Shown: positions 1 through 64,000 of the stretch, one piece after another
Numbering within the stretch: position 1 is the first letter of the stretch
How the letters are laid out: every line of letters starts with the position of its first letter
Assembly (NCBI GenBank): GCA_963827285.1
Contig: CAWHAG010000001.1
Span: forward strand, 51,821-115,820
Direction: 5' to 3'
DNA from: Ignavibacteriota bacterium
Lineage (GTDB): Bacteria > Bacteroidota > Ignavibacteria > CAWHAG01
Length of the DNA stretch: 64,000 nucleotides
The notes under the pieces: model-generated
The model's input: the letters and a program-made list of their open reading frames with translations, nothing else
The model's database searches: none
Told to the model about the DNA's origin: nothing
Made by a program: the position numbers and the translations under genes

Positions 1-237
1 GGTTGATGATTTTACCTGAGCATGTGATCGAATATTAGTTGGATGTTTGCCGTTATCAGTTAGAGCTTCTATAACAATATCTGTCCCGTAATCACTCTTT
101 GATTCTTCCCGTGTAATAAACCAAGGATCAGTAAACAATTCGCAAAATTTCCGGACTCCGAGATCGGCGTAAACGTGTTCCTGTGGACGCTGTGGCAATG
201 AACCCCACTGAGTTTTCGATCCTTTTTGCTTTTTCAT
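1..237 (-). CDS. DUF4365-like protein (restriction-endonuclease-like fold), first 79 codons only; the rest lies beyond the left edge
   Basis: The reverse complement of 1..237 reads MKKQKGSKTQWGSLPQRPQEHVYADLGVRKFCELFTDPWFITREESKSDYGTDIVIEALTDNGKHPTNIRSHAQVKSST with no stop before the window edge. The DYGxD-x-xIE ... QVKS pattern is what I remember as the DUF4365 core. It is absent from the ORF track because it is truncated. Confidence 0.5.
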   Translation of the reverse strand, partial: MKKQKGSKTQWGSLPQRPQEHVYADLGVRKFCELFTDPWFITREESKSDYGTDIVIEALTDNGKHPTNIRSHAQVKSST

Positions 238-698
238 ACACTTAACTCCTACCCATTAGGATATGTAAACGCCCAACATTGTCTATATTGATCCGCATAA
301 TACCCCAAATACTGTTCCATGTGCCGTATAAAGCACCTTTGATAACAGAGGCAATTCGGTCGCAAGCAATGACATGTCAGATCGTTGCAGGTAGTCGCTG
401 TTTTTATTATGGTGTTTTATATGGATCGGCATAATTCCCCCTGCTCTGCCATTCGCTCGTGCAACCATTGTCAGAAAGTCATTACCGGGAAAGAGAAGAG
501 TCTGGGAACAGCCACACGATAATTTACAGAATAGTCGCTACATAGTCAAGACAATTTCTGGAAGTTTAGTGAAGTGCGAAACACTAAACCGAATCGGACT
601 TGTCATTCTCCGTTTTTATGGCTATATTTGCACACAGGAGTTTCAAAAGATAGGATACCACGCACATTCTGGATAGTTAGTTGGAAATTCACGTGATA

Positions 699-3600
699 AT
701 GAAAAGAACAACAGCCCTTGCAATCGCAATATTCTGGACATTGCTGACACTTGCATTTCAGGACTTTGCACAAGAAGCTGCCCCACAAAAGAAGGCGCTT
801 GTCCTCTTTGATGGAAAGGATATTCCCACCAACCTTGCGCGTGGCGATGGAAGACAACTGGCTCAACTGCTTGGACATTTTTCTCTTTCCATCACTGTGC
901 AAGGAGTCGCCGATTATAGGAGCGGTGAACTTCAGGATTTCGATGTCATTTTCTTCATCGGCTTCGGAAGACATTATGATCCGCCAGATAAGTTTCTGAA
1001 GGATGTGTATCACTCAGACAAAACGATATGCTGGCTTAATACCGGCATTCAATATTTCGATAAGACGTTTGATCTAAGCAAGCGCTACGGGTTCAAGTTC
1101 GTCAGTTTCGACACCGCCACAAATTTCAATGTGGTCAAAGTCAAGGATTGGCGTTTTCCCAAAGGTGACGTCAACACGAACATAATCACCGTGACGAATG
1201 GTGCACACTGTCAGGTGATTGCTACGACTATCAACACGAAGAAGCAGGAAGTTCCCTATCTGGTACAGAGCGGCAATTTCTGGTACTTCGCAGACTCGCC
1301 GCTCTCGATGGTGACAGAAAATGACCGATACATCTTCTTTGCCGATATTCTGCACGATATCGTTGGAGAACAACATGCTGAAAGCCACACTGCCTTGATT
1401 CGGATTGAGGACGTGGATCCATTTGAAGAGCCAGGGCGCTTGCGCGATATCGCCGATCTTCTGTCTGAAGAGGGCATTCCCTTTTCAGTTTCATTGATCC
1501 CATTTTTTGTTGATCCCGCCAACAATATCCGCGTCAGCCTGTCAGACAAACCAGATTTTGTAGATGCAATTCATTATATGGTCGAACGCGGTGCGACGAT
1601 TGTTCTTCATGGCGGCACCCATCAATATAAAGGTCAAACCGCGACTGACTTTGAATTCTGGGATGGGACCACCAACAGACCGATCAGAAATGATTCAAAA
1701 GAGAATGTGGAGAAGAAATTGCAGATGGGGATCGAGGAGTGTATGCGAAATGGGATCTATCCGTTGATATGGGAAACGCCGCACTACACCGCATCGAGTC
1801 TGGATTACTCCGTCATCAGCAAGTTCTTCAGTAGCTGTATGGAGCAGCGACTTGCCATTGACAATTTTGACTATTCACAGAGTTTTCCCTTCATCATCTA
1901 TCATGATCTTTATGGACAGCGAATCTATCCTGAGAATTTAGGATACGTCCCGCTCGATGAAGACAAGAACAAGGAGCTAGAGAACGTTGATCGCCTCCTG
2001 CAAGCGGCTCAGCAAAACCTGTACCTTCGGGATGGATTTGCATCAGCCTTCTTCCACTCCTTTGTCGGTTTGGAGGCATTGAGAAAGCTTGTTGACGGTG
2101 TAAGGGCACTCGGATATACCTATAAAGATCTAAAGCAGGATGCCCACACCGTCAGACTCCTTGACAAAGTCATCGTGTCGGGGAATGGAGACATCAGTCT
2201 CCGGCTTGAGGATCAATATGTGCGGGAGATTCTGCTTGATGAGATAGGGACCATCCGTGAGGATCACACCTCACCGGATCGCATCAACACTGAGTACAAG
2301 AAACATGTGGAGGTAGAGTCAGGATGGATGTATGTCGCGGAGCCAAGCGAGTTCAAGCATCGCGACATCAGTTTCGGAGAGCGATTGCGTTACGATGTGC
2401 GGAATCTTTGGCAGAAGATCTTCCCCCCAAAGAAAGTTCGTGAGGAGGCGAAAGTGCTTTTCGTTCTCGATACCACAGCGCGTGGCGGAGGACGTAATGA
2501 CCAGCGCAGCTTCATCTCTGCGTTTCGTTCACTCAACATCAAGGTTGATACTACCTTTCCCGGACAGCATCTCGAGTTGGACAACTACAACCTCCTTATC
2601 GTGCCTTATGAAGCCGTGGACGATCTTCCGGATTCAGCATTTGATGCAGTTGTGAACTTTGTAGAGGATGGAGGAAACCTCATTACAGACGGTAAGAACG
2701 AAGTTGCCCAGGAACTTGGTATGAAGTTCACTACCACCTCCATTCGTGTCGAAGGCATTATTGACAGACTCTTTCCGGAAGAACAGATTCGTTGGCGCGA
2801 ACCTGAAGCGATGTACAAGTTCGATGTCGAATCAAATGATGAGGTCATCTGTCTTGACGAACGGACACAGACACCGGTGGTCATCGGCAGGAACTATGGA
2901 GATGGCAAGATTCTCTTCTTAGGCACACGCTTCGACCCTGTTAGCGATGCTGGCTACAGCCGATACCCGTACCTCCTCGAGTACGTGCAGAAGTACTTTC
3001 ACCTCTACCCGATTGTGAGGAGTGACAATATTGAAATCTATTTTGATCCGGGTTTGCGAAAAATCAGCGTTGAGGATCTTGTCAAATCTTGGCGCGAGCA
3101 TGGCGTGCGAATCGTCCATGTAGCTGGGTGGCATACGTATCCCACCTGGACGTATGATTATGGCAAACTGATCGATCTCTGCCATGCCAATGGGATGCTA
3201 GTGTATGCATGGCTCGAACCGCCACAGGTCACGAAGATGTTTTGGGATCGTCATCACGAATGGAGGGAGAGGAACTACTTGGGACAGGATACGATCTACT
3301 CAAGCTGGCGGTATCCTGTCGCTCTTACTGATTCTGCATGCTTGAGAACAGTGTTGGATGAATTCACAATCTTCCTAGACAAGTATGATTGGGATGGAGT
3401 GAACCTGGCGGAACTCTATTTTGAATCAGGCAGCAAAGGTCCCGCCGACGCAAAGCATCTCACACCGATGCACCCCTCCGCACGAAATGATTTCAAGAAG
3501 AAGTATGGGTTCGATCCTGTCCAACTCTTTGATCAGAACTCTACATATTACTGGAAGGATAATCCAGCAGCGTGGAAAGAGTTCGAGGATTATCGTGTCG

Positions 3601-4313
3601 GACTGATAGTGTATCTGCACGATAAGTTCTTGGCGCGGCTAAGTGAGATTGAGAACAGAAAAGAGGGATTTCATATTATCGTCACGGCGATGGATAACCT
3701 TACCGTCCCGGAGCTTCAACGGAATCTTGGTGTAGATGTTCTCAAGATTATTGAACTCAAGAACAAATATCAGTTCACTCTTCAGGTAGAAGATCCTCTC
3801 AGCCTTTGGTCCACCGACCCACGACGATACCTTGCCATTCGGAATAGGTACAAAGCGGTTGCAGGCGCGGGAGCAGACCTAATGCTTGATTTAAACATCC
3901 TTTCATTTCGAGGAGAATCCAAAACGATCTTTCCAACTTCGATTCAAACGGGAATCGAATGTTATCAACTGATCAATGTGGTTTCATCAGCAGCGGAGCG
4001 ATTTGCAGTCTATTCGGAAGCCACTGTGAATCCCCAAGATTTCAAGCTGATGCCGTTTGCGGCATCAGCGCAAGTGAAAGTAAATCGGATGGATGGAGGA
4101 TGGGAAGTGGAATCGCCGCGCTCATTCACACTGAACATCGGTGAAGAGTATCACACGATTCTGATAGACGGTCAGAAGCATCTCAGTCGAAGGGGAGGCA
4201 TTTTCCTTATCCCAAGCGGAAGGCACTTGATCAAGGTAAGTGCCGAAGGTCCTTTCTCGATGGAGGAAGCTTGGAGCGAAGATTCTCAGCATCACCGGCA
4301 ACCTGCTGTATGA
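699..4313 (+). CDS. Giant secreted exopolysaccharide-modifying protein: DUF2334 (polysaccharide-deacetylase-like) domain plus glycoside-hydrolase-like TIM-barrel region; the frame breaks near the 3' end
   Basis: This is the 1210-aa ORF, with an ATG at 699 giving the signal-like N-terminus MKRTTALAIAIFWTLLTLAFQ. The segment ALIRIEDVDPFEEPGRLRDIADLLSEEGIPFSVSLIPFF...IVLHGGTHQY matches my memory of DUF2334. The region VRIVHVAGWHTYPTWTYDYGKLIDLCHANGMLVYAWLEPPQV...DWDGVNLAELYFES looks like a GH-like TIM barrel (inference). It sits next to a GT2 synthase. Confidence 0.6.
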   Translation: MKRTTALAIAIFWTLLTLAFQDFAQEAAPQKKALVLFDGKDIPTNLARGDGRQLAQLLGHFSLSITVQGVADYRSGELQDFDVIFFIGFGRHYDPPDKFLKDVYHSDKTICWLNTGIQYFDKTFDLSKRYGFKFVSFDTATNFNVVKVKDWRFPKGDVNTNIITVTNGAHCQVIATTINTKKQEVPYLVQSGNFWYFADSPLSMVTENDRYIFFADILHDIVGEQHAESHTALIRIEDVDPFEEPGRLRDIADLLSEEGIPFSVSLIPFFVDPANNIRVSLSDKPDFVDAIHYMVERGATIVLHGGTHQYKGQTATDFEFWDGTTNRPIRNDSKENVEKKLQMGIEECMRNGIYPLIWETPHYTASSLDYSVISKFFSSCMEQRLAIDNFDYSQSFPFIIYHDLYGQRIYPENLGYVPLDEDKNKELENVDRLLQAAQQNLYLRDGFASAFFHSFVGLEALRKLVDGVRALGYTYKDLKQDAHTVRLLDKVIVSGNGDISLRLEDQYVREILLDEIGTIREDHTSPDRINTEYKKHVEVESGWMYVAEPSEFKHRDISFGERLRYDVRNLWQKIFPPKKVREEAKVLFVLDTTARGGGRNDQRSFISAFRSLNIKVDTTFPGQHLELDNYNLLIVPYEAVDDLPDSAFDAVVNFVEDGGNLITDGKNEVAQELGMKFTTTSIRVEGIIDRLFPEEQIRWREPEAMYKFDVESNDEVICLDERTQTPVVIGRNYGDGKILFLGTRFDPVSDAGYSRYPYLLEYVQKYFHLYPIVRSDNIEIYFDPGLRKISVEDLVKSWREHGVRIVHVAGWHTYPTWTYDYGKLIDLCHANGMLVYAWLEPPQVTKMFWDRHHEWRERNYLGQDTIYSSWRYPVALTDSACLRTVLDEFTIFLDKYDWDGVNLAELYFESGSKGPADAKHLTPMHPSARNDFKKKYGFDPVQLFDQNSTYYWKDNPAAWKEFEDYRVGLIVYLHDKFLARLSEIENRKEGFHIIVTAMDNLTVPELQRNLGVDVLKIIELKNKYQFTLQVEDPLSLWSTDPRRYLAIRNRYKAVAGAGADLMLDLNILSFRGESKTIFPTSIQTGIECYQLINVVSSAAERFAVYSEATVNPQDFKLMPFAASAQVKVNRMDGGWEVESPRSFTLNIGEEYHTILIDGQKHLSRRGGIFLIPSGRHLIKVSAEGPFSMEEAWSEDSQHHRQPAV

Positions 4314-4632
4314 ATATGACAGCGCCACGAATATTGAGTTTGGCTATTCATCGGTTCCGCGATGTGTCATCACACTGAACAAAGCACCTCTCGCAGTGAT
4401 CATTGACGGCAAACCATACGCGCCGAAGGTTTTGAAGGGAAACGAACATTACGGTGTCATTCTACCTTCAGGGGAACACAAAGTATTGGTGGTGCTGGAG
4501 AGCCAAATTGCATACAGCGTTGATCTCACCAGTCTGTGGTCATCTTCCATCATCGTGTTCTTCGGACTGATTTCCGGAGGAATGTTGATAGCGTTCTATG
4601 TGATGGTGAGGATACGCAGAAGCGAGAAGTGA
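4240..4632 (+). CDS. Out-of-frame C-terminal continuation of the preceding protein (beta-sandwich-like repeat plus C-terminal transmembrane anchor)
   Basis: This +1-frame ORF overlaps the end of 699..4313 by 74 nt. Its ILPSGEHKVLVVLES echoes LIPSGRHLIKVSAE just upstream in the other frame. It ends in a hydrophobic helix and basic tail, LWSSSIIVFFGLISGGMLIAFYVMVRIRRSEK. A stop at 4237 in its frame confines the shift to 4240..4313. Confidence 0.45.
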   Translation: MPKVLSRWRKLGAKILSITGNLLYEYDSATNIEFGYSSVPRCVITLNKAPLAVIIDGKPYAPKVLKGNEHYGVILPSGEHKVLVVLESQIAYSVDLTSLWSSSIIVFFGLISGGMLIAFYVMVRIRRSEK

Positions 4633-4660
4633 ATCAAAGGATTTGGGATCATCCACATTT

Positions 4661-4876
4661 GGACAGCCGAGGAGGGCTGTCCTGCCGATTCAATGTCGGT
4701 AGGACAGAACTCCTGTTCTGTGCCATCCCGTTTGTCCATGTGAGGACAGTTGAAGACGGCTGTCCTACCGATTGAATGTCGGTAGGACAGAACTCCTGTT
4801 CTGTCCACGTCTGGACAGTCAAGGACGACTGTCCTACCAATTTGTTGTTCGGTAGGATAGAACTCCCGTTCTGTCC
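4661..4876. repeat. Three tandem 63-64-nt units (4661-4723, 4744-4806, 4813-4876) built from interlocking GGACAG/CTGTCC hairpin arms
   Basis: Unit consensus: GGACAG-N10-CTGTCCTRCC-N11/12-GGTAGGAYAG-AACTCCYGTT-CTGTSC. The units lie between the EPS protein fragment and the GT2 gene. Confidence 0.85.
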
Positions 4877-4912
4877 AGGTGCAGTGCATTCTACTTTATA
4901 GACACAAAACGC

Positions 4913-6223
4913 ATGTTTGAACTGATCCTGCATATCTTCTTCGTCATCGCAGTCATCCTGATCTGGTTCATGATTGCCTACCAGTTAGTTCTTACCGCAG
5001 CAGGCTATTTTCATTATCAACGATCTCGCAAGGAGAAGAAGACCATTGACGGCACCTCATTTCAGTTTCCCAAAGTCTCCGTCCTGATTCCCGCCCACAA
5101 CGAAGATAAGGTTATTGGAAAAACCCTAACTGCAATGCTGGAGTTCGATTATCCTCACAACAAACTTGAAGTCATTATCATCAACGATGGTTCGTCTGAT
5201 GGGACGGCGGAAATTGTTTCAGAGATTGCCGCCTCTGATCCACGTGTGCGTTTGATGAACGTTCCGCGTGGTGAAGGTGGACGGGGGAAGTCGAGAGCCT
5301 TAAATCTTGGCTTGCGGTGGGTGACATCGGAGTATGTTGCCATCTTCGACGCTGACAATACTCCTGAGCCATCATCCTTGAAGTATTTAGTTGCCGAACT
5401 TATGTTGCATGAAGAGTTGGGCGCGGTGCTTGGCAAGTTTAGAACCGTTAACCGCAGCAGGAATCTTCTGACACGCTTCATCAGCACGGAGACGCTCAGC
5501 TTTCAGGGAATTCTCCAAGCGGGACGGTGGAAATTGATGCGAGTCGCCACCTTACCGGGTACAAACTTCGTTATCCGAAAGCATCTGTTAGACAAACTTG
5601 GTGGGTGGGATGAAAACGCCATTACGGAAGATTCTGAACTCAGTATCAGAATCTACATGGAAGGATACAAGATCAAGTACATCCCGTATGCCATCACTTG
5701 GGAGCAAGAACCGGAGAGTTGGAAAGTGTGGATTGGGCAGCGAACACGCTGGGTGCGGGGGAATAACTATGTTGTAGCAAAGTTCTTCAAAGAGATCCCG
5801 TTCTTCAAAAGCAAGCGCATGGCAATAGAGATTTTATATTTTCTTTCGCTCTACTATGTTTTCCTCGTTGCCATCGTGTTGTCTGATATCCTCTTCATCC
5901 TTGGTGCTCTCGATCTAATCGTCATCAAGGTTCCCGGTCCTTACACCGCAGTCTGGATGTTGGCATTGGTATTGTTTTTCTGGGAAATCGTGTTGGTCCT
6001 GTCCTACGATCGAGAGGACAGACTTCCGGCAATCCTGCTCATCATTCTGATGTATTTCACGTACTGTCAACTCTGGATCTACATCGTCGGTCGGTCACTG
6101 TACCTTGACATCATCAAGCGGGAGAAACGCACCTGGCTGAAGACGATACGATTTGATACCGCCGATACGCCTGCCGTTTTGAAAGCAACAACCGATTCGG
6201 ATCAATCCGCGAAGCCGCTTTGA
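4913..6223 (+). CDS. Processive family-2 glycosyltransferase (PgaC/IcaA-like polysaccharide synthase)
   Basis: N-terminal TM helix, VSVLIPAHNED, IIINDGSSDGT, FDADN (DxD), QRTRWVRGN (QxxRW) and C-terminal TM helices. Confidence 0.85.
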   Translation: MFELILHIFFVIAVILIWFMIAYQLVLTAAGYFHYQRSRKEKKTIDGTSFQFPKVSVLIPAHNEDKVIGKTLTAMLEFDYPHNKLEVIIINDGSSDGTAEIVSEIAASDPRVRLMNVPRGEGGRGKSRALNLGLRWVTSEYVAIFDADNTPEPSSLKYLVAELMLHEELGAVLGKFRTVNRSRNLLTRFISTETLSFQGILQAGRWKLMRVATLPGTNFVIRKHLLDKLGGWDENAITEDSELSIRIYMEGYKIKYIPYAITWEQEPESWKVWIGQRTRWVRGNNYVVAKFFKEIPFFKSKRMAIEILYFLSLYYVFLVAIVLSDILFILGALDLIVIKVPGPYTAVWMLALVLFFWEIVLVLSYDREDRLPAILLIILMYFTYCQLWIYIVGRSLYLDIIKREKRTWLKTIRFDTADTPAVLKATTDSDQSAKPL

Positions 6224-6237
6224 CCCAGACAAAGTTG

Positions 6238-6279
6238 GAAGCCAGAAGCCAGAAGTCAGAACTGGGAATTCGGAACAGT
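6238..6279. repeat. GAA-phased heptanucleotide tandem array (6 units)
   Basis: gaagcca gaagcca gaagtca gaactgg gaattcg gaacagt, starting 15 nt after the GT2 stop. Confidence 0.6.
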
Positions 6280-7069
6280 GTGGCGAAAGAACATTTGCTG
6301 ACCTCTCTCTCCCAGCTTCTGTAATTTTGTCCGCTAAATCTTTGTTCAAAACTACGGATTGCTCCATTCCTCAAGAAAAAACCTCCTCTCCTGTTTCCCC
6401 ATCCATCGTAACATCTCATTACGTTTTAGCAAGAATTCGTAAAGAACCATTACACCTGTCACCTTCTGACCTCGAAGAGGATTTCGAGAAGTCAAAAATC
6501 TCAGAGTACCCGTCTCCGATAACCCGTTGGAATTCCACCACGTTACATTGGATTGCCAAGCCCGCGGGTCTTCATGGCATAGTTGTTGAACCTATTCAAG
6601 CTGAACAAGTTGTGCTTGGTTCAGTTCAGCCAAGATGAACTTATCACTCCAAGCTTTTCATGTTCGCCTCCAGGAGGGAAGCCGCACAAACCACAAGCAA
6701 TTGATCCTGAGCTTGCTTCAGGATTGAAGATGGCGTGAGGGAAGGATGAACAGTCTATAAGAGTTTGGGCACGCACTTTAAGAGGTGTGCAAGGACACCG
6801 TCTCGAGCAGAACCAGGATTCTGTTTGGATGAACTCTTGAAAACGAAGGCAAGATAGAAAGTCTCTGCACACCACTGCCCTTCACTCAATTTCGTGCTTA
6901 TCACCTTTGTTCATCTACTTCTCCTTGTCCATCTTCCGCCTCAGATCAAAGCACGCTTAATTCACTTTCTTCCACGTTTCGTTCAAGTTCCATTTTTTTG
7001 TACACAGGTTAACTGTTCCTGCTGTCACTGAGGGTCGGCACCAGGAGATCCCGCTCTAGACTAACGTGA

Positions 7070-7100
7070 GTGCCTTTGGCACCATGGCGCCTGGCGCCAT
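7070..7100. promoter_or_regulatory. Paired palindromes GTGCC-ttt-GGCAC (7070-7082) and ATGGCGCC-t-GGCGCCAT (7084-7100); candidate regulator-binding site
   Basis: A perfect 17-bp palindrome and a 13-bp inverted repeat lie about 250 bp upstream of the first lipoprotein gene. More GGCACC/GGCACA motifs occur at about 7037 and 7122. Confidence 0.25.
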
Positions 7101-7350
7101 TTGTCTGGAGAACAACGGAGGCACAGTCTCCTGTGCCGCCCTCTATCTTGCCTGGATCGCAGATTGGGTCAGCCTCTATCCACAATCTGAATACTGATAG
7201 GGGATCAAGGGGGCAGGGGGGGGTTCATCTACCGGTGAACAACCAAATAGGCAAGAGATACATACTGGGCAAATGCATCCTTATGTTTATGTGCCATCAA
7301 ATCACGGAAGATTCATTACAAACAATTTCAACTACACAAGGAGATCAAAA

Positions 7351-7881
7351 ATGCGTAACCTAAAATTACTTTCGCTGTCTCTCTTTTTTATACTGACAGC
7401 GTTCATTGTTGGCTGTTCGAGTGACAATACTCCGCCAGCTTCCACAGAGATGGAGGTGCAACCGGGCATTACGTGTCTCAACCCACCAGCGAATCCATAT
7501 CCTTCGCAGAAGTCGGTTGTCCAACTCGTCACTTCCAACTGGGGTGGAGTTGTCGGTGGACTGCTGACATTTGGAAATTTCGTCACGATACCGCCGGGCG
7601 CTTTGCCATGGAACACCTACATCACTGTCACAGCATTGGCGTACCAAAAGGACGTGTACTTCGGTCCCGACATGAAGTTTCGTAAGAACGTGACGATCAC
7701 ACTATCGTACAGGTATTTCTCTTATGTGAGCGATTACCAGGCGAAGAAGATGAAGATATACTGGTATGATCCGCTGCAGATGAAATGGGTCATTTTCAAC
7801 GCCACGCCGATCATTGATACTGTGCAGAAGACATTTACTTTCGAAACGAACCATTTCTCCCGTTATGCCTGGGGAGAGTAG
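7351..7881 (+). CDS. Lipoprotein, ZU5-like domain, paralogue 1
   Basis: AAGGAG sits 6 nt upstream of the ATG at 7351. Lipobox FIVGC. Shared core GGVVGGLLTFGNFVTIPPGALPWNTYITVTA...YFGPDMKFRKNVTITLSY...KIYWYDP...KWV...KTFTFETNHFSRYAWGE. Confidence 0.75.
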   Translation: MRNLKLLSLSLFFILTAFIVGCSSDNTPPASTEMEVQPGITCLNPPANPYPSQKSVVQLVTSNWGGVVGGLLTFGNFVTIPPGALPWNTYITVTALAYQKDVYFGPDMKFRKNVTITLSYRYFSYVSDYQAKKMKIYWYDPLQMKWVIFNATPIIDTVQKTFTFETNHFSRYAWGE

Positions 7882-7950
7882 TACGGAACAAATTCCAGAC
7901 ACTGGATAAACAAATCAACCTATGTCAAACATTAAAATATGGAGAACCTG

Positions 7951-8481
7951 ATGAAAAAACTAATCAATCACAAACTATCAATTACGTTCTTCGCTTTGAT
8001 CGCCGTCATGTTGTTCGTAGTTGGCTGTTCGGATAACAGCGTTGTCAACCCAGAGCAACAGAAGAAAGGTCCGACATTCTTCACGCGAATCAGCGCTCTG
8101 CACAAAGACCCAGTGACAGTTGGGGCATGGATTGGACCGAGCGGTGGAACAGTTGGAGGCTCTGAGACTTATGGTAACAGTATCAGTGTTCCGGCGGGCG
8201 CAGTAGCTCAGAACACCTACTTTACGGTCGCTGTAACAAATCCATCCGTTTCTATCGCGGAATTTGGACCAGGTGGGCAATTCAATCAAGATATTACCGT
8301 GACCTTCTCGTATGATGGCTTCAATGTCACGAGTCCGTCGTCAATCAAGGTATACTGGGAAAATCCTGACACGGGATGGGAACTTGTCACGGATTCGCCA
8401 GGAGTTGATACTAACGCAAAGACTGTGACATTTTCAACGGGCCATTTCTCGAAGTACGGCATTGGTGATGATGGAGGATAG
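7951..8481 (+). CDS. Lipoprotein, ZU5-like domain, paralogue 2
   Basis: GGAG lies upstream of the ATG at 7951. Lipobox FVVGC. Core GGTVGGSETYGNSISVPAGAVAQNTYFTVAV...FGPGGQFNQDITVTFSY...KVYWENPDTGWE...KTVTFSTGHFSKYGIGDDGG. Confidence 0.75.
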   Translation: MKKLINHKLSITFFALIAVMLFVVGCSDNSVVNPEQQKKGPTFFTRISALHKDPVTVGAWIGPSGGTVGGSETYGNSISVPAGAVAQNTYFTVAVTNPSVSIAEFGPGGQFNQDITVTFSYDGFNVTSPSSIKVYWENPDTGWELVTDSPGVDTNAKTVTFSTGHFSKYGIGDDGG

Positions 8482-8598
8482 TGATCGGTGATTCATAATG
8501 GACGTGGTATTGCCGCGGCGAACCGTACGCGTCGTAGGCTAAACATCGGCGTATTTTGCCAGACATATTCTACAAAACACAAGAAAAGAGGAAATCCA

Positions 8599-9195
8599 AT
8601 GAATCACAACTCGGTTTTGTGTCGAATTCTGCTACCATGTTTGGTGGTTGTTCCTCTAGCATTGTTGGTTCTTGGCTGTGCACAAGACAACCCCGTTCAG
8701 CCAAACAGTCAACAGAGCATTAACTCACCGCCGCCCGGGGTCACATTCCAACGCTGGAATACCGGCTACCTTGAAACAGAATATGCCAAGATCAAAAACT
8801 CTTCCTCCTATCGTGTAGAGGATGGTGAACTGGGCTATGCCGAGAGAGATGTCAAACCCAATCAGCAAGCAAAAATTGGAGGAAGTAACACACTGGGGAA
8901 TCTTGTTCAAATCCCTGCAGGAGCAGTGGGCACGACAACCACGATTACAGTGGCGGTGAGTAATCCAGGATTTGCTGCAGTGGATTTTGGTCCCACGATG
9001 CAGTTCAACCAATCTGTCACGGTCACTCTGTCCTATGCAGGGACAACTGTTGACCCGACAAAGATCAAGATTTACTGGTGGGACCCGAATGCTAATGACT
9101 GGGTGATGATTAGCGATCATCCAAGTATTAACTTCGATAAGCAAACTGTGTCATTTCCGACGGATCATTTCTCTCGCTATGCTTGGGGAGAGTAG
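8599..9195 (+). CDS. Lipoprotein, ZU5-like domain, paralogue 3
   Basis: AGAGGA lies upstream of the ATG at 8599. Lipobox LVLGC. Core IGGSNTLGNLVQIPAGAVGTTTTITVAV...FGPTMQFNQSVTVTLSY...KIYWWDPNANDWV...QTVSFPTDHFSRYAWGE. Confidence 0.75.
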   Translation: MNHNSVLCRILLPCLVVVPLALLVLGCAQDNPVQPNSQQSINSPPPGVTFQRWNTGYLETEYAKIKNSSSYRVEDGELGYAERDVKPNQQAKIGGSNTLGNLVQIPAGAVGTTTTITVAVSNPGFAAVDFGPTMQFNQSVTVTLSYAGTTVDPTKIKIYWWDPNANDWVMISDHPSINFDKQTVSFPTDHFSRYAWGE

Positions 9196-9517
9196 CAGAA
9201 AGTGGAATCAAACACATTGGGTTCGGCAAATTGCAATAATCAATCCGAATTGTCATATTGAACCTAAGGCTTATCATAAGCCTGTGGCTGAGAAGCAAAC
9301 GGGAAAAGGCATTCTGCTGGTCCCACTGCTCTACCGTATGTGCAGAGTGAATAAGAAAAACACTTGAATATAAACAAGAAATTCATATATTAACTGCAGG
9401 TCGAAACCGCTGGTTTCTCCTCCTGCTCATGGAGAAAGAGACTCATGGATCCTCTGCGATTTAAGACGTTTGTAGTGGAACTGCTTAAAATCTCCGAGCG
9501 GTATTGCGGCAAGCGTT

Positions 9518-10678
9518 TTGTTCGAAACCTTTCGCGGCTTGATCAGAAGACAGAAGGCGAAAGAACAATACCTTCTTCGGAAAATGAAACAAGGGCTACA
9601 GGTTCAGCCGAGTGACATCAGTTATCAGAATACGATCTTTGATATCTTCTGTGCAATGTATGAGAGGCATCTTGAGACGGACGAATACCTGAGGATGTCG
9701 CTAGAGGTGGGAAAAATCTCAGTGAAGTACGGTGAGTTCTCCAAGGCAACGATGATGTATCGGAGGGTTGCACAGCGAGCACCAAAGAACCACGTGCTGC
9801 ACGCGGAGGCACTGCTTCGAGAAGGGGATTTGCAGACGAAACAGAGCAAGTTCAAGGAGGCGCACCACTCACTCAAGAAATCGAAGGAAGTGTATGAGCG
9901 ACTCCGGAGCAACTCCGGCTGCGCGCAGGTGGAAAACAAATTAGCTGTGAACTACTGCGAACAGGGAAGACTCAGTTTGGGGGAGCGTCATTTTGCAGTT
10001 GCTATGGAAGGTGCTGAGCGAGCACGCAACTATGGATTGGCTAGTGGCGTAGCGATCAATGAAGGAAATGTGTCCAGCATCCGTGGAAAATGGGCGAACG
10101 CGCTTGCGAAATATCAAGAGGTCCGGCCTCACTTAGAGAGGCGAGGGGATGCAAAACGTTTGGCGCTAACCTGTCACAACCTTGGCTTGACCGTAATGCG
10201 TCAAGGCAAATATCAGGTTGCGGTCTCATATTTTGATAAGAGCTTGCACTTCCTAAGGAAGCTAAGCGACTATTATCTAACGGGGTTGGTTTATCTTGGA
10301 AAAGCCGAGGCGTATGTGTCAATGCGGGACTATATGCTTGCTGCTGGTTACGCTGGAAAAGCGCTGGAAATGTTCAATCGAGTCGGTGATAGGTTGAGTA
10401 TAGCAGATGCGTACAAGGTCAAGGGAATGATTCACCGTGAGATGAAGGAATGGGACGTGGCTGAATTATATTTCCAGTCGAGTTTGAAAATCAACGAAGA
10501 GGTAGGAAATGCGTTGAACACGGCAGAGACTTACTATGAGCTAGGAGTGTTACATAAGCTGATAGGGAGTCGTGGGAAAGCAGAGGAGAGTTTCCAGCGC
10601 GCCATAGAGCACTATGAAAAGATCCGGGCTCGGCAAGCGATCGAAAAAGTCCAGCATGAAATGCGAATCGAAGCCTAG
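9518..10678 (+). CDS. Cytoplasmic all-TPR protein, paralogue A (start uncertain; TTG at 9518)
   Basis: 386-aa ORF with no signal peptide and repeated TPR-type helices. It aligns over its full length with the next gene. Confidence 0.7.
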   Translation: MFETFRGLIRRQKAKEQYLLRKMKQGLQVQPSDISYQNTIFDIFCAMYERHLETDEYLRMSLEVGKISVKYGEFSKATMMYRRVAQRAPKNHVLHAEALLREGDLQTKQSKFKEAHHSLKKSKEVYERLRSNSGCAQVENKLAVNYCEQGRLSLGERHFAVAMEGAERARNYGLASGVAINEGNVSSIRGKWANALAKYQEVRPHLERRGDAKRLALTCHNLGLTVMRQGKYQVAVSYFDKSLHFLRKLSDYYLTGLVYLGKAEAYVSMRDYMLAAGYAGKALEMFNRVGDRLSIADAYKVKGMIHREMKEWDVAELYFQSSLKINEEVGNALNTAETYYELGVLHKLIGSRGKAEESFQRAIEHYEKIRARQAIEKVQHEMRIEA

Positions 10679-10694
10679 AAGTCTGGTCGAAAAA

Positions 10695-10716
10695 CCCCTC
10701 ATCGCTACCTGAGGGG
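10695..10716 (+). terminator. Hairpin CCCCTCA-N8-TGAGGGG after TPR gene A (weak T tract)
   Basis: A 7-bp GC-rich stem 17 nt after the stop, followed only by TT. An A5 run on the 5' side would give a T tract on the other strand. Confidence 0.3.
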
Positions 10717-10905
10717 TTGAGGGAATCAAGTGGACTTTTCGGCTGCGTCCCTGGCACTCGAGTTCATTCCAATTATCATTTCAAGAGAACGCTATGGAAG
10801 ATCTGAAATTGAATCCATTTATAGAAGAAACTCCTGAACATCGCCGCTCGATATCACGGGAGCAAGTTCGTTCGAAGTTTTCACAGAAAGTTGAAAAGCC
10901 GTATC

Positions 10906-12042
10906 ATGGTGTCGGAACGCGCTCTCCGCAAGCGACGAAAAGCACTTCAGCCGAAAGGGGGACTTGGAGAGAAGGAGGTTGACACAGAAACAGCATTTAC
11001 AGTTTTCCTCCATTTATATGAAGCGGGTCTAGGCGTTCATGAGAACCTTCAGTTATCAATAGAAATCGGCAAGGTCGCGATTCGATATGGTGAGTATGAC
11101 AAGGCGGTGAATATTTTTCGTGCCACTGCAAGGAAGGCGAGGCGGTTCAATGTCGCTTCAGTGTTAGCAAAAGTACTTTTTAATGAAGCAGAGGTGTGCC
11201 ACTATCGCGAGCAATGGAAGCAGCGTACCGTACTTCTGAAACGTGCATTTACGATATACGATCATCTGCACGACACCATTGGGAAGGCGTCAGTTCGGAT
11301 GTGCATAGGGAACACTGCCACCGAGCTGGGAAGGTTGAAAGTCGCCGAGAAGTGTTACTTGCAAGCGTTGCCCACGGCGGAGCAAGCGAAGAACGCTCTT
11401 CTCTCAGCATTGGTTAATAATAATCTCGGCAATGTATGGTCTATGCGGGGTGACTGGGAAAAAGCCCTTGGATGTTATCAGCGATCAATCGTGGATAGTG
11501 AACAGCATGGTAGTATTCGGGTGTTGACGATGACCTACGGCAATCTCGGATTGATCTTCATGCGGCAGGGGGACTACCGAAAAGCGCTGACGTATTATGA
11601 GAGGGGTCTTCGATATGCAAGCAAATTCGAAGACGTATATAATAAGGGCAACGCCTTTGTTGGGATTGCAGAGCTGTATTTTCATCTCTCCGATTTCGCG
11701 CTCTCATCTGCTTATGCCACCAACGCCCTTGCTATCTATTATAAGATGGACAATAGGTCAGGAATCGCGGAATGTTATAAAGTGAAAGGGATGATTGAGC
11801 GAGAACTGAAGAACTGGGAAACAGCCGAATCATATTTCCGGACCGGATTACAGCTGAATCAAGAAGTGGGAAACATCTTGAATGTGGGCGAGATTTTCTA
11901 CGAACTTGCAGTACTGCATCAGCGTCTTGCGAAAGAGGAGGCAAAGCGTGATCTGCGCTTGGCGCTAAGCCATTTTCGCAAGGTGGGGGCAAAGAAGAAT
12001 ATTGAGAAGACCCAGCAGGCATTGAAGACGTGGTTTGCGTAA
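10906..12042 (+). CDS. Cytoplasmic all-TPR protein, paralogue B
   Basis: ATG at 10906 (the ORF track starts at a TTG at 10891). It aligns with paralogue A, for example IAECYKVKGMIERELKNWETAESYFRTGLQLNQEVGNILN versus IADAYKVKGMIHREMKEWDVAELYFQSSLKINEEVGNALN. Confidence 0.7.
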   Translation: MVSERALRKRRKALQPKGGLGEKEVDTETAFTVFLHLYEAGLGVHENLQLSIEIGKVAIRYGEYDKAVNIFRATARKARRFNVASVLAKVLFNEAEVCHYREQWKQRTVLLKRAFTIYDHLHDTIGKASVRMCIGNTATELGRLKVAEKCYLQALPTAEQAKNALLSALVNNNLGNVWSMRGDWEKALGCYQRSIVDSEQHGSIRVLTMTYGNLGLIFMRQGDYRKALTYYERGLRYASKFEDVYNKGNAFVGIAELYFHLSDFALSSAYATNALAIYYKMDNRSGIAECYKVKGMIERELKNWETAESYFRTGLQLNQEVGNILNVGEIFYELAVLHQRLAKEEAKRDLRLALSHFRKVGAKKNIEKTQQALKTWFA

Positions 12043-12157
12043 GCATATGCCTGAATCTTGGTTCAGGTTTCAGTAGCAGCAGTCGCATCAACTTCCGGTT
12101 TCAGTCTCAGCAAGATGATTTAGCCACAGGATGCGAGTGTGATAGAAGGACGCATTC

Positions 12158-13567
12158 ATGACCTATAGAATCGCCGTCACATCGAGCAAGCAAAGCTTTG
12201 CGAAAGTCCGAAGGTTCCTCCCTGGGATCGGCGAACAAATAGCCCTCGAATATATTGAAAACCCATCTCGCTTGCTCGTAAGCCGAGACCATCTATTGAC
12301 CCCCAACTTGTTCATTTATGAGATCAATCAGAGTCCGGGGAAAGCCGTTGATTTAGTTGCTGAGTTGGTGCAACGGAAACAACTTGCCGTAATGGTAATG
12401 ACCGCCAAACCCGACTGGAAGACCGCCCGCGACTTTGCGAAGTTGGGTGTCACCAACTACTTTCACCTGCCCGATGATATCCATCAACTGGTTGATGCGG
12501 TAGAGTTCATGATGAGCGAGTGGAGTGCCCAGCAGCAGGCTGTGGACATGCTGGAATTCCAGAGAGATTCCTATGGTTTTGACAAAGTGATCACCCAGTC
12601 TCCCATTGTGATGGAGGCAATCGAGAAAGCCCGAACAGCAGGTAAGCAAGATAGCCTTCCCGTTCTCCTCTGCGGAGAACCTGGTGCGGGGAAGGAGTTT
12701 CTTGCTAAAGTGATCCACTACAACAGTGCCCGCTGTGAAGAACCCTTTGTGGATATTACGTGTTCTGGTATTCCGGAAATCACTCTTGAGGCAGAGTTAT
12801 TCGGCTACGAGAGGGGAGCGTTCCATGAAGCACGCGAGGCGCGAAGAGGACTGCTAGAGATTACTGGTAGAGGAACGATTTTTCTCGATGAGATTAGCAG
12901 TCTTAGCCTTTACCTACAGGCAAAACTGCTGAAGGCCATCAAACAGAAGCGATTCCGCCGTGTTGGTGGTGCCAGAGAGTATTTCACGGATGTTCGGATC
13001 ATCGCAGCAACCGATGCAGACTTAGATGCGAGAGTTGCGGCAGGTAAATTCAGTAGCGGGCTTTATTTTCAACTCAATGTGATGAGGATTGACCTACCCA
13101 GTCTCGATAAACGAGGGGAAGACATTCCGCTTCTGACGGACTTCTTTATTCAGTCTTTCAATGAATTACACGGTAAGGCGATCGCGGAGATCGCCCAACC
13201 CGCAAGGGATATGCTGCTTCAACATGACTGGACTGGGAACGTTAAAGAACTGCGCCACGCGATTGAACGAGCGGTGATTCTAGCAAAAGAGAATGTGCTT
13301 CAGCCGCACGATTTCCAGTTCCTCTTCGATCGCACATTGACACAGGCAGTGCAGGAAAAACCGGAGGAAGAAGTACCACCAGGAGGAGATGTGATCACGT
13401 TACAGATCCCGTTGGAGCGTGGCTCCTTGGACAAGGTAGAGAAGCAGTTTGTCGAAGAGGTGTTAAGGATGAACGAGTGGAACAAGTCCAGGGCTGCGGG
13501 ATTGTTGAAGATCTCCCGACCGAAATTGGATCGGATGATTCACAAGTTTCAGATAGCTGAACCGTGA
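12158..13567 (+). CDS. NtrC-family AAA+ transcriptional regulator with a pseudo-receiver domain and a degenerate GAFTGA loop (GAFHEA)
   Basis: Walker A GEPGAGKEF, Walker B IFLDEI, R-finger region, C-terminal Fis-type HTH NKSRAAGLLKISRPKLDRMI. The N-terminal ~120 aa are receiver-like but lack the acidic pocket and have Glu at the phospho-Asp position (LFIYEINQS). Confidence 0.85.
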   Translation: MTYRIAVTSSKQSFAKVRRFLPGIGEQIALEYIENPSRLLVSRDHLLTPNLFIYEINQSPGKAVDLVAELVQRKQLAVMVMTAKPDWKTARDFAKLGVTNYFHLPDDIHQLVDAVEFMMSEWSAQQQAVDMLEFQRDSYGFDKVITQSPIVMEAIEKARTAGKQDSLPVLLCGEPGAGKEFLAKVIHYNSARCEEPFVDITCSGIPEITLEAELFGYERGAFHEAREARRGLLEITGRGTIFLDEISSLSLYLQAKLLKAIKQKRFRRVGGAREYFTDVRIIAATDADLDARVAAGKFSSGLYFQLNVMRIDLPSLDKRGEDIPLLTDFFIQSFNELHGKAIAEIAQPARDMLLQHDWTGNVKELRHAIERAVILAKENVLQPHDFQFLFDRTLTQAVQEKPEEEVPPGGDVITLQIPLERGSLDKVEKQFVEEVLRMNEWNKSRAAGLLKISRPKLDRMIHKFQIAEP

Positions 13568-13610
13568 TACAGCAGATCGTCGTCAATCCGGATGTATCCA
13601 AGGCGGAAGA

Positions 13611-15596
13611 TTATCCAGTCCTAATCATCCTCTCCAATTCCTTCGTAAGTTCATCCCATCTGTAGTATTCATCGGCAAGCTCTGTCTCCAGTGTCTCATA
13701 TTTAGCAGTTATCTCCTTCACTCGGTCGCCAACTTTGTAGAAGTTTGGATCCGCCATCAGTTGTTCGATTTCTCTCTTCACCAACTCCTTCGCCTCTATA
13801 GATCGTTCCATCTTTTCGATTTGCTGCCGGATCGGTTTCATCTTCTCATATTTCCTCTGCCGCTGCTCAGCCTCGATGCGCTTTCGATCTCTCTCGGTGA
13901 GTTGAGGCTTCTCCACTCGCAGAGCCACCGATGACCTACCTTCTGGAGTACCATCAACGCGAAGTCGAGTCATTTTGTCCTGATGGAGCTGCTCCTTCTG
14001 CTTTGTGTAAATGTAGTCACTGATGTTGCCGACGTAGGTCTTGAGATTCCCCTGCCTGAATTCGATGACCTTGTTTACAATGGGATCGAGAAAATCACGG
14101 TCGTGTGAAACAATGACATAGGTTCCTTCAAATCTCCGTAACGCTTCCTGTAGCACCTCCTTTGATCGTACATCAAGGTGGTTCGTCGGTTCATCCATGA
14201 CGATGAAATTGCAGGGCTGGAGAAGCATCTTTGCCAGTGCAAGGCGACTCTTTTCTCCCCCTGAGAGGACACCGACTTTCTTGAAGACATCATCGCCGCA
14301 AAACAGGAAACATCCGAGCAGGTTGCGCAAGTGTCTACGGATCTCGCCAGTTGCCACCTCATCCACCGTTTGCAGAACGTCTTTCTCCGGGTCTAATTCC
14401 TCAGTCCGGTCTTGTGCGAAATACGAAATTACGACGTTGTAACCAACTCTACGGTCGCCGGCGTCAAGAGGCTCAATGCCAGCAATGATTCTCGAAAGCG
14501 TGGACTTGCCTGCGCCGTTGACGCCGACAAAGGCAATCCTGTCGCCCCGTTCAATATCAAGATTAGTTCCGCTAAAGATTCTGTTTGGACCATAACTCTT
14601 GTGGAGAGCTAACAGTTGCAGGACCATCTGACCGCTGGGAGGCACTGGAGGGAACTGAAAGTGGATTTCTCCTTCTTCATCTTCAATCTCTATCCGCTCA
14701 ATCTTCTCAAGTTGTTTAATACGGCTTTGTACCTGACGTGCCTTTGTTGCTTTGTAACGGAACCGCTCAATGAACTGCTCAGTCTGTCTAATCCGTTGCT
14801 GCTGGTTCTTGAACGCAGCAAGCTGCAGTCTCTTTCGTTCTTCCTTCGATTTCAGATAGTAGCTGTAGTTGCCTACGTATGCGGTAAGATTGCCGAGACT
14901 CAGCTCCCAAGTCTTTGCGGTCATGTTATCGAGAAAGCGACGGTCGTGGGAAACGATCATCACCGCACCTTCGTACGAACGCAGGTATTCCTCCAGCCAC
15001 TGCAAAGAGTCCAGGTCAAGGTGATTCGTGGGTTCGTCCAGCAACAGGAGTGAAGGTTGAATCAAGAGAAGTTTGGCAAGAGCGATGCGCATTTGCCATC
15101 CGCCACTGAACTCGTCCGTCAAGCGATCCATGTCTCGTTCAGAGAACCCAAGCCCGGAGAGAACTCTCTCGATCTTTGATTTCACTTGGAACGCATCGAG
15201 GTCTTCAAACCGGTGCTGCAATTCGCCGTAGAGTTCCAGAAGGTCCTGAAACTCCTCCGTCTCATGATTGACTTCTCTCATACGCTGATGAATCTCTTGG
15301 AGTCTGGTTTGCACATCGAGAGTATCCCGAAAGGCGGTCTCGACCTCCTTATACAGAGTGATTCCAGTGGTGTAGGTTCCTTCTTGTGGAAGATAGCCGA
15401 CAGTTACGAACTTCGCCTTGGCAACCTCTCCCTTCTCAACCGATGCTTCGCCAGCCAGAACCCTCAGCAGTGTGGATTTCCCTGCCCCGTTCGCTCCGAC
15501 GAGTCCGATGCGATCATGCGAACCGATATGGAATGAAATGTCTTTGAAGAGATATCTTCCACCGAATTGAAGCGATATATTGTTGACTAAGATCAC
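13611..15596 (-). CDS. ABC-F family ATPase (Uup/YbiT-like; tandem ABC domains plus C-terminal coiled coil)
   Basis: Two Walker A motifs (GANGAGKST, GVNGAGKST), two signature motifs (LSGGWQMR, LSGGEKSR), no TM domain, and a charged coiled-coil tail. GTG start. Confidence 0.9.
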   Translation of the reverse strand: MILVNNISLQFGGRYLFKDISFHIGSHDRIGLVGANGAGKSTLLRVLAGEASVEKGEVAKAKFVTVGYLPQEGTYTTGITLYKEVETAFRDTLDVQTRLQEIHQRMREVNHETEEFQDLLELYGELQHRFEDLDAFQVKSKIERVLSGLGFSERDMDRLTDEFSGGWQMRIALAKLLLIQPSLLLLDEPTNHLDLDSLQWLEEYLRSYEGAVMIVSHDRRFLDNMTAKTWELSLGNLTAYVGNYSYYLKSKEERKRLQLAAFKNQQQRIRQTEQFIERFRYKATKARQVQSRIKQLEKIERIEIEDEEGEIHFQFPPVPPSGQMVLQLLALHKSYGPNRIFSGTNLDIERGDRIAFVGVNGAGKSTLSRIIAGIEPLDAGDRRVGYNVVISYFAQDRTEELDPEKDVLQTVDEVATGEIRRHLRNLLGCFLFCGDDVFKKVGVLSGGEKSRLALAKMLLQPCNFIVMDEPTNHLDVRSKEVLQEALRRFEGTYVIVSHDRDFLDPIVNKVIEFRQGNLKTYVGNISDYIYTKQKEQLHQDKMTRLRVDGTPEGRSSVALRVEKPQLTERDRKRIEAEQRQRKYEKMKPIRQQIEKMERSIEAKELVKREIEQLMADPNFYKVGDRVKEITAKYETLETELADEYYRWDELTKELERMIRTG

Positions 15597-15718
15597 CCGA
15601 AGAATCTCTAATCCAAATGCTGAACTGTTTCCTCTCGCAAGAGCAACCTGTCTTTATAGGGATTACCCGTGGCGGCACATTCAAGCACAAGGCGATGATT
15701 GCCGGAACGAGCCGATCA

Positions 15719-15747
15719 AATATACTAACTTATTCTCTCTTCTTCAA
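15719..15747 (-). promoter_or_regulatory. Sigma-70-like promoter for the ABC-F gene (TTGAAG-17-TATATT)
   Basis: The minus strand reads ttgaag-aagagagaataagttag-tatatt, about 120 nt upstream of the GTG start. Confidence 0.4.
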
Positions 15748-15825
15748 CAGCCTTCACTTGATGCGTCCATTCCTTCAACTGTTGATGTTCCTCGTGACGA
15801 GGGTCAATGGTTCTTCATTCGTGTG

Positions 15826-15928
15826 AAAAACAGAAAACCCTGAACTCTTGGCGAGTTCAGGGTAAGGAGATGCGCCATGAAACATCAAGTATTGCTCTTG
15901 TGGCTAACAATAAGCCGTTTCATGTTGA
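15826..15928 (-). ncRNA. Candidate ~100-nt small RNA (or leaderless 12-codon mini-mRNA) with its own promoter and an intrinsic terminator
   Basis: A consensus promoter lies immediately upstream. The transcript folds as catgaaac[ggct-tattgtt-agcc][caag-agcaata-cttg]..gtttcatg. It ends in the hairpin CCCTGAACTC-gccaa-GAGTTCAGGG followed by ttttctgttttt. Confidence 0.45.
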
Positions 15929-15934
15929 CGGCTG

Positions 15935-15963
15935 AATATAGCAAAAATCCATTCCATTGTCAA
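15935..15963 (-). promoter_or_regulatory. Consensus sigma-70-like promoter TTGACA-17-TATATT
   Basis: The minus strand reads ttgaca-atggaatggatttttgc-tatatt, with a spacer of exactly 17 nt. Confidence 0.5.
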
Positions 15964-15970
15964 GTTGCAT

Positions 15971-16005
15971 CACCCCTTGGATTGTATTCTCGAGACCATG
16001 GGGTG
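15971..16005. promoter_or_regulatory. Inverted repeat CACCCCTTGG-N15-CCATGGGGTG between two divergent promoters (candidate shared operator)
   Basis: 9 of 10 arm positions match. The repeat lies 8 nt from the -35 of the minus-strand promoter and 12 nt from the -35 of the plus-strand promoter. Confidence 0.3.
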
Positions 16006-16016
16006 AAAAATCGGTA

Positions 16017-16045
16017 TTGACTTTTTGAAGATTTCTTCTTAGATT
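16017..16045 (+). promoter_or_regulatory. Sigma-70-like promoter TTGACT-17-TAGATT for the HMA-domain gene
   Basis: ttgact-ttttgaagatttcttct-tagatt, about 60 nt upstream of the ATG at 16106. Confidence 0.45.
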
Positions 16046-16105
16046 AATTCGTGTGAAGAAATCAACCAGGAACTAATCCATCCACAATATTGATAGGATA
16101 TCATC

Positions 16106-16618
16106 ATGAAGAAGTTTCTTTGTGTCTTTGCCATTGCATTGCTTGTTGCTTTGGTTGGCGTCTTTGGTTATGCCCAAGACAAGGGGACTCCGCAGACCCA
16201 GTCCTCTGGGCAGCTAGCGAGTGCCAGCATCACGGTGAAGGGTATTACGTGTAACGGTTGTGTGAATCGCGTTCAGGATGCGTTGAAAGCGTTAGATGGT
16301 GTGAAGGATGTCAAGATGACGAAGCAGGACTTCAAGAAGAAAACCGGCGTCGTTGATGTATCATATGCGTCCGCCAAAGTCAGCGTGAAGGATATGGAAA
16401 ATGCCATTGCCGACCTGGGTTTCGATGCGGGTCCGGCAGAACCAGCGAAGTCGTGCGAGCGGATGGAAAAAAGAGAGGGGAAGGATTGTTGCTGTTGCTG
16501 CTGCTGTTGCACAGAGAGAGCTTGTGGAAGGTCTGAAGGTAGCTGTAGCGGGAAGGAAGGGGAGAGCAACAACACTCACAAGCGCTGTGACAAAGAGCAC
16601 AAAGGTCAAAAGAGTTAA
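16106..16618 (+). CDS. Secreted heavy-metal-associated (HMA) domain protein with a Cys8 run in a Cys-rich tail
   Basis: Signal peptide MKKFLCVFAIALLVALVGVFGYAQ, HMA motif GITCNGCVNRVQDALKALDGVKDV, and tail KDCCCCCCCCTERACGRSEGSCSG...KRCDKEHK. Confidence 0.8.
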   Translation: MKKFLCVFAIALLVALVGVFGYAQDKGTPQTQSSGQLASASITVKGITCNGCVNRVQDALKALDGVKDVKMTKQDFKKKTGVVDVSYASAKVSVKDMENAIADLGFDAGPAEPAKSCERMEKREGKDCCCCCCCCTERACGRSEGSCSGKEGESNNTHKRCDKEHKGQKS

Positions 16619-16640
16619 GAACCTCTGGGTATAACCTAAG

Positions 16641-16689
16641 AGCCTACTTTGCTTGCTCCAGACGGACGACAGAGTGGGCTTTTGTTTTT
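16641..16689 (+). terminator. Probable intrinsic terminator after the HMA gene
   Basis: AGCCTACT ... AGTGGGCT stem (one G-U pair) with a large loop, followed by TTTGTTTTT. Confidence 0.5.
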
Positions 16690-16746
16690 GACAACTGCCA
16701 ATGGACATCAACAGATCTTACCAACCTACCGAAGAACCGACACGCT

Positions 16747-17760
16747 ATGGCTTCACAGAGAAGAACCTACAAGGATGCTGGCGTTGATATTGCGGCTGGA
16801 GAAGAGACCGTTAACCGTATTAAGGCAATGGTACGTTCTACCTTCTCTGAAAGGGTTCTCGCGGACATCGGTCACTTTGGCGCATTCTATGATGCTTCTT
16901 TCCCGATGTACGAACACCCTGTTCTTGTTTCCAGTGTTGATGGTGTCGGCACGAAGCTCAAAGTCGCTTTTCTCGTGAACCGGCACGATACCATTGGACA
17001 AGATTTGGTCAACCATTGTGTGAATGACATCCTTGTGTGCGGTGCCGCTCCCCTTTACTTCATGGATTACTTCGCCACGAGCAAACTGAGTCCAGCCGTT
17101 GTGGAACAACTCGCCAGTGGATTTGTCAAGGCGTGCCGAGAGAACCATTGCTCGCTGATAGGGGGCGAGACGGCAGAGATGCCGGGATTCTATCAAGCAG
17201 GTGAATATGATGTAGCCGGAATGATTGTCGGCATCGTGGAGAAAGACAGGATCATCAAAGGAGACAAAGTCCAAAAGGGAGATGTGCTCATCGGGCTGCC
17301 ATCAACAGGTCTCCATACAAATGGCTACTCGCTCGCTCGTGCGGTCCTGCTCGAGCACTTCAAGGTTGATGAGTATGTTGATGAACTTGGCACAACGGTC
17401 GGCGAGGAACTTCTCAAAATACACCGTTCCTACCTGAATTCTGTATCTGCAATTCTCAGCCAGTTCTCGGTCCACGGCTTGTCTCACATCACAGGCGGTG
17501 GTATTGCGGGAAACACAACACGGGTTCTGCCAGATGGATTGGATCTTCAAATTGATTGGATTGCCTGGCAGAGGCCGGCGATTTTCCAGTTGATTCAGAA
17601 ACTCGGCTCCGTCCCAGAAGACGATATGCGGTGGACATTCAATCTTGGTGTGGGACTAATCCTAATTGTTGACAAACGTGATGTTGACGGTGTTGTGGGA
17701 AAATTACAGGCGCTGGATGAGAAGCCGTTTGTGATGGGGGAAATAGTGACTGGTAAGTAA
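16747..17760 (+). CDS. purM: Phosphoribosylformylglycinamidine cyclo-ligase (AIR synthetase)
   Basis: YKDAGVDIAAGEE, VSSVDGVGTKLKVA and DTIGQDLVNHCVNDILVCGAAPLYFMDYFA. Confidence 0.95.
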   Translation: MASQRRTYKDAGVDIAAGEETVNRIKAMVRSTFSERVLADIGHFGAFYDASFPMYEHPVLVSSVDGVGTKLKVAFLVNRHDTIGQDLVNHCVNDILVCGAAPLYFMDYFATSKLSPAVVEQLASGFVKACRENHCSLIGGETAEMPGFYQAGEYDVAGMIVGIVEKDRIIKGDKVQKGDVLIGLPSTGLHTNGYSLARAVLLEHFKVDEYVDELGTTVGEELLKIHRSYLNSVSAILSQFSVHGLSHITGGGIAGNTTRVLPDGLDLQIDWIAWQRPAIFQLIQKLGSVPEDDMRWTFNLGVGLILIVDKRDVDGVVGKLQALDEKPFVMGEIVTGK

Positions 17761-17916
17761 CATGAAAGTCTGGCTGCTCTATGAACCTAAGTTCCTCAAA
17801 CCGCCGATCTGTCAAGAACACAGAACTCCACATGAATCGCTCAACATGTCGGATTGCAGAGTCTTGGAGAGAACCTCCAATTGCTCAGCCGCCTACCACT
17901 GTGAGGAGTACCGTTC

Positions 17917-18921
17917 TCACGTTAGTTTAAGCACAAGCAGTGTGCGGTCATCTCGTTGGTTAGAATTCTTCATGAACTCAACGCCATCCTGTTCAAGTCG
18001 GCTTATAAGGTCATTGGCAGAGAGGTGTTTGTTCTTTGTGACCGCATCGAGAAGCCTCTCTTCATCATACATCTGATTCATTTCATTCAACATTTCGATG
18101 ACGCCGTCCGTGTAAAAGACAACAACGTCGCCTTGTCCAAGATGCACCGTTTTCTCGTGGTAGACCGCATCGCAGAGGATGCCCATCACGATGCCAGTTG
18201 TTTCAAGCCGTTGGACCTCTTGTGGTTTACCTCTCAGCAATAGTGGTGGATTATGTCCAGCATTTGCGTAAGTGAATGTCCGTTCTCCGATATCAAGGAT
18301 GCCGTAGAGGAATGAAACAAATCTTTTTTGATGGACGCTCTGACAGAAAAGATGATTCACCCGCGCTACAGTCTCCGCTGGAGAGAGCCGCATCATTGCC
18401 GTTGCCCGAAACGCCGCTTGCATGTTTGACATCAGCAGGCTTGCAGAAACACCTTTGCCCATGACATCGCCTATGGCAATGCCTAGCCTTCTACCTTCCT
18501 CTATCTGAATGAAATCGTAGTAGTCTCCACCTACAACTGTTGAGGCATTGAACGAGAAGGCGAGGTTGACGCCTGTAATTGCTGGTGGTATCTTCGGTAG
18601 AAGTGCTCGTTGGATTTCTCCAGCAAGTGCAAGATCTTTTTCTAGCTCTCGTCTCTCGTTATCGCTGATGCAGTCAAGGCAAAGCGTGATATACGGTCTG
18701 GCTTCAAGTCGTTCCTTCTCGATATTCCCACCGCAAGCACCGCAAACGCCATAGCTGTTTTGTTCAATTCGAGCCAACGCCTGCTCCAACTCGCCAAGCA
18801 AGTTAATTTCTCTCGGCGATGCTAATCCATCACCCTTTTTCGCTTCGGCGAGCCATTCCAGGAGACTTTCTTTCTTGCCTAGGATGAGATCCTTAAAATA
18901 CTGAAGGTCATCATTCGTCAT
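17917..18921 (-). CDS. PP2C/SpoIIE-family phosphatase with an N-terminal DksA/TraR-type C4 zinc finger
   Basis: N-terminus YGVCGACGGNIEKERLEARPYITLCLDCIS (CxxC-N17-CxxC). It is followed by GEIQRALLP, GGDYYDF, GDVMGKGVSASLLM, NAGHNPP, FYTDGV and DDRTLLVLK. Confidence 0.85.
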   Translation of the reverse strand: MTNDDLQYFKDLILGKKESLLEWLAEAKKGDGLASPREINLLGELEQALARIEQNSYGVCGACGGNIEKERLEARPYITLCLDCISDNERRELEKDLALAGEIQRALLPKIPPAITGVNLAFSFNASTVVGGDYYDFIQIEEGRRLGIAIGDVMGKGVSASLLMSNMQAAFRATAMMRLSPAETVARVNHLFCQSVHQKRFVSFLYGILDIGERTFTYANAGHNPPLLLRGKPQEVQRLETTGIVMGILCDAVYHEKTVHLGQGDVVVFYTDGVIEMLNEMNQMYDEERLLDAVTKNKHLSANDLISRLEQDGVEFMKNSNQRDDRTLLVLKLT

Positions 18922-19075
18922 AAGCGACCTCGTTCTTGTATGATTTCATGGGCCCATTCTGCAATACGTTTTTCTGAAACCTTAAGTTGCAGGAACACTC
19001 CGTACCGTCTTAATTTGCTCTACGCACGTTTGAACTTCAGCAGAGCTGCCATCCAAATCTTAGAGTTAGCACACT

Positions 19076-20722
19076 TTACTGAGCTGAGCCTGGCTTGGCT
19101 GGCGCTTTCTCCTGAAACTTCAGCTTCTCTGATCTATTCGCCACATCATAGGCAGCAAGGTAGGCTAGTCGAACGATTCTTTCCATCTTGTCGAAATTGA
19201 TCTTGTCAACGGTGTCTGTCGTCTCATGATAATCTCGATGAAATCCCGTGAAGAAGAACGTAACAGGCACTTTCTTTGCCTCAAATGAAGCGTGGTCACT
19301 GCCGCCGGACATTTCTGGTCCGTTGTTATAGACGAGGTCTAGTCCCGTCTTCTTATTTTCTTTGTCAAAGATCTCTTGCAGTGTTTTGGGATCTCCGGCA
19401 CAATAGAGCATCAGTGTATTTGCACGTCTCTGGTTGAGGAGCGAGTCATTCAATTCTCTGTAACTAACGCCTCCATTCCGACCGATCATATCAAGTTGAA
19501 ACATCACATCAACTTTGTCCAACGGAATGAGAGGATGATCAGTATGGTACAGAGAGCCAAGTGCCCCTTCTTCCTCTCCAGCAAAGAGGATGAACATCAT
19601 GCTTCGCTTTGGTTTCTCAGAAGTCTGGACGAATGCCTTGGCAAGCTCCAACACGCCGGTGGTTCCCGAAGCGTCATCATCAGCGCCGTGATAAATGCCT
19701 TTCTCATCTTTGCCGAGATGGTCGTAGTGCGCGCCGATGATGACGAACTCTTCCTTCAATATGGGATCAGATCCTTCAATGTAACCAACCACATTCCGCG
19801 TTGAAAGTTCCTGAACATTCTTCATCGCAATGTGTATTGTGACGTTCTTGCCCTTGAGTTCAATGGGTGATCCCTTTAACGTCTTGTCCAATTGTGCTTC
19901 ATACTCAGAAAGATTTGTACCTTCACCTTTGAGTAGCTCTGTCGCAGTGGAATCGCTGATGTAAAATGTCGGCAGAGGTTTTGCATGTTTCGGTAATTGG
20001 ATAATCGGTTTGGTCAGATACCGCGCATATCGTTGCATTGTTACCTCAATCGGCGGATGACCATTATTTGGATCTCGAACCACCAGCATCCCGACCGCAT
20101 CATGCTGGCGAGCAATATCCGCCTTTACTGCTGGATTGTAGTACTTGGTAGGTCTATTGCCGTTGAAAATTGAAGTGGAGTCTTTCTCCTGTGGTTCGTG
20201 GTTGAACATCAAGACTACCTTCCCGCTGACATCTACACCGGCGTAATCATCGTAATTGTATTCCGGTGCAGTGATGCCGTAGCCAACAAAGGCAATTGGG
20301 GCAGTGATGTCAAAACTGTCAGTGCTCCGTGGGAAGAACAGAATGCCGTGATTTGCTTTGAATCGTCTATGTTGATTGTCTGAAACGATTTCGAAATAGG
20401 TGTTTTCAAAATCACCTTCGCCTTTCATCACATCGAAGGTCTCGAAGTATCCTGTCGGAGATAAACTAAAACTCTTGAGACCATATTGCTGAAACTTGGA
20501 AGCGAGGTATTGCGAGGCGAGATCAAATCCGTGCTCGGTGGTGCGCCTTCCTTCGAGCTCATCAGAAGCAAGGAATTGAAGATGCTCTCGTAAGCCTTGT
20601 TTCGTGATGGATGTTGCTTTGTCTTGCGCAAAGGTAACTTGACCGATGAGTAAAACGGCAAGAACAAAAAAAGCCAGCAACTGAGGTATTCGATTTCTTT
20701 TCACAAACGATTCTCCTTTCAT
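19076..20722 (-). CDS. Secreted M28-family aminopeptidase with a PA domain
   Basis: Signal peptide, AHYDHLG, GADDDASGTTGVLELA, FAGEEEGALGS, GGSDHASF and TGFHRDYHETTD. Confidence 0.85.
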   Translation of the reverse strand: MKGESFVKRNRIPQLLAFFVLAVLLIGQVTFAQDKATSITKQGLREHLQFLASDELEGRRTTEHGFDLASQYLASKFQQYGLKSFSLSPTGYFETFDVMKGEGDFENTYFEIVSDNQHRRFKANHGILFFPRSTDSFDITAPIAFVGYGITAPEYNYDDYAGVDVSGKVVLMFNHEPQEKDSTSIFNGNRPTKYYNPAVKADIARQHDAVGMLVVRDPNNGHPPIEVTMQRYARYLTKPIIQLPKHAKPLPTFYISDSTATELLKGEGTNLSEYEAQLDKTLKGSPIELKGKNVTIHIAMKNVQELSTRNVVGYIEGSDPILKEEFVIIGAHYDHLGKDEKGIYHGADDDASGTTGVLELAKAFVQTSEKPKRSMMFILFAGEEEGALGSLYHTDHPLIPLDKVDVMFQLDMIGRNGGVSYRELNDSLLNQRRANTLMLYCAGDPKTLQEIFDKENKKTGLDLVYNNGPEMSGGSDHASFEAKKVPVTFFFTGFHRDYHETTDTVDKINFDKMERIVRLAYLAAYDVANRSEKLKFQEKAPAKPGSAQ

Positions 20723-20726
20723 GAAG

Positions 20727-21299
20727 CTAAATGGTGAGTTTGATTCGGTTCAATACAGTGTACACGGATCCTGTTGGTTTAAGATCACTTTTCATTACTA
20801 AGATTTCATCAGCAGTCACGGGTTCAGATGCAAACTGCACCGTTTTCAGTTTTTCGACCAACTCCCTCATGTTGTGATTGCCCTTAACCCGTCCCAAAGT
20901 AATATGAGGATGAAACTTCCGTTCCTCCATCGGGAAACCATACGGCACCGTGACGTTGTCAATCTCGTTCTTGATATTCAAGAGTTCCCCATCCGGGTTT
21001 TCACATCCTATCCAGACAACACGAGGATTCTTCAGATTGGGGAAGCACCCGACATCCTGGTATGAGAGCGTGAACGGTTTGTTGCGTTTGAGAGCTTCAC
21101 GGAGTTTCTGCGTCATTTCAGCAAGGACATTCTCAAAGACATCACCCAAGAACTTTATCGTTATGTGAAACTTCTCCAAGGATTCCCATTTCACATCGGC
21201 GTTGGACTCTTTGAGAAGCGACTGCACCTCTAACATCTTCATCTTGATGTGCTGAGGTGTATCAACAGCAAAGAATGTTCGGAGTTTGATCATGGACAT
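20727..21299 (-). CDS. thpR: RNA 2',3'-cyclic phosphodiesterase (2H / LigT family)
   Basis: Two HxT motifs, HITIKFLG and HITLGRV, at the expected spacing in a 190-aa protein. Confidence 0.8.
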   Translation of the reverse strand: MSMIKLRTFFAVDTPQHIKMKMLEVQSLLKESNADVKWESLEKFHITIKFLGDVFENVLAEMTQKLREALKRNKPFTLSYQDVGCFPNLKNPRVVWIGCENPDGELLNIKNEIDNVTVPYGFPMEERKFHPHITLGRVKGNHNMRELVEKLKTVQFASEPVTADEILVMKSDLKPTGSVYTVLNRIKLTI

Positions 21300-21341
21300 T
21301 TAGAGTTAGAGATCATGCGATGGTTGCCGGTTTAGCTCTGG

Positions 21342-22064
21342 TCATGCAGTATTCCTGTTCAACATCTTGGTGCGTATCTCAGGAGAAAGCTTCTCCGTTG
21401 CTGTCTGCAATATCAGCGGAGCAGTCTTGTCTCTCCATCTCAAAAGAAACTCAGCGACCCCCTCAGGATGTTTCTTGCTCGCCTCCCTCAGGAGCCAACC
21501 GACGCCTTTCTGAACCATAGGATCTTTGTCTTGCATCAGACGATCCGCCACTTGAAGCAGTTCATCGAGATACATCCCTTTATGAGCAGGCTCGACCAAC
21601 GAGACTGCGGCAGCGCGTCGTCGCCAGCGGTTCTTAGACTTCGTCCACTTCAGCAACTTGTGCGGGAGTGCTTCATCCTGCTCAAGCGTGATTGCGATGT
21701 GATGGCAACAAAGCGCATCAGCATTTACCCAGTTGGTGAGATAGTCAATCCACTGGTCGAATAGCGAAAACAGCTTTGGGGTATAGAGACGATGAAATCC
21801 TCTTAGCATTTCCAAGGCAAGCGCTCCCTCCTCTATGTTGGCAGAAGCAAGTAAGCGTTCAGCCACCGTGAAGGCTTTCTGGATATCCTTTGCGGACTTA
21901 AACTTCTTGAAGTATTCCTTGGCGATCTTCCTAACATCTTGCATCCGTACGCCATACGCTTGGATGTCTTCCTTGAAATATCTCTTTACTCGTTGGGCGA
22001 AGTTCGGATTTGCTTTCGCTTTCAGTTCCGAGCGAATTTCTTTGATGATTGTGTTCGCGTTCAT
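21342..22064 (-). CDS. DNA alkylation repair protein (AlkD-like HEAT-repeat family)
   Basis: 240 aa, all-helical, with the N-terminus ANPNFAQRVKRYFKEDIQAYGVRMQDVRKIAKEY that I remember as typical of this family. Confidence 0.6.
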   Translation of the reverse strand: MNANTIIKEIRSELKAKANPNFAQRVKRYFKEDIQAYGVRMQDVRKIAKEYFKKFKSAKDIQKAFTVAERLLASANIEEGALALEMLRGFHRLYTPKLFSLFDQWIDYLTNWVNADALCCHHIAITLEQDEALPHKLLKWTKSKNRWRRRAAAVSLVEPAHKGMYLDELLQVADRLMQDKDPMVQKGVGWLLREASKKHPEGVAEFLLRWRDKTAPLILQTATEKLSPEIRTKMLNRNTA

Positions 22065-22148
22065 CGTCGCTTGGCTACCGGACTATGCTTCTCTAGTTTC
22101 AGTTCGCGGAGATGCGATAGACAGTTGCAGTATCAGGTTGGTCGCTTT

Positions 22149-23390
22149 TCACTCTATGCCCAGCAACTTTCTTCGAATCATCTCCAGTGCTGCTTGTGAT
22201 GCTCGTATTTTGAACCTAAGCCGGTCGTCCCCGAAATAGTAGTCTCTGGCGTAAGTACCGTTCTTGTCAGAGTAGCCAATCCAGATAAGTCCCACAGGCT
22301 TTGCTGGTGTACCACCGGTTGGTCCCGCGATCCCTGTGGTTGAGATGCCAATGTCAGTTCGGGCAATTCGCCTGACTCCCGCTGCCATTGCCTCGGCAAC
22401 CTCACGACTCACCGCACCGTGCTGTTCAATCAATCCCTCTGGCACACCCAGCGTCTCGATTTTCGATGGATTACTATAAGCAACAACCCCGCGCTCGAAA
22501 TAGTTCGAGCTGCCTGAGATATTAGTGATGAGGTTGGCAATATGTCCGCCTGTACAGGACTCAGCAACAGCAACGGTGAGTTTTCGTTCCATGAGTAATC
22601 GCCCGATCACTTCCTCAAGTTCTTCATCTCCCACACTATAGATGTACTCTCCTGCCTTTATTCTTATGCGTTGTTCCACATCAGCGATTTTTCTCTTTGC
22701 ACGCTCAACGTTGCTCTCATGAACTGTGATTCTCAGCATGACACCCTGAGGTCGCGGCAGGAATGCAAGTTTTGCCCCTTGTGAGATATCGTCTATGTTA
22801 CCGAGTAGTTGATAGAGAAATGATTCAGGGATTCCAGTTGTCTTCAATGTCTGCTGACGAATGACGGAATCAGTAACTCTCTTTTCAAGATAAGGCAAGA
22901 TGAAATCACCCATCATTCCTTGCATCTCGAAAGGTACACCCGGCATTACAAAGAAATGCTTTTCATCACGGTCGAAAAGCATTCCCGGTGCTGTGCCCCA
23001 GTGATTCTGAATCACGATAGCAGTTCTCGGGACTAAAGCCTGCTCCTTGTTAGGCTCTGTGATTGGAAGGTTTCGCTGGGCAAGGCGTCTCTTCACATTC
23101 TCTAATGCTTCCTCGTTCATCACCAAGTCTGTGTTGAAGAATTTGCACACGGCTTTCTTCGTGATATCGTCGTGTGTGGGACCAAGCCCGCCTGTAACAA
23201 GCACGACGTCGAACCTCTCATACGCATCGCTGAACGCTTTGAGTATCCGTTCCTCATCATCACCAACAACAGTGGTTCTCACGACAGAAATGCCTATGCT
23301 GTACAACTTCTCACCTAGGTAAGCAGCATTCGTGTTGGCAATCTGCCCAATGAGGATTTCATCTCCGATGGTGATGATCTCAGCACGCAT
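22149..23390 (-). CDS. cinA: CinA family protein (MoCF-binding domain plus nicotinamide-nucleotide amidase domain)
   Basis: MRAEIITIGDEILIGQIANTNAAYL, LVTGGLGPTHDDITK, and C-terminal AVAESCTGGHIA. Confidence 0.9.
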   Translation of the reverse strand: MRAEIITIGDEILIGQIANTNAAYLGEKLYSIGISVVRTTVVGDDEERILKAFSDAYERFDVVLVTGGLGPTHDDITKKAVCKFFNTDLVMNEEALENVKRRLAQRNLPITEPNKEQALVPRTAIVIQNHWGTAPGMLFDRDEKHFFVMPGVPFEMQGMMGDFILPYLEKRVTDSVIRQQTLKTTGIPESFLYQLLGNIDDISQGAKLAFLPRPQGVMLRITVHESNVERAKRKIADVEQRIRIKAGEYIYSVGDEELEEVIGRLLMERKLTVAVAESCTGGHIANLITNISGSSNYFERGVVAYSNPSKIETLGVPEGLIEQHGAVSREVAEAMAAGVRRIARTDIGISTTGIAGPTGGTPAKPVGLIWIGYSDKNGTYARDYYFGDDRLRFKIRASQAALEMIRRKLLGIE

Positions 23391-23527
23391 AAATGCTAGG
23401 AAAGAAAATCCAAAGAAAACGAATCAGACAATTGATGCGAGGGGATAACTGCCCGGTTTGGATCTCAGACCACCCAACTTCGCTTGAAAAATATACGCAA
23501 CAAATCCTTCAATGTCAAACAATGTTC

Positions 23528-24028
23528 TCAGTGGATTCGTCCCGATATAAAGAACACCAATTCGAGTATGACATTGGCATATATGCCTGCGATGACATCG
23601 TCCATCATGACGCCGAAGCCGCCGTGCATCGCATTGAACTTGTTGGCAGGGAAAGGCTTGATAATGTCCATCAATCGAAACACAAAAAAGGAGATCAGAG
23701 CCGGGAGAATAGCCTTTGGAAGGAAGAGAAGAGCAATCCACATTCCGACGATCTCATCAATAACGACCTCTGCAGGATCATCGCCGTAGACTGCTTCCAT
23801 TCGAGTGGAGGCAAAAACACCGAGCACAAAACAGACGACGATTGTGGGAAGAATGACAAAGGGACTTTCAAATCCCGGAAGGCAGTATATCAGCAGACCG
23901 AGAAGCGAACCGACTGTCCCCGAAGCGATGGGGACGTAGCCGGTGAACAATCCACTGGCGAAGAGTTTGACGATGAGAGGGACTTTCTTAAGCGCGGTCT
24001 GATTCGGTGGTTCGACTGACGATGGCAT
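23528..24028 (-). CDS. pgpA: Phosphatidylglycerophosphatase A
   Basis: GTVGSLLGLLIY and DDPAEVVIDEIVGMWIALL. The only in-frame start overlaps pgsA by 41 nt. Confidence 0.8.
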   Translation of the reverse strand: MPSSVEPPNQTALKKVPLIVKLFASGLFTGYVPIASGTVGSLLGLLIYCLPGFESPFVILPTIVVCFVLGVFASTRMEAVYGDDPAEVVIDEIVGMWIALLFLPKAILPALISFFVFRLMDIIKPFPANKFNAMHGGFGVMMDDVIAGIYANVILELVFFISGRIH

Positions 24029-24608
24029 AGAGTTCCTTCAAAATCTTCCTATTGTCAATCAGATACATGATTCCGGTGATGAGCGTCAGCAGTGTGACAA
24101 CCAGCATCAACGGATAGATGATCCGTTGGCTAGTGAGGGTTTGCAGGATGTCACTATAGCTGGAAGCAACCCATTTCACATCCTTCAAGACAATCAGCAC
24201 AAGGATGTAATAGACAGCAACCATCTGAATAAACGTTTTCACCTTTGCTGATTTGGCAGTGACGACCGGTCTATTTTTTAATTCAGCGAATGAGCGAAGT
24301 AGCGTGATGCTGATATCGCGGATAACGATGATAAGCATCATCCAGCTATCCATGATATCAAGGTACACGAAAGCGATGAAGGCTGCGGAGGTGAGTATCT
24401 TATCAGCGAGTGGATCAAGAAACTTTCCCCATTGCGTCACATATCCCCACTTGCGAGCGACCCATCCATCATACCAATCCGTGACGGCAGCAATGATGAA
24501 AACGGCAAGTGATAACTGGTGGAAAACGTAATTCTTTGAGAAGAGAAAAAAAAGAAACACAGGTGTAAGGATGATGCGTAGTAGTGTTAGCTGATTCGGT
24601 AACGTCAT
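23988..24608 (-). CDS. pgsA: CDP-diacylglycerol--glycerol-3-phosphate 3-phosphatidyltransferase
   Basis: LPNQLTLLRIILTPVF plus the CDP-alcohol transferase motif DWYDGWVARKW...GKFLDPLADK. Confidence 0.9.
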   Translation of the reverse strand: MTLPNQLTLLRIILTPVFLFFLFSKNYVFHQLSLAVFIIAAVTDWYDGWVARKWGYVTQWGKFLDPLADKILTSAAFIAFVYLDIMDSWMMLIIVIRDISITLLRSFAELKNRPVVTAKSAKVKTFIQMVAVYYILVLIVLKDVKWVASSYSDILQTLTSQRIIYPLMLVVTLLTLITGIMYLIDNRKILKELYAIVSRTTESDRA

Positions 24609-24742
24609 GGTCGCTCATCCTGGTTGGTTTGGCGTTGTGCATAATCTATCAATTTTTCTGAGATTATCAAGCGAAAACTGGCAGAAACAAAAAAGGTCAT
24701 CTACCAGTGGCAGATGACCTAATTCAGGAAATCGGGAATCGG

Positions 24743-24934
24743 TTACACCGCTTTCTGCACTCGATTTGATTTCAAGCAACTGGTGCACACGTGAACTCGT
24801 GTTCGTTTGCCGTTGATCTCAGCATGAATTCGCTGCAGGTTTGGCATCCAGCGTCGCTTAGAACGATTATGTGCGTGGCTGACATTGTTGCCAACGATCG
24901 GTCCCTTTCCACAAATATCGCAGCGTTGTGCCAT
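24743..24934 (-). CDS. rpmB: 50S ribosomal protein L28
   Basis: [34 protein letters not shown]. Confidence 0.95.
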
Positions 24935-25096
24935 CTCTTCTCCAAAGTAAGGATGATGAATTGAGCAGTGATCAATTTCTGGATAAATATACGAAAAAAG
25001 ATCTTAAGAGGCAAGGACAATTTTCTATTGAAATTCTGGCATTATTTCCTTATTTTTGAACTGGCATAACGGCTGAAAGAAGGAGTGCGTCATCAA

Positions 25097-26188
25097 GTGA
25101 CAATCTTAGGTATTGAAACATCGTGCGATGAGACCTCCACCGCGGTCTTGCGAGACGGCGTGTTGCTTTCCAATTTGATCTCCTCGCAACTTTTCCACGC
25201 TGACTATGGCGGTGTTGTGCCTGAGCTTGCTTCACGAGCGCATCAGAGGATTATTGTGCCGATGGTTGATGAAGCGCTCTCGAAAGCTGGTGTGCGAAAG
25301 ACGGATCTCAATGGCGTTGCTGCCACCTACGGACCCGGTCTCGTGGGCTCCATTCTCGTTGGACTCAACTTCGGCAAAGCAATGGCGTTGGGATTGGGAA
25401 TTCCGTTTGTCGGTATCAATCACATTGAAGCCCACATGTTCTCAAATTTCATTGAAGAGCCGAAGCCAGAATTTCCCTTTGTGTGCCTCATTGTTTCAGG
25501 AGGACATACGCAGCTTGTGTTGGTGAAAAAGCCGTTTGACTATGAGATGCTCGGCAGAACGAGAGATGATGCGGCTGGAGAAGCTTTCGACAAAGTAGCG
25601 AAGATGCTCGGACTAGGCTATCCAGGTGGACCTATCATTGATCAACTGGCAAAGCAAGGAAATCCTAATTTTGTCAAGTTCCCCCGCTCATACATTGACG
25701 AGAACACTTTTGATTTCAGTTTCAGCGGATTGAAGACCTCAGTGTTATATTATCTGAGGTCAATAGGAAAACTACGGGCGGCAAACGTTAGGAAATTAGA
25801 GGTAAGAGACAAGAAATCAGAGGCAAGAAGTGAGAAATCGAGAAATGGGAATCCACCGTCCGAGACGATTGACCAGCGACTATTAGCCGACATTTGCGCT
25901 TCATTCCAAGCTGCCGTTGTTGATGTGCTCACGGACAAGACGATTGCTGCCGCCGAGAGAAACGGTGTCAAGGATATCGCCATTGCTGGCGGTGTCTCAG
26001 CGAACTCGGCTCTTCGCACGCAGATACATGCTCGTGCGGAGAAGAGGGGATTTCGCCTTTTCATACCGAAACTTGCCTATTGCACAGACAATGCTGCAAT
26101 GATCGCACTCTTGGGATGGCTGAAGCTAAAGGATGGAAGAGTCTCGAGTCTCGAATTGGGAGCGGTGGCAAATTTGGAGATAGAATAG
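25097..26188 (+). CDS. tsaD: tRNA N6-adenosine threonylcarbamoyltransferase, carrying an internal charged insertion
   Basis: (V)TILGIETSCDETS, GVAATYGPGLVGSILVG, INHIEAHM, GGVSANSALR and CTDNAAMIA. I prefer the GTG at 25097 (AGGAG upstream); the ORF track starts at 25085. Confidence 0.9.
   Translation: MTILGIETSCDETSTAVLRDGVLLSNLISSQLFHADYGGVVPELASRAHQRIIVPMVDEALSKAGVRKTDLNGVAATYGPGLVGSILVGLNFGKAMALGLGIPFVGINHIEAHMFSNFIEEPKPEFPFVCLIVSGGHTQLVLVKKPFDYEMLGRTRDDAAGEAFDKVAKMLGLGYPGGPIIDQLAKQGNPNFVKFPRSYIDENTFDFSFSGLKTSVLYYLRSIGKLRAANVRKLEVRDKKSEARSEKSRNGNPPSETIDQRLLADICASFQAAVVDVLTDKTIAAAERNGVKDIAIAGGVSANSALRTQIHARAEKRGFRLFIPKLAYCTDNAAMIALLGWLKLKDGRVSSLELGAVANLEIE
25792..25840. repeat. GAR-phased heptanucleotide tandem array (7 units) inside the tsaD coding sequence
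   Basis: gaaatta gaggtaa gagacaa gaaatca gaggcaa gaagtga gaaatcg. It translates with a 7-aa period as KLEVRDK KSEARSE KSRNGN. Confidence 0.6.
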
Positions 26189-26254
26189 GTCGGCGGTTAG
26201 TCCTCAGCCTTCTTTAAGAAGACCGCGGTCTGTTCACTAACCTGAAAAATCACT

Positions 26255-28288
26255 GTGAGCAGGAAAGAGAAGAAAAAACAACTTGAGAAAATCCCAATCC
26301 AGCAAAGCGGGATTGACTCTACCCTTGCATTCTCTGTGAGCAGCAAGTTGAAGCGTCACCTGCTGATCGGCGTAGCGCTTGTCATCGTGTTGGTGAGTGT
26401 GGCTCATCTGTGGTATGCACATAAGCAGAATGGTGAGTTTGGTTTCACATTAGATGATCCGTGGATTCATCTAACGTTTGCGAAGAACCTTGCTCACTAT
26501 GGAAGTTTCTCGTATTATAAGGATGAGATGCCAACTGCCGGGTCCACGTCGCCGCTCTATACAATTCTTTTGGCGTTCGGTTTCAAGATAACCCAGAACG
26601 AAATGGTATTGAGCTATATCCTAGGCATAGCGTTTCTTATCCTTTCAGCAACTTACCTTTTCAAACTTGCATTGCTCGATGCTGAAAAGGAACAGTGGCT
26701 CGGTATTGCTGCTGCGGCGGTCCTGGTTCTCGAACCACATCTTCACTGGATTGCGCTGTCAGGCATGGAGACGACTCTCTTCATCTTTCTCCTTCTTGCA
26801 GCATTGTACTACTATCGAAATCCAAACCGATACCTGTTGGGAATCTCTCTTGGACTTATGTTGTGGGCGCGACCCGAAGCCCTGATTCTCCTTACTGCAA
26901 TTGGATTTGATTATGCCTACAGACACTTTAGACAGCCGACCGCGCCACAGAAGAAAGACCGTGTGATAGCCGATACAGTGACGCTTCCAAGGAAGGATGT
27001 TCTCACCAGCTTGGCGATTCTTCTGCTATTTGCTGTCGGATACGTGGCACTGAATGAGAGCTTGTCCGGCTCAGTGTTCCCAAACACTTACGCAGCAAAG
27101 ATAACATACTATGCGAGCGGCAACACGAGCTTTCTCTCAGACTGCTGGAGATACTTCTCATCAGGAGCATTCCGGTTTCTTGTTCCCTTTTTCATCTTCT
27201 CATTCATCCTACTTGTCAACAATCTCCTCAGACGTAACGAGGATACAAATCTGATCTATTTTCTGTGGATCGTTGGTCTGTTGGGTGCCTACTGGATTGA
27301 TCTGCCCTATCTCTATCAGAACGGACGCTATGTTATGCCAGCAATTCCGCTGTTCATCCTTGTGTCCATCAAAGGTATGCGACAGATCTTTCTACTTGTC
27401 GGAACGATGTTGCAGACGAAGATGTATCGCGTGGTTGCCAATGTACTAACATTCGTACTACTCGGTGGTATATTGATCCGCTTTGCTGTTGCCTGCTATG
27501 AAAACGCAAGAGTCTATGCTGAAGATTGTGCCTATATCACAGAGCGGCAGGTCAAAGCTGCGCGGTGGCTTAAAGAACACACGCCACCGAATGCGGTTGT
27601 CGCCACACACGATATCGGTGCCATCGGATTCTATTCCGATAGAAGAGTAGTTGACATGGTGGGACTTATTTCACCGGAAATGGTAGAGCACATCGGTGAT
27701 CTTCAGGCACTGAAGACCTTTCTTATCAAGAGTGGCGCAACGCATGTTGCCGTGTTGCGGAATTGGTTCGAAATCACCAACCAGCTTCCGCTCTACGTGT
27801 CCAATGAACGCTACCCGGAAATAATGGAAATCTTTGACTTCAGCGCTGAACGGACACATTTTGCGCCGGGGATAACGAGTAGACTCAATGAACAAGCTCA
27901 CTTTGCTTTTCAGCGCGGTGATCTACAGCAGGCGTTCCAACTGGTTTATCAGTCGCTGCAGATAGATAACGAATCTGCCAAGACGCATTTCTACTTGGGC
28001 CTGATTTATAATGCTGGGAAGCGGGATAGTCTTGCCGAAGTCGAGTGCAAAACAGCGCTTCGCTTGAATCCTGAATATATCAACGCGTATATTCAATTAG
28101 GTCAAATCTATTTGAATCAGAGGAAACCACAAGAGACAATCCAGCAGTTGGAAAAGATTATCGCCATCAGACCGGATCTTCCTCAGACGTATCAAACCTT
28201 AGCCTATGTTTATCGAGACTACTTGGCTGATACGGTCAAAGCGAAGTACTACGAGAATGTGTTTTCCAGCATGAGTGAAAAGCAATAG
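26255..28288 (+). CDS. Polytopic membrane protein (GT-C/ArnT-PMT-like glycosyltransferase fold suspected) with a C-terminal TPR domain
   Basis: About 11 hydrophobic helices in the first 400 aa, then a soluble region, then TPR repeats (AKTHFYLGLIYNAGKRDSLAEVECKTALRLNPEYINAYIQLGQIY...). The fold assignment is an inference. Confidence 0.55.
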   Translation: MSRKEKKKQLEKIPIQQSGIDSTLAFSVSSKLKRHLLIGVALVIVLVSVAHLWYAHKQNGEFGFTLDDPWIHLTFAKNLAHYGSFSYYKDEMPTAGSTSPLYTILLAFGFKITQNEMVLSYILGIAFLILSATYLFKLALLDAEKEQWLGIAAAAVLVLEPHLHWIALSGMETTLFIFLLLAALYYYRNPNRYLLGISLGLMLWARPEALILLTAIGFDYAYRHFRQPTAPQKKDRVIADTVTLPRKDVLTSLAILLLFAVGYVALNESLSGSVFPNTYAAKITYYASGNTSFLSDCWRYFSSGAFRFLVPFFIFSFILLVNNLLRRNEDTNLIYFLWIVGLLGAYWIDLPYLYQNGRYVMPAIPLFILVSIKGMRQIFLLVGTMLQTKMYRVVANVLTFVLLGGILIRFAVACYENARVYAEDCAYITERQVKAARWLKEHTPPNAVVATHDIGAIGFYSDRRVVDMVGLISPEMVEHIGDLQALKTFLIKSGATHVAVLRNWFEITNQLPLYVSNERYPEIMEIFDFSAERTHFAPGITSRLNEQAHFAFQRGDLQQAFQLVYQSLQIDNESAKTHFYLGLIYNAGKRDSLAEVECKTALRLNPEYINAYIQLGQIYLNQRKPQETIQQLEKIIAIRPDLPQTYQTLAYVYRDYLADTVKAKYYENVFSSMSEKQ

Positions 28289-28425
28289 ATGAAATCTTAG
28301 TAACTAAGGATGAGCAAGCAGAGGCAGACATTTTCTCGTTCTCTTCTTCATCGCACAGGTCAAGTTGTTGAACCTCGTCAGTTCAATCAAGAGGTAAGTT
28401 AAATGGATTGCGGAAGGCAACTCGA

Positions 28426-29463
28426 ATGACTGTATCGTCCAGAAAATTCACTCGAAGGAAATCTTCTTTCCGGTTTCTCTTCTTGATAATACTGCTCCTT
28501 TCTCTTGGCGCTCTCCTTATCTACCAGACATTCTGGGCACCCAATTATTCGGGCGACTCAAAAGGCAAAGTAGTCGTCATCCCCCACGGAGCGAACTTAG
28601 GAACAATAGCAACAATTCTCAACGACGCGGATGTTATAAAAAACGAATCATTGTTCATCTTGGCGGGAAATCTCCTGGGCTGGTCCAGCACGCTCAAGGC
28701 GGGGCGATATCTCTTGAATGACGGAATGTCGAATTACGAACTACTGTCTACCCTTCACGAGGGACGTTCCATCTTGATGACACGGGTTACGGTTCCTGAA
28801 GGATTGACATCACATCAGATCGCACAACTCTGCGTCCATGAGTTGGAAACAGACTCCTCGAAGTTCATGCAAATGGTGAACGACCGCGGCTTTGCCGAGA
28901 AGCTCGGCATCCAAGCGCCTTCCTTGGAAGGATATCTGCTGCCAAACACCTACAGTTTCTATTGGTCTCCAGATGAGAAAGAAGTTATACAGACGATGGT
29001 CGGAGAGTTCGAGCATTTCTACACAGATTCATTGAGAGAACGGGCAGCGGATCTCGGGTACAACACGGGGGAGATACTCAGCATCGCATCTCTTGTAGAA
29101 GGGGAAGCACGCATAGACAGTGAGCGAGCTATCATTGCAGGTGTGTATTACAATCGTCTGAAGAAAGGCATGAAACTGGAAGCTGATCCAACCATCCAGT
29201 ACATAGTCAAAGGAGGACCGCGTCAGTTGTGGTACAAAGACTTGAAACTCGATTCCCCATACAACACCTATCTATACGAGGGATTGCCCCCAACACCGAT
29301 CAACAATCCCGGGAAGAAATCTATCCTTGCCGCGCTTTATCCGGCAAAGCACTTATATCTCTATTTTGTTGCTAACGGTTACGGGAGGCACTTTTTTTCG
29401 AAAACGTATACTGAGCATCAGCGAGCGGTGAGGAAATATCGAGCGATTAGAAAACCGCATTAG
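28426..29463 (+). CDS. mltG: Endolytic murein transglycosylase (YceG family)
   Basis: N-terminal TM anchor, ASLVEGEARIDSERAIIAGVYYNRLKKGMKLEADPTIQY, YNTYLYEGLPPTPINNPG. ATG at 28426; the ORF track starts at a TTG at 28408. Confidence 0.85.
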   Translation: MTVSSRKFTRRKSSFRFLFLIILLLSLGALLIYQTFWAPNYSGDSKGKVVVIPHGANLGTIATILNDADVIKNESLFILAGNLLGWSSTLKAGRYLLNDGMSNYELLSTLHEGRSILMTRVTVPEGLTSHQIAQLCVHELETDSSKFMQMVNDRGFAEKLGIQAPSLEGYLLPNTYSFYWSPDEKEVIQTMVGEFEHFYTDSLRERAADLGYNTGEILSIASLVEGEARIDSERAIIAGVYYNRLKKGMKLEADPTIQYIVKGGPRQLWYKDLKLDSPYNTYLYEGLPPTPINNPGKKSILAALYPAKHLYLYFVANGYGRHFFSKTYTEHQRAVRKYRAIRKPH

Positions 29464-29476
29464 GGATCTAAATGGC

Positions 29477-31087
29477 ATGAAGGATTTTGACTACAATCAA
29501 TATAAAGCGCTCGTAGAAGCAAACATCAAAGTGGACTTTCGTGGACGGCGAGGAACGCGCAAGTATTCTGGCATTGCCGGTGTGACGATCTCCTATCTCA
29601 TCACGAGTGTGATGATGTCGGCATTCCTCTACAACCGCAGCGACGTATTCACATTTTCGTTCCTGATGATCTCAACTGCCATGATGATGACAGCGTTTTC
29701 CGTCATCACGGGATATGATACCCTGGTCGGCTCAACAGCGGAGTCCGACATCCTGGGTCATCATCCGGTCGCTTCACGGACGTGCTTCTTAGCCAAGATT
29801 ACCAATGTGTTGTTCTATGTTCTCTTGATCGGCATTCCGCTCACTGTTCCCCCGGCAATCGTTATGCTATTCATGTTCGGTGGGAACGTTCTGCTCTCGA
29901 TCAGCTTCATTGCAGTGTCTCTGCTCTCATTGCTCTTTATTGTCAGCGTCGTAATTGCGTTGTATTCCTTGGTGATTGACAAAATCCCGCAGCAGCGGCT
30001 GAAGAATATTATCACGTATTTTCAGATCGCATTTGTGTTTGTGATCATCATCGGTTACCAGGTCATTCCCTATATGACGAGCACCCATGCCTTCGGTGTC
30101 TCACTAGTAGAGGAAAAGTGGCTCTATGCACTTCCACCTTCGTGGTTTGCAAGTCTGATGTATCTTTTCACGGTGAGTATTGAGCACGTCAATATACCGC
30201 TTTCTCTTCTGGCGGTAGCGTCACTGCTGATCATGCTCTATGTGATGATGCGGATTCTTTCGCAGCGCTACATTCGGCTTGCTGAAAAGCTATTGAGCAG
30301 CGACAAGGAAGCCGAGCGAGTCACGGTCGGGTCCTCGAATAGGTTCTTCGAAAGCGTGAAAACCCTCCTCTTGCCCGATCGAGAAGAACGAGCAGGATTT
30401 GACTTGATGGCAACCTACATCAAGCGGGATAGAAGTTCACGGATGAGAGTCTTGCCTGGGGTTGCCATGCCCATCGCGGCTATATTGTTCGGGATCTTTA
30501 CTAACCAACTACCAGATCCGTTCCTGTACGGGATCTTCACAGGAGTATCGAGTGTACATTTCACAGTGCTTTTTGTTACGCTGTTTACCGCAGTTTTCAT
30601 GCTAGGGTCGCTGAAGTTCTCTCCCCACTATGATGCGGTGTGGATATACGCCGCCTCACCTCTTGTAGCCCGGGGGCGATTTGCACGAGGAACGAGAAAA
30701 GCAATCATCTTCCTTGTCATTATTCCAACGTTTCTTCTAGTCCTTGCGCTGTTTTGGATTGGAGCGCGGATAATGTTTTTCCATGCTGCCCTTCACACAC
30801 TCTTTCTCTTTGCCAGTGGATGGCTTGCATTCACCGTGTTTTCTCTGTTCGAGTCAGGGATGCCACTCTCCAAGAAAGACGATAAGCTCGAGACCAGCAG
30901 CCGTCTCGTAAGGCTCTTCCTATCCATTCCACTGTTCATTGTGTTGATCGTCATTCAGTATTTCGCTTATCAGAGCGAATACTTCACACTCATCGCCTTG
31001 ATTGTGCTTTCAGTGGTCGTCGAGGTTGGCGACGATATAGGTGTTCGTATTCTTAGCTGGAGATTTCAACAAGAAGAAAGCCGATGA
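29477..31087 (+). CDS. Polytopic inner-membrane protein of unknown function (at least 10 hydrophobic helices)
   Basis: 536-aa ORF dominated by hydrophobic segments. Its stop overlaps the next gene's start (ATGA). Confidence 0.6.
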   Translation: MKDFDYNQYKALVEANIKVDFRGRRGTRKYSGIAGVTISYLITSVMMSAFLYNRSDVFTFSFLMISTAMMMTAFSVITGYDTLVGSTAESDILGHHPVASRTCFLAKITNVLFYVLLIGIPLTVPPAIVMLFMFGGNVLLSISFIAVSLLSLLFIVSVVIALYSLVIDKIPQQRLKNIITYFQIAFVFVIIIGYQVIPYMTSTHAFGVSLVEEKWLYALPPSWFASLMYLFTVSIEHVNIPLSLLAVASLLIMLYVMMRILSQRYIRLAEKLLSSDKEAERVTVGSSNRFFESVKTLLLPDREERAGFDLMATYIKRDRSSRMRVLPGVAMPIAAILFGIFTNQLPDPFLYGIFTGVSSVHFTVLFVTLFTAVFMLGSLKFSPHYDAVWIYAASPLVARGRFARGTRKAIIFLVIIPTFLLVLALFWIGARIMFFHAALHTLFLFASGWLAFTVFSLFESGMPLSKKDDKLETSSRLVRLFLSIPLFIVLIVIQYFAYQSEYFTLIALIVLSVVVEVGDDIGVRILSWRFQQEESR

Positions 31088-33642
31088 AATTCTCTGTCTC
31101 CATATTCGTCACGTTGTTGGTTGCCTCCTTAGGCTCGTTTTCGTTTGCCCAGATGCCAAGTATCGTCATCAACGAAATTATGTACGCGCCGACAAGTCCA
31201 GAGCCGGAATGGGTGGAGATATATAACACAACGCGAGATTCCATCAATCTAAAGAACTGGAAAATCTCTGACAACACGTTAGTCAAGGCAACAATTGTCA
31301 CAAAGGATTGTTTCATTCAGCCGCTTGGATACGTCATCGTCGCAAAAGATTCGAACATTTTTGCTGTACACCCCTCTATTCCCGCGCCGGTACTCAAGGT
31401 GAATTTCCCGGCACTGAACAACACAGGTGATGCCGTTGTGCTCTATGATTCCACCGGCAGGACTATTGACAGTCTTGCTTACACATCCAGTTGGGGTGGG
31501 CAAAATGGATATTCGCTTGAACGCAAACTGTCCAGCGAGCCGTCAACGCAGCAATCCAATTGGGGGACCTCTAGCGATATCGAGCGAAGTACACCAGGAA
31601 GAAAGAACAGCATCGCACTGAGAGTGTTTGATCTTGCGGTGAAAGAGCTTACCCTCTCACCGCAGTTTCCCATTGCTGGGGATAATGTTACCATCTTCGC
31701 AAAGATTGTGAACAGAGGTTCTGTTGCAGTGTCGGATTACACAGTCGAGTTTTTCAACGATGTGAATGGAGATTCTATTCCACAGCCTACTGAACGAATA
31801 CAGCTCATCGCTTCCACAGGAACTCTTGCACCGGGTGATTCGGCAATCTTCTCAGCATCGCTGGTGAATATTCCTGCTGGTGAAACGAGAATTATTGTCC
31901 GCGTGAACCTCACGGACGACGAATATGCTGATAACAACACAGGCTTTTCGACAATCACAGGAGGCATTCCTCCACATTCACTCGTTATCAACGAGATTAT
32001 GTACGCTCCGGGCAGTGGCGAACCTGAGTGGGTGGAACTCTATAACACCATGGGCAATTCTATAAATCTCAAGAACTGGAAACTCTCGGATAACAACACG
32101 GCAGCGAAGGTTACGATTATCGTGGCAGATTTCTCATTCAGTCCTCAGAGTTATGTTGTGCTCTCAAAGGATTCATCTATTTTGAGCTTCCACAACACGA
32201 TCCCTTCACCTGTAGTCAAAATGAGTCTGCCCACACTCAACAACGACGTAGATGCGGTTGTCCTCTATGATCAACGTGGTGCTGTGATAGATAGTTTGAC
32301 GTATTTCTCGATGTGGGGCGGTAACAGTGGTCACTCGCTTGAACGGATAGACGCTCTTGCCGCATCAACCGATTCAGTCAATTGGGGTTCGTCTACAGAT
32401 GCGGAGAAGAGCACGCCCGGAAAGAAGAATAGCATTGCTCGGGCAGACCTCGATGTAGCATTAAGGCGGATCTTCTTCGTTCCAGAGACTCCGCAGCAGG
32501 GTCAACCAGTTTCCATCAACGCTGTTGTGCAAAATGTTGGGAGAAAATCCGCCACCGGTTTCACTGTGCAGGCATATTTCGACGCAAACAGGGATTCCAT
32601 ACGAGAGGCAAGTGAACTTATCGGATCTTCGTCCTTCTCCAATGTACTCAACGCTAACGATTCCACTACCGTGTTGATTCCCTGGAGCAGTCCCCCGTCC
32701 GGCATCAATAGAGTTATAGTTGTGATCAACTATGCACAGGATGAGCGAGTCGCAAATAACAGTGCGGTTGCGGAAGTGAAAGTTGGTTGTTTCCCCAATT
32801 CAGTTGTCATCAACGAGATTATGTATGCACCTCTTGCCAATCAATCGGAATATGTTGAGCTCTACAACCGTAGCACAAATACGGTCAACCTTTTGAATTG
32901 GAAACTATCCGATATGCCCACAGCAAGCGGAGCAAACATCTTCACGATACTAAGCAGCGTTGTCCTTCAACGGAACGAGTACGTGGTCATTGCGGCGGAC
33001 TCCTCGATACTGAATGCGTTCAGCTATCTGAAGAATCCCTCGCTGGAGACGCACGTTATCATTCTCAATAAAAGCAGTCTTGGCTTGAACAACGATGAGG
33101 ATGATGTCACCCTTCGCGACGTAATTGGTGCAACGATAGACAGCGTGCATTACTCCGACAAGTGGCAGAATTCTGAACTTGTCAGCACAACAGGAATTGC
33201 CCTGGAGCGAATAAATCCAAACTCGGCTTCCAACGACAGGCGAAATTGGAACTCAAGTGCGAATTCGCTTGGTGGTACGCCGGGAAAGCAGAACAGCATA
33301 TTTACAGAAACACTTCCGAGTCAATCGAAGATAACCATATCACCGAATCCTTTTTCGCCAGATGGAGATGGGTTTGAGGACTTCACAATCATCAGTTATC
33401 AACTTCCAATGCAGATTTCTCAGGTGCGGATGAAGATTTTCGATGTGAAGGGTCGCTTAGTCAGAACATTGATGAACAACGAGTTGAGCGGCTCCACAGG
33501 ACAAGTCGTGTGGGATGGATTAGATGATAACAAACAGAAGCTCAGAATGGGAATTTACATCATATTCATTGAAGCGTTGGATGCCGGGGGCGGCGTTGTA
33601 GAGACAGCGAAGGCGGCGGTTGTGGTGGCAGGAAAGTTATGA
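31084..33642 (+). CDS. Secreted protein with three lamin-tail-domain (LTD) + CARDB-like modules and a C-terminal FlgD-Ig / T9SS type-B-like sorting domain
   Basis: Signal peptide. INEIMYAP...PEWVE(I/L)YN...INLKNWK(I/L)SDN recurs at about 31162, 31981 and 32800 (273-aa period). The C-terminus is ISPNPFSPDGDGFEDFTII...VVWDGLDDN...GIYIIFIEA. Confidence 0.8.
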   Translation: MKFSVSIFVTLLVASLGSFSFAQMPSIVINEIMYAPTSPEPEWVEIYNTTRDSINLKNWKISDNTLVKATIVTKDCFIQPLGYVIVAKDSNIFAVHPSIPAPVLKVNFPALNNTGDAVVLYDSTGRTIDSLAYTSSWGGQNGYSLERKLSSEPSTQQSNWGTSSDIERSTPGRKNSIALRVFDLAVKELTLSPQFPIAGDNVTIFAKIVNRGSVAVSDYTVEFFNDVNGDSIPQPTERIQLIASTGTLAPGDSAIFSASLVNIPAGETRIIVRVNLTDDEYADNNTGFSTITGGIPPHSLVINEIMYAPGSGEPEWVELYNTMGNSINLKNWKLSDNNTAAKVTIIVADFSFSPQSYVVLSKDSSILSFHNTIPSPVVKMSLPTLNNDVDAVVLYDQRGAVIDSLTYFSMWGGNSGHSLERIDALAASTDSVNWGSSTDAEKSTPGKKNSIARADLDVALRRIFFVPETPQQGQPVSINAVVQNVGRKSATGFTVQAYFDANRDSIREASELIGSSSFSNVLNANDSTTVLIPWSSPPSGINRVIVVINYAQDERVANNSAVAEVKVGCFPNSVVINEIMYAPLANQSEYVELYNRSTNTVNLLNWKLSDMPTASGANIFTILSSVVLQRNEYVVIAADSSILNAFSYLKNPSLETHVIILNKSSLGLNNDEDDVTLRDVIGATIDSVHYSDKWQNSELVSTTGIALERINPNSASNDRRNWNSSANSLGGTPGKQNSIFTETLPSQSKITISPNPFSPDGDGFEDFTIISYQLPMQISQVRMKIFDVKGRLVRTLMNNELSGSTGQVVWDGLDDNKQKLRMGIYIIFIEALDAGGGVVETAKAAVVVAGKL

Positions 33643-33770
33643 AACCGTGATTTCGTGAGATTTCACCTCGACTTACTCCAACCACGAAGAATCTTCGTCA
33701 ATTCTAAGAGATCCACAAGAACTGGATACCATTACTTCCAAGACTCAGCTAGGAATAAAAGGAGGCTCTT

Positions 33771-34457
33771 GTGTTCAAACCTGTTGTTGCATTGATTCTA
33801 TTCTTTTCTGCATCGAACCTGAGTGCTCAAGTAACGGCGACATATTTTGATGGGGATATCAAGATAGATGGCGATCTGAGCGATTGGACAGATGCTACCT
33901 GGGGAAATTTTATTCCAGCAGATAGCACCTGGAATGATACATGTTTGTTTGCTTTGCGTTGGAATCGCGAGTATCTATATCTCGCTTCTATCGTTAGGAA
34001 TTCGAATCTGCAGGCTGAACAAACGAAAAGAGATGCTCCAAATCTGTACAAGGATGACGGCGTAGAATTCTTGATTGATGCAAATTTTGACCACACAGAT
34101 GAATGGAAAGAGGACGACATTGCTTACCATGTTAATATTCTAAATGCCATCATGGACGAGAGAGGACTGAACGAGAAAGGTGGCTATAATGGTAATTGGA
34201 ATGGAAAAGCTTTAACCCAGGTCAACACTTCTGGTACTATCAATAAGTCCGACGACGAAGACAAAGGCTATTGGATTGAAGTGGCTGTCCCGTGGACTGA
34301 GATTGGCAAGGTCCCAAGCCCAGGCTTAACACTGGGAATTGACTTATGCGTAAATGATAGGGACAACATCACTCAGCAGTATCGGCATTATGATTTGATG
34401 AACTTACCAAAGTTTCACGTTCCATCAGGGTTTGCGAAGTTGATGTTGGTGAAATAA
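33771..34457 (+). CDS. Secreted carbohydrate-binding (CBM9-like / DOMON-like) protein
   Basis: Signal peptide. DGDLSDW, YLYLASIVRNSNL, DGVEFLIDA, YHVNILN and GYWIEVAVPWTEIG fit my memory of the CBM9-like family. Confidence 0.6.
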   Translation: MFKPVVALILFFSASNLSAQVTATYFDGDIKIDGDLSDWTDATWGNFIPADSTWNDTCLFALRWNREYLYLASIVRNSNLQAEQTKRDAPNLYKDDGVEFLIDANFDHTDEWKEDDIAYHVNILNAIMDERGLNEKGGYNGNWNGKALTQVNTSGTINKSDDEDKGYWIEVAVPWTEIGKVPSPGLTLGIDLCVNDRDNITQQYRHYDLMNLPKFHVPSGFAKLMLVK

Positions 34458-34682
34458 GAATAAGTGAAATGATGAAGTTGATTCTCTGAAATTTTCTAGC
34501 TATATTCTCCGCGTGGGCTTGCTGAACCATTAGATTGTCAAGAAAAAGAAGGATTGACACGATTTGTTGTTTTCCATTCGCCTGAATGGAATTCCTGACC
34601 CGTAGGACAAAGCCACCAGCAAGCCTGCCTACGGGTTATGTGTTTCTGCGAAAGAACGCGCGAGCATTTCAAGGAAAAACGA

Positions 34683-34949
34683 ATGGCACACCCCCTGAGC
34701 ACAATCATTGACAACCGTGAAGGAAACACAGTCCTTGCAGCACTGAAACGCCTTCTCCCTCAAACAGAAAACATGGACGTAGCGACAGGACTTTTTGAAA
34801 TCGTATCGCTGCTTGCTCTGGATTCTTTTGATGAACTGCGGAATAGTTTGAAGATTATCGAACACAAGAAGGTAAGAGTCGAACTGCGGAATATGCAGGC
34901 TCTTGCCCGAGAGAAAGCAACACTTGTCTGCTGGATGGAGGTATGCTAA
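34683..34949 (+). pseudogene. 5' remnant of a PLD-domain nuclease/helicase-type defence gene
   Basis: MAHPLSTIIDNREGNTVLAALKRLLPQTENMDVATGLFEIVSLLALD resembles the conserved N-terminus (xIDNxxxNTLxxxLxxLL...LDIATGYFxxxGxxxL) of PLD/SNF2-type defence proteins. The ORF stops after 88 codons and no remaining part follows. Confidence 0.4.
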
Positions 34950-35122
34950 TCCCGCGAAATGTAGAATACAGAATTGAAAAAGTTATACCAAAGTGCACTT
35001 ATAACACGTGGGAGACCTTCTTGGTGGGAATTCGATGTTTCAGCCGATTCTTAAACAAGAGGTAACGGTGGTCGCAATTTGCGACCTCTTATACTTTGTA
35101 GAGTATCTCGCATCATCACAAA

Positions 35123-35698
35123 ATGCTGGGTTTAACAATGAAAGAGGAACATCTCATTGCCAAGGAAGTTATTGAGAGTAGGATCTTTCTTATTCGCGGG
35201 CAAAGAGTAATGATAGACCGGGACCTTGCTGAGATGTACGGTGTTGAAACAAAGTATCTTAACCGACAGGTAAAGAGAAATAAAGAACGCTTCCCAAAAG
35301 AGTTTATGTTTCAATTAACTCGGGAAGAAAAGAATGAACTGGTGACAAATTGGCACCGGTTTGCATCGCTGAAGCACTCTGCGACACTTCCGTATGCTTT
35401 TATAGAGCACCGAGTTGCGATGCTTTCGGCTGTCCTCAGTAGTGAACGTGCGGTTAAGATGAGTATTGTGATTATAAAAGTGTTTGTACGGTTGCGCGGG
35501 ATTCTTTCAGCGCATAAGGAGTTAGCCCAAAAGCTAAAAGAACTCGAACAACACATTGAGAAACACGATACACAAATCCAAGCGATTTTCGAAGCGATTA
35601 GACAACTGATGCAACCATCGGGAAAACCAAAGCGCCAAATCGGTTTCAAAGTGAGCGAGCCAAAAGCCATGTACAAAATCCGAAAGCGCGCTGTATGA
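35123..35698 (+). CDS. ORF6N (KilA-N-related) DNA-binding domain protein
   Basis: RIFLIRGQRVMIDRDLAEMYGVETKYLNRQVKRNKERFPKEFMFQLTREE. Confidence 0.8.
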   Translation: MLGLTMKEEHLIAKEVIESRIFLIRGQRVMIDRDLAEMYGVETKYLNRQVKRNKERFPKEFMFQLTREEKNELVTNWHRFASLKHSATLPYAFIEHRVAMLSAVLSSERAVKMSIVIIKVFVRLRGILSAHKELAQKLKELEQHIEKHDTQIQAIFEAIRQLMQPSGKPKRQIGFKVSEPKAMYKIRKRAV

Positions 35699-35733
35699 TT
35701 CTATTGATCGAATCCTGCGAATAAAGTAAAGTC

Positions 35734-38691
35734 ATGAGCAACCAGCGTACAATCGCAAAAGCACAACTCGAAAAGCTCGTCAGCTATTTTGAGCAGAACA
35801 TTCATGAGCTCAAAGCCTCTTCCTTCAACGAAGCACAAGCCCGGCAATACCTCATCAACCCGCTCTTTGAAGCGCTGGGCTGGGATGTACGCAACAAACA
35901 GATGTTGCCCCCGTACAAACTCGAAGTTCTCCCCGAAGGACGCGTCAGAACCACGGTTGGCAAAGTCGTGAAAGAGCAAACAGCCTTGTTTGATAGGTCC
36001 ACCGGGGTGAAGGAAGAACTGGCAGAGTACGCGTCAATGCTTGAATACATCGCCGACGATGAATATAAAGCAGACCAGAGGCTCGCGACCAAGAAGCCTG
36101 ACTACCGCTTCCGCATTCAAGGCTCCACGAAGTTCTTCGTCGAAGCGAAGAAGCCAGCAGTGGATCTGATAAACAGCTTCGATGCGATCTTTCAGATCAA
36201 GCGCTATGGATTCTCAGCCCGTGTGCCCGTTTCGATCCTGACCGACTTTGAAGAGTTCCGTGTATTCGATTGCACCAGACGCCCGTTTTTCGACAAGCCG
36301 AAAGTCGGAGTCATCAAGGAATTCGACTTGACCTACAAAGTCTATCTTGATGAGTTTGACAGACTTTACGACACTTTCTCGCGCGAAGCCGTCCTTGCGG
36401 GCTCCATCGAAGCTCTCCAGAAGAAATATCTTGAAAAGCGAACCGGCGAGTTTACCCTTGACCGTGAATTTCTCGACGATCTCTCGGGGTGGCGGCTTGA
36501 GCTTGCCAAGGATGTCGCTAAGCATCCAAAGAACCGACGTGTTCTTAATGAGCACACACTCAAGGAATGCGTGCAGCGCATTCTAGACAGGATTGTGTTT
36601 CTCAGAGTCTGTGAAGACCGCGGTATTGAAGAAACCGGAACACTCCTTGCGATCTTACGACTTTGGCAAGACCATCCTGGACTTTCTCTGTACGAGCAGT
36701 TCAACAAGTTGATTGACCTAAGGAGGTCGCTCTACAACGGATTATTGTTCGTTCAACATGAATGTGAAAACCTTGTAGTCGGCGACAAAATCCTTGAAAG
36801 CATCTTCAAGAATATTAACTATCCGCTGTCGCCGTATCATTTTGACGAGATCGGTGTCGAGATCTTAGGCAGTATCTATGAGCGGTTCCTTGGGCAGACG
36901 ATCAAGCTTACTGCGAAGCAGGTACGGGTAGAGCATAAGCCGGAAGTACGAAAAGCGGGTGGCGTTTATTACACACCGCAATACATCGTTAATTACATCG
37001 TTGACAATACGGTGGGGAAGCTCATTGTGGGAAAGACACCGAAACAGATCGAGAAGCTCAGGGTCATCAACATCGCTTGCGGGAGCGGAAGTTTCTTGTT
37101 GGGTGCACTTCAGAAGCTGATTGATTACCATGAGCAGTATTACACCGAACATCCCAAGGAGATCGAAGAGAAGCATGGCGTCCGCGATGCGTATGAAGAC
37201 GTGCAGGGAAGATTGGTGCTTTCGGCAAGAAAAAAGAAAGAGATCTTAGTCAACAATATTTTTGGAGTAGATATTGACCAGCAAGCGGTGGAAGTAACGC
37301 AGATGTCATTGTACCTGAAAGTCCTTGAGAACGAGAACGATGCCACGCTGAACAAACCGACGATGTTGGCACTCCACGAGGTGTTGCTGCCACCGCTCAA
37401 AAACAACGTCAAGTGCGGCAACTCGCTGATTGGGACGGATTTTCTTGCACAGGGTGAATTGTTCGATGAAGAATCTCGTCGGAAGGTGAATCCGTTCGAT
37501 TGGGAGATGGAGTTTGGCGATATCATGAAGAGGGGAGGATTCAATTGCGTGATTGGCAATCCACCGTATGGAGCTGAGTTAAGGAAAATTGAGAGAGGAT
37601 ACTTGGAACAAAAATTCAATCTGAATACAACAGATACATCTGCTTTAATGATGAGGCAGGCGTACGAACTTCTAAAACAAAATGGCCGCATTGGGCTTAT
37701 CATTCCTAAACCTTTTATTTATGCCTCAAATTGGGAAAAGACTCGGCAGTTCTTTCTCGATGATATTGAAACGATTGTTGATGTTTCAAAGGTTTGGCGA
37801 GAAGTGAAGTTGGAGCAAGCCATATTCATTGCTAGAAGGGAATCTCAATTAGGTACGTATGGCTCGTTCGTTCGTGACGATGACCGATTCAAATTTGTTG
37901 CGTCGGTTGACAAAAAGCTCTGCAGGAAGTATAGATTCATCTTGAACAGCTTGAATGAGAAAGAGATTGATGTGGGTACTAAGATTGCTTCTGCTAGTGG
38001 ATGCTTAGGTGAAATCACCATAAATCAGAGAGGCGGAATGTTCCAATCGGAGCTTGCTAACAGAGGTTCTCTTAAGGTTATTGGCGGAAAGCAGTTGGAT
38101 CGATACTCAATAGACCCTAAACCGAAAGGATATATCGGTAAGGGAAAAATCAGTGACAAAAAAGCACTTATCAAAAAGAACTCGATTCTTGCACAGAACA
38201 TAATTGCACATATTCAGAATCCGATTGATCATATAAAGATAACCGCAACGATTATACCGGACTCCGAACGAGAGCATTACTTGATCTTGGATACCATAAA
38301 TCAGTTTGAATGCAAATCTCCATATTCTAATCGATACGTTCTAGCAATCATATGTTCAGCTTTGATGAACTGGTATGTGTATCGGTTTATGTTTGCCAAA
38401 GCAATTCGGACAATGCATTTTGATGCAGTCGTCACAGATAGGCTTCCCATCCGCACCATCAACCTCAACAATCCAACCGAGAAACGGATGCACGACGACC
38501 TAGTTGCGCTCGTGGACAAGATGCTTGAACTCCACAAGCAGCTCAACAAAGCAAATTTTGACAGTGAGAAAGAGCCGATCCAACGCCAGATTGCTGTGAC
38601 GGATAAGAAGATTGATGAGCTGGTTTATAAGCTGTACGGGTTGACTGAGGAGGAGATAAAGATTGTAGAGGGTAACCGCAGAACAGGTTGA
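35734..38691 (+). CDS. Type IIG restriction-modification enzyme (fused PD-(D/E)xK nuclease, N6-adenine methyltransferase and specificity domain; Eco57I-like)
   Basis: N-terminus NEAQARQYLINPLFEALGWDV and PDYRF...KFFVEAKKP (nuclease motif). Methylase motifs GGVYYTPQYIV, NIACGSGSFLLGA, IFGVDIDQQAVE and CVIGNPPYG. A long C-terminal TRD-like region follows. Confidence 0.85.
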   Translation: MSNQRTIAKAQLEKLVSYFEQNIHELKASSFNEAQARQYLINPLFEALGWDVRNKQMLPPYKLEVLPEGRVRTTVGKVVKEQTALFDRSTGVKEELAEYASMLEYIADDEYKADQRLATKKPDYRFRIQGSTKFFVEAKKPAVDLINSFDAIFQIKRYGFSARVPVSILTDFEEFRVFDCTRRPFFDKPKVGVIKEFDLTYKVYLDEFDRLYDTFSREAVLAGSIEALQKKYLEKRTGEFTLDREFLDDLSGWRLELAKDVAKHPKNRRVLNEHTLKECVQRILDRIVFLRVCEDRGIEETGTLLAILRLWQDHPGLSLYEQFNKLIDLRRSLYNGLLFVQHECENLVVGDKILESIFKNINYPLSPYHFDEIGVEILGSIYERFLGQTIKLTAKQVRVEHKPEVRKAGGVYYTPQYIVNYIVDNTVGKLIVGKTPKQIEKLRVINIACGSGSFLLGALQKLIDYHEQYYTEHPKEIEEKHGVRDAYEDVQGRLVLSARKKKEILVNNIFGVDIDQQAVEVTQMSLYLKVLENENDATLNKPTMLALHEVLLPPLKNNVKCGNSLIGTDFLAQGELFDEESRRKVNPFDWEMEFGDIMKRGGFNCVIGNPPYGAELRKIERGYLEQKFNLNTTDTSALMMRQAYELLKQNGRIGLIIPKPFIYASNWEKTRQFFLDDIETIVDVSKVWREVKLEQAIFIARRESQLGTYGSFVRDDDRFKFVASVDKKLCRKYRFILNSLNEKEIDVGTKIASASGCLGEITINQRGGMFQSELANRGSLKVIGGKQLDRYSIDPKPKGYIGKGKISDKKALIKKNSILAQNIIAHIQNPIDHIKITATIIPDSEREHYLILDTINQFECKSPYSNRYVLAIICSALMNWYVYRFMFAKAIRTMHFDAVVTDRLPIRTINLNNPTEKRMHDDLVALVDKMLELHKQLNKANFDSEKEPIQRQIAVTDKKIDELVYKLYGLTEEEIKIVEGNRRTG

Positions 38692-38778
38692 ACAAGGCAA
38701 GGAGTGTGTAGTACCGATGCAACCCCCTGTAGTCCCCGTTGCTAAGAGGGACAAAGTGAACTGGCTCGTGCGTTGTTT

Positions 38779-38799
38779 CCCCTCCTTGTCAAGGAGGGG
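38779..38799. repeat. Strong hairpin CCCCTCCTT-gtc-AAGGAGGGG
   Basis: A perfect 9-bp stem 88 nt after the RM gene stop, with no T tract. Confidence 0.5.
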
Positions 38800-39046
38800 A
38801 TCAAGGGGTGGTCAAAGAAAATGAACAACTCTCTGTGACAACGACAAAAGTGTTTAACCGGACGACCGAAAAAAACAAAACGACGGTTGCTCCGCAACAA
38901 TATGCCGAAAGCGGAAATAATATTGTGGTCCAAACTGAAGGGAAGAGAAATGCTTGGTTACAAATTCCACAGACAATTTTGACGGTTGTTTCTAACTGCA
39001 GAAAGCACATTTCTCACTGATTGTCAATACTTGGAGGTACGACGCC

Positions 39047-39637
39047 ATGAACAATTCCGATCAAGCGAAGTCATTGCACGTACTCGGCATCTCCGGTAGC
39101 TTGCGCAAGGGTTCTTACAACACAGCAGCGTTGCGGGCGGCGGCTGAGTTAGCACCTCCTCGAATGACGATTGAGATTTTTGACCTATCATCCATTCCAC
39201 TATTTAATGCCGATTTATGGATTGCGGGTTTCCCGGAGCCTGTCCAACATTTTCGTGATCGCATTGCTGCCGCAGATGCGCTACTGATCGCAACACCAGA
39301 ATACAACTACTCAGTCCCCGGCGTACTCAAGAATGCAATTGACTGGGCATCGCGTTCACCAGACCCACCGCTTAGTGGCAAACCGCTTGCAATCATGGGT
39401 GCCACGACGGGCAACTGGGGGACCGTGCGTGCACAACTGCATCTGCGCCAAGTATGTGTCTTTACGAACATGCTGCCGTTAAATCAGCCAGAGGTGCTTA
39501 TCGCTCGTGCACAGGAGAAGTTTGATGTAAGTGGTCATCTCACCGACGAACTAACACGGGATTTCATCCGGAAGCTCCTCGAGGCACTAGCAGATTGGAC
39601 GCTAAGACTTCGTGGAACCAAGAAAGACTCTTTATAA
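39047..39637 (+). CDS. NADPH-dependent FMN reductase family protein
   Basis: VLGISGSLRKGSYNTAALRAA and ATPEYNYSVPGVLKNAIDWASR. Confidence 0.85.
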   Translation: MNNSDQAKSLHVLGISGSLRKGSYNTAALRAAAELAPPRMTIEIFDLSSIPLFNADLWIAGFPEPVQHFRDRIAAADALLIATPEYNYSVPGVLKNAIDWASRSPDPPLSGKPLAIMGATTGNWGTVRAQLHLRQVCVFTNMLPLNQPEVLIARAQEKFDVSGHLTDELTRDFIRKLLEALADWTLRLRGTKKDSL

Positions 39638-39673
39638 GCAACCTATTTCAAACATTCAAGAAGGAGAACACCT

Positions 39674-40102
39674 ATGTCAATATTCACGAAACCCTTTACA
39701 AATTCATCAGTAGGACTACTGCTGCTTCGCCTCGTTCTCGGGGTCACCTTTTTTGCACACGGCGCTCAGAAAGTCTTGGGCTGGTTTGGTGGATACGGAC
39801 TTTCTACGACCGCGACCTTTTTTCAAAGCACATGGGGCATGCCTGCATTCTTGGCTTACTTGGCTGCCTTCACAGAGTTGCTGGGTGGCATAGCGATGTT
39901 GGTTGGAGTGCTCAGCAGGATTTTCTCTCTCGGTCTTGCAATTGATATGCTTGTAGCGATATTCCTTGTTCACATTTCAAATGGATTCTTCAATCCAGGT
40001 GGGTTTGAGTTTCCGATGAGTTTGCTTGTGTTGGCAATCGTCATATTCTTGCGTGGACCCGGTGATTACAGCATTGACAAAAAGCTATTCGCTTCGGAAT
40101 GA
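39674..40102 (+). CDS. DoxX family membrane protein
   Basis: LLLLRLVLGVTFFAHGAQKVLGWFGGYG and four hydrophobic helices. Confidence 0.85.
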   Translation: MSIFTKPFTNSSVGLLLLRLVLGVTFFAHGAQKVLGWFGGYGLSTTATFFQSTWGMPAFLAYLAAFTELLGGIAMLVGVLSRIFSLGLAIDMLVAIFLVHISNGFFNPGGFEFPMSLLVLAIVIFLRGPGDYSIDKKLFASE

Positions 40103-40454
40103 TTGCAGGCGCTCTATCACGATGTCCTTAGCCAATATACGTTTGAGAAAGCAATCGGCTCGAACTTGGAACAGTTGGAGATAGTCTGAAGAGTACAGTG
40201 ATGCCCTTGTATCGTGCGTTAGCTCGATGGGAAGTGTGACTGAGAAGCCAAGAAGATTAAACCTGCACGCCAGGCTAGTTGTCTATATATAACGTAGAAG
40301 TGACACCAAGATCAAACGGAACGAAATGTGTGCAGATATTGTCCGAGCAGTTCTGGCGCGAGTGGGGATTGACTTGGGAAAACTGATCTGCCCTTGAGTG
40401 GATGTTCGCTGGTAAGTAAGAAAAGGGTTATCACATCATAGGGGAGGACAAAAC

Positions 40455-41684
40455 GTGGCACGGGAAAATGGGGTGCGGTTTCGGAGGGCGAGACGAATCG
40501 CCTTCATCTGTTTCTCTGAGTCAAATGGGGGTTTGGAACTAACCACCGTAGGACTTGCTGCCAAAGTGTGCAGACGATCCGCTGAGGCAATGTTGATCGT
40601 TCCCCCGGACACGCCTATGGCAGATGCTGCGAAGCGGGAGAACCTTTGCGTTGTTCATCTTCGTCCGCGGCTCAAGTATGGAGATGTCGTGGCATCAATC
40701 CAACTGGCGGAGATTCTGCGCGCTCACGAGGTTGATGTTGCGGTCATTATGCAATCTGGAGATCTGAATGTTGCCGCAATTGCCAAGCAGGTGTACCCTA
40801 GGGTGAAACTCGTTTTCTATCAGCAGATGCAGTCCGGGCTTGACAAACGGGATTTGCTCCATACGTGGATCTACTCGAAGCTCTCGCTTTGGATCTCACT
40901 CACGAACAGGATGAGACAGGAGGTGCTTGAGCATACGCGAGTACCGGGTGAGAAAATCAGAGCGGTACCGTTGGGTGTCGATACGGGATTGTATGCCCCG
41001 GATAGGTATGACAGAATCCGCGCGAGAAAATATTTCAACTTACCTTCCGATAGACCGATTGTGGGCACACTCACTCGACTCGATCCCAAGAAAGGACTTG
41101 AGGATTTACTGCGTGCGATCCCACTGGTGTTGGAGCGTCATCAGACGGTGCTGTTTGCTGCTGCTGGAGAGGAGACCAATGGCAAGGCTGGATATAAGGA
41201 CTGCCTTATGCGAGTGTGTAAGGAATTAGCAATTGAAACGCACGTCACATTTCTTCCCTTCACAAGCAATGTCAGCCGGTATCTCGCCGCGCTTGACCTT
41301 TTCGTTCTCCCTTCCCACAGTGAGACCTTCGGTCTCGCCCTGATTGAGGCAATGGCAATGCAACGAGCGGTGATCGCTACTGATGCAGGTGGTGTTCCAG
41401 AAATTGTGGAAGATGGTAAGAGCGGTCTTCTCGTTCCTCCGCGGGATAGTGTGGCGCTTGCTGGAGCTGTCAATCGCTTGCTGGATGATCCTGCGTATCG
41501 TTTGGCGCTCGGGAAATGTGCGCGAAAATGCGTCCTTGATGCATTTGACGCAAAGAAGTGCACCGACAGGCTCGTTTCCTCAATTGACTCGCTGTTTCAA
41601 GCGAGCGATGAGAGGTTAGCAGAGACTGTGTTGCGTTTGCAGGGCTGCGAGCGAACCAACCTACGGCTCCAAGCGCAGGACTAG
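40455..41684 (+). CDS. Family-4 (GT-B) glycosyltransferase
   Basis: LPSHSETFGLALIEAMAMQRAVIATDAGGVPEIVEDGKSGLLVPP (the E-x7-E region). Confidence 0.85.
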   Translation: MARENGVRFRRARRIAFICFSESNGGLELTTVGLAAKVCRRSAEAMLIVPPDTPMADAAKRENLCVVHLRPRLKYGDVVASIQLAEILRAHEVDVAVIMQSGDLNVAAIAKQVYPRVKLVFYQQMQSGLDKRDLLHTWIYSKLSLWISLTNRMRQEVLEHTRVPGEKIRAVPLGVDTGLYAPDRYDRIRARKYFNLPSDRPIVGTLTRLDPKKGLEDLLRAIPLVLERHQTVLFAAAGEETNGKAGYKDCLMRVCKELAIETHVTFLPFTSNVSRYLAALDLFVLPSHSETFGLALIEAMAMQRAVIATDAGGVPEIVEDGKSGLLVPPRDSVALAGAVNRLLDDPAYRLALGKCARKCVLDAFDAKKCTDRLVSSIDSLFQASDERLAETVLRLQGCERTNLRLQAQD

Positions 41685-42099
41685 CGGCTTGACCAAGTTA
41701 CACGCGTTCCATTCTATTCCATCTTTCCCCAAAGTGACATGACAGTCGTGCCAGTCTCAATCTAATTCTCCCACCGCAAGATCATTTCAAATTTAGCAGA
41801 ATCCTCCGTGAGGCAGTTCAGGCAACAGACGTGAACTCGCCGGCCTAGCAACCAGATCACCACTCCACAGGTTTTGTTTGATCCGCTATGGCTACAACGG
41901 CAAAGATGTCGTTGATCCCGCCAAGAAATTCAATGATGAGCCAACGCCGCTTATTTCATATAAAGACTTCCGCCGAATTTTACGAATGAAGCACGAATAT
42001 CCTAGTTCCAAGATTGGCAAACTGCTTGACTTCTTGGATCGAAATGGTTATATTTTCGTTGGCAGTAAGCTCTTTTCCGACTTATGCGAATGGAGGTAG

Positions 42100-42384
42100 A
42101 ACCATCGAAGAGAATGCAGGCAGCACCGTCTCAGAGAACCAAGCACGGGATGCTTTGCACGAGTGCTACGACCCCGACATTCCGGTGAATGAGATTGATT
42201 TGGCATAAATCTATCATGTGGAGATCGTCAATGACTGAGGGAGAAGTGACGACGACCTTGATCTCTCTAGGTTGCCCAGCAGATTCCTGGAGTCAGTCAA
42301 TGAGCTAGACGTTCATGTCGTCTGGGGACCCCAGGGACTCCCAACATGATGTCCGAAGCTGCACGCAAACAACTCTCCGGTTAG
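42100..42384 (+). pseudogene. Decayed DUF59 (SufT/MIP18-like Fe-S assembly) gene: one nonsense codon and at least three frameshifts
   Basis: Stitched across three frames it reads ...ARDALHECYDPDIPVNEIDLA*IYHVEIVND / EGEVTTTLISLGCPA / ...ELDVHVVWG / PGTPNMMSEAARKQLSG*. That follows the DUF59 pattern DPEIPVNIVDLGLIY...MTLTSPGCP...VVWDPPWTPDMMSE. Confidence 0.7.
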
Positions 42385-42418
42385 GAGTTGCCTTCATTCA
42401 AGGTTGGAGGACGGTGCT

Positions 42419-43321
42419 ATGAGGACTCCATCCTATTTCCGATTATATGCTTCAGGAGAACTTCGAGAGCGGGCTGAGCAACTACGAGCAATGCTGACTG
42501 ACTGCACAGTATGCCCACGTGAGTGCCGTGTGAATCGCGTTGCCGGGAGAATTGGGAAGTGTCGCTCCACCGCAGAGGTAGTGATATCCAGCGTGTCCCC
42601 GCACTTCGGTGAAGAACCACCGTTGGTAGGCTATGGTGGATCTGGCACCATTTTCTTCACAAACTGCAACTTGTGCTGTCTCTTCTGCCAGAACTATGAC
42701 ATCAGTCATCTCAAGCGAGGTCGCCCAGTTACGAAGGATGAACTCGCTGGCGCGATGCTTCAGCTCCAGCGTGTGGGATGTCATAACATCAATCTTGTCA
42801 CCCCAACACACTATGCACCTCAAATTGTAGAAGCGTTCCTCACTGCTGTGGAAAAAGGACTGAGTATCCCCATCGTGTACAACTGTGGTGGATACGAATC
42901 GGTTGAGACTCTCCGCTTGCTCGATGGGATTGTGGACATCTATATGCCTGACATCAAATATTCAAATGATGAACATGCGAGAAGATACTCTGGTGTCAAG
43001 GATTACTGGCGGGTAGTTCAAGCGGCAATCAGAGAGATGCACAGACAGGTTGGCGATTTGACTGTGAACAAGGATGGTATCGCAGAGCGAGGATTGCTGA
43101 TTCGGCATCTAATCCTGCCAAACAGGATAGCAGGTTCAGAGAAAGTCCTGCAGTTCATCTCGCAGGCAATCTCACGGGAAAGTTATGTGAATATCATGGA
43201 TCAATATCGCCCATGCTTCAAAGCAGATAAGCTCCCGGAGCTCAACCGTGTCATTAGGAGTCAGGAGTTTCACGAGGTGATCGCACTGGCTCAACGGTTG
43301 GGATTGAAGCGGAGATCTTGA
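42419..43321 (+). CDS. Radical SAM protein (PflX / pyruvate-formate-lyase-activase-like family)
   Basis: FFTNCNLCCLFCQNYDIS (Cx3Cx2C) in a ~300-aa protein. ATG at 42419; the ORF track starts at 42404. Confidence 0.85.
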   Translation: MRTPSYFRLYASGELRERAEQLRAMLTDCTVCPRECRVNRVAGRIGKCRSTAEVVISSVSPHFGEEPPLVGYGGSGTIFFTNCNLCCLFCQNYDISHLKRGRPVTKDELAGAMLQLQRVGCHNINLVTPTHYAPQIVEAFLTAVEKGLSIPIVYNCGGYESVETLRLLDGIVDIYMPDIKYSNDEHARRYSGVKDYWRVVQAAIREMHRQVGDLTVNKDGIAERGLLIRHLILPNRIAGSEKVLQFISQAISRESYVNIMDQYRPCFKADKLPELNRVIRSQEFHEVIALAQRLGLKRRS

Positions 43322-43352
43322 TATAACAACATTTGTAGGGCGTCATGCCAGA

Positions 43353-43437
43353 CGAATGTCGAATGACGAATTACGGAGGTCGAGTTTTGATATGACGACA
43401 CTGTAGGGTAACTTCGTAATTCGCAATTCGTAATTCC
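43353..43437. repeat. Inverted pair of heptanucleotide arrays: (CGAATKN)x3 at 43353-43373 and (YAATTCS)x3 at 43417-43437
   Basis: cgaatgt cgaatga cgaatta ... taattcg caattcg taattcc, intergenic. Confidence 0.6.
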
Positions 43438-43466
43438 TACGTTTCCCACTTAATTGTTGCATAAGC

Positions 43467-44156
43467 ATGCAACGGGAGGTTTGTATCATGGTTACAAAAT
43501 CTGTTACGAAGGGGCTACTTGCTCTTGCTTTTGCAGGCACATTTTGCCTCATGTGTCATCTTGCAGGATGCGTTAGCTCTGGGGAGTTTACCTTGGGTGA
43601 ATACGATGCATTGCCTTCGTTAGTCAAGTATTCCTCCTTCGAATTCCCCATGAGCGGTCGGTTCATGCGGCAAGAAGAAAAAATCCGCTTGCGCACCCAT
43701 ATTGATCGTGAAGGCAACGTGGACAATGTCATCTTGATCCAGGATCTGGGGGATGCGGCCTGCAATGATGCCGTGCTCAGAGGAGTCAAAGGATGGAAGT
43801 ATACCCCTGCTGTCAGGAAGGGGCAACCGGAACCTGTCTGGATTGAGCAAACGGTGAAAGTGAGATTCACAGACCTGAAGCGATTGACGCTTTCTATAAT
43901 TCGTGTGGCAACAGAATCCCTTGCCGATTCTCTATGGCAGCTGCTCAACGCCGGGAAAGATTTTTCTGAAATAGCAAAAGTGTTTTCTCTTGACACGTCA
44001 GCTTCCGCTGGTGGTTTTCTCGGCGAGGTTGAAGTTCAGCAGTTAGAGATGCAAGTCTATAATGCTGTATCCAGACTCTCTGTCGGAGAACTTACTGAAC
44101 CGATTTCCACCTCGAGAGGATTCGCGATCTATAAGCGATTAAGCAAGACTCATTGA
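43467..44156 (+). CDS. Lipoprotein fusing a TonB-C-terminal-like domain to a PpiC/parvulin-type peptidyl-prolyl isomerase domain
   Basis: Lipobox HLAGC. REGNVDNVILIQDLGDAACNDAVLRGVKGWKYTPAVRKGQPEPVWIEQTVKVRF is TonB_C-like. LLNAGKDFSEIAKVFSLDTSASAGGFLGEV...LSVGELTEPISTSRGFAIYKR is parvulin-like. Confidence 0.65.
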   Translation: MQREVCIMVTKSVTKGLLALAFAGTFCLMCHLAGCVSSGEFTLGEYDALPSLVKYSSFEFPMSGRFMRQEEKIRLRTHIDREGNVDNVILIQDLGDAACNDAVLRGVKGWKYTPAVRKGQPEPVWIEQTVKVRFTDLKRLTLSIIRVATESLADSLWQLLNAGKDFSEIAKVFSLDTSASAGGFLGEVEVQQLEMQVYNAVSRLSVGELTEPISTSRGFAIYKRLSKTH

Positions 44157-44510
44157 CACGATTGGTTTGTTGACGGTTGGATTCCAGATTCTTTTGGATA
44201 ACAAGAACGGCATGGAGATGCTGGCACCATTCATTTCCAGTTGCCGGTAGGCAATTCGGTGGAGCAAGAAGTTGTTCGATTCTGTCCGCGTAGGTCTCCG
44301 GCTGAAATCCACGCTTGAGCTTGGTCCCACCGAGAATCGCCGTGGCGGAACATGGAACTTGGGGGGCAAGCTTGCCTGCGTACACGGGACTCCATTTTCA
44401 CAAGGGGATGGAATCGCTTTGACCTGACCATCGCGGTGCCAAGGCATTGCAGGCTAAGCAGAGAGCGTCCGCAATGACTTGTCGGAAATCTTTGCTCAAG
44501 AGGCGAGAAC

Positions 44511-45532
44511 ATGAGTTGGAAGAAGCCAATACTGTTGGCTATCCTCTTCTACCCCTTCCACAACCAACTTCATGCACAAGCGAGTGCGTTTTCTACAATT
44601 GATGTGCTCAAGTCGTTTCAGGTTGGCAGGGAATGGACATACCGATATGGAATAAGCGGAAGCCCTTCTTATAACTTCTTTTTCGATACAACCTCCATTT
44701 TCCCGTGCTTTTATGGATTTCAGACAGTCAAAGTTGATTCCATCATTCTTGACAGTACAAGTGGCATTCGTACATTCTGCCTTACGATAAGAACAACAGG
44801 AACTGAGGAAGTCATCAACTGGGGAGGGAGTGTTCTTTCGACACGCCAGATTGACTCCATTCACCACACAAGCATTGTGGAAAATTTCAACTTGAATTAC
44901 CGAGCAGGCATGCACCATATTAAAGGCTGGCTTTTCCTTGATTCGCTTGCACGCCTCAGCAGACGATGCCATGGGATACATGAACAATCTTCTATCCTTA
45001 CCTCCGCTATTACCGTTACTATGACCTTGCCTCACCGGATACGTTTGATCTTCGGGGCGATACACTCGTGCTTAGGACTCAATGGAGCGACTGTCACGAT
45101 TTAAGTCTTACAACCACATACTCAATTCTCCCTGACTCCGGTATCGTAATCATTCGGTATTTTGAATTTAACTTCTTTAGCTGGAACATCACTACATCGT
45201 TGACATGTCTCGGTAGTGTAATGACAAATGTCGAAGAGAAACCGTCTGCGCCAATGCTTTTCACGCTTTACCAGAATTATCCCAACCCGTTCAATTCCGG
45301 AACTATTATCGAGTACTCAATCCCAACGAAGGCGCTGGTTCACATCGAGATCTACAGCATTCTTGGCCAAAAGGTGAGAACGCTTTTTTCACAGGAACAA
45401 GAGAGTGGTAGGCATCAAGTGGTTTGGGATGCAAAAGATGACAATAGCAGAACAGTCAGTTCGGGTGTTTACCTGATTCGAGTGAGATGGAATGGCAAGA
45501 ATCAAACAATCCACGCTATGCACGTGAGATAG
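44511..45532 (+). pseudogene. T9SS-secreted protein (type-A C-terminal sorting domain), interrupted by at least one frameshift
   Basis: ORFs 44511..45104 and 45068..45532 overlap in different frames, and the second frame is open from 44984. The C-terminus LYQNYPNPFNSGTIIEYSIP...GVYLIRV is a T9SS CTD. The merged length of about 340 aa matches the 312-aa paralogue downstream. Confidence 0.6.
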
Positions 45533-45538
45533 GAGGAA

Positions 45539-46477
45539 ATGATCATGGAGAGTTTAAAGGAAAAGGGTATAGGCTTGACGGAGAAGTTTTCATTGCTCTT
45601 AGTGTTCAACTTGGCACTGATAGCTACTGCTGTTAGCCAAGGACTTGATACAACGGATTATTTTCCCCTGAATGTCGGCGACATATATTCCTATCGTAAT
45701 GCTTACCCCTGTCCACCAGATACCGTTCGAGAGAGGTATTATCCCCTGCTCAGTTCAACCATTGACACTGTATGGATCGAGGGGAAAAAATACTTTGTGC
45801 AAGATAGGTTCTTTCTTTCACCCGATACCTTGCGGATAGATAAACAGGGAAATGTTGTCATGCGAAATTGGGGAGAGGACAAAGTATTCTACAGAATGAA
45901 TGCGGCAGTGGGTGATACATGGAGCTTCTCATTAAGAAACCACCAAGGACACCCACTGTTTTTTAGAGCGACTCTCCAGAGCCGAAGTGACAGTATATCA
46001 GTTCATGCCGGTCAGTTTCAGCGGTGCTTGAGATTTCGCATTTACTCTGGTGTTGAACCAAACGATGATTGGCTTGCGCCAGGCATTGGATTAGCGTTCA
46101 GGTGTGTCCAAGAACCGATAGAGCTGTATGAAGCGCAAGTTAAGGGGATCAAATATCCATTGGTGACTTCAGTTGAAGAAAACAAATTCAGCCCTATGGC
46201 GGAACTTGCATTATATCAAAACTATCCAAATCCATTTAACACTGAAACTACCATCGAATATTCAATTCCAACGAAGGGGGTGGTTAATATCGAGGTCTAC
46301 AATGTTCTCGGACAGAAGGTGAGAACGCTTCTTTCACAGCAACAGGAAACTGGAAGACATCAAGTGGTTTGGGATGGAAAAGACGACAATGGCAGAGCCG
46401 TCAGTTCAGGTGTCTACCTGATTCGAGTGAGATGCAATAGCAGGGACCAAGTCATCCACGCCGTGTACCTCAGATAG
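45539..46477 (+). CDS. T9SS-secreted protein (type-A C-terminal sorting domain), paralogue of the previous gene
   Basis: GGAGG upstream of the start, signal-like N-terminus, and C-terminus LYQNYPNPFNTETTIEYSIPTKGVVNIEVYNVLGQKVRTLLSQQQETGRHQVVWDGKDDNGRAVSSGVYLIRV. Confidence 0.8.
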   Translation: MIMESLKEKGIGLTEKFSLLLVFNLALIATAVSQGLDTTDYFPLNVGDIYSYRNAYPCPPDTVRERYYPLLSSTIDTVWIEGKKYFVQDRFFLSPDTLRIDKQGNVVMRNWGEDKVFYRMNAAVGDTWSFSLRNHQGHPLFFRATLQSRSDSISVHAGQFQRCLRFRIYSGVEPNDDWLAPGIGLAFRCVQEPIELYEAQVKGIKYPLVTSVEENKFSPMAELALYQNYPNPFNTETTIEYSIPTKGVVNIEVYNVLGQKVRTLLSQQQETGRHQVVWDGKDDNGRAVSSGVYLIRVRCNSRDQVIHAVYLR

Positions 46478-46524
46478 GATGTGCGGGATGTCCAGGCAGG
46501 ATCTGTAAAGTAGAGGCAAATGGG

Positions 46525-46549
46525 AAGGTGACCACCGGTCGCCTTTTTT
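46525..46549 (+). terminator. Intrinsic terminator
   Basis: AAGGTGACC-acc-GGTCGCCTT (9-bp stem with one G-U pair) running into a T6 tract. Confidence 0.6.
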
Positions 46550-46552
46550 GTC

Positions 46553-46581
46553 TTGACATTGTAGATTTGTTTCTTTAATTT
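46553..46581 (+). promoter_or_regulatory. Sigma-70-like promoter TTGACA-17-TAATTT
   Basis: ttgaca-ttgtagatttgtttctt-taattt, about 120 nt upstream of the carboxyltransferase start. Confidence 0.45.
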
Positions 46582-46665
46582 GGGGCGTAGCGATTGGTTG
46601 TGGGGAACAGCACACAATAACATCAGAGCGCAGTGGCACAGAAAAATCCTGAGCGCTATTAGACT

Positions 46666-46700
46666 GCAATCCGCAATCTGAAATCCCAAATCCGAAATCC
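46666..46700. repeat. Heptanucleotide tandem array (5 units) ending 1 nt before a start codon
   Basis: gcaatcc gcaatct gaaatcc caaatcc gaaatcc, then a-GTG (46702). Confidence 0.6.
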
Positions 46701-46701
46701 A

Positions 46702-48375
46702 GTGTCTGTCATCGGCTCTCAAATCGAAAAAGACCTTCTGTTCAATAGGAACGAAGATAACCTGAAGAATCTTGTTCGCATTCTCAACGCAAAAGCTGAG
46801 ATCGTCAAACTTGGTGGCGGGAGAGCGGCAATTGAAAAGCATCATCAGCGCGGTAAACTGACGGCACGAGAACGGATCGAGAGACTCGTTGATCCCGGCA
46901 GCTATGTTCTTGAAATCGGTCTCTTTGCAGCGTACGATATGTATGAGGAGTATGGAGGCGCCCCATCCTCTGGCACGGTGTTCGGCATCGGCAAAGTTCA
47001 CGGACGGGATGTGGTGATTGTCGCCAACGATGCAACCGTTAAAGCAGGTGCGTGGTTTCCCATCACCTGTAAGAAGAATCTTCGTGCGCAGGAAATCTCT
47101 ATCGAGAACCGTTTGCCAATTGTGTATCTTGTGGACTCGGCGGGTGTATTCCTTCCGCTTCAAAGTGAGATTTTTCCAGATAAGGAACACTTCGGCCGCA
47201 TCTTCCGCAACAACGCGGTGATGTCCGCGATGGGCATCACACAGATTGCTGCAATTATGGGGCCGTGTGTCGCTGGCGGTGCCTATCTTCCCGTTATGAG
47301 CGATGAGGCAATGATCGTTGACAAAACAGGCAGCGTGTTTCTCGCTGGTCCTCATCTTGTTGAAGCAGCAATCGGTGAAAGAATTGATGCGGAGAATCTC
47401 GGTGGCGCTACGGTGCATTGCGAAATCAGCAGTGTGACGGATTACAAAATGCCGAATGATGAGGTGTGTCTGGAGACCATTCGAAACATCATTGGCAAAC
47501 TCGGTCATCACTCTACTGCTGCAGGTCTTTCATCGTCTCCATTCTCTCGAATTGCTTCCAAGCCGCCTAAGTTTGACCCAAGAGAGATCTACGGCATTGT
47601 ACCCGAGGACAGGACAAAGCCGTTCGATATGTACCAAGTCCTTGCTCGCATCATTGATGACAGTGAGCTTGATGAATACAAAGCAGGCTACGGGAAGACG
47701 ATTATTACAGGGTATGCTCGGATTGACGGTTGGGCAGTCGGTATCGTTGCAAATCAGCGTTCGATTGTGAGGAGGAAAGAAGGTGAGATGCAAGTCGGAG
47801 GGGTGATCTACTCGGATAGTGCAGATAAAGGGACACGTTTCATAATGAACTGTAACCAGAAACTGATCCCACTTGTCTTTTTCCAAGATGTGACTGGATT
47901 TATGGTCGGCAGTCGTGCGGAGCGTGGAGGCATCATTAAAGATGGTGCGAAGATGGTCAATGCTGTGGCGAACAGTGTCGTTCCGAAAATCACTCTTATC
48001 GTTGGAAACAGCTTCGGTGCTGGCAATTATGCGATGTGTGGCAAAGCCTATGACCCGCGGCTGATTCTTGCTTGGCCCACGATGCGCCTCGCGGTGATGG
48101 GTGGCAAGCAGGCAAGTGAAACGTTACTGAGCATCAAGTTGAATCAGATGGAAAGACAAGGCAAGCATATCTCTAAAGAAGATCAACAACAATTGCTTGA
48201 TGATGTTCAAAAGCGATACGAGCATGAGATGGATCCCTTCTTTGCCGCGGCACGCCTCTGGGTAGATGGCATCATTGATCCACTGGAAACAAGACAAATA
48301 ATTTCACGCGGGATCGAGGTGGCAAGCAATAATCCTGCGATGCCGAGATTCAATCCGGGGGTGTTGCAGGTTTAG
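46702..48375 (+). CDS. Acyl-CoA carboxylase carboxyltransferase (beta) subunit (methylcrotonyl-/propionyl-CoA carboxylase type)
   Basis: LGGGRAAIEKHHQRGKLTARERIERLVDPGS, VANDATVKAGAWFP, GPCVAGGAYLP and FQDVTGFMVG. Confidence 0.9.
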   Translation: MSVIGSQIEKDLLFNRNEDNLKNLVRILNAKAEIVKLGGGRAAIEKHHQRGKLTARERIERLVDPGSYVLEIGLFAAYDMYEEYGGAPSSGTVFGIGKVHGRDVVIVANDATVKAGAWFPITCKKNLRAQEISIENRLPIVYLVDSAGVFLPLQSEIFPDKEHFGRIFRNNAVMSAMGITQIAAIMGPCVAGGAYLPVMSDEAMIVDKTGSVFLAGPHLVEAAIGERIDAENLGGATVHCEISSVTDYKMPNDEVCLETIRNIIGKLGHHSTAAGLSSSPFSRIASKPPKFDPREIYGIVPEDRTKPFDMYQVLARIIDDSELDEYKAGYGKTIITGYARIDGWAVGIVANQRSIVRRKEGEMQVGGVIYSDSADKGTRFIMNCNQKLIPLVFFQDVTGFMVGSRAERGGIIKDGAKMVNAVANSVVPKITLIVGNSFGAGNYAMCGKAYDPRLILAWPTMRLAVMGGKQASETLLSIKLNQMERQGKHISKEDQQQLLDDVQKRYEHEMDPFFAAARLWVDGIIDPLETRQIISRGIEVASNNPAMPRFNPGVLQV

Positions 48376-48398
48376 AGGATACTGGTTCTAGGTGCAAG

Positions 48399-49214
48399 GT
48401 GAGAAACCTACGATCGAAAATCCCTGCTGTGGCGTTCTGCTGGTTCATTGCAATACAGGGGAGGACCTTCGTTGCCCCTTCCATACATGCGCAACCTGTA
48501 CCAGAGCAACAAGACACGACGCATCGCTCTGGATGGGGGCAACAGTCCATAGTTGAAGCAAAGACAGATGGGAGTATCTGGGATGATATTGCCGAGGATT
48601 TGACACCGGGAATTTTTGCAGATGTCCGTAAATTGAGGAACTACATTCGAAGCGACGCGTATGCCAAGAAGAGAGCGGTGTATGGCGAGTTGCAAGCGTT
48701 GGACGACATCTACCAGAAAGCCCTATATATTGAAGAGAACGATGTTCAGGATGCCTTGCTGGCTATCGCCCTGGCTGTGATGGATCATAAGAGACTGGAA
48801 TTTCATCTTCCGTTAGGAATAACGGTTCCTGTCCCGCTTACATTTGAGAGCGACAGTCTTTTCAATGAGAGGTTAAGAAATCTCCCCGCCCACATGTATC
48901 CTGATAGTCCTCGGGATTGGTTTGGTGACAAAGACAAGTCACAGCATTTTTTCGGATCTGCGTATCTGATGTATCTGTTTCGCTCACGGGGAATCGCCGA
49001 TTTTGTTGGAGGCGTAGTTGAGTGGGGGGAGTCTTTTTGGGGATTTCAAGGTGCTGAAGATCCAAGGGATGTTCGCTCCAATCGCCACGGACAGGACTTT
49101 GGAGCAGCACTGTTGAAGAAGCCTACTACGAAACCATCAGAGATTATTCGATGTGAGATTGCGTTCGAGCTGATGCAGCAGCCGGAGAACCTTTTGCTGA
49201 CCTTGGTGAGGTAA
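48399..49214 (+). CDS. Hypothetical secreted protein
   Basis: 271-aa ORF with a GTG start and a signal-like segment AVAFCWFIAIQGRTFVAPSIHAQ. I recognise no family. Confidence 0.5.
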   Translation: MRNLRSKIPAVAFCWFIAIQGRTFVAPSIHAQPVPEQQDTTHRSGWGQQSIVEAKTDGSIWDDIAEDLTPGIFADVRKLRNYIRSDAYAKKRAVYGELQALDDIYQKALYIEENDVQDALLAIALAVMDHKRLEFHLPLGITVPVPLTFESDSLFNERLRNLPAHMYPDSPRDWFGDKDKSQHFFGSAYLMYLFRSRGIADFVGGVVEWGESFWGFQGAEDPRDVRSNRHGQDFGAALLKKPTTKPSEIIRCEIAFELMQQPENLLLTLVR

Positions 49215-49272
49215 GCGGTGTGTGTTTCTATGTTGAATGAGCCACCACTAGGACAACAGACATTGTGAGATT

Positions 49273-50643
49273 ATGATGAAGTCTATTCTTGTTGTTGATG
49301 ACGAAAAAAGCGTCCGGGATTCCATCAAGATGATCTTGGAGTATGAGCGCTTTGCAGTTGACATGGCAGAGGACGGTGTAAAGGCAATCAAAAAAGTTGA
49401 GGAGAACAATTTCGATTTGGTGTTGCTGGATATCAAGATGCCGGGGATGGACGGCATCGAAGTGCTTGGAAAGATCAGAGACCGGCATCCAGATTTACCT
49501 GTGGTGATGATTTCGGGACACGGCACAATCGAGACCGCTGTCGAAGCAACGAAGAGAGGCGCGTTTGATTTTCTTCCCAAACCACTGGACCGTAACAAAC
49601 TCATCATCACGGTGAGGAATGGCATTGAGCAGAGTAAGCTCATCATTGAGAACAAGCAGATGCGGGAGAAGATCGAGGGGAAGGAACAGATTCTTGGTGA
49701 GAGTTCTAGGATCAAAGAAGTTCTGTTGCTCATTCAGCGCGTTGCGCCGACGGATTCCCGTGTGCTGATCACAGGAGAGAACGGTACAGGGAAGGAGCTT
49801 GTGGCGAAAGCGATACACAGGCTAAGTCAACGGAGAGACAAACCGCTTGTCACGGTGAATTGTGCTGCAATCCCGACCGAACTGATCGAATCGGAACTCT
49901 TCGGTCACGAGAAGGGTTCATTTACGGGAGCAACTGCCCAACGGATCGGCAAGTTTGAACAGGCAGATGGCGGCACGATCTTCCTCGATGAAGTCGGAGA
50001 TATGAGTCCACAGACGCAGGCAAAAGTGCTGCGGGTGTTGGAGGAGGGAAAGATAGAGCGTGTGGGTGGAACGAGACTGATTTCAGTGGATGTACGGGTG
50101 ATCACTGCGACGAATAAGGATCTTCTCGAGGAAATCAAGAAAGAAAGATTCCGTGAGGATCTCTATCATCGTTTGAATGTGATACCCATTCATGTCCCAG
50201 CATTACGAGAACGGCGGGAGGATATTCCCGTGTTGGCAAACGCTTTCTTAGAAGAGATTTGCATGCGGAACGGCATTGCGAAGAAAAGAATTGCTGACGA
50301 TGCGATGGCAATCTTACGATCTATGGATTGGGGCGGTAACGTGCGCGAACTCCGAAACATCGTTGAACGTCTGGTCATCATGTCAACGGGCGATACGATA
50401 GACGCTGGACAGATTTCCCTGTTGGCAGGATTGACGACCGGCAGAAGAGGCGACCTTGAGGAAATAGTCGGTGCGAGCGCTACCTTTCAGGAGTTCAAAG
50501 ATCACGCCGAGAAGCTGTTTATCCAGAAACAGTTAGAACGATACAACTGGAATATCACCAAGACGGCAGAGGTGTTGGATATCCAGCGAAGTCATCTCTA
50601 TACAAAGATGAAGAAGTATGGATTGATGCGAGAGGAGATTTAG
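49273..50643 (+). CDS. Sigma-54-dependent response regulator (NtrC/AtoC family), canonical
   Basis: Receiver domain ILVVDDE...DLVLLDIKMPGMDG, AAA+ motif GENGTGKE, intact GSFTGA loop, and C-terminal HTH. Confidence 0.9.
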   Translation: MMKSILVVDDEKSVRDSIKMILEYERFAVDMAEDGVKAIKKVEENNFDLVLLDIKMPGMDGIEVLGKIRDRHPDLPVVMISGHGTIETAVEATKRGAFDFLPKPLDRNKLIITVRNGIEQSKLIIENKQMREKIEGKEQILGESSRIKEVLLLIQRVAPTDSRVLITGENGTGKELVAKAIHRLSQRRDKPLVTVNCAAIPTELIESELFGHEKGSFTGATAQRIGKFEQADGGTIFLDEVGDMSPQTQAKVLRVLEEGKIERVGGTRLISVDVRVITATNKDLLEEIKKERFREDLYHRLNVIPIHVPALRERREDIPVLANAFLEEICMRNGIAKKRIADDAMAILRSMDWGGNVRELRNIVERLVIMSTGDTIDAGQISLLAGLTTGRRGDLEEIVGASATFQEFKDHAEKLFIQKQLERYNWNITKTAEVLDIQRSHLYTKMKKYGLMREEI

Positions 50644-50672
50644 TAGGGGCGATTCGCGAATCGCCCCTACTA
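50641..50672. terminator. 32-nt perfect palindrome TAGTAGGGGCGATTCG/CGAATCGCCCCTACTA between convergent genes (bidirectional hairpin)
   Basis: Its two ends are the stop codons of the flanking genes: TAG at 50641-50643 on the plus strand and TAG on the minus strand at 50670-50672. Confidence 0.6.
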
Positions 50673-51413
50673 ATCACCCGAATGCCGAGCCCTTGCTACC
50701 TCGTACATCAATAGTGCACCTGCGACTGAAGCGTTCAACGAGCCGACTTTGCCGTACATCGGTATCTTGACAAGAAAGTCGCATTTCTCCAATACCAGAC
50801 GCCGTATCCCCTGTGCTTCTCCGCCAACCACGAGAGCAAGGGGGATCTTGAAGTCCACTTCATAGAATGTCTTTTCCGCTTCTGGAGACGATCCGACCAC
50901 CCAGATACCTTTTCCCTTCAGCACATCAATGGTGTTTGAAACGTTGGTCACCTTTGCTACAGCGATGTGTTCGCTGGCGCCGGCGGAGGCTTTGACAACC
51001 GTCTGCGTGATTGAGACCGCATGATGCTTGGGGATAATCACACCATGCACTCCTGCACAGCAAGCCGTCCGGAGCAATGCACCGAAGTTTTGTGGGTCAA
51101 CAATTTCGTCGAGGATGAGGAAAAACGGTGACTCGTTTCGCTGCGCTGGGATCTCCAAGAGTTGTTCAAGAGAGACATACTCCTTCTCTCCCACCATTGC
51201 GACGACGCCCTGCGTCGTGGCATCACTGACAATTTCTCTAAATCTCATCTTGTTGACTTCAACACAGGGGACGCCTCTCTGTTTCGCCAACAATTTGATC
51301 CGCTCGATTGCAGCTCCCCTAACCCCATAAAGCATCAAGATCTTCTCGATGGGTGCATCTGCCTTCAGTGCCTCGATCACCGGGTTTCGACCTGTGACGA
51401 TGTTTGCTTCCAT
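50670..51413 (-). CDS. rlmB: 23S rRNA 2'-O-ribose methyltransferase (SpoU/TrmH family, RlmB-like)
   Basis: GRNPVIEAL, LILDEIVDPQNFGALLRTA and the C-terminal knot region IPMYGKVGSLNASVA. The ATG at 51413 is preferred over the longer ORF. Confidence 0.8.
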   Translation of the reverse strand: MEANIVTGRNPVIEALKADAPIEKILMLYGVRGAAIERIKLLAKQRGVPCVEVNKMRFREIVSDATTQGVVAMVGEKEYVSLEQLLEIPAQRNESPFFLILDEIVDPQNFGALLRTACCAGVHGVIIPKHHAVSITQTVVKASAGASEHIAVAKVTNVSNTIDVLKGKGIWVVGSSPEAEKTFYEVDFKIPLALVVGGEAQGIRRLVLEKCDFLVKIPMYGKVGSLNASVAGALLMYEVARARHSGD

Positions 51414-51522
51414 ACGCCTCGCTCCTTTTCGCTTATGATTGAAATGATGAGCAGGTAGGATATTGCACCGCAATGAATCTTAGAACGGAAGACAACAAGA
51501 TCTCTTGATGCTTGGATCTCTT

Positions 51523-52338
51523 TCAGGCAGTTTGGACTCTTCTTTTGAGATGGTAGATTCCGAAAAGACCAATGAAGATCAAGACAATGGAGGTCAATTG
51601 TGCTTCCGTTAGCCCAAACAGAACTCGCGGATTAATTCTTATGAATTCCACTAAGAGCCGCTCAACACCTGACAACACAAGGTAGATCATAAACAGCTCA
51701 CCGGCAGGATAGTTCTTCTTCCTTATGCTCCATAGAATAACAAAGATCACTATGCAAGCCAACAGCTCGTAAATAGGCGTTGGATGAAGCGGCGTTGTAT
51801 CAGGCACAATCCCACCAGGATAGTTCTTAGCGATCTCAGGAACGTTCTGAAATGCGATGGAGGGAGGATAAATCCCCTTCGCATAAACCGTTCCCCAGGG
51901 CAAAGTCGTTGGAATGCCGTAGTCACCATCACCAGAGAGATGGCAGCCAATGCGAGCGATGCCGTAGCCCAGAGCAAGACCTGGCGCGGTTAGGTCGCAA
52001 AGAAGCAGGAACGAGAGTCTCTTCCTTCTGAGATAGAGGTAGATTGCGGCAATGGCGAGAATGAACCCACCGTACCACGTCAGTCCCGCTGGAGAGAACG
52101 CCGTCTTGAGCGGGGCTTGGAGGAAGGCATTCCATTGTTCGATAAGAAAAAGCCCCTTGGAGCCAATGATGCCGAAGATGAGCGCCAGAAGAGTGATCTC
52201 TGTTGCGATATTTGGGTTCATCTGTTTCCGTCTAAGCTCACGTGTGAGCAGAAAGCTGGCTGCGACAAAGCCCAGACCGAGCATCAAGCCATAGCTGTAG
52301 ACGGTGAAAGGTCCGATTTTGAAGAGTTCTGGGTGCAT
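51523..52338 (-). CDS. lgt: Prolipoprotein diacylglyceryl transferase
   Basis: IGPFTVYSYGLMLGLGF, YGIARIGC, polytopic, about 270 aa. Confidence 0.85.
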   Translation of the reverse strand: MHPELFKIGPFTVYSYGLMLGLGFVAASFLLTRELRRKQMNPNIATEITLLALIFGIIGSKGLFLIEQWNAFLQAPLKTAFSPAGLTWYGGFILAIAAIYLYLRRKRLSFLLLCDLTAPGLALGYGIARIGCHLSGDGDYGIPTTLPWGTVYAKGIYPPSIAFQNVPEIAKNYPGGIVPDTTPLHPTPIYELLACIVIFVILWSIRKKNYPAGELFMIYLVLSGVERLLVEFIRINPRVLFGLTEAQLTSIVLIFIGLFGIYHLKRRVQTA

Positions 52339-52367
52339 GGGCGAGAGATGATTGTTAGGTACAATGT

Positions 52368-52709
52368 CTATTCCACTTCCAACTCTGACACAAGAAGTTC
52401 CTCTCCACTGATGAGTTTAACATTCGCGCTGCCGCATGTCGGACACAGAAAAAGATAATCCTGAACTTCAAAATTGGTTTGACATTCGCTGCACTGTCCT
52501 CGAATCGGGACTTCATCAATCTCTAATCTTGCTCCTTCTATAGACGTCCCCTGAGTGATCACATCAAAACAGAACGTCAATGATGATGGATCTACCGCTG
52601 CCAATCCCCCGATCTTCATTCTGACGACAGAGATCCTTGAGAAGTCAGTTCTCCTCAACTGCTCATCAATAATCTCAATGATGTTCTGTGCGATGGACAT
52701 CTCGTGCAT
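52368..52709 (-). CDS. hypA: Hydrogenase nickel-insertion protein HypA
   Basis: MHEMSIAQNIIEII and zinc site CSEC...CPTCG in 113 aa. Confidence 0.85.
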   Translation of the reverse strand: MHEMSIAQNIIEIIDEQLRRTDFSRISVVRMKIGGLAAVDPSSLTFCFDVITQGTSIEGARLEIDEVPIRGQCSECQTNFEVQDYLFLCPTCGSANVKLISGEELLVSELEVE

Positions 52710-52763
52710 CTAATCTGACATCCTCCTTCCACCTTTGCGGGTGTAGAATTCAGTACTTCCAGA

Positions 52764-52997
52764 TTACAGAGCGGCATCGTTCGACAGCTCGCCCATCTCC
52801 TTGAAATACTGAATCGTCTCTTTAGCGCTTTCCTCGTCGAGTCTCTGTATTGCAAAGCCGGCGTGGACAATCACGTAATCACCGACTCTTGCATCGTTCA
52901 AGAGCATGAGACTGATTTCTTGCCGCACGCCTTCTAGCTCTACCGTGGCTGCGTTTCCAGCAATAGCAGTAATCCTCATCGGAATGGCAAGGCACAT
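52764..52997 (-). CDS. hypC: Hydrogenase assembly chaperone HypC/HupF
   Basis: MCLAIPMRI with the essential N-terminal Cys. Its ATG at 52997 shares one base with the panB stop (TGATG). Confidence 0.85.
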   Translation of the reverse strand: MCLAIPMRITAIAGNAATVELEGVRQEISLMLLNDARVGDYVIVHAGFAIQRLDEESAKETIQYFKEMGELSNDAAL

Positions 52998-53812
52998 CAA
53001 TAACTCTCCTCCTTGCCTGGAAACTTCCCATCCTTCACATCATTCACATAATGCTTGAATACCCCCCGCAGCGTCTCAGCGAGTTCAATGTAACGTCGGA
53101 CGAATCTCGGCTTGAACTCCTCGAACAATCCAAGCATATCGTAGGTGACAAGGATCTGTCCATCGCATCCAACCCCAGCACCAATACCGATGGTCGGCAC
53201 GTTGACGGACTTGGATACTTTCTTTGCCAACGCGGCTGGGATCTTCTCGAGTACTATTGAGAACACACCGGCTTCCTCCAAGATTCTCGCGTCCTTTAGA
53301 ATTCGCGTCGCTTCCTGAGCGGATTCTCCTCTCGGTTTATAACCACCGAACGTGTGGATGAACTGTGGGGTCAACCCCAGATGTCCCATCACGGGTATTC
53401 CTCCCTCAGTCATCCTGCTGACTGCATCGGCAACATGCTCACCCCCTTCGAGTTTCACACCGCCCGCGCCAGTTTCTTTCATGACCTTGCCGGCATTGCG
53501 AAATGCTTCTTCAGGATTGACCTGATAAGACATGAACGGCATGTCAACAATTACTAGTGCTCGTTTGACACCGCGTATCACCGCTTTTGTATGATAGATC
53601 ATTTCTTCAAGCGTAACAGGCAACGTGGTTTCGTTTCCCTGGAACACGTTGCTGAGCGAATCACCGACCAGAATGATCTCAATGTCCGACTGATCGAGCA
53701 ATCGCGCGATGAGATAATCATACGCAGTGAGAGCAGCGATCTTTTCACCGCGTTGTTTCATCTCTCTGATTGTGCGGGTGGTTACGCGTTTGAGTTCTTG
53801 CTGTACACTCAT
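52997..53812 (-). CDS. panB: 3-methyl-2-oxobutanoate hydroxymethyltransferase
   Basis: KIAALTAYDY, ILVGDSL, VDMPFMSY and VKLEGG. Confidence 0.95.
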   Translation of the reverse strand: MSVQQELKRVTTRTIREMKQRGEKIAALTAYDYLIARLLDQSDIEIILVGDSLSNVFQGNETTLPVTLEEMIYHTKAVIRGVKRALVIVDMPFMSYQVNPEEAFRNAGKVMKETGAGGVKLEGGEHVADAVSRMTEGGIPVMGHLGLTPQFIHTFGGYKPRGESAQEATRILKDARILEEAGVFSIVLEKIPAALAKKVSKSVNVPTIGIGAGVGCDGQILVTYDMLGLFEEFKPRFVRRYIELAETLRGVFKHYVNDVKDGKFPGKEESY

Positions 53813-53902
53813 AAACCGAATTCCAATAAAGGATTCTTCATGGATAGAATAACGAGGATAAGTTTGTGACTAAGCACCAATGATGAGTAGTAGCTCAACG
53901 CA

Positions 53903-54652
53903 TCATGTCCATTCAATCTGCCACTCCTCTTGAAACCCTCGTTTTATACGTTCAGCTACTTCCTCGAATGTTACCGTGCGTTGGAGAATTTCCGATAAGG
54001 TGATCGTATGATCTGCCAGCGTTTGCCTAAGTTCTTCGCGTTTCGGAGGTTCCCGACTCTCGAAGGAATGGTTGCGGGTTTCAGGATTCAAGAACTCCGC
54101 AAGCCGTTGATGGAAATCCCCAATGAGGATGGAACCATGCTGAAGGATGACGCCGTTGAACCTTCGCTGCGCACTCCCGACCAACTTTCTTCCTCGATAT
54201 TCAATCTCATAACGTGCTGAACTGGAGAAGCAAGGAACTGACGAAGGATTCTTGTAGAGTCTGGGGAAGTCTGGCTGTGATTTCGCCAACTCCGCATCAG
54301 CCCCCAGCAGTCGCAGACCATGCACAAGCGCGCGACTAATGTCACGGTGGGTCTCCAAGATGTTTCTGCCATCTGCAAACATCACCACGCTGTAAGTGAG
54401 TTCCTCCGCATGGAGAATTGCCCGTCCGCCCGTCGGTCGCCTCACGACATCTATTCCTTCACGTCCGCATTTTTCGAGATTGATATCTTCTATCTTCTGA
54501 TTGAACCCGAGCGAAATGCAGTATGGCTTCCACCCAAACACTCGAACTGTAGGCTGTCCGTCTCCAGTCTTCAACTCCGACGCAAGTTCTTCATCGAACC
54601 GCATGTTGAAGGCGCCATCCCGAAATCCCGTATTAAGAAATTGCCAAGTCAT
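53903..54652 (-). CDS. Lipoate/octanoate-protein ligase family protein (BPL_LplA_LipB domain)
   Basis: VVRRPTGGRAILHAEELTYSV and KLVGSAQRR. Confidence 0.75.
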   Translation of the reverse strand: MTWQFLNTGFRDGAFNMRFDEELASELKTGDGQPTVRVFGWKPYCISLGFNQKIEDINLEKCGREGIDVVRRPTGGRAILHAEELTYSVVMFADGRNILETHRDISRALVHGLRLLGADAELAKSQPDFPRLYKNPSSVPCFSSSARYEIEYRGRKLVGSAQRRFNGVILQHGSILIGDFHQRLAEFLNPETRNHSFESREPPKREELRQTLADHTITLSEILQRTVTFEEVAERIKRGFQEEWQIEWT

Positions 54653-54714
54653 GGATCGGTAATCAGAATCATGGAACGCGGCAGGAGTCCCATCCTATCG
54701 TCTAAATATCGGGC

Positions 54715-54773
54715 GGGACAGGAGTCCTGTCCTACCGTGATAAGATCTGGTAGGATCCCGCATGGCGGGATCC
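54715..54773. repeat. Three abutting hairpins related to the 4661-4876 repeat family
   Basis: GGGACAGG-agt-CCTGTCC; CCTACC-N12-GGTAGG; GGATCCCGC-atg-GCGGGATCC. They share the CCTGTCCTACC...GGTAGGA core. Confidence 0.7.
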
Positions 54774-54792
54774 CCGACTGTCCGTCATTGGT

Positions 54793-56067
54793 TTAAGTCT
54801 TCTGTTGTTTCTTCTTCGCTGCTGGGAACAGAACATTGTTTAGAATCAGCCGGTAGCCCGGAGAGCTCTTGTGCAATGACAGATCCGTCGGTGGATCATA
54901 GACCTGATGGGCGTAATCTTCCGGATCGTGACCACCGTAGAAAGTGAATGTTCCTCTACCGTAATTTCCATGCAGGTATTTCACTTGGTCTGTTCCTTCC
55001 TTCTCCGCTAAGATAACAACGCCTGGTTTAACCAAGCTTTTTTTGAATCCCGTTGTTTGTCCCATAAATCCTTTGACAACTGAGACATGGTCTTGCGTCA
55101 ACATAGTTGGGACAGGATCATACTTGGCTGAGAACTCAAACAAAGTGAAGTAATCCGTCTCGGGATTCCAGATAAGTCCCATATCGCTTGGGGGTACGTC
55201 AATGTCGGAGTATTCATACCGCATGGGATTTCGCTCGACGGTGAAATTCTGGAACGCTAAGCATTTCGAGAAATCGAGTTTCTTCTGATAATCAGGATCA
55301 GGAGGATCACCGTCGAACATCAGATCGCAGATGTCTGTGTTCTCAGCCGCAAGTGCAATGTCGTAGCTATCCGTCGCCGAGCACATGGCAAACATGAAAC
55401 CACCGTTAGCGATATACTGTTTGATGTTTCGTGCAACGGCTTTCTTGAGTTCAGAGACTTTCTTGAAACCAAGTTTCTTCGCTTCCCCCTCAAGCAAATT
55501 TTGCTGCGCGATATACCACGCAGTGTTAGCAAAGTCACGATAGAATTTTCCGTACTGCGCTGTGAAGTCTTCATGGTGCAAGTGCAACCAGTCGTAGTTT
55601 TCCAACTTTCCCGCGAGGGCCTCATCGTCCCATACCTTGTCGTATGGTACTTCAGCATATTCCAGCGCAAGCGTGACGGCATCATCCCATGGCTGAAACC
55701 CCGGCGGGACATAGACCGCGATCCTCGGGGCTTTCTCCAAGCGGACTACATCCATATTGTTGTCAGGGCTTTGTAGCTGTGCATAAATTTGCGCGGCTTG
55801 TGCCCCACTGATCGCTTCAAAGGAGACGCCTCTCACTCGACACTCGTTCGCAATCAAATCATTATAGTCCATCATAAATGACCCGCCGCGATAGTTCAAC
55901 AGCCAATCCACGTCAATCCCGTGTTTCAACGTCCAATAGGTTACACCATACGCTTTGAGGTGGTCGGTTTGCTTCAGATCCATCTGAATCAGGATCTTTT
56001 GCTGCGCGTGACTGATTGAGCATATCAGCAACACAAGACTTGTCAATATCAGCAGAAGCTTCTTCAT
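54793..56067 (-). CDS. Secreted protein of unknown function (possible class-I glutamine-amidotransferase-like fold)
   Basis: ATG at 56067 gives the signal peptide MKKLLLILTSLVLLICSISHAQ. The segment GGFMFAMCSATD resembles a nucleophile elbow. The fold is an inference only. Confidence 0.55.
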   Translation of the reverse strand: MKKLLLILTSLVLLICSISHAQQKILIQMDLKQTDHLKAYGVTYWTLKHGIDVDWLLNYRGGSFMMDYNDLIANECRVRGVSFEAISGAQAAQIYAQLQSPDNNMDVVRLEKAPRIAVYVPPGFQPWDDAVTLALEYAEVPYDKVWDDEALAGKLENYDWLHLHHEDFTAQYGKFYRDFANTAWYIAQQNLLEGEAKKLGFKKVSELKKAVARNIKQYIANGGFMFAMCSATDSYDIALAAENTDICDLMFDGDPPDPDYQKKLDFSKCLAFQNFTVERNPMRYEYSDIDVPPSDMGLIWNPETDYFTLFEFSAKYDPVPTMLTQDHVSVVKGFMGQTTGFKKSLVKPGVVILAEKEGTDQVKYLHGNYGRGTFTFYGGHDPEDYAHQVYDPPTDLSLHKSSPGYRLILNNVLFPAAKKKQQKT

Positions 56068-56133
56068 CGTATCTTGGCTTTTCGTCAATTCTTGCAGGTC
56101 GAGCAGTCTGCTCGACCTACGACTGCTTGAATA

Positions 56134-57534
56134 TCAGTTAATTGCATTCTGGAACTCTTGCTCTTCAACCTTACCAAGTGACTCCAGACTCGCTCTCGTC
56201 TCTTTCGCTGGCGTGAGAACTACGACAATAATATCATCATACGGGAGATATTTGTTGGCTATCCGCCTTACATCATCCGACGTGACTGCTTTCAGTTTCT
56301 GAATATAGGTCTGAAGATAATCACCGGGGAATTGATAAAACTCGACATCACTGATTTGTCCCGCTAACGCTTCGGGGGCTTGGAGACCGCGGGAAAAACC
56401 TCCGGCAATGTAATTCTGCGCCTTGAGCAGTTCTTGCTGTGTTGCACCGCCTTCGCGGAATTTCTTCACCTCGTTCAATGCGACATCAATAATCTCTCGC
56501 GCCGTTTGGTTCTTTGTGAAGGTTGAAATCAAGTAGGTTCCTCCTTCCAGATTCGAAGGGAAGGAACTGCTAACGCCATAAGTGAGACTCCGCCTCACGC
56601 GAATTTCCTCCGTCAAGCGAGAAGTGAATCCACCTCCAAGAATCGTATTTGCAACAGTGATGGTGAAGTAATTAGGATTCTTTCTCTCAACGCCGATGTT
56701 TCCAATTCGAACCTGCGTTTGCGTAGCATCCGACTTATTCAAAATACATATCCTGCGACCCTTGAACGCAACAGGTTTATCAATCTTTACCGACTTGGGT
56801 GTCTCTTTCACCCAACTATTGAACATGATCTTGACTTTCGCCAACATCTCCTTTGTGTCAAAGTCGCCGACGACAGTCAGGAGGGATGTATTCGGAAGGA
56901 ACACCTCCTTGTAGAACTTCTCAATGTCATCACGAGTGATCTTCTTTAGCGATGCCACCGTTCCAATGGATTGTCTTCCGTACGGGTGTAAGCCATAGAC
57001 GACCTTGTTAAAGTAGATTGATGCAACCGTCCCCGGATTTTCCTTGTATTGCTCAATTGTTGCAAGCCTCTGTGATCGCTCCCGTTCAATTTCTTCTTGA
57101 GCAAATGCTGGGTGGAGAAGAATATCAGAGAACACGCTGAATCCTTTGTCGAAATCTTTCTTCAACACTTCGCTGATGACAACAAAATAGTCAGATCCCG
57201 TACTTGCACTTAGCGTACCTCCGATGAAATCTATCTCTTCGGAGATCTGCGTCGCTGTTCGGGTAGTCGTTCCCTTACGCAACAGACCGGCGGTGAGGCT
57301 TGCCAATCCATCATATCCTGTGGGATCGTACGAAGTCCCGCCTTTCGTGGTCATCCGCAGTTCGATGAGCGGCAGTTTATGATATTCCATCAGAAGTACC
57401 GTCAGACCATTATCCAACACTTCCTTCTTGTGATGTGGGATCTCCATTTTCTGTGCGTTGAGAGAGGCGACTCCAACGATGGAGAGAGCAAGTGTCAGGG
57501 AAATAGCGGTGAGAACAGTGTGTGCATATTTCAT
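56134..57534 (-). CDS. M16-family peptidase, non-catalytic-type subunit (no HxxEH motif)
   Basis: ATG at 57534 gives a signal peptide. The sequence shows M16 N- and C-domain architecture and pairs with the upstream M16 gene. Confidence 0.8.
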   Translation of the reverse strand: MKYAHTVLTAISLTLALSIVGVASLNAQKMEIPHHKKEVLDNGLTVLLMEYHKLPLIELRMTTKGGTSYDPTGYDGLASLTAGLLRKGTTTRTATQISEEIDFIGGTLSASTGSDYFVVISEVLKKDFDKGFSVFSDILLHPAFAQEEIERERSQRLATIEQYKENPGTVASIYFNKVVYGLHPYGRQSIGTVASLKKITRDDIEKFYKEVFLPNTSLLTVVGDFDTKEMLAKVKIMFNSWVKETPKSVKIDKPVAFKGRRICILNKSDATQTQVRIGNIGVERKNPNYFTITVANTILGGGFTSRLTEEIRVRRSLTYGVSSSFPSNLEGGTYLISTFTKNQTAREIIDVALNEVKKFREGGATQQELLKAQNYIAGGFSRGLQAPEALAGQISDVEFYQFPGDYLQTYIQKLKAVTSDDVRRIANKYLPYDDIIVVVLTPAKETRASLESLGKVEEQEFQNAIN

Positions 57535-57609
57535 GTCTTTGACTCCGAGATATTGAATGCATGATTGCAAGCTCAAACGTACAACAGCCGCATCATCAAT
57601 TTCTTTCAC

Positions 57610-58956
57610 TTATTTTGTGGATGAAGTTGCCGTTTCCGACTTTTCGGGTATCAGAGTTACCACAGTGCGATGTCTATCGGTGAAATACTTCTTCGCCACA
57701 CGTTGAATATCTTCCTTGGTCACTACATCATAATTTTTCACAACATCGAATGCTTTCTTGTAATCGCCGTGAATCACCTCATAGTATCCAAGAACGAATC
57801 CTCGCCCTTGATTGGTTTTGAATTGGCGAACATAGTCCGCCTGGACTGTGTTCTTCGCCTTCTGCAACTCCTCGTCAGCGACACCAGACTTCTTGATGTC
57901 CTCCAAAATGTTGTAGATTTCCTTCTCAGCCTTTGCAGTGGTTTTGCCCGGTTTCATCTGCGCATAGAACGTGAAAAGCCCCGCGTCAATGCGGTCATCC
58001 ATCGAAGCATACACTTGTGAAGCAAGTTGCTTCTCATACACGAGCGTTTTATACAAGCGTGAACTTTGACCTCGTGAGAGAATAGTTGATAGAACATCCA
58101 AGGGATAATAATCGCTGTCGCTCACAGGAACAGATTTGTATCCGATCGTCACTGCCGGCAGTTGCGCGATCTTGTGAAGCTCTGCTCGCCTTTCGCCGAG
58201 TTGCTCTGGTTCAGCATCAACTACCTTTCGAGGCGTTTCCTGTGCAGGAATGTTGCCGAAGTAGGACTCCATCTTGCGAATCATCTCATTCGTATCAAAA
58301 TTGCCGGTGATGATCACGGTCGCGTTGTTCGGCGCGTAATAGATGCGGAAATAATCTTTTGCATCTTGGAGCGTGATGTTGTCCAAATCGCGCATCCACC
58401 CTACGACAGGGAAGTGATACATGCTGGCGGTGAACGCCGTTGCATACAATTCCTCCTCCATCTTGCTTCGCACATTGTTATCCACACCCACTCTGCGCTC
58501 CTCTTTGACGATGCCCCGCTCCTGTTCGATGTTGGCAGTGTCAAGTTTAAGTGCTTGCATCCGATCTGATTCGAGGTCCAACACCTTGTCGAGGATATCA
58601 GGATTGAATTCCTCCCAGTAGTTGGTCAGGTCATTCCAGGTACTGGCGTTGGAATAGCCGCCACCTTCCTCGATGATGTGGTCGAACTCCGTCGGCTTGT
58701 ATTTGGCTGAGCCGTTGAACATCATGTGCTCAAACAAATGGGAAATGCCTGTGATGCCAGGTCGCTCATTTCGATTTCCGACTCGGAAATAAATATAGAA
58801 GCAGATGCTTGGGACAGTATGATCTTCTTGGAGCAATATCATCATCCCGTTCTTGAGCATGTGTTCCTTCACCTCAAGCTGCTGTGCCGCAAGATATGAC
58901 GGCGCTATCAGGACAAGTGCTAAGGTGAACATGACGACTATCAAGAGTTTTCGCAT
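57610..58956 (-). CDS. M16-family zinc peptidase (pitrilysin-like), catalytic-type
   Basis: GGAGG upstream of the ATG at 58956, signal peptide, and the HxxEH motif in GISHLFEHMMFNGS. Confidence 0.85.
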   Translation of the reverse strand: MRKLLIVVMFTLALVLIAPSYLAAQQLEVKEHMLKNGMMILLQEDHTVPSICFYIYFRVGNRNERPGITGISHLFEHMMFNGSAKYKPTEFDHIIEEGGGYSNASTWNDLTNYWEEFNPDILDKVLDLESDRMQALKLDTANIEQERGIVKEERRVGVDNNVRSKMEEELYATAFTASMYHFPVVGWMRDLDNITLQDAKDYFRIYYAPNNATVIITGNFDTNEMIRKMESYFGNIPAQETPRKVVDAEPEQLGERRAELHKIAQLPAVTIGYKSVPVSDSDYYPLDVLSTILSRGQSSRLYKTLVYEKQLASQVYASMDDRIDAGLFTFYAQMKPGKTTAKAEKEIYNILEDIKKSGVADEELQKAKNTVQADYVRQFKTNQGRGFVLGYYEVIHGDYKKAFDVVKNYDVVTKEDIQRVAKKYFTDRHRTVVTLIPEKSETATSSTK

Positions 58957-59040
58957 TGTGTGCCTCCAAATATAGTTTGATATGTTGCTACGATTCAGGA
59001 TGCTATGTGTGAAGATTCGCTTGCAGGTCGCTCCAAGTGT

Positions 59041-59118
59041 CGAATGACAAATTACGAATGTCGAATGTGCACAAGCCTGCGCGCAGTTTGAGATTCGCAA
59101 TTCGGCATTCGCAATTCG
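59041..59118. repeat. Inverted pair of heptanucleotide arrays: (CGAATGN)x4 at 59041-59068 and (NNATTCG)x4 at 59091-59118, flanking a CTGCGCGCAG palindrome
   Basis: cgaatga caaatta cgaatgt cgaatgt - gcacaagcctgcgcgcagtttg - agattcg caattcg gcattcg caattcg. Confidence 0.65.
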
Positions 59119-59137
59119 ACATTATAACCGTTTCCGC

Positions 59138-61742
59138 TTAAAACTCGAACCTTATCCCGACACGTACCCTACGAGGGTCGTAATAGGCACTTGGGTCCGA
59201 GAGTTCTCCACCAACCCGTCCGTTCGAAATCTACCCATTTTACATTCTTTGTATTGAGGAGATTGCGAACATCAGCATACAGCGTTACCACATAACGATT
59301 TGCTTCGCCAAACTCAAACCGCCTAGTGAGTTTGGCATTTACAAAAATGACATCTTCCATTCGTGCGTTGTTGGGAACAAATACTTTTGTCGTGTCAACC
59401 GGTTTGAATCCGTCGCGTGTAGGATAATAGGTATACGGTCGTGGGGAATTATACAGCACCACAAGATCTGTCTGGATTCCCCAGAAAAGTTTGAACTCGG
59501 CGTCAGCTTTGATTGTGTGCCGTTGGTCCCAACTGAGGGGAAACGGTTTTGCCGCCAGTGGAAATCCCCACTGCGCATAGTTAATCTCTTGATTGACATA
59601 TTCACTGACGCCTTCCGCTACCATGTAGGTATAGGAAATACTGCCGGAAAGCCGCTCATCCTGCTCTCGACTGAGCACAAGTTCCAATCCGCTGACATTT
59701 GCTTCAGCATTATTGACGTACTGTGCGAACCCATAATCGCCTGCTGCTTTGCTGTCAAAGGGAACCAACGTTTTCGAATCAATTTGATTTTTGATTCCTT
59801 TTTGAAAATAAGTTGCGGAAAAAACAAAATTATCCGTGAGGCTGTGCTTGTATCCTATTTCCCACGCTATCGTTCGCTCCGGCTCCAAATCCGGATTTCC
59901 AGTCAACACGTTTTTCGTGCCTGCCCGCAGTTGTGCCGGTGTGATACCGGAGTAGAGATAGTCAAACAGCGGGAATTGGAAATAGAAACCGAAGTTGACA
60001 AAGAAAAAACTGGTCGTGCTCACTGGCGCAGCAAATGCAACACGCGGGCTGAGCTGATGCTTGAATGTTGCTTTGGTTTTGCCAGTCACTTGCTGCTTGA
60101 ATTCGTTCGGATTCACGGGGATATATTCAACAATTGGTCGTTCTGCCGTTGGGTCCAGAAAGTCCCACCTAATCCCAACGCTCATATTGTAGCCCTGCTG
60201 AGCGACTTCCAGTTCGATCTTGTCTTGTAGATAAACGCTTCCAGAACGGGGATAATACTTATAGCTATTGCTATAATTTAGGAGGGGAGCATCCAAAAGT
60301 GGTTTTCCAAAATATGTGGTTTGTGGTTCGTATTTAATAAGTTCCGAACCAATGTCATATTGATTCAACTCGACACCAAACTTGATAATGTGCATTTTTG
60401 CCACTTGTGTGGTGAAGTCCCCTTTGAGTGTGTAAATGACTTGTCGTGTATCAGCCCACCAGTTTCTTTTCCCCCCAACGATATACCGAAGAAAGAAATC
60501 ATACTCATACGGTTCCAGTGCGAATTCGTCCGGTGGGCCCTCACCAATCCGAGAACGGAGAAAGAAGCGGCTTAGACTGATTGTATAGAATGAATTTTGT
60601 GAGAGTGTATGTGAGAGTATCGCAGCAATGCGATAGGAGTCTCGTGACCGGGGAGGTAAGCCAGCCAAATTAAACCGCCAACTAAATTCATAATCATGCC
60701 AATCGCGTAGTGAATAGATACCTTGCAATCCCACTTTCAACGTGGGGGAGAAAAGATATTCAATTTTGCCGAAGCCAGTGAATTCACGTAAAACCGGTGA
60801 TAAGGAGGGAAAATATTGAAAATCCTGCCACCAGCGCGTATCACTTGCAATGACGCTGTTCGCGGTGAAGTACTGAAGTTGGTTCTCCACAACAGGCCCC
60901 CCGGCCGAGAACTCTAACTGTACAGCGCGGTCCTGCTGTTTGTTCAAGCTCGTAGGTAACCAACTGTCCTCCTCAAGGCGTGCTGAAAATGTATGCTTGT
61001 CACCACCACCCTTTGTGATAACATTGACCATGCCTGAGAGTGCGTTACCGTATTCCGCTTCAAAACCACCAGTGTACATTGTGAGACCCGTAATGGAACT
61101 CCTTGGAAGATTCGTGCCCAATCCACCACCAATGACATCCTGAACCGGCAAGCCGTCAACCAGATATATCACTTCATTTGTCTTGCCGCCGCGAACGTTC
61201 CCATCGAGTGTGGTTCCCGGTTGAAGTGTCAATACCTCTTGAAATGTGGAAACAGGAAGTTTCTCAAGTTTGACATCGCCAATTGAGTACGCGGTCGCGG
61301 GCAGGTCTGTCTGAATCAACGGGCGCTGAGCGTGAGATTCGACCACACCCAATTCCACTGCCGAAGGCTCCAGATCAACATCAAGCCGAGTGCGAAGATC
61401 GGGAAGAATCGTTACCTCCTTCATGATAAGAGTCTTGAAGCCAACCATGCTGAACCGCACATCATAGACACCCGCGCGAAGATTGCCAATGCGAAAATAC
61501 CCCTCTGTATCCGTTGCTGCACCGCAAGTCGTTCCCACAACAAGAATATTGACACCGACAAGTGACTCGTGTGTTTGTTTATCACGCACCTTACCTTCAA
61601 GGATCCCCGTTGTTCCTACCCAAGCGGCATCTACCGCGGTATGTTCCAAAAGGGCAAGAGCAACGATGGCTCCCAAAACAGTAAGCCAACCCTTCCAAAT
61701 GGGCGTTTGCTTTCTCCTGCCTTGTAACTTTCCGACGGTCAT
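59138..61742 (-). CDS. TonB-dependent-receptor-like outer-membrane barrel with an N-terminal carboxypeptidase-regulatory-like domain; 3'-terminal frameshift
   Basis: ATG at 61742 (MTVGKLQGRRK... then a signal/TM segment). GILEGKVRDKQTHESLVGVNILVVGT...TDTEGYFRIGNL is CarboxypepD_reg-like. The plug-like segment is VIYLVDGLPVQD. The annotated frame ends ...TGWWRTLGPKCLLRPS*, while the +1 frame gives VGGELSDPSAYYDPRRVRVGIRFEF* with a stop at 59138-59140. Confidence 0.75.
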
Positions 61743-62015
61743 AACCTTCCGCCGCGCAACATCCTTACAGATTTGTAACACTACCACATGCGCTTGACGT
61801 ACACTTGAGAGAGTGAAATAATGCTTGCTAAGCACGTTCATATTCTTTTCTCCTCCTCTCGTCTTAAGAACCCTTGTCGTTGCACCAAACCCAATCTCTG
61901 GCAGGGTTAATTCCTTGAGACCTGCACCAAAAGTCCATCTTTCCAAATCATATCCGTGGAAATCCGCGAGAACCTGTGGTTGATTTCTTTCACCCGAGAC
62001 TTATCGTCCATGTCT

Positions 62016-62708
62016 CTAGGGGTGCGGTTGGGGGTAGATACAGGAATAATCTGGATTGATCCACGGGCAGCCCGTTACGGGCACCCATCTGTCAACACGG
62101 CAGAACGTAAATGTTGTGAGGCCAAACCATACTGACGCAACTTGACTAAACACCGTGAGTTCACCTCTAAGCATAAACGTTTGTTCACGCGCAATCATCC
62201 GACCAGACTTGCAGGTAGTATCTGGAAGATAAATGAAAAATTCAGAAGAACTCGAAATCAGATTCACTCCATTGTCAGCTACCAGATCCCAAGAATACTC
62301 TAAACACAGAGAGTCACCAGGATCAAGTGTTAAGACGCCGGTGGTGCGGTTGTAGTTGCGCGCATACACTAAATTCGAAGCGTTAATGATTACAGTCTTC
62401 CGAATATTCATATCTTTTGACCAAATGATTTCAATCCTACCCTGGAGCACAGCCGTGGACTGAACGGTTTCATCATAGAGGTTCCTCACCGCTGCATATA
62501 CCTTGATGCAGTTTTCATTCTGTGTGAGAACATACTTCCCCCAAATCTTCCCCTCAAAGATATCCTCTGGACTTCTGTACGGGGGCAGTGACTCGGAACA
62601 CGAAATTCCTGTGATTCCAAGAGCAGCGAGAATCAACAACATGGAAAGGAAGTTCTTGGTGAAATGTCCAGTAGCGAAGGACTCTTCTCTGACGTTATAC
62701 AATCTCAT
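62016..62708 (-). CDS. Hypothetical lipoprotein
   Basis: GGAGG 5 nt upstream of the ATG at 62708. Lipobox ITGISC. I recognise no family. Confidence 0.55.
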   Translation of the reverse strand: MRLYNVREESFATGHFTKNFLSMLLILAALGITGISCSESLPPYRSPEDIFEGKIWGKYVLTQNENCIKVYAAVRNLYDETVQSTAVLQGRIEIIWSKDMNIRKTVIINASNLVYARNYNRTTGVLTLDPGDSLCLEYSWDLVADNGVNLISSSSEFFIYLPDTTCKSGRMIAREQTFMLRGELTVFSQVASVWFGLTTFTFCRVDRWVPVTGCPWINPDYSCIYPQPHP

Positions 62709-62773
62709 TTGGGCCTCCAACATGAACTATATGGTATGACTCCATCCTGCTTTGGCAACTTATCGTAATGAGC

Positions 62774-62864
62774 AAGTAAGAGCGATTCACGAATCGCCCC
62801 TACGTTCAAATATAAGAGACTATTTTGACATTCTCAAGTAAGGGCGATTCTGAATAGCCCCTAC
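62774..62864. repeat. Two direct copies (62774-62803, 62835-62864) of the CAAGTAAGRGCGATTC..GAATMGCCCCTAC hairpin element
   Basis: Same arm sequence as the 50641-50672 palindrome. The arms pair fully only in the minus-strand RNA, through G-U pairs. Confidence 0.6.
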
Positions 62865-64000
62865 TCAGAGGTTATCGCCTCGCAACTCCCGTATTCGCTT
62901 TCTTGCCTCAGCCACGTAAATGGAGTTCGGATAATCCTTCAACAGTGCCTCGTACAGCGTAAGCGCCTTCTGCTTGTCCTTCAACTTGAACTGATATGTT
63001 TCGGCAATACTCATCTGTGCCTTGTCCACCCACATACTCTCATGATACTTGTCAATTAACTCTTGATACGCGGTAAGCGCCTGCGCGTATTGTTGCATTT
63101 GATTCTGAAGATCGCCGATCTTCATCAGGGACTCATCAACGAGTGTTGAGGTGGGAAAACTACGCCTGATGTCTTCAAAGATAACGATTGCCTCAGAGAG
63201 TTTTCTCTGACGGATAGAAAGCTCACCTTGGGCAAACTCCTTCAGCGCCGCCTCCGGCATGCGATTATCTTGTACGAACGATTGCAGGGCTAAGGCATCG
63301 TTAGTGTAGTCGGCAGACGGGTTCTTTGTTATCTCATCCAACTTTGACAAGGCATCATCGAACTTCCCCTCAAAGTAATCTATCTCTGCGAGTTTGAACC
63401 TTGCTTTGTCCTTGTACTCGTTGGCAGTTGCTGGCGAACTCAACACGGTCTGGTATTTCTCTCTCGCATCGGTCAGTTTCCCTTGGGCAACGAACACATC
63501 ACCCATTTTGATGGCAGCATCTAGACTAACGTTGCTCTGCAAGGACTGTTTCGGCACTTGTTCAAAGGCTGCCAACGCGCCATGTAGATCAAAGAATCTC
63601 TCAGATTTGATAATCCCTACGCGATACCATGCCTCTGCAAACCATCCTGTAAGGGGGTATTGCCGTGCTAACTCCTCATAGACTGCAATTGCTCCTTGAT
63701 ATCTGGGGATCGCTTCGGTTGCGGGATATTGCGAATGCGAAATTGGCTGTGTCACGGTTGCCTCAACATCCAAACCGGCTTTTAGATTGGCGGATTCTTC
63801 GACTGACCGTGCATAGCCAAACCTGGCATTGGGTAGCATCGGCAGCTTGGGATAGTTATCCACCACTTCCCTGTAAGCCCTGGAAGCAACTTCATACGCC
63901 TTCTCACGAAAAGCACGTTCAGCGAAATTGAATATCTCTGTACCGTTTGACCCACGCAGCTTGTCAATAGCTTCATAGACTGCGTAGGCATCTTCATAAT
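62865..64000 (-). CDS. TPR-repeat protein (BamD/YbgF-like architecture), 5' end beyond the right edge
   Basis: The frame stays open from 63866 up to position 64000 (...YEDAYAVYEAIDKLRGSNGTEIFNFAERAFREKAYEVASRAYREVVDNYPKLP...). TPR-type repeats occur throughout, for example ALTLYEALLKDYPNSIYVAEARKRIRELRG. Confidence 0.7.
   Translation of the reverse strand, partial: YEDAYAVYEAIDKLRGSNGTEIFNFAERAFREKAYEVASRAYREVVDNYPKLPMLPNARFGYARSVEESANLKAGLDVEATVTQPISHSQYPATEAIPRYQGAIAVYEELARQYPLTGWFAEAWYRVGIIKSERFFDLHGALAAFEQVPKQSLQSNVSLDAAIKMGDVFVAQGKLTDAREKYQTVLSSPATANEYKDKARFKLAEIDYFEGKFDDALSKLDEITKNPSADYTNDALALQSFVQDNRMPEAALKEFAQGELSIRQRKLSEAIVIFEDIRRSFPTSTLVDESLMKIGDLQNQMQQYAQALTAYQELIDKYHESMWVDKAQMSIAETYQFKLKDKQKALTLYEALLKDYPNSIYVAEARKRIRELRGDNL

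Follow-up and report, generated by a model that had tools for sequence, protein, structure and literature searches.

A lipoprotein-TPR gene module of an Ignavibacteriota bacterium as a possible reduced form of a conserved bacterial signalling cassette

Six plus-strand genes between positions 7351 and 13567 of a 64,000-nucleotide stretch of an Ignavibacteriota genome (hereafter the window) encode three exported lipoproteins, two TPR proteins and a degenerate NtrC-type regulator (EBP). We tentatively suggest that they represent the local, reduced form of a larger, conserved and previously undescribed bacterial signalling cassette, a reading that together with its mechanism we hold at somewhat under an even chance. 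ORF coordinates and Pfam confirm the layout originally proposed, with six co-directional genes running from a gene-free 1.1 kb 5' of lipo1 (no convincing gene in 6224-7350) to a convergent ABC-F gene (13611-15596; Pfam ABC_tran and ABC_tran_Xtn). The original prediction also recognized no named system, and database and literature searches agree. Pfam and NCBIfam hold no family covering the lipoproteins, PADLOC returns generic matches only (TPR, AAA+/HTH of RtcR-type regulators, protein kinase) and none for the lipoproteins, and the literature search found no paper on the combination of lipoprotein, TPR protein and EBP.

Table 1. Features of the module and its non-coding surroundings (window coordinates).
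Feature	Position	Strand	Remarks
Conserved non-coding block	6754-6885	+	inside gene-free 1.1 kb 5' of lipo1
Inverted repeat GCAGAA-N6-TTCTG(T/C), spacer variable	6807-6824	+	within block 6754-6885
Perfect palindrome GGCACAG-TCTC-CTGTGCC	about 7096-7113	+	just 5' of block 7117-7183
Second, weaker conserved non-coding block	7117-7183	+	77% identity to L008 7017-7084
lipo1, 176 aa	7351-7881	+	signal peptide, lipobox IVGC, ZU5-like domain
lipo1 HFS	residues 168-170, 7852-7860	+	C-terminal tail SRYAWGE
lipo2, 176 aa	7951-8481	+	lipobox VVGC, ZU5-like domain; alternative start 7939
lipo2 HFS	residues 165-167, 8443-8451	+	C-terminal tail SKYGIGDDGG
lipo3, 198 aa	8599-9195	+	lipobox VLGC, ZU5-like domain
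lipo3 HFS	residues 190-192, 9166-9174	+	C-terminal tail SRYAWGE
Candidate sigma-70-like promoter TTGAAT-N16-TATATT	9364-9391	+	consensus match, ~55 nt 5' of TPR1 ATG
TPR1, intact form 410 aa	9445-10678	+	ATG at 9445; window in-frame ORF 9518-10678
Hairpin CCCCTCA-N8-TGAGGGG	10695-10716	+	between TPR1 and TPR2; no U-run after
TPR2, intact form 415 aa	10794-12042	+	ATG at 10794; window in-frame ORF 10891-12042
EBP, 469 aa	12158-13567	+	pseudo-receiver, AAA+ domain, HTH_8
GAFHEA loop	12815-12832	+	GAFTGA position by alignment to Aquifex NtrC1
FSSGLYFQL	13049-13075	+	counterpart of FREDLYYRL; both arginine fingers gone

The claim that the genes form a functional module had been tied beforehand to a gene-neighbourhood comparison, which shows homologues to be syntenic across phyla. 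A lipoprotein gene followed by a gene for a ~415-aa TPR protein recurs in MAGs of Neomarinimicrobiota and Calditrichaceae and on many metagenome contigs, and TPR-family homologues encoded on metagenome contigs are named from Ignavibacteria and Bacteroidota. Of the 27 metagenome loci with enough upstream sequence to be counted, at least 25 have the lipoprotein gene directly 5' of the TPR gene, as do loci L002, L004, L006 and L008-L011. Invariant in the cassette is a core of at least one exported lipoprotein and, directly after it, a dedicated cytoplasmic TPR protein of ~415 aa. At least 13 contigs carry a fuller cluster comprising an Opp-type peptide importer, a Ser/Thr kinase-STAND-TPR protein, an EBP (GAFTDA), the lipoprotein(s), the TPR protein and a GAF histidine kinase, with domains confirmed by Pfam, including oligo_HPY ATPases. 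In many loci (e.g., 11122/11125 in L024), the gene for the TPR protein shares 4 bp with that for the GAF kinase. Regulators of minimal loci are a hybrid kinase (L002), a STAND ATPase (L006) or a kinase with an EBP (L004). No Opp genes lie near the module in the window, L008, L004 or L002, and the in-locus search of the window also found no Ser/Thr kinase, GAF kinase or sigma-54 promoter. In the window's lineage, expansion has given three lipoproteins with two kinds of tail, and duplication two TPR genes. The sigma-54 promoter motif TGGCAC-N5-TTGCW, with at most one mismatch, has 18 matches in 913 kb, all on the module strand. About 13 of the 18 lie within about 250 bp 5' of a module lipoprotein or TPR gene and one more at about 620 bp; the same search gave no match preceding the lipoproteins of the window, L001 or L008. 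Hydrophobic segments are absent from every signalling protein and only the lipoproteins are exported, so the peptide importer is the only way through the membrane that the cluster encodes. Substrates of SBP_bac_5 transporters also include nickel and other solutes.

All three lipoproteins of the window have a hydrophobic signal segment and a lipobox, and their common C-terminal domain (34-43% identity; BLASTP E 1e-26 and 7e-26) makes them paralogues, as originally proposed. The earlier "ZU5-like" call is supported by fold search, sequence profile and a near-invariant HF[S/T] motif. The best 16 PDB matches of the lipoprotein model in Foldseek are ZU5 domains (among them ankyrin 3f59, E 1.3e-4, and UNC5b), followed by GAIN domains. 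The family profile matches ankyrin ZU5 at E 5e-4, and Pfam ZU5 gives a below-threshold match in 15 of 61 family members. The AlphaFold2 model is of moderate confidence (overall pLDDT 60; domain mostly 70-85, with two 10-residue blocks near 60), and profile and modelled fold together support a predicted membership in the ZU5 superfamily. H-F-S/T is present in 121 of 122 short lipoprotein-family representatives, the tail after it having 7-8 residues in 76 of the short representatives and 6-10 in 102. Across about 3,000 representative lipoprotein clusters, the motif with a 7-8-residue tail is nearly invariant. In the lipo3 model, HFS sits in the turn that joins the two final beta-strands. PIDD and Nup98 are cleaved at HFS, and CARD8 and NLRP1 are cut at the equivalent SFS, between F and S (PMC3210808, PMC4483485). 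By analogy, the lipoproteins might cleave themselves between the F and S/T of their motif, ahead of a last strand of 7-10 residues. The human Nup98 site presumably reads SKYG after HF, as at the start of the lipo2 tail. The ZU5, GAIN and FIIND proteins known so far hold the strand tightly after cleavage, and their C-terminal fragment bears a functional domain, not seven residues. Tail conservation may also simply reflect constraint on a core beta-strand. Lipo1 and lipo3 are hypervariable between strains. L008 combines a single lipoprotein (tail SKYGFGDP) with both TPR paralogues, so tails and receptors do not pair one to one.

The two TPR proteins align end to end (36% identity, E 3e-80), in agreement with the original prediction of paralogues, but the gene starts and the lengths of ~385 aa given there had to be corrected to yield 410 and 415 aa. 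The window copies are frameshifted, by one extra base near 9524 in TPR1 (relative to L001) and one extra A near 10828 in TPR2 (relative to L001, L044 and L046). Because of these 1-nt insertions near the 5' ends, the window ORFs appear to begin at internal TTG codons. The reading frames are intact in the close strains L001 (5' part of TPR2 covered), L044 and L046. TPR2 has a dN/dS of 0.14 and a 5' half that is hypervariable between strains. Its AlphaFold2 model (pLDDT 89.8) is an all-helical TPR superhelix, a groove-forming fold resembling the peptide binders LGN, APPBP2, RapF and NprR. The best fold matches are to eukaryotic LGN, the match to RapF, NprR and phage Rap is at fold level (TM 0.60-0.63), and RNPP_C scores 22.5 bits on TPR2, below the cut-off of 26.5. 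The resemblance to RNPP receptors is generic.

The EBP is degenerate yet under purifying selection. Alteration of its phospho-site and sigma-54 loop had been noticed earlier and is confirmed; the loss of both arginine fingers had not been noted. The protein matches Pfam Sigma54_activat (6.8e-52), AAA_lid_14 and HTH_8, with the receiver domain under threshold (E 0.079). Compared with Aquifex NtrC1, the receiver has S9-S10 for DD, E55 for the phospho-Asp and Leu for the conserved Lys. Walker A and Walker B are kept in the AAA+ domain. The 65%-identical orthologue in L008 shows the same losses in deeper form (GALRDV; N/Q). L044 and L008 both retain the full-length ORF together with the motif losses, and dN/dS is 0.18 against the close strain L044, similar to the ABC-F neighbour (0.21), and 0.06 against L008. 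Judged by its sequence, the EBP would be ATPase-dead; with acceptor pocket, GAFTGA loop and arginine fingers lost, it is likely limited to nucleotide binding, DNA binding and sigma-54-independent regulation. Its nearest relatives, in L009 and L011 (36-38% identity), keep the arginine fingers and have a GAFTDA loop and adjoining sigma-54 promoters, so the loss appears recent and specific to the window's lineage. In D. vulgaris, the GAFTDA variant was considered consistent with activation of sigma-54 (PMC4641369). The window's EBP is probably controlled by the TPR proteins via the pseudo-receiver.

Non-coding elements of the locus are partly conserved. Block 6754-6885 has 84.5% identity to L008 over 129 nt (coding DNA of both loci, 63-70%), and the gene upstream of it differs in L008. 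Rfam gave no match for the block, its fold z-scores are -0.87 and +0.67, and its covariance model R1 was found only in the window, L001 and L008. The block may serve as a binding region for a regulator or be transcribed as a leader RNA. In L008, the palindrome has a single difference in one arm, and both hexamers of the sigma-70-like candidate are kept while the remaining intergenic DNA is not. The hairpin stem is kept in L001 by compensatory changes (CCCTCC...GGAGGG); L008 has no such hairpin, and its two TPR genes are separated by 38 bp.

We suggest a peptide-signalling loop as the mechanism. In canonical loci, the lipoprotein-TPR pair would be transcribed from the predicted sigma-54 promoter. 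The lipoprotein would cut itself, and the C-terminal peptide would stay non-covalently bound until unfolding or degradation of the lipoprotein, in the envelope or at the surface, frees it. Once freed, the peptide could enter the cell by import and occupy the groove of the TPR protein, which would then change the activity of the partner kinase or regulator and close an autoregulatory loop. In the window's lineage, the loop might have been rewired away from sigma-54.

A somewhat less probable but serious competitor is that the lipoproteins have a structural, adhesive or binding role in the envelope or at the surface and are a mere target of cytoplasmic signalling. Rather than receiving a peptide, the TPR protein would then serve the kinase or EBP as adaptor or scaffold, the HF[S/T] tail would matter for structure or maturation but not for signalling, and the Opp genes would be another target or the source of an unrelated nutritional cue. 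Sigma-54 promoters directly 5' of lipoprotein genes near an EBP are indeed an ordinary regulator-target arrangement, the 4-bp gene overlap suggests a TPR-kinase complex, and both the missing Opp genes of minimal loci and the generic likeness of the TPR protein to peptide receptors would fit. However, this explanation does not account for a TPR gene directly after the lipoprotein gene even in minimal loci with different regulators, nor for the near-invariance of motif and tail. It also leaves unexplained that the signalling proteins have no extracytoplasmic sensor, yet a peptide importer heads the cluster.

It is improbable that the window copy is a decaying remnant and the unit non-functional, although the insertions in both TPR genes, the triple motif loss in the EBP and the missing Opp, Ser/Thr kinase and GAF-kinase partners could be read as decay. 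The dN/dS values of EBP and TPR2, the EBP features shared with both comparison strains, the intact TPR frames of close strains and the retained candidate promoter and non-coding blocks argue against it. Since the window comes from a 1.63-Mb contig, single-base indel errors are a likely cause of the frameshifts. Even less credible is an anti-phage or conflict system, towards which the original prediction leaned, with ZU5, TPR sensors and NTPase as in NTP-dependent ternary systems. ZU5 autopeptidases are found in polymorphic toxins and apoptosis-like bacterial systems (PMC3482391, PMC8195603), a STAND-type AAA_16-TPR protein occurs in the full cluster and L006, and the strain hypervariability of lipo1, lipo3 and the TPR2 5' half would suit conflict. 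The lean is not supported: the conserved partners are signal-transduction (two-component, sigma-54) and peptide-import genes with sigma-54 promoters. PADLOC gave no system-specific match, no locus encodes an effector domain (nuclease, toxin, pore), the ZU5 proteins are exported lipoproteins and not cytoplasmic adaptors, and the genes flanking the module have housekeeping roles rather than forming a defence island.

The proposed signalling cassette shares parts with several known systems. Sigma-54-independent bEBPs include TyrR, HupR and Rhodobacter capsulatus NtrC. The window's EBP has the same AAA+ Sigma54_activat fold and Fis-type HTH, and since its GAFTGA is likewise altered (altered or absent in that group), it is expected to regulate without remodelling sigma-54; it differs in also lacking both arginine fingers and the receiver acid pocket. 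In NlpE-Cpx and RcsF-Rcs, lipoprotein envelope sensors signal to membrane-spanning kinases. The cassette similarly ties an exported lipoprotein genetically to a two-component or transcriptional pathway, but its kinases and regulators are all soluble and there is no sequence or fold relation. The PrsK-PrsR-PrsT system of PEP-CTERM/exosortase loci also combines an EBP, a histidine kinase and a TPR protein with exported proteins sharing a conserved C-terminal motif (PMC1569441). In the lipoprotein tails, however, PEP motif, transmembrane helix and basic cluster are all missing, the cassette TPR protein is cytoplasmic and not a lipoprotein, no exosortase gene lies nearby, and the EBP matches PrsR (TIGR02915) at family level only (248 bits vs a cut-off of 503).

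With ZU5 superfamily autoprocessing domains (PIDD ZU5, NLRP1/CARD8 FIIND, UNC5CL, Nup98, GAIN/GPS), the modelled lipoproteins share a beta-sandwich fold and an H-F-S/T in the turn leading into the final beta-strand, the site at which the known domains are cut through an N-O acyl shift. Here, by contrast, a small exported lipoprotein consists, once mature, entirely of this domain, only 7-10 residues follow the motif with no domain behind, and the match to Pfam ZU5 stays below threshold. The ZU5 domains hitherto described from bacteria belong to large RHS toxins and surface proteins (PMC3482391). Like RNPP systems of Firmicutes (Rap-Phr, NprR-NprX, PlcR-PapR), the cassette has an exported precursor whose very C-terminus is a short conserved segment, a neighbouring gene for a cytoplasmic TPR protein of ~400 aa, an Opp-type importer (here co-clustered in canonical loci) and a TPR protein tied to receiver-domain or transcription proteins. 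Cassette TPR proteins differ in having no HTH domain, no identified Rap-type N-terminal domain and only a below-threshold RNPP_C match. The cassette belongs to diderm organisms (Gram-negative type), its precursor is a folded lipoprotein of 170-230 aa bearing a putative self-cleavage motif rather than a 40-60-aa pro-peptide cut by secreted proteases, and the output runs through sigma-54/EBP and histidine-kinase signalling.

A ZU5-type lipoprotein gene lies directly upstream of a TPR gene in at least 25 of the 27 related metagenome loci with sufficient upstream DNA. The original prediction had described six co-directional plus-strand ORFs as an uncharacterised module of three lipoproteins, two TPR proteins and an NtrC-type ATPase, bounded by 1.1 kb without a convincing gene on the 5' side and a convergent ABC-F gene on the 3' side. 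All six ORFs and both borders were found as described, and homologues of the lipoproteins and TPR proteins are syntenic in related genomes and metagenome loci, so that the prediction withstands the refuting condition set with it. A narrower lipoprotein alignment used as a genome search query retrieved only four genome loci, and a metagenome search with the TPR alignment retrieved 32. TPR-family homologues are assigned to Ignavibacteria and Bacteroidota by their source names. The more distant orthologous locus L008 has different flanking genes and retains one lipoprotein, two TPR genes and a degenerate enhancer-binding protein (EBP). At the locus of the lipoprotein-family representative P0004, the gene after that of a 34%-identical lipoprotein encodes a TPR protein of 412 aa with a matching N-terminal motif, and a hybrid histidine kinase comes next. 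A Neomarinimicrobiota MAG has the order histidine kinase, canonical receiver-EBP (GAFTNA), lipoprotein and TPR protein, and a Calditrichaceae locus encodes two lipoproteins, a STAND-ATPase-TPR protein and a TPR protein.

Features of the window and their coordinates
Feature	Coordinates	Strand	Remark
DUF2334 protein and GT2 glycosyltransferase	681-6223		Upstream of the module
ORF overlapping the DUF2334 ORF	4240-4632
Tandem hairpin array	4677-4877
Family-2 glycosyltransferase gene	4913-6223
Non-coding block	6754-6885		84% identical to L008
Non-coding block	7117-7183		77% identical to L008
lipo1	7351-7881	+	Hydrophobic N-terminal segment, lipobox Cys
lipo2	7951-8481	+	Hydrophobic N-terminal segment, lipobox Cys
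lipo3	8599-9195	+	Hydrophobic N-terminal segment, lipobox Cys
Predicted sigma-70-like promoter	9364-9391		5' of TPR1
TPR1	ATG at 9445	+	410 aa
TPR2	ATG at 10794	+	415 aa
EBP	12158-13567	+
Segments of mosaic between-strain divergence	7199-7789, 8390-8986, 10520-11497
Lamin-tail/CARDB/CHU_C type IX secretion-signal protein	31084-33642
Eco57I/MmeI-type fused restriction-modification enzyme	35734-38691
Sigma-54-type site	39376-39391	+	TGGCAAACCGCTTGCA

The gene pair is part of a larger cluster in at least 13 loci, with all genes co-directional. This canonical cluster encodes an SBP_bac_5 binding protein, two Opp-type permeases (with adjoining oligo_HPY ATPases in locus L012), a ~1,230-aa Ser/Thr kinase-AAA_16-TPR protein, a ~477-aa EBP with a GAFTDA loop and a pseudo-receiver, one to four lipoproteins, a TPR protein and a soluble GAF-HisKA-HATPase kinase. 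Minimal loci lack Opp, and no Opp genes were found at the window's locus. No curated family covers the lipoproteins and no paper was found that describes the pairing or the cluster, which agrees with the prediction that the combination matches no named system. The lean towards a conflict or defence system was not supported, as PADLOC gave no system-specific match; on the module it returned generic TPR, kinase and AAA-HTH matches only, and none for the lipoproteins. The parts are of known kinds, and it is the combination and the proposed logic that are new.

The lipoproteins belong to a large family with a ZU5-like domain. The three lipobox proteins share one C-terminal domain of ~110 residues (BLASTP E 1e-26 and 7e-26), as predicted, and Pfam and NCBIfam models gave no match to any of the three. 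A word-indexed search had given the impression of a tiny family of four proteins, which was overturned by an exhaustive profile search: it recovered 3,188 representative clusters, of which 215 scored below 1e-10. The majority of representatives are 170-230 aa long, carry a lipobox and end with the domain. In an AlphaFold2 model of a lipoprotein, the pLDDT of the domain is mostly 70-85, with two blocks near 60. Foldseek searches of the PDB with this model placed ZU5 domains at ranks 1-16 (best E 1.3e-4, probability 1.00, TM 0.55 normalised to the target), with the ankyrin and UNC5b ZU5 domains first and GAIN domains next. The family profile matches the ankyrin-2 ZU5 domain in the PDB at E 5e-4, and the Pfam ZU5 model PF00791 matches 15 of 61 family members, the best at E 6e-4 and none over the gathering score. 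The predicted "ZU5-like" label is accepted on the basis of these fold and profile matches and of an H-F-S/T motif at the putative cleavage position. ZU5, GPS and the Nup98 domain have been described as a single autopeptidase superfamily, with bacterial members reported in toxins and large surface proteins (Zhang et al., PMC3482391). Very large surface proteins of 660-2,250 aa (representatives P0033, P0057, P0097, P0114 and P0124) also contain the domain with its HF[S/T]xY motif. The C-termini of some of these resemble SLH domains by eye, and cleavage would release a large C-terminal fragment.

The putative cleavage motif is nearly universal among the short family members. Of 122 short representatives, 120 carry HFS or HFT and another has HLS, and H and F are invariant in the lipoprotein-family alignment A4. 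The motif forms a turn joining the last two strands of the model, and in lipo3 occupies residues 190-192, between strands 183-190 and 193-197. Beyond it, the short representatives end in a tail with the consensus [ST]-R-Y-[AG]-[WLI]-[GSA]-x, which spans 7-8 residues in 76 and 6-10 residues in 102 of the 121 with the motif. PIDD and Nup98 are cleaved by an N-O acyl shift at a site with the position and sequence of H-F-S/T, and CARD8 and NLRP1 cleave at an equivalent SF|S (PMC3210808, PMC4483485). From these correspondences we infer that the lipoproteins cleave themselves at H-F-S/T. A few module lipoproteins carry HFC or HLS instead (7945-8541 and 9140-9739 of locus L032; 24-737 of locus L028). 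A Cys nucleophile would permit an N-S acyl shift, which fits a catalytic and not purely structural role of the position. A PEP-CTERM/PrsKRT reading of the tails was rejected, since they span only 7-10 residues (e.g., SRYAWGE, SKYGIGDDGG) and the defining features are absent. The lipoprotein C-termini showed no PEP motif, transmembrane helix, basic cluster or hydrophobic segment.

The TPR proteins resemble peptide-binding proteins in fold. The two paralogues align end to end (36% identity, E 3e-80) as predicted, but the predicted length of ~385 aa falls short of the intact proteins, the starts of which were set by comparison with relatives. Each gene in the window carries one extra base near the 5' end (~9524 and ~10828), relative to the close strains L001 for both genes and L044 and L046 for TPR2. 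Both insertions sit in short A/G-rich runs, and assembly indels in the long contig (1.63 Mb) are a likelier explanation than pseudogenes; other genes of the window may be affected by similar indels. The AlphaFold model of a TPR protein is an unbroken superhelix (pLDDT 89.8). Its fold neighbours LGN, APPBP2, RapF, NprR and phage Rap bind extended peptides in a groove. Sequence searches did not recognise an RNPP-type TPR, as the RNPP_C model PF18768 matched TPR2 only (22.5 bits against a cut-off of 26.5). RapF and RapJ were matched at E 1e-11 in the TPR profile search, ranked under generic TPR proteins. With RNPP_C below threshold and a generic similarity to RNPP receptors, RNPP membership at the sequence level was rejected. 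One tail type per TPR paralogue was rejected too, as it is contradicted by the single lipoprotein and two TPR genes of L008.

The EBP of the window has lost its canonical activation residues while its fold is retained. It shows a strong Sigma54_activat match (PF00158, 6.8e-52), an AAA lid, a Fis-type HTH and intact Walker A and B motifs (GEPGAGKE, FLDEI). Alignment to Aquifex NtrC1 and relatives bears out both predicted alterations. In the receiver, the acidic pair DD is replaced by S9-S10, the phospho-Asp by E55 and the conserved Lys by Leu, and in the sigma-54 contact loop GAFTGA has become GAFHEA. The Pfam Response_reg model reached only E 0.079 on the receiver region (13.6 bits against a cut-off of 30.2). 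A third loss goes beyond the original prediction: FREDLYYRL has become FSSGLYFQL, replacing both arginine fingers. The L008 orthologue, from another metagenome and 65% identical, has identical receiver changes together with GALRDV and FNSGLYYQL. In a computational study, GAFTGA variants judged compatible with activation retain Thr or Ser at position 4, and GAFTDA counted among the compatible variants in Desulfovibrio vulgaris (PMC4641369). By established knowledge of EBPs, the window's protein should be unable to hydrolyse ATP in trans or to engage sigma-54. Its dN/dS comes to 0.18 in comparison with a close strain and to 0.06 with L008; the adjacent ABC-F gene has 0.21. These low values and the motif losses shared with L008 indicate that the EBP is maintained by selection.

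Promoter sequences follow the same division between lineages. In 913 kb of related loci searched on both strands, 18 sites have at most one mismatch to TGGCAC-N5-TTGCW, all on the module strand. About 13 of the 18 are found no more than ~250 bp upstream of a lipoprotein or TPR gene of the module and another at ~620 bp, and ten canonical loci have a sigma-54 promoter with 0-2 mismatches. The position of these sites indicates that the canonical operon depends on sigma-54, with the adjacent EBP as its presumed activator. For the lipoproteins of the window, L001 and L008, the upstream DNA gave no sigma-54 promoter with fewer than four mismatches and the GG/GC cores kept. This absence is consistent with the EBP of these loci, which has lost sigma-54-contact and ATPase residues. 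Across the window, candidate sigma-54 promoters were discarded, with 33 matches at up to two mismatches against 32.8 expected by chance; the sole match inside the module (10752, TGGCAC-N5-TTCAT) lacks the -12 GC. The window's only site within one mismatch of the consensus lies far downstream of the module, a hint that sigma-54 is still in use elsewhere in the organism. The sigma-70-like promoter predicted upstream of TPR1 is conserved in L008, and TPR1-TPR2-EBP may thus form a separate transcription unit in the window's lineage.

The two non-coding blocks upstream of the lipoproteins are better conserved than adjacent coding DNA, which is 63-70% identical to L008, and among the related loci compared they are confined to the window's lineage. 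The first block holds an inverted repeat with a variable spacer. This block gave little sign of a structured RNA, with fold z-scores that were not significant and no Rfam match; three sequences yielded one compensatory pair only, and a covariance model run over 538 kb of related loci recovered no additional copies. Rfam searches of the whole window in gathering mode and of 6200-7400 in E-value mode gave no credible match, and a search of the window for tRNA and tmRNA found none. The blocks are a possible operator region or leader RNA. GCAGAA-N6-TTCTG was rejected as a shared operator because the remaining good matches, at 4704, 4787 and 4857, fall in a tandem palindromic repeat, unrelated to it, 5' of the GT2 gene. 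About three copies of a strong hairpin, CTGTCCTACCGA-N7-TCGGTAGGACAG, make up this array directly upstream of the glycosyltransferase gene, at a period of 69-83 nt; each is followed by the palindrome ACAGAAC-TCCT-GTTCTGT, and the array is REP-like or regulatory. The 1,210-aa DUF2334 (polysaccharide-deacetylase-like) protein and the GT2 glycosyltransferase resemble a pair for the synthesis of exopolysaccharide. The large DUF2334 ORF appears to continue in an overlapping ORF, which may reflect another frameshift. Downstream of the module, the window encodes a fused restriction-modification enzyme and a CHU_C protein, the type IX secretion signal of which is consistent with an origin in Bacteroidota and allied phyla (FCB group).

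Strains diverge from one another in a mosaic fashion. Identity with L001 is 96-100% across the locus, but only 70-85% in lipo1 and lipo3; with L044 it is 95-98%, but only 70-78% in the 5' half of TPR2, with a dS of 0.51 against 0.09 in the adjacent EBP. This pattern points to recombination, or to diversifying selection acting on individual members of the module. The possibility that the window's locus is a decaying remnant is weakened by purifying selection and by sister strains with intact copies.

The kinases, TPR proteins and regulators of these loci all lack a hydrophobic segment and the lipoproteins alone are exported; judging from the encoded proteins, the sole link across the membrane is the peptide-type importer. 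Soluble signalling proteins, an importer and a TPR fold with a peptide groove lead us to propose a peptide signal. The self-cleaved C-terminal strand of the lipoprotein would be a cryptic peptide, freed upon unfolding or degradation of the lipoprotein, imported and then read by the TPR proteins, which would modulate a partner kinase or the EBP. In the window's lineage, the ATPase-dead EBP's pseudo-receiver would be the expected target of the TPR proteins, and the EBP would regulate through its HTH with the conserved non-coding blocks as candidate operators. Cleavage, release, import, peptide reading and TPR action on a partner are all inferred from sequences and models. The simplest rival, rated only slightly lower, takes the lipoproteins as regulated output and the TPR protein as a kinase adaptor. 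The absence of Opp from minimal loci, the one lipoprotein and two TPR paralogues of L008 and the generic likeness of the TPR proteins to RNPP receptors speak against the peptide mechanism.

The peptide proposal might extend to a previously unknown class of peptide signalling, run by some diderm (Gram-negative-type) bacteria including the relatives studied here through a self-cleaved lipoprotein tail, which we consider rather unlikely. The signal would be the C-terminal heptapeptide to decapeptide of the lipoprotein, made by ZU5-type self-cleavage and not by a protease, with chemistry as in PIDD, NLRP1, Nup98 and the tethered agonist of adhesion GPCRs. Cryptic until the lipoprotein is unfolded or degraded, it would be taken up by a dedicated Opp system and read by cytoplasmic TPR receptors, which would drive sigma-54 transcription. 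If true, the "cleaved but tethered ligand" logic of animal ZU5 and GAIN proteins would have a bacterial forerunner here, and RNPP quorum sensing a Gram-negative analogue.

The analysis defines a lipoprotein family of ~3,000 representative clusters, places it in the ZU5/Nup98/GAIN autoprocessing superfamily and ties it to a specific TPR partner and a conserved sigma-54/kinase/peptide-importer cluster. It offers a testable hypothesis for envelope or mutual sensing in the poorly studied Marinimicrobia, Calditrichia and probably Ignavibacteria/Bacteroidota, as well as a simple bacterial system for the study of putative HF|S self-cleavage. The window's EBP also illustrates, as a clean natural case, the evolution of an enhancer-binding protein into a sigma-54-independent regulator with a dead ATPase; the promoter in its lineage lost the -24/-12 element in parallel. 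In RNPP systems the gene of the exported precursor is adjacent to that of the receptor; here the lipoprotein, as a putative precursor, is near-universally encoded next to the TPR protein. RNPP peptides are imported by Opp, which is co-clustered in at least 13 of the loci and absent from that of the window.
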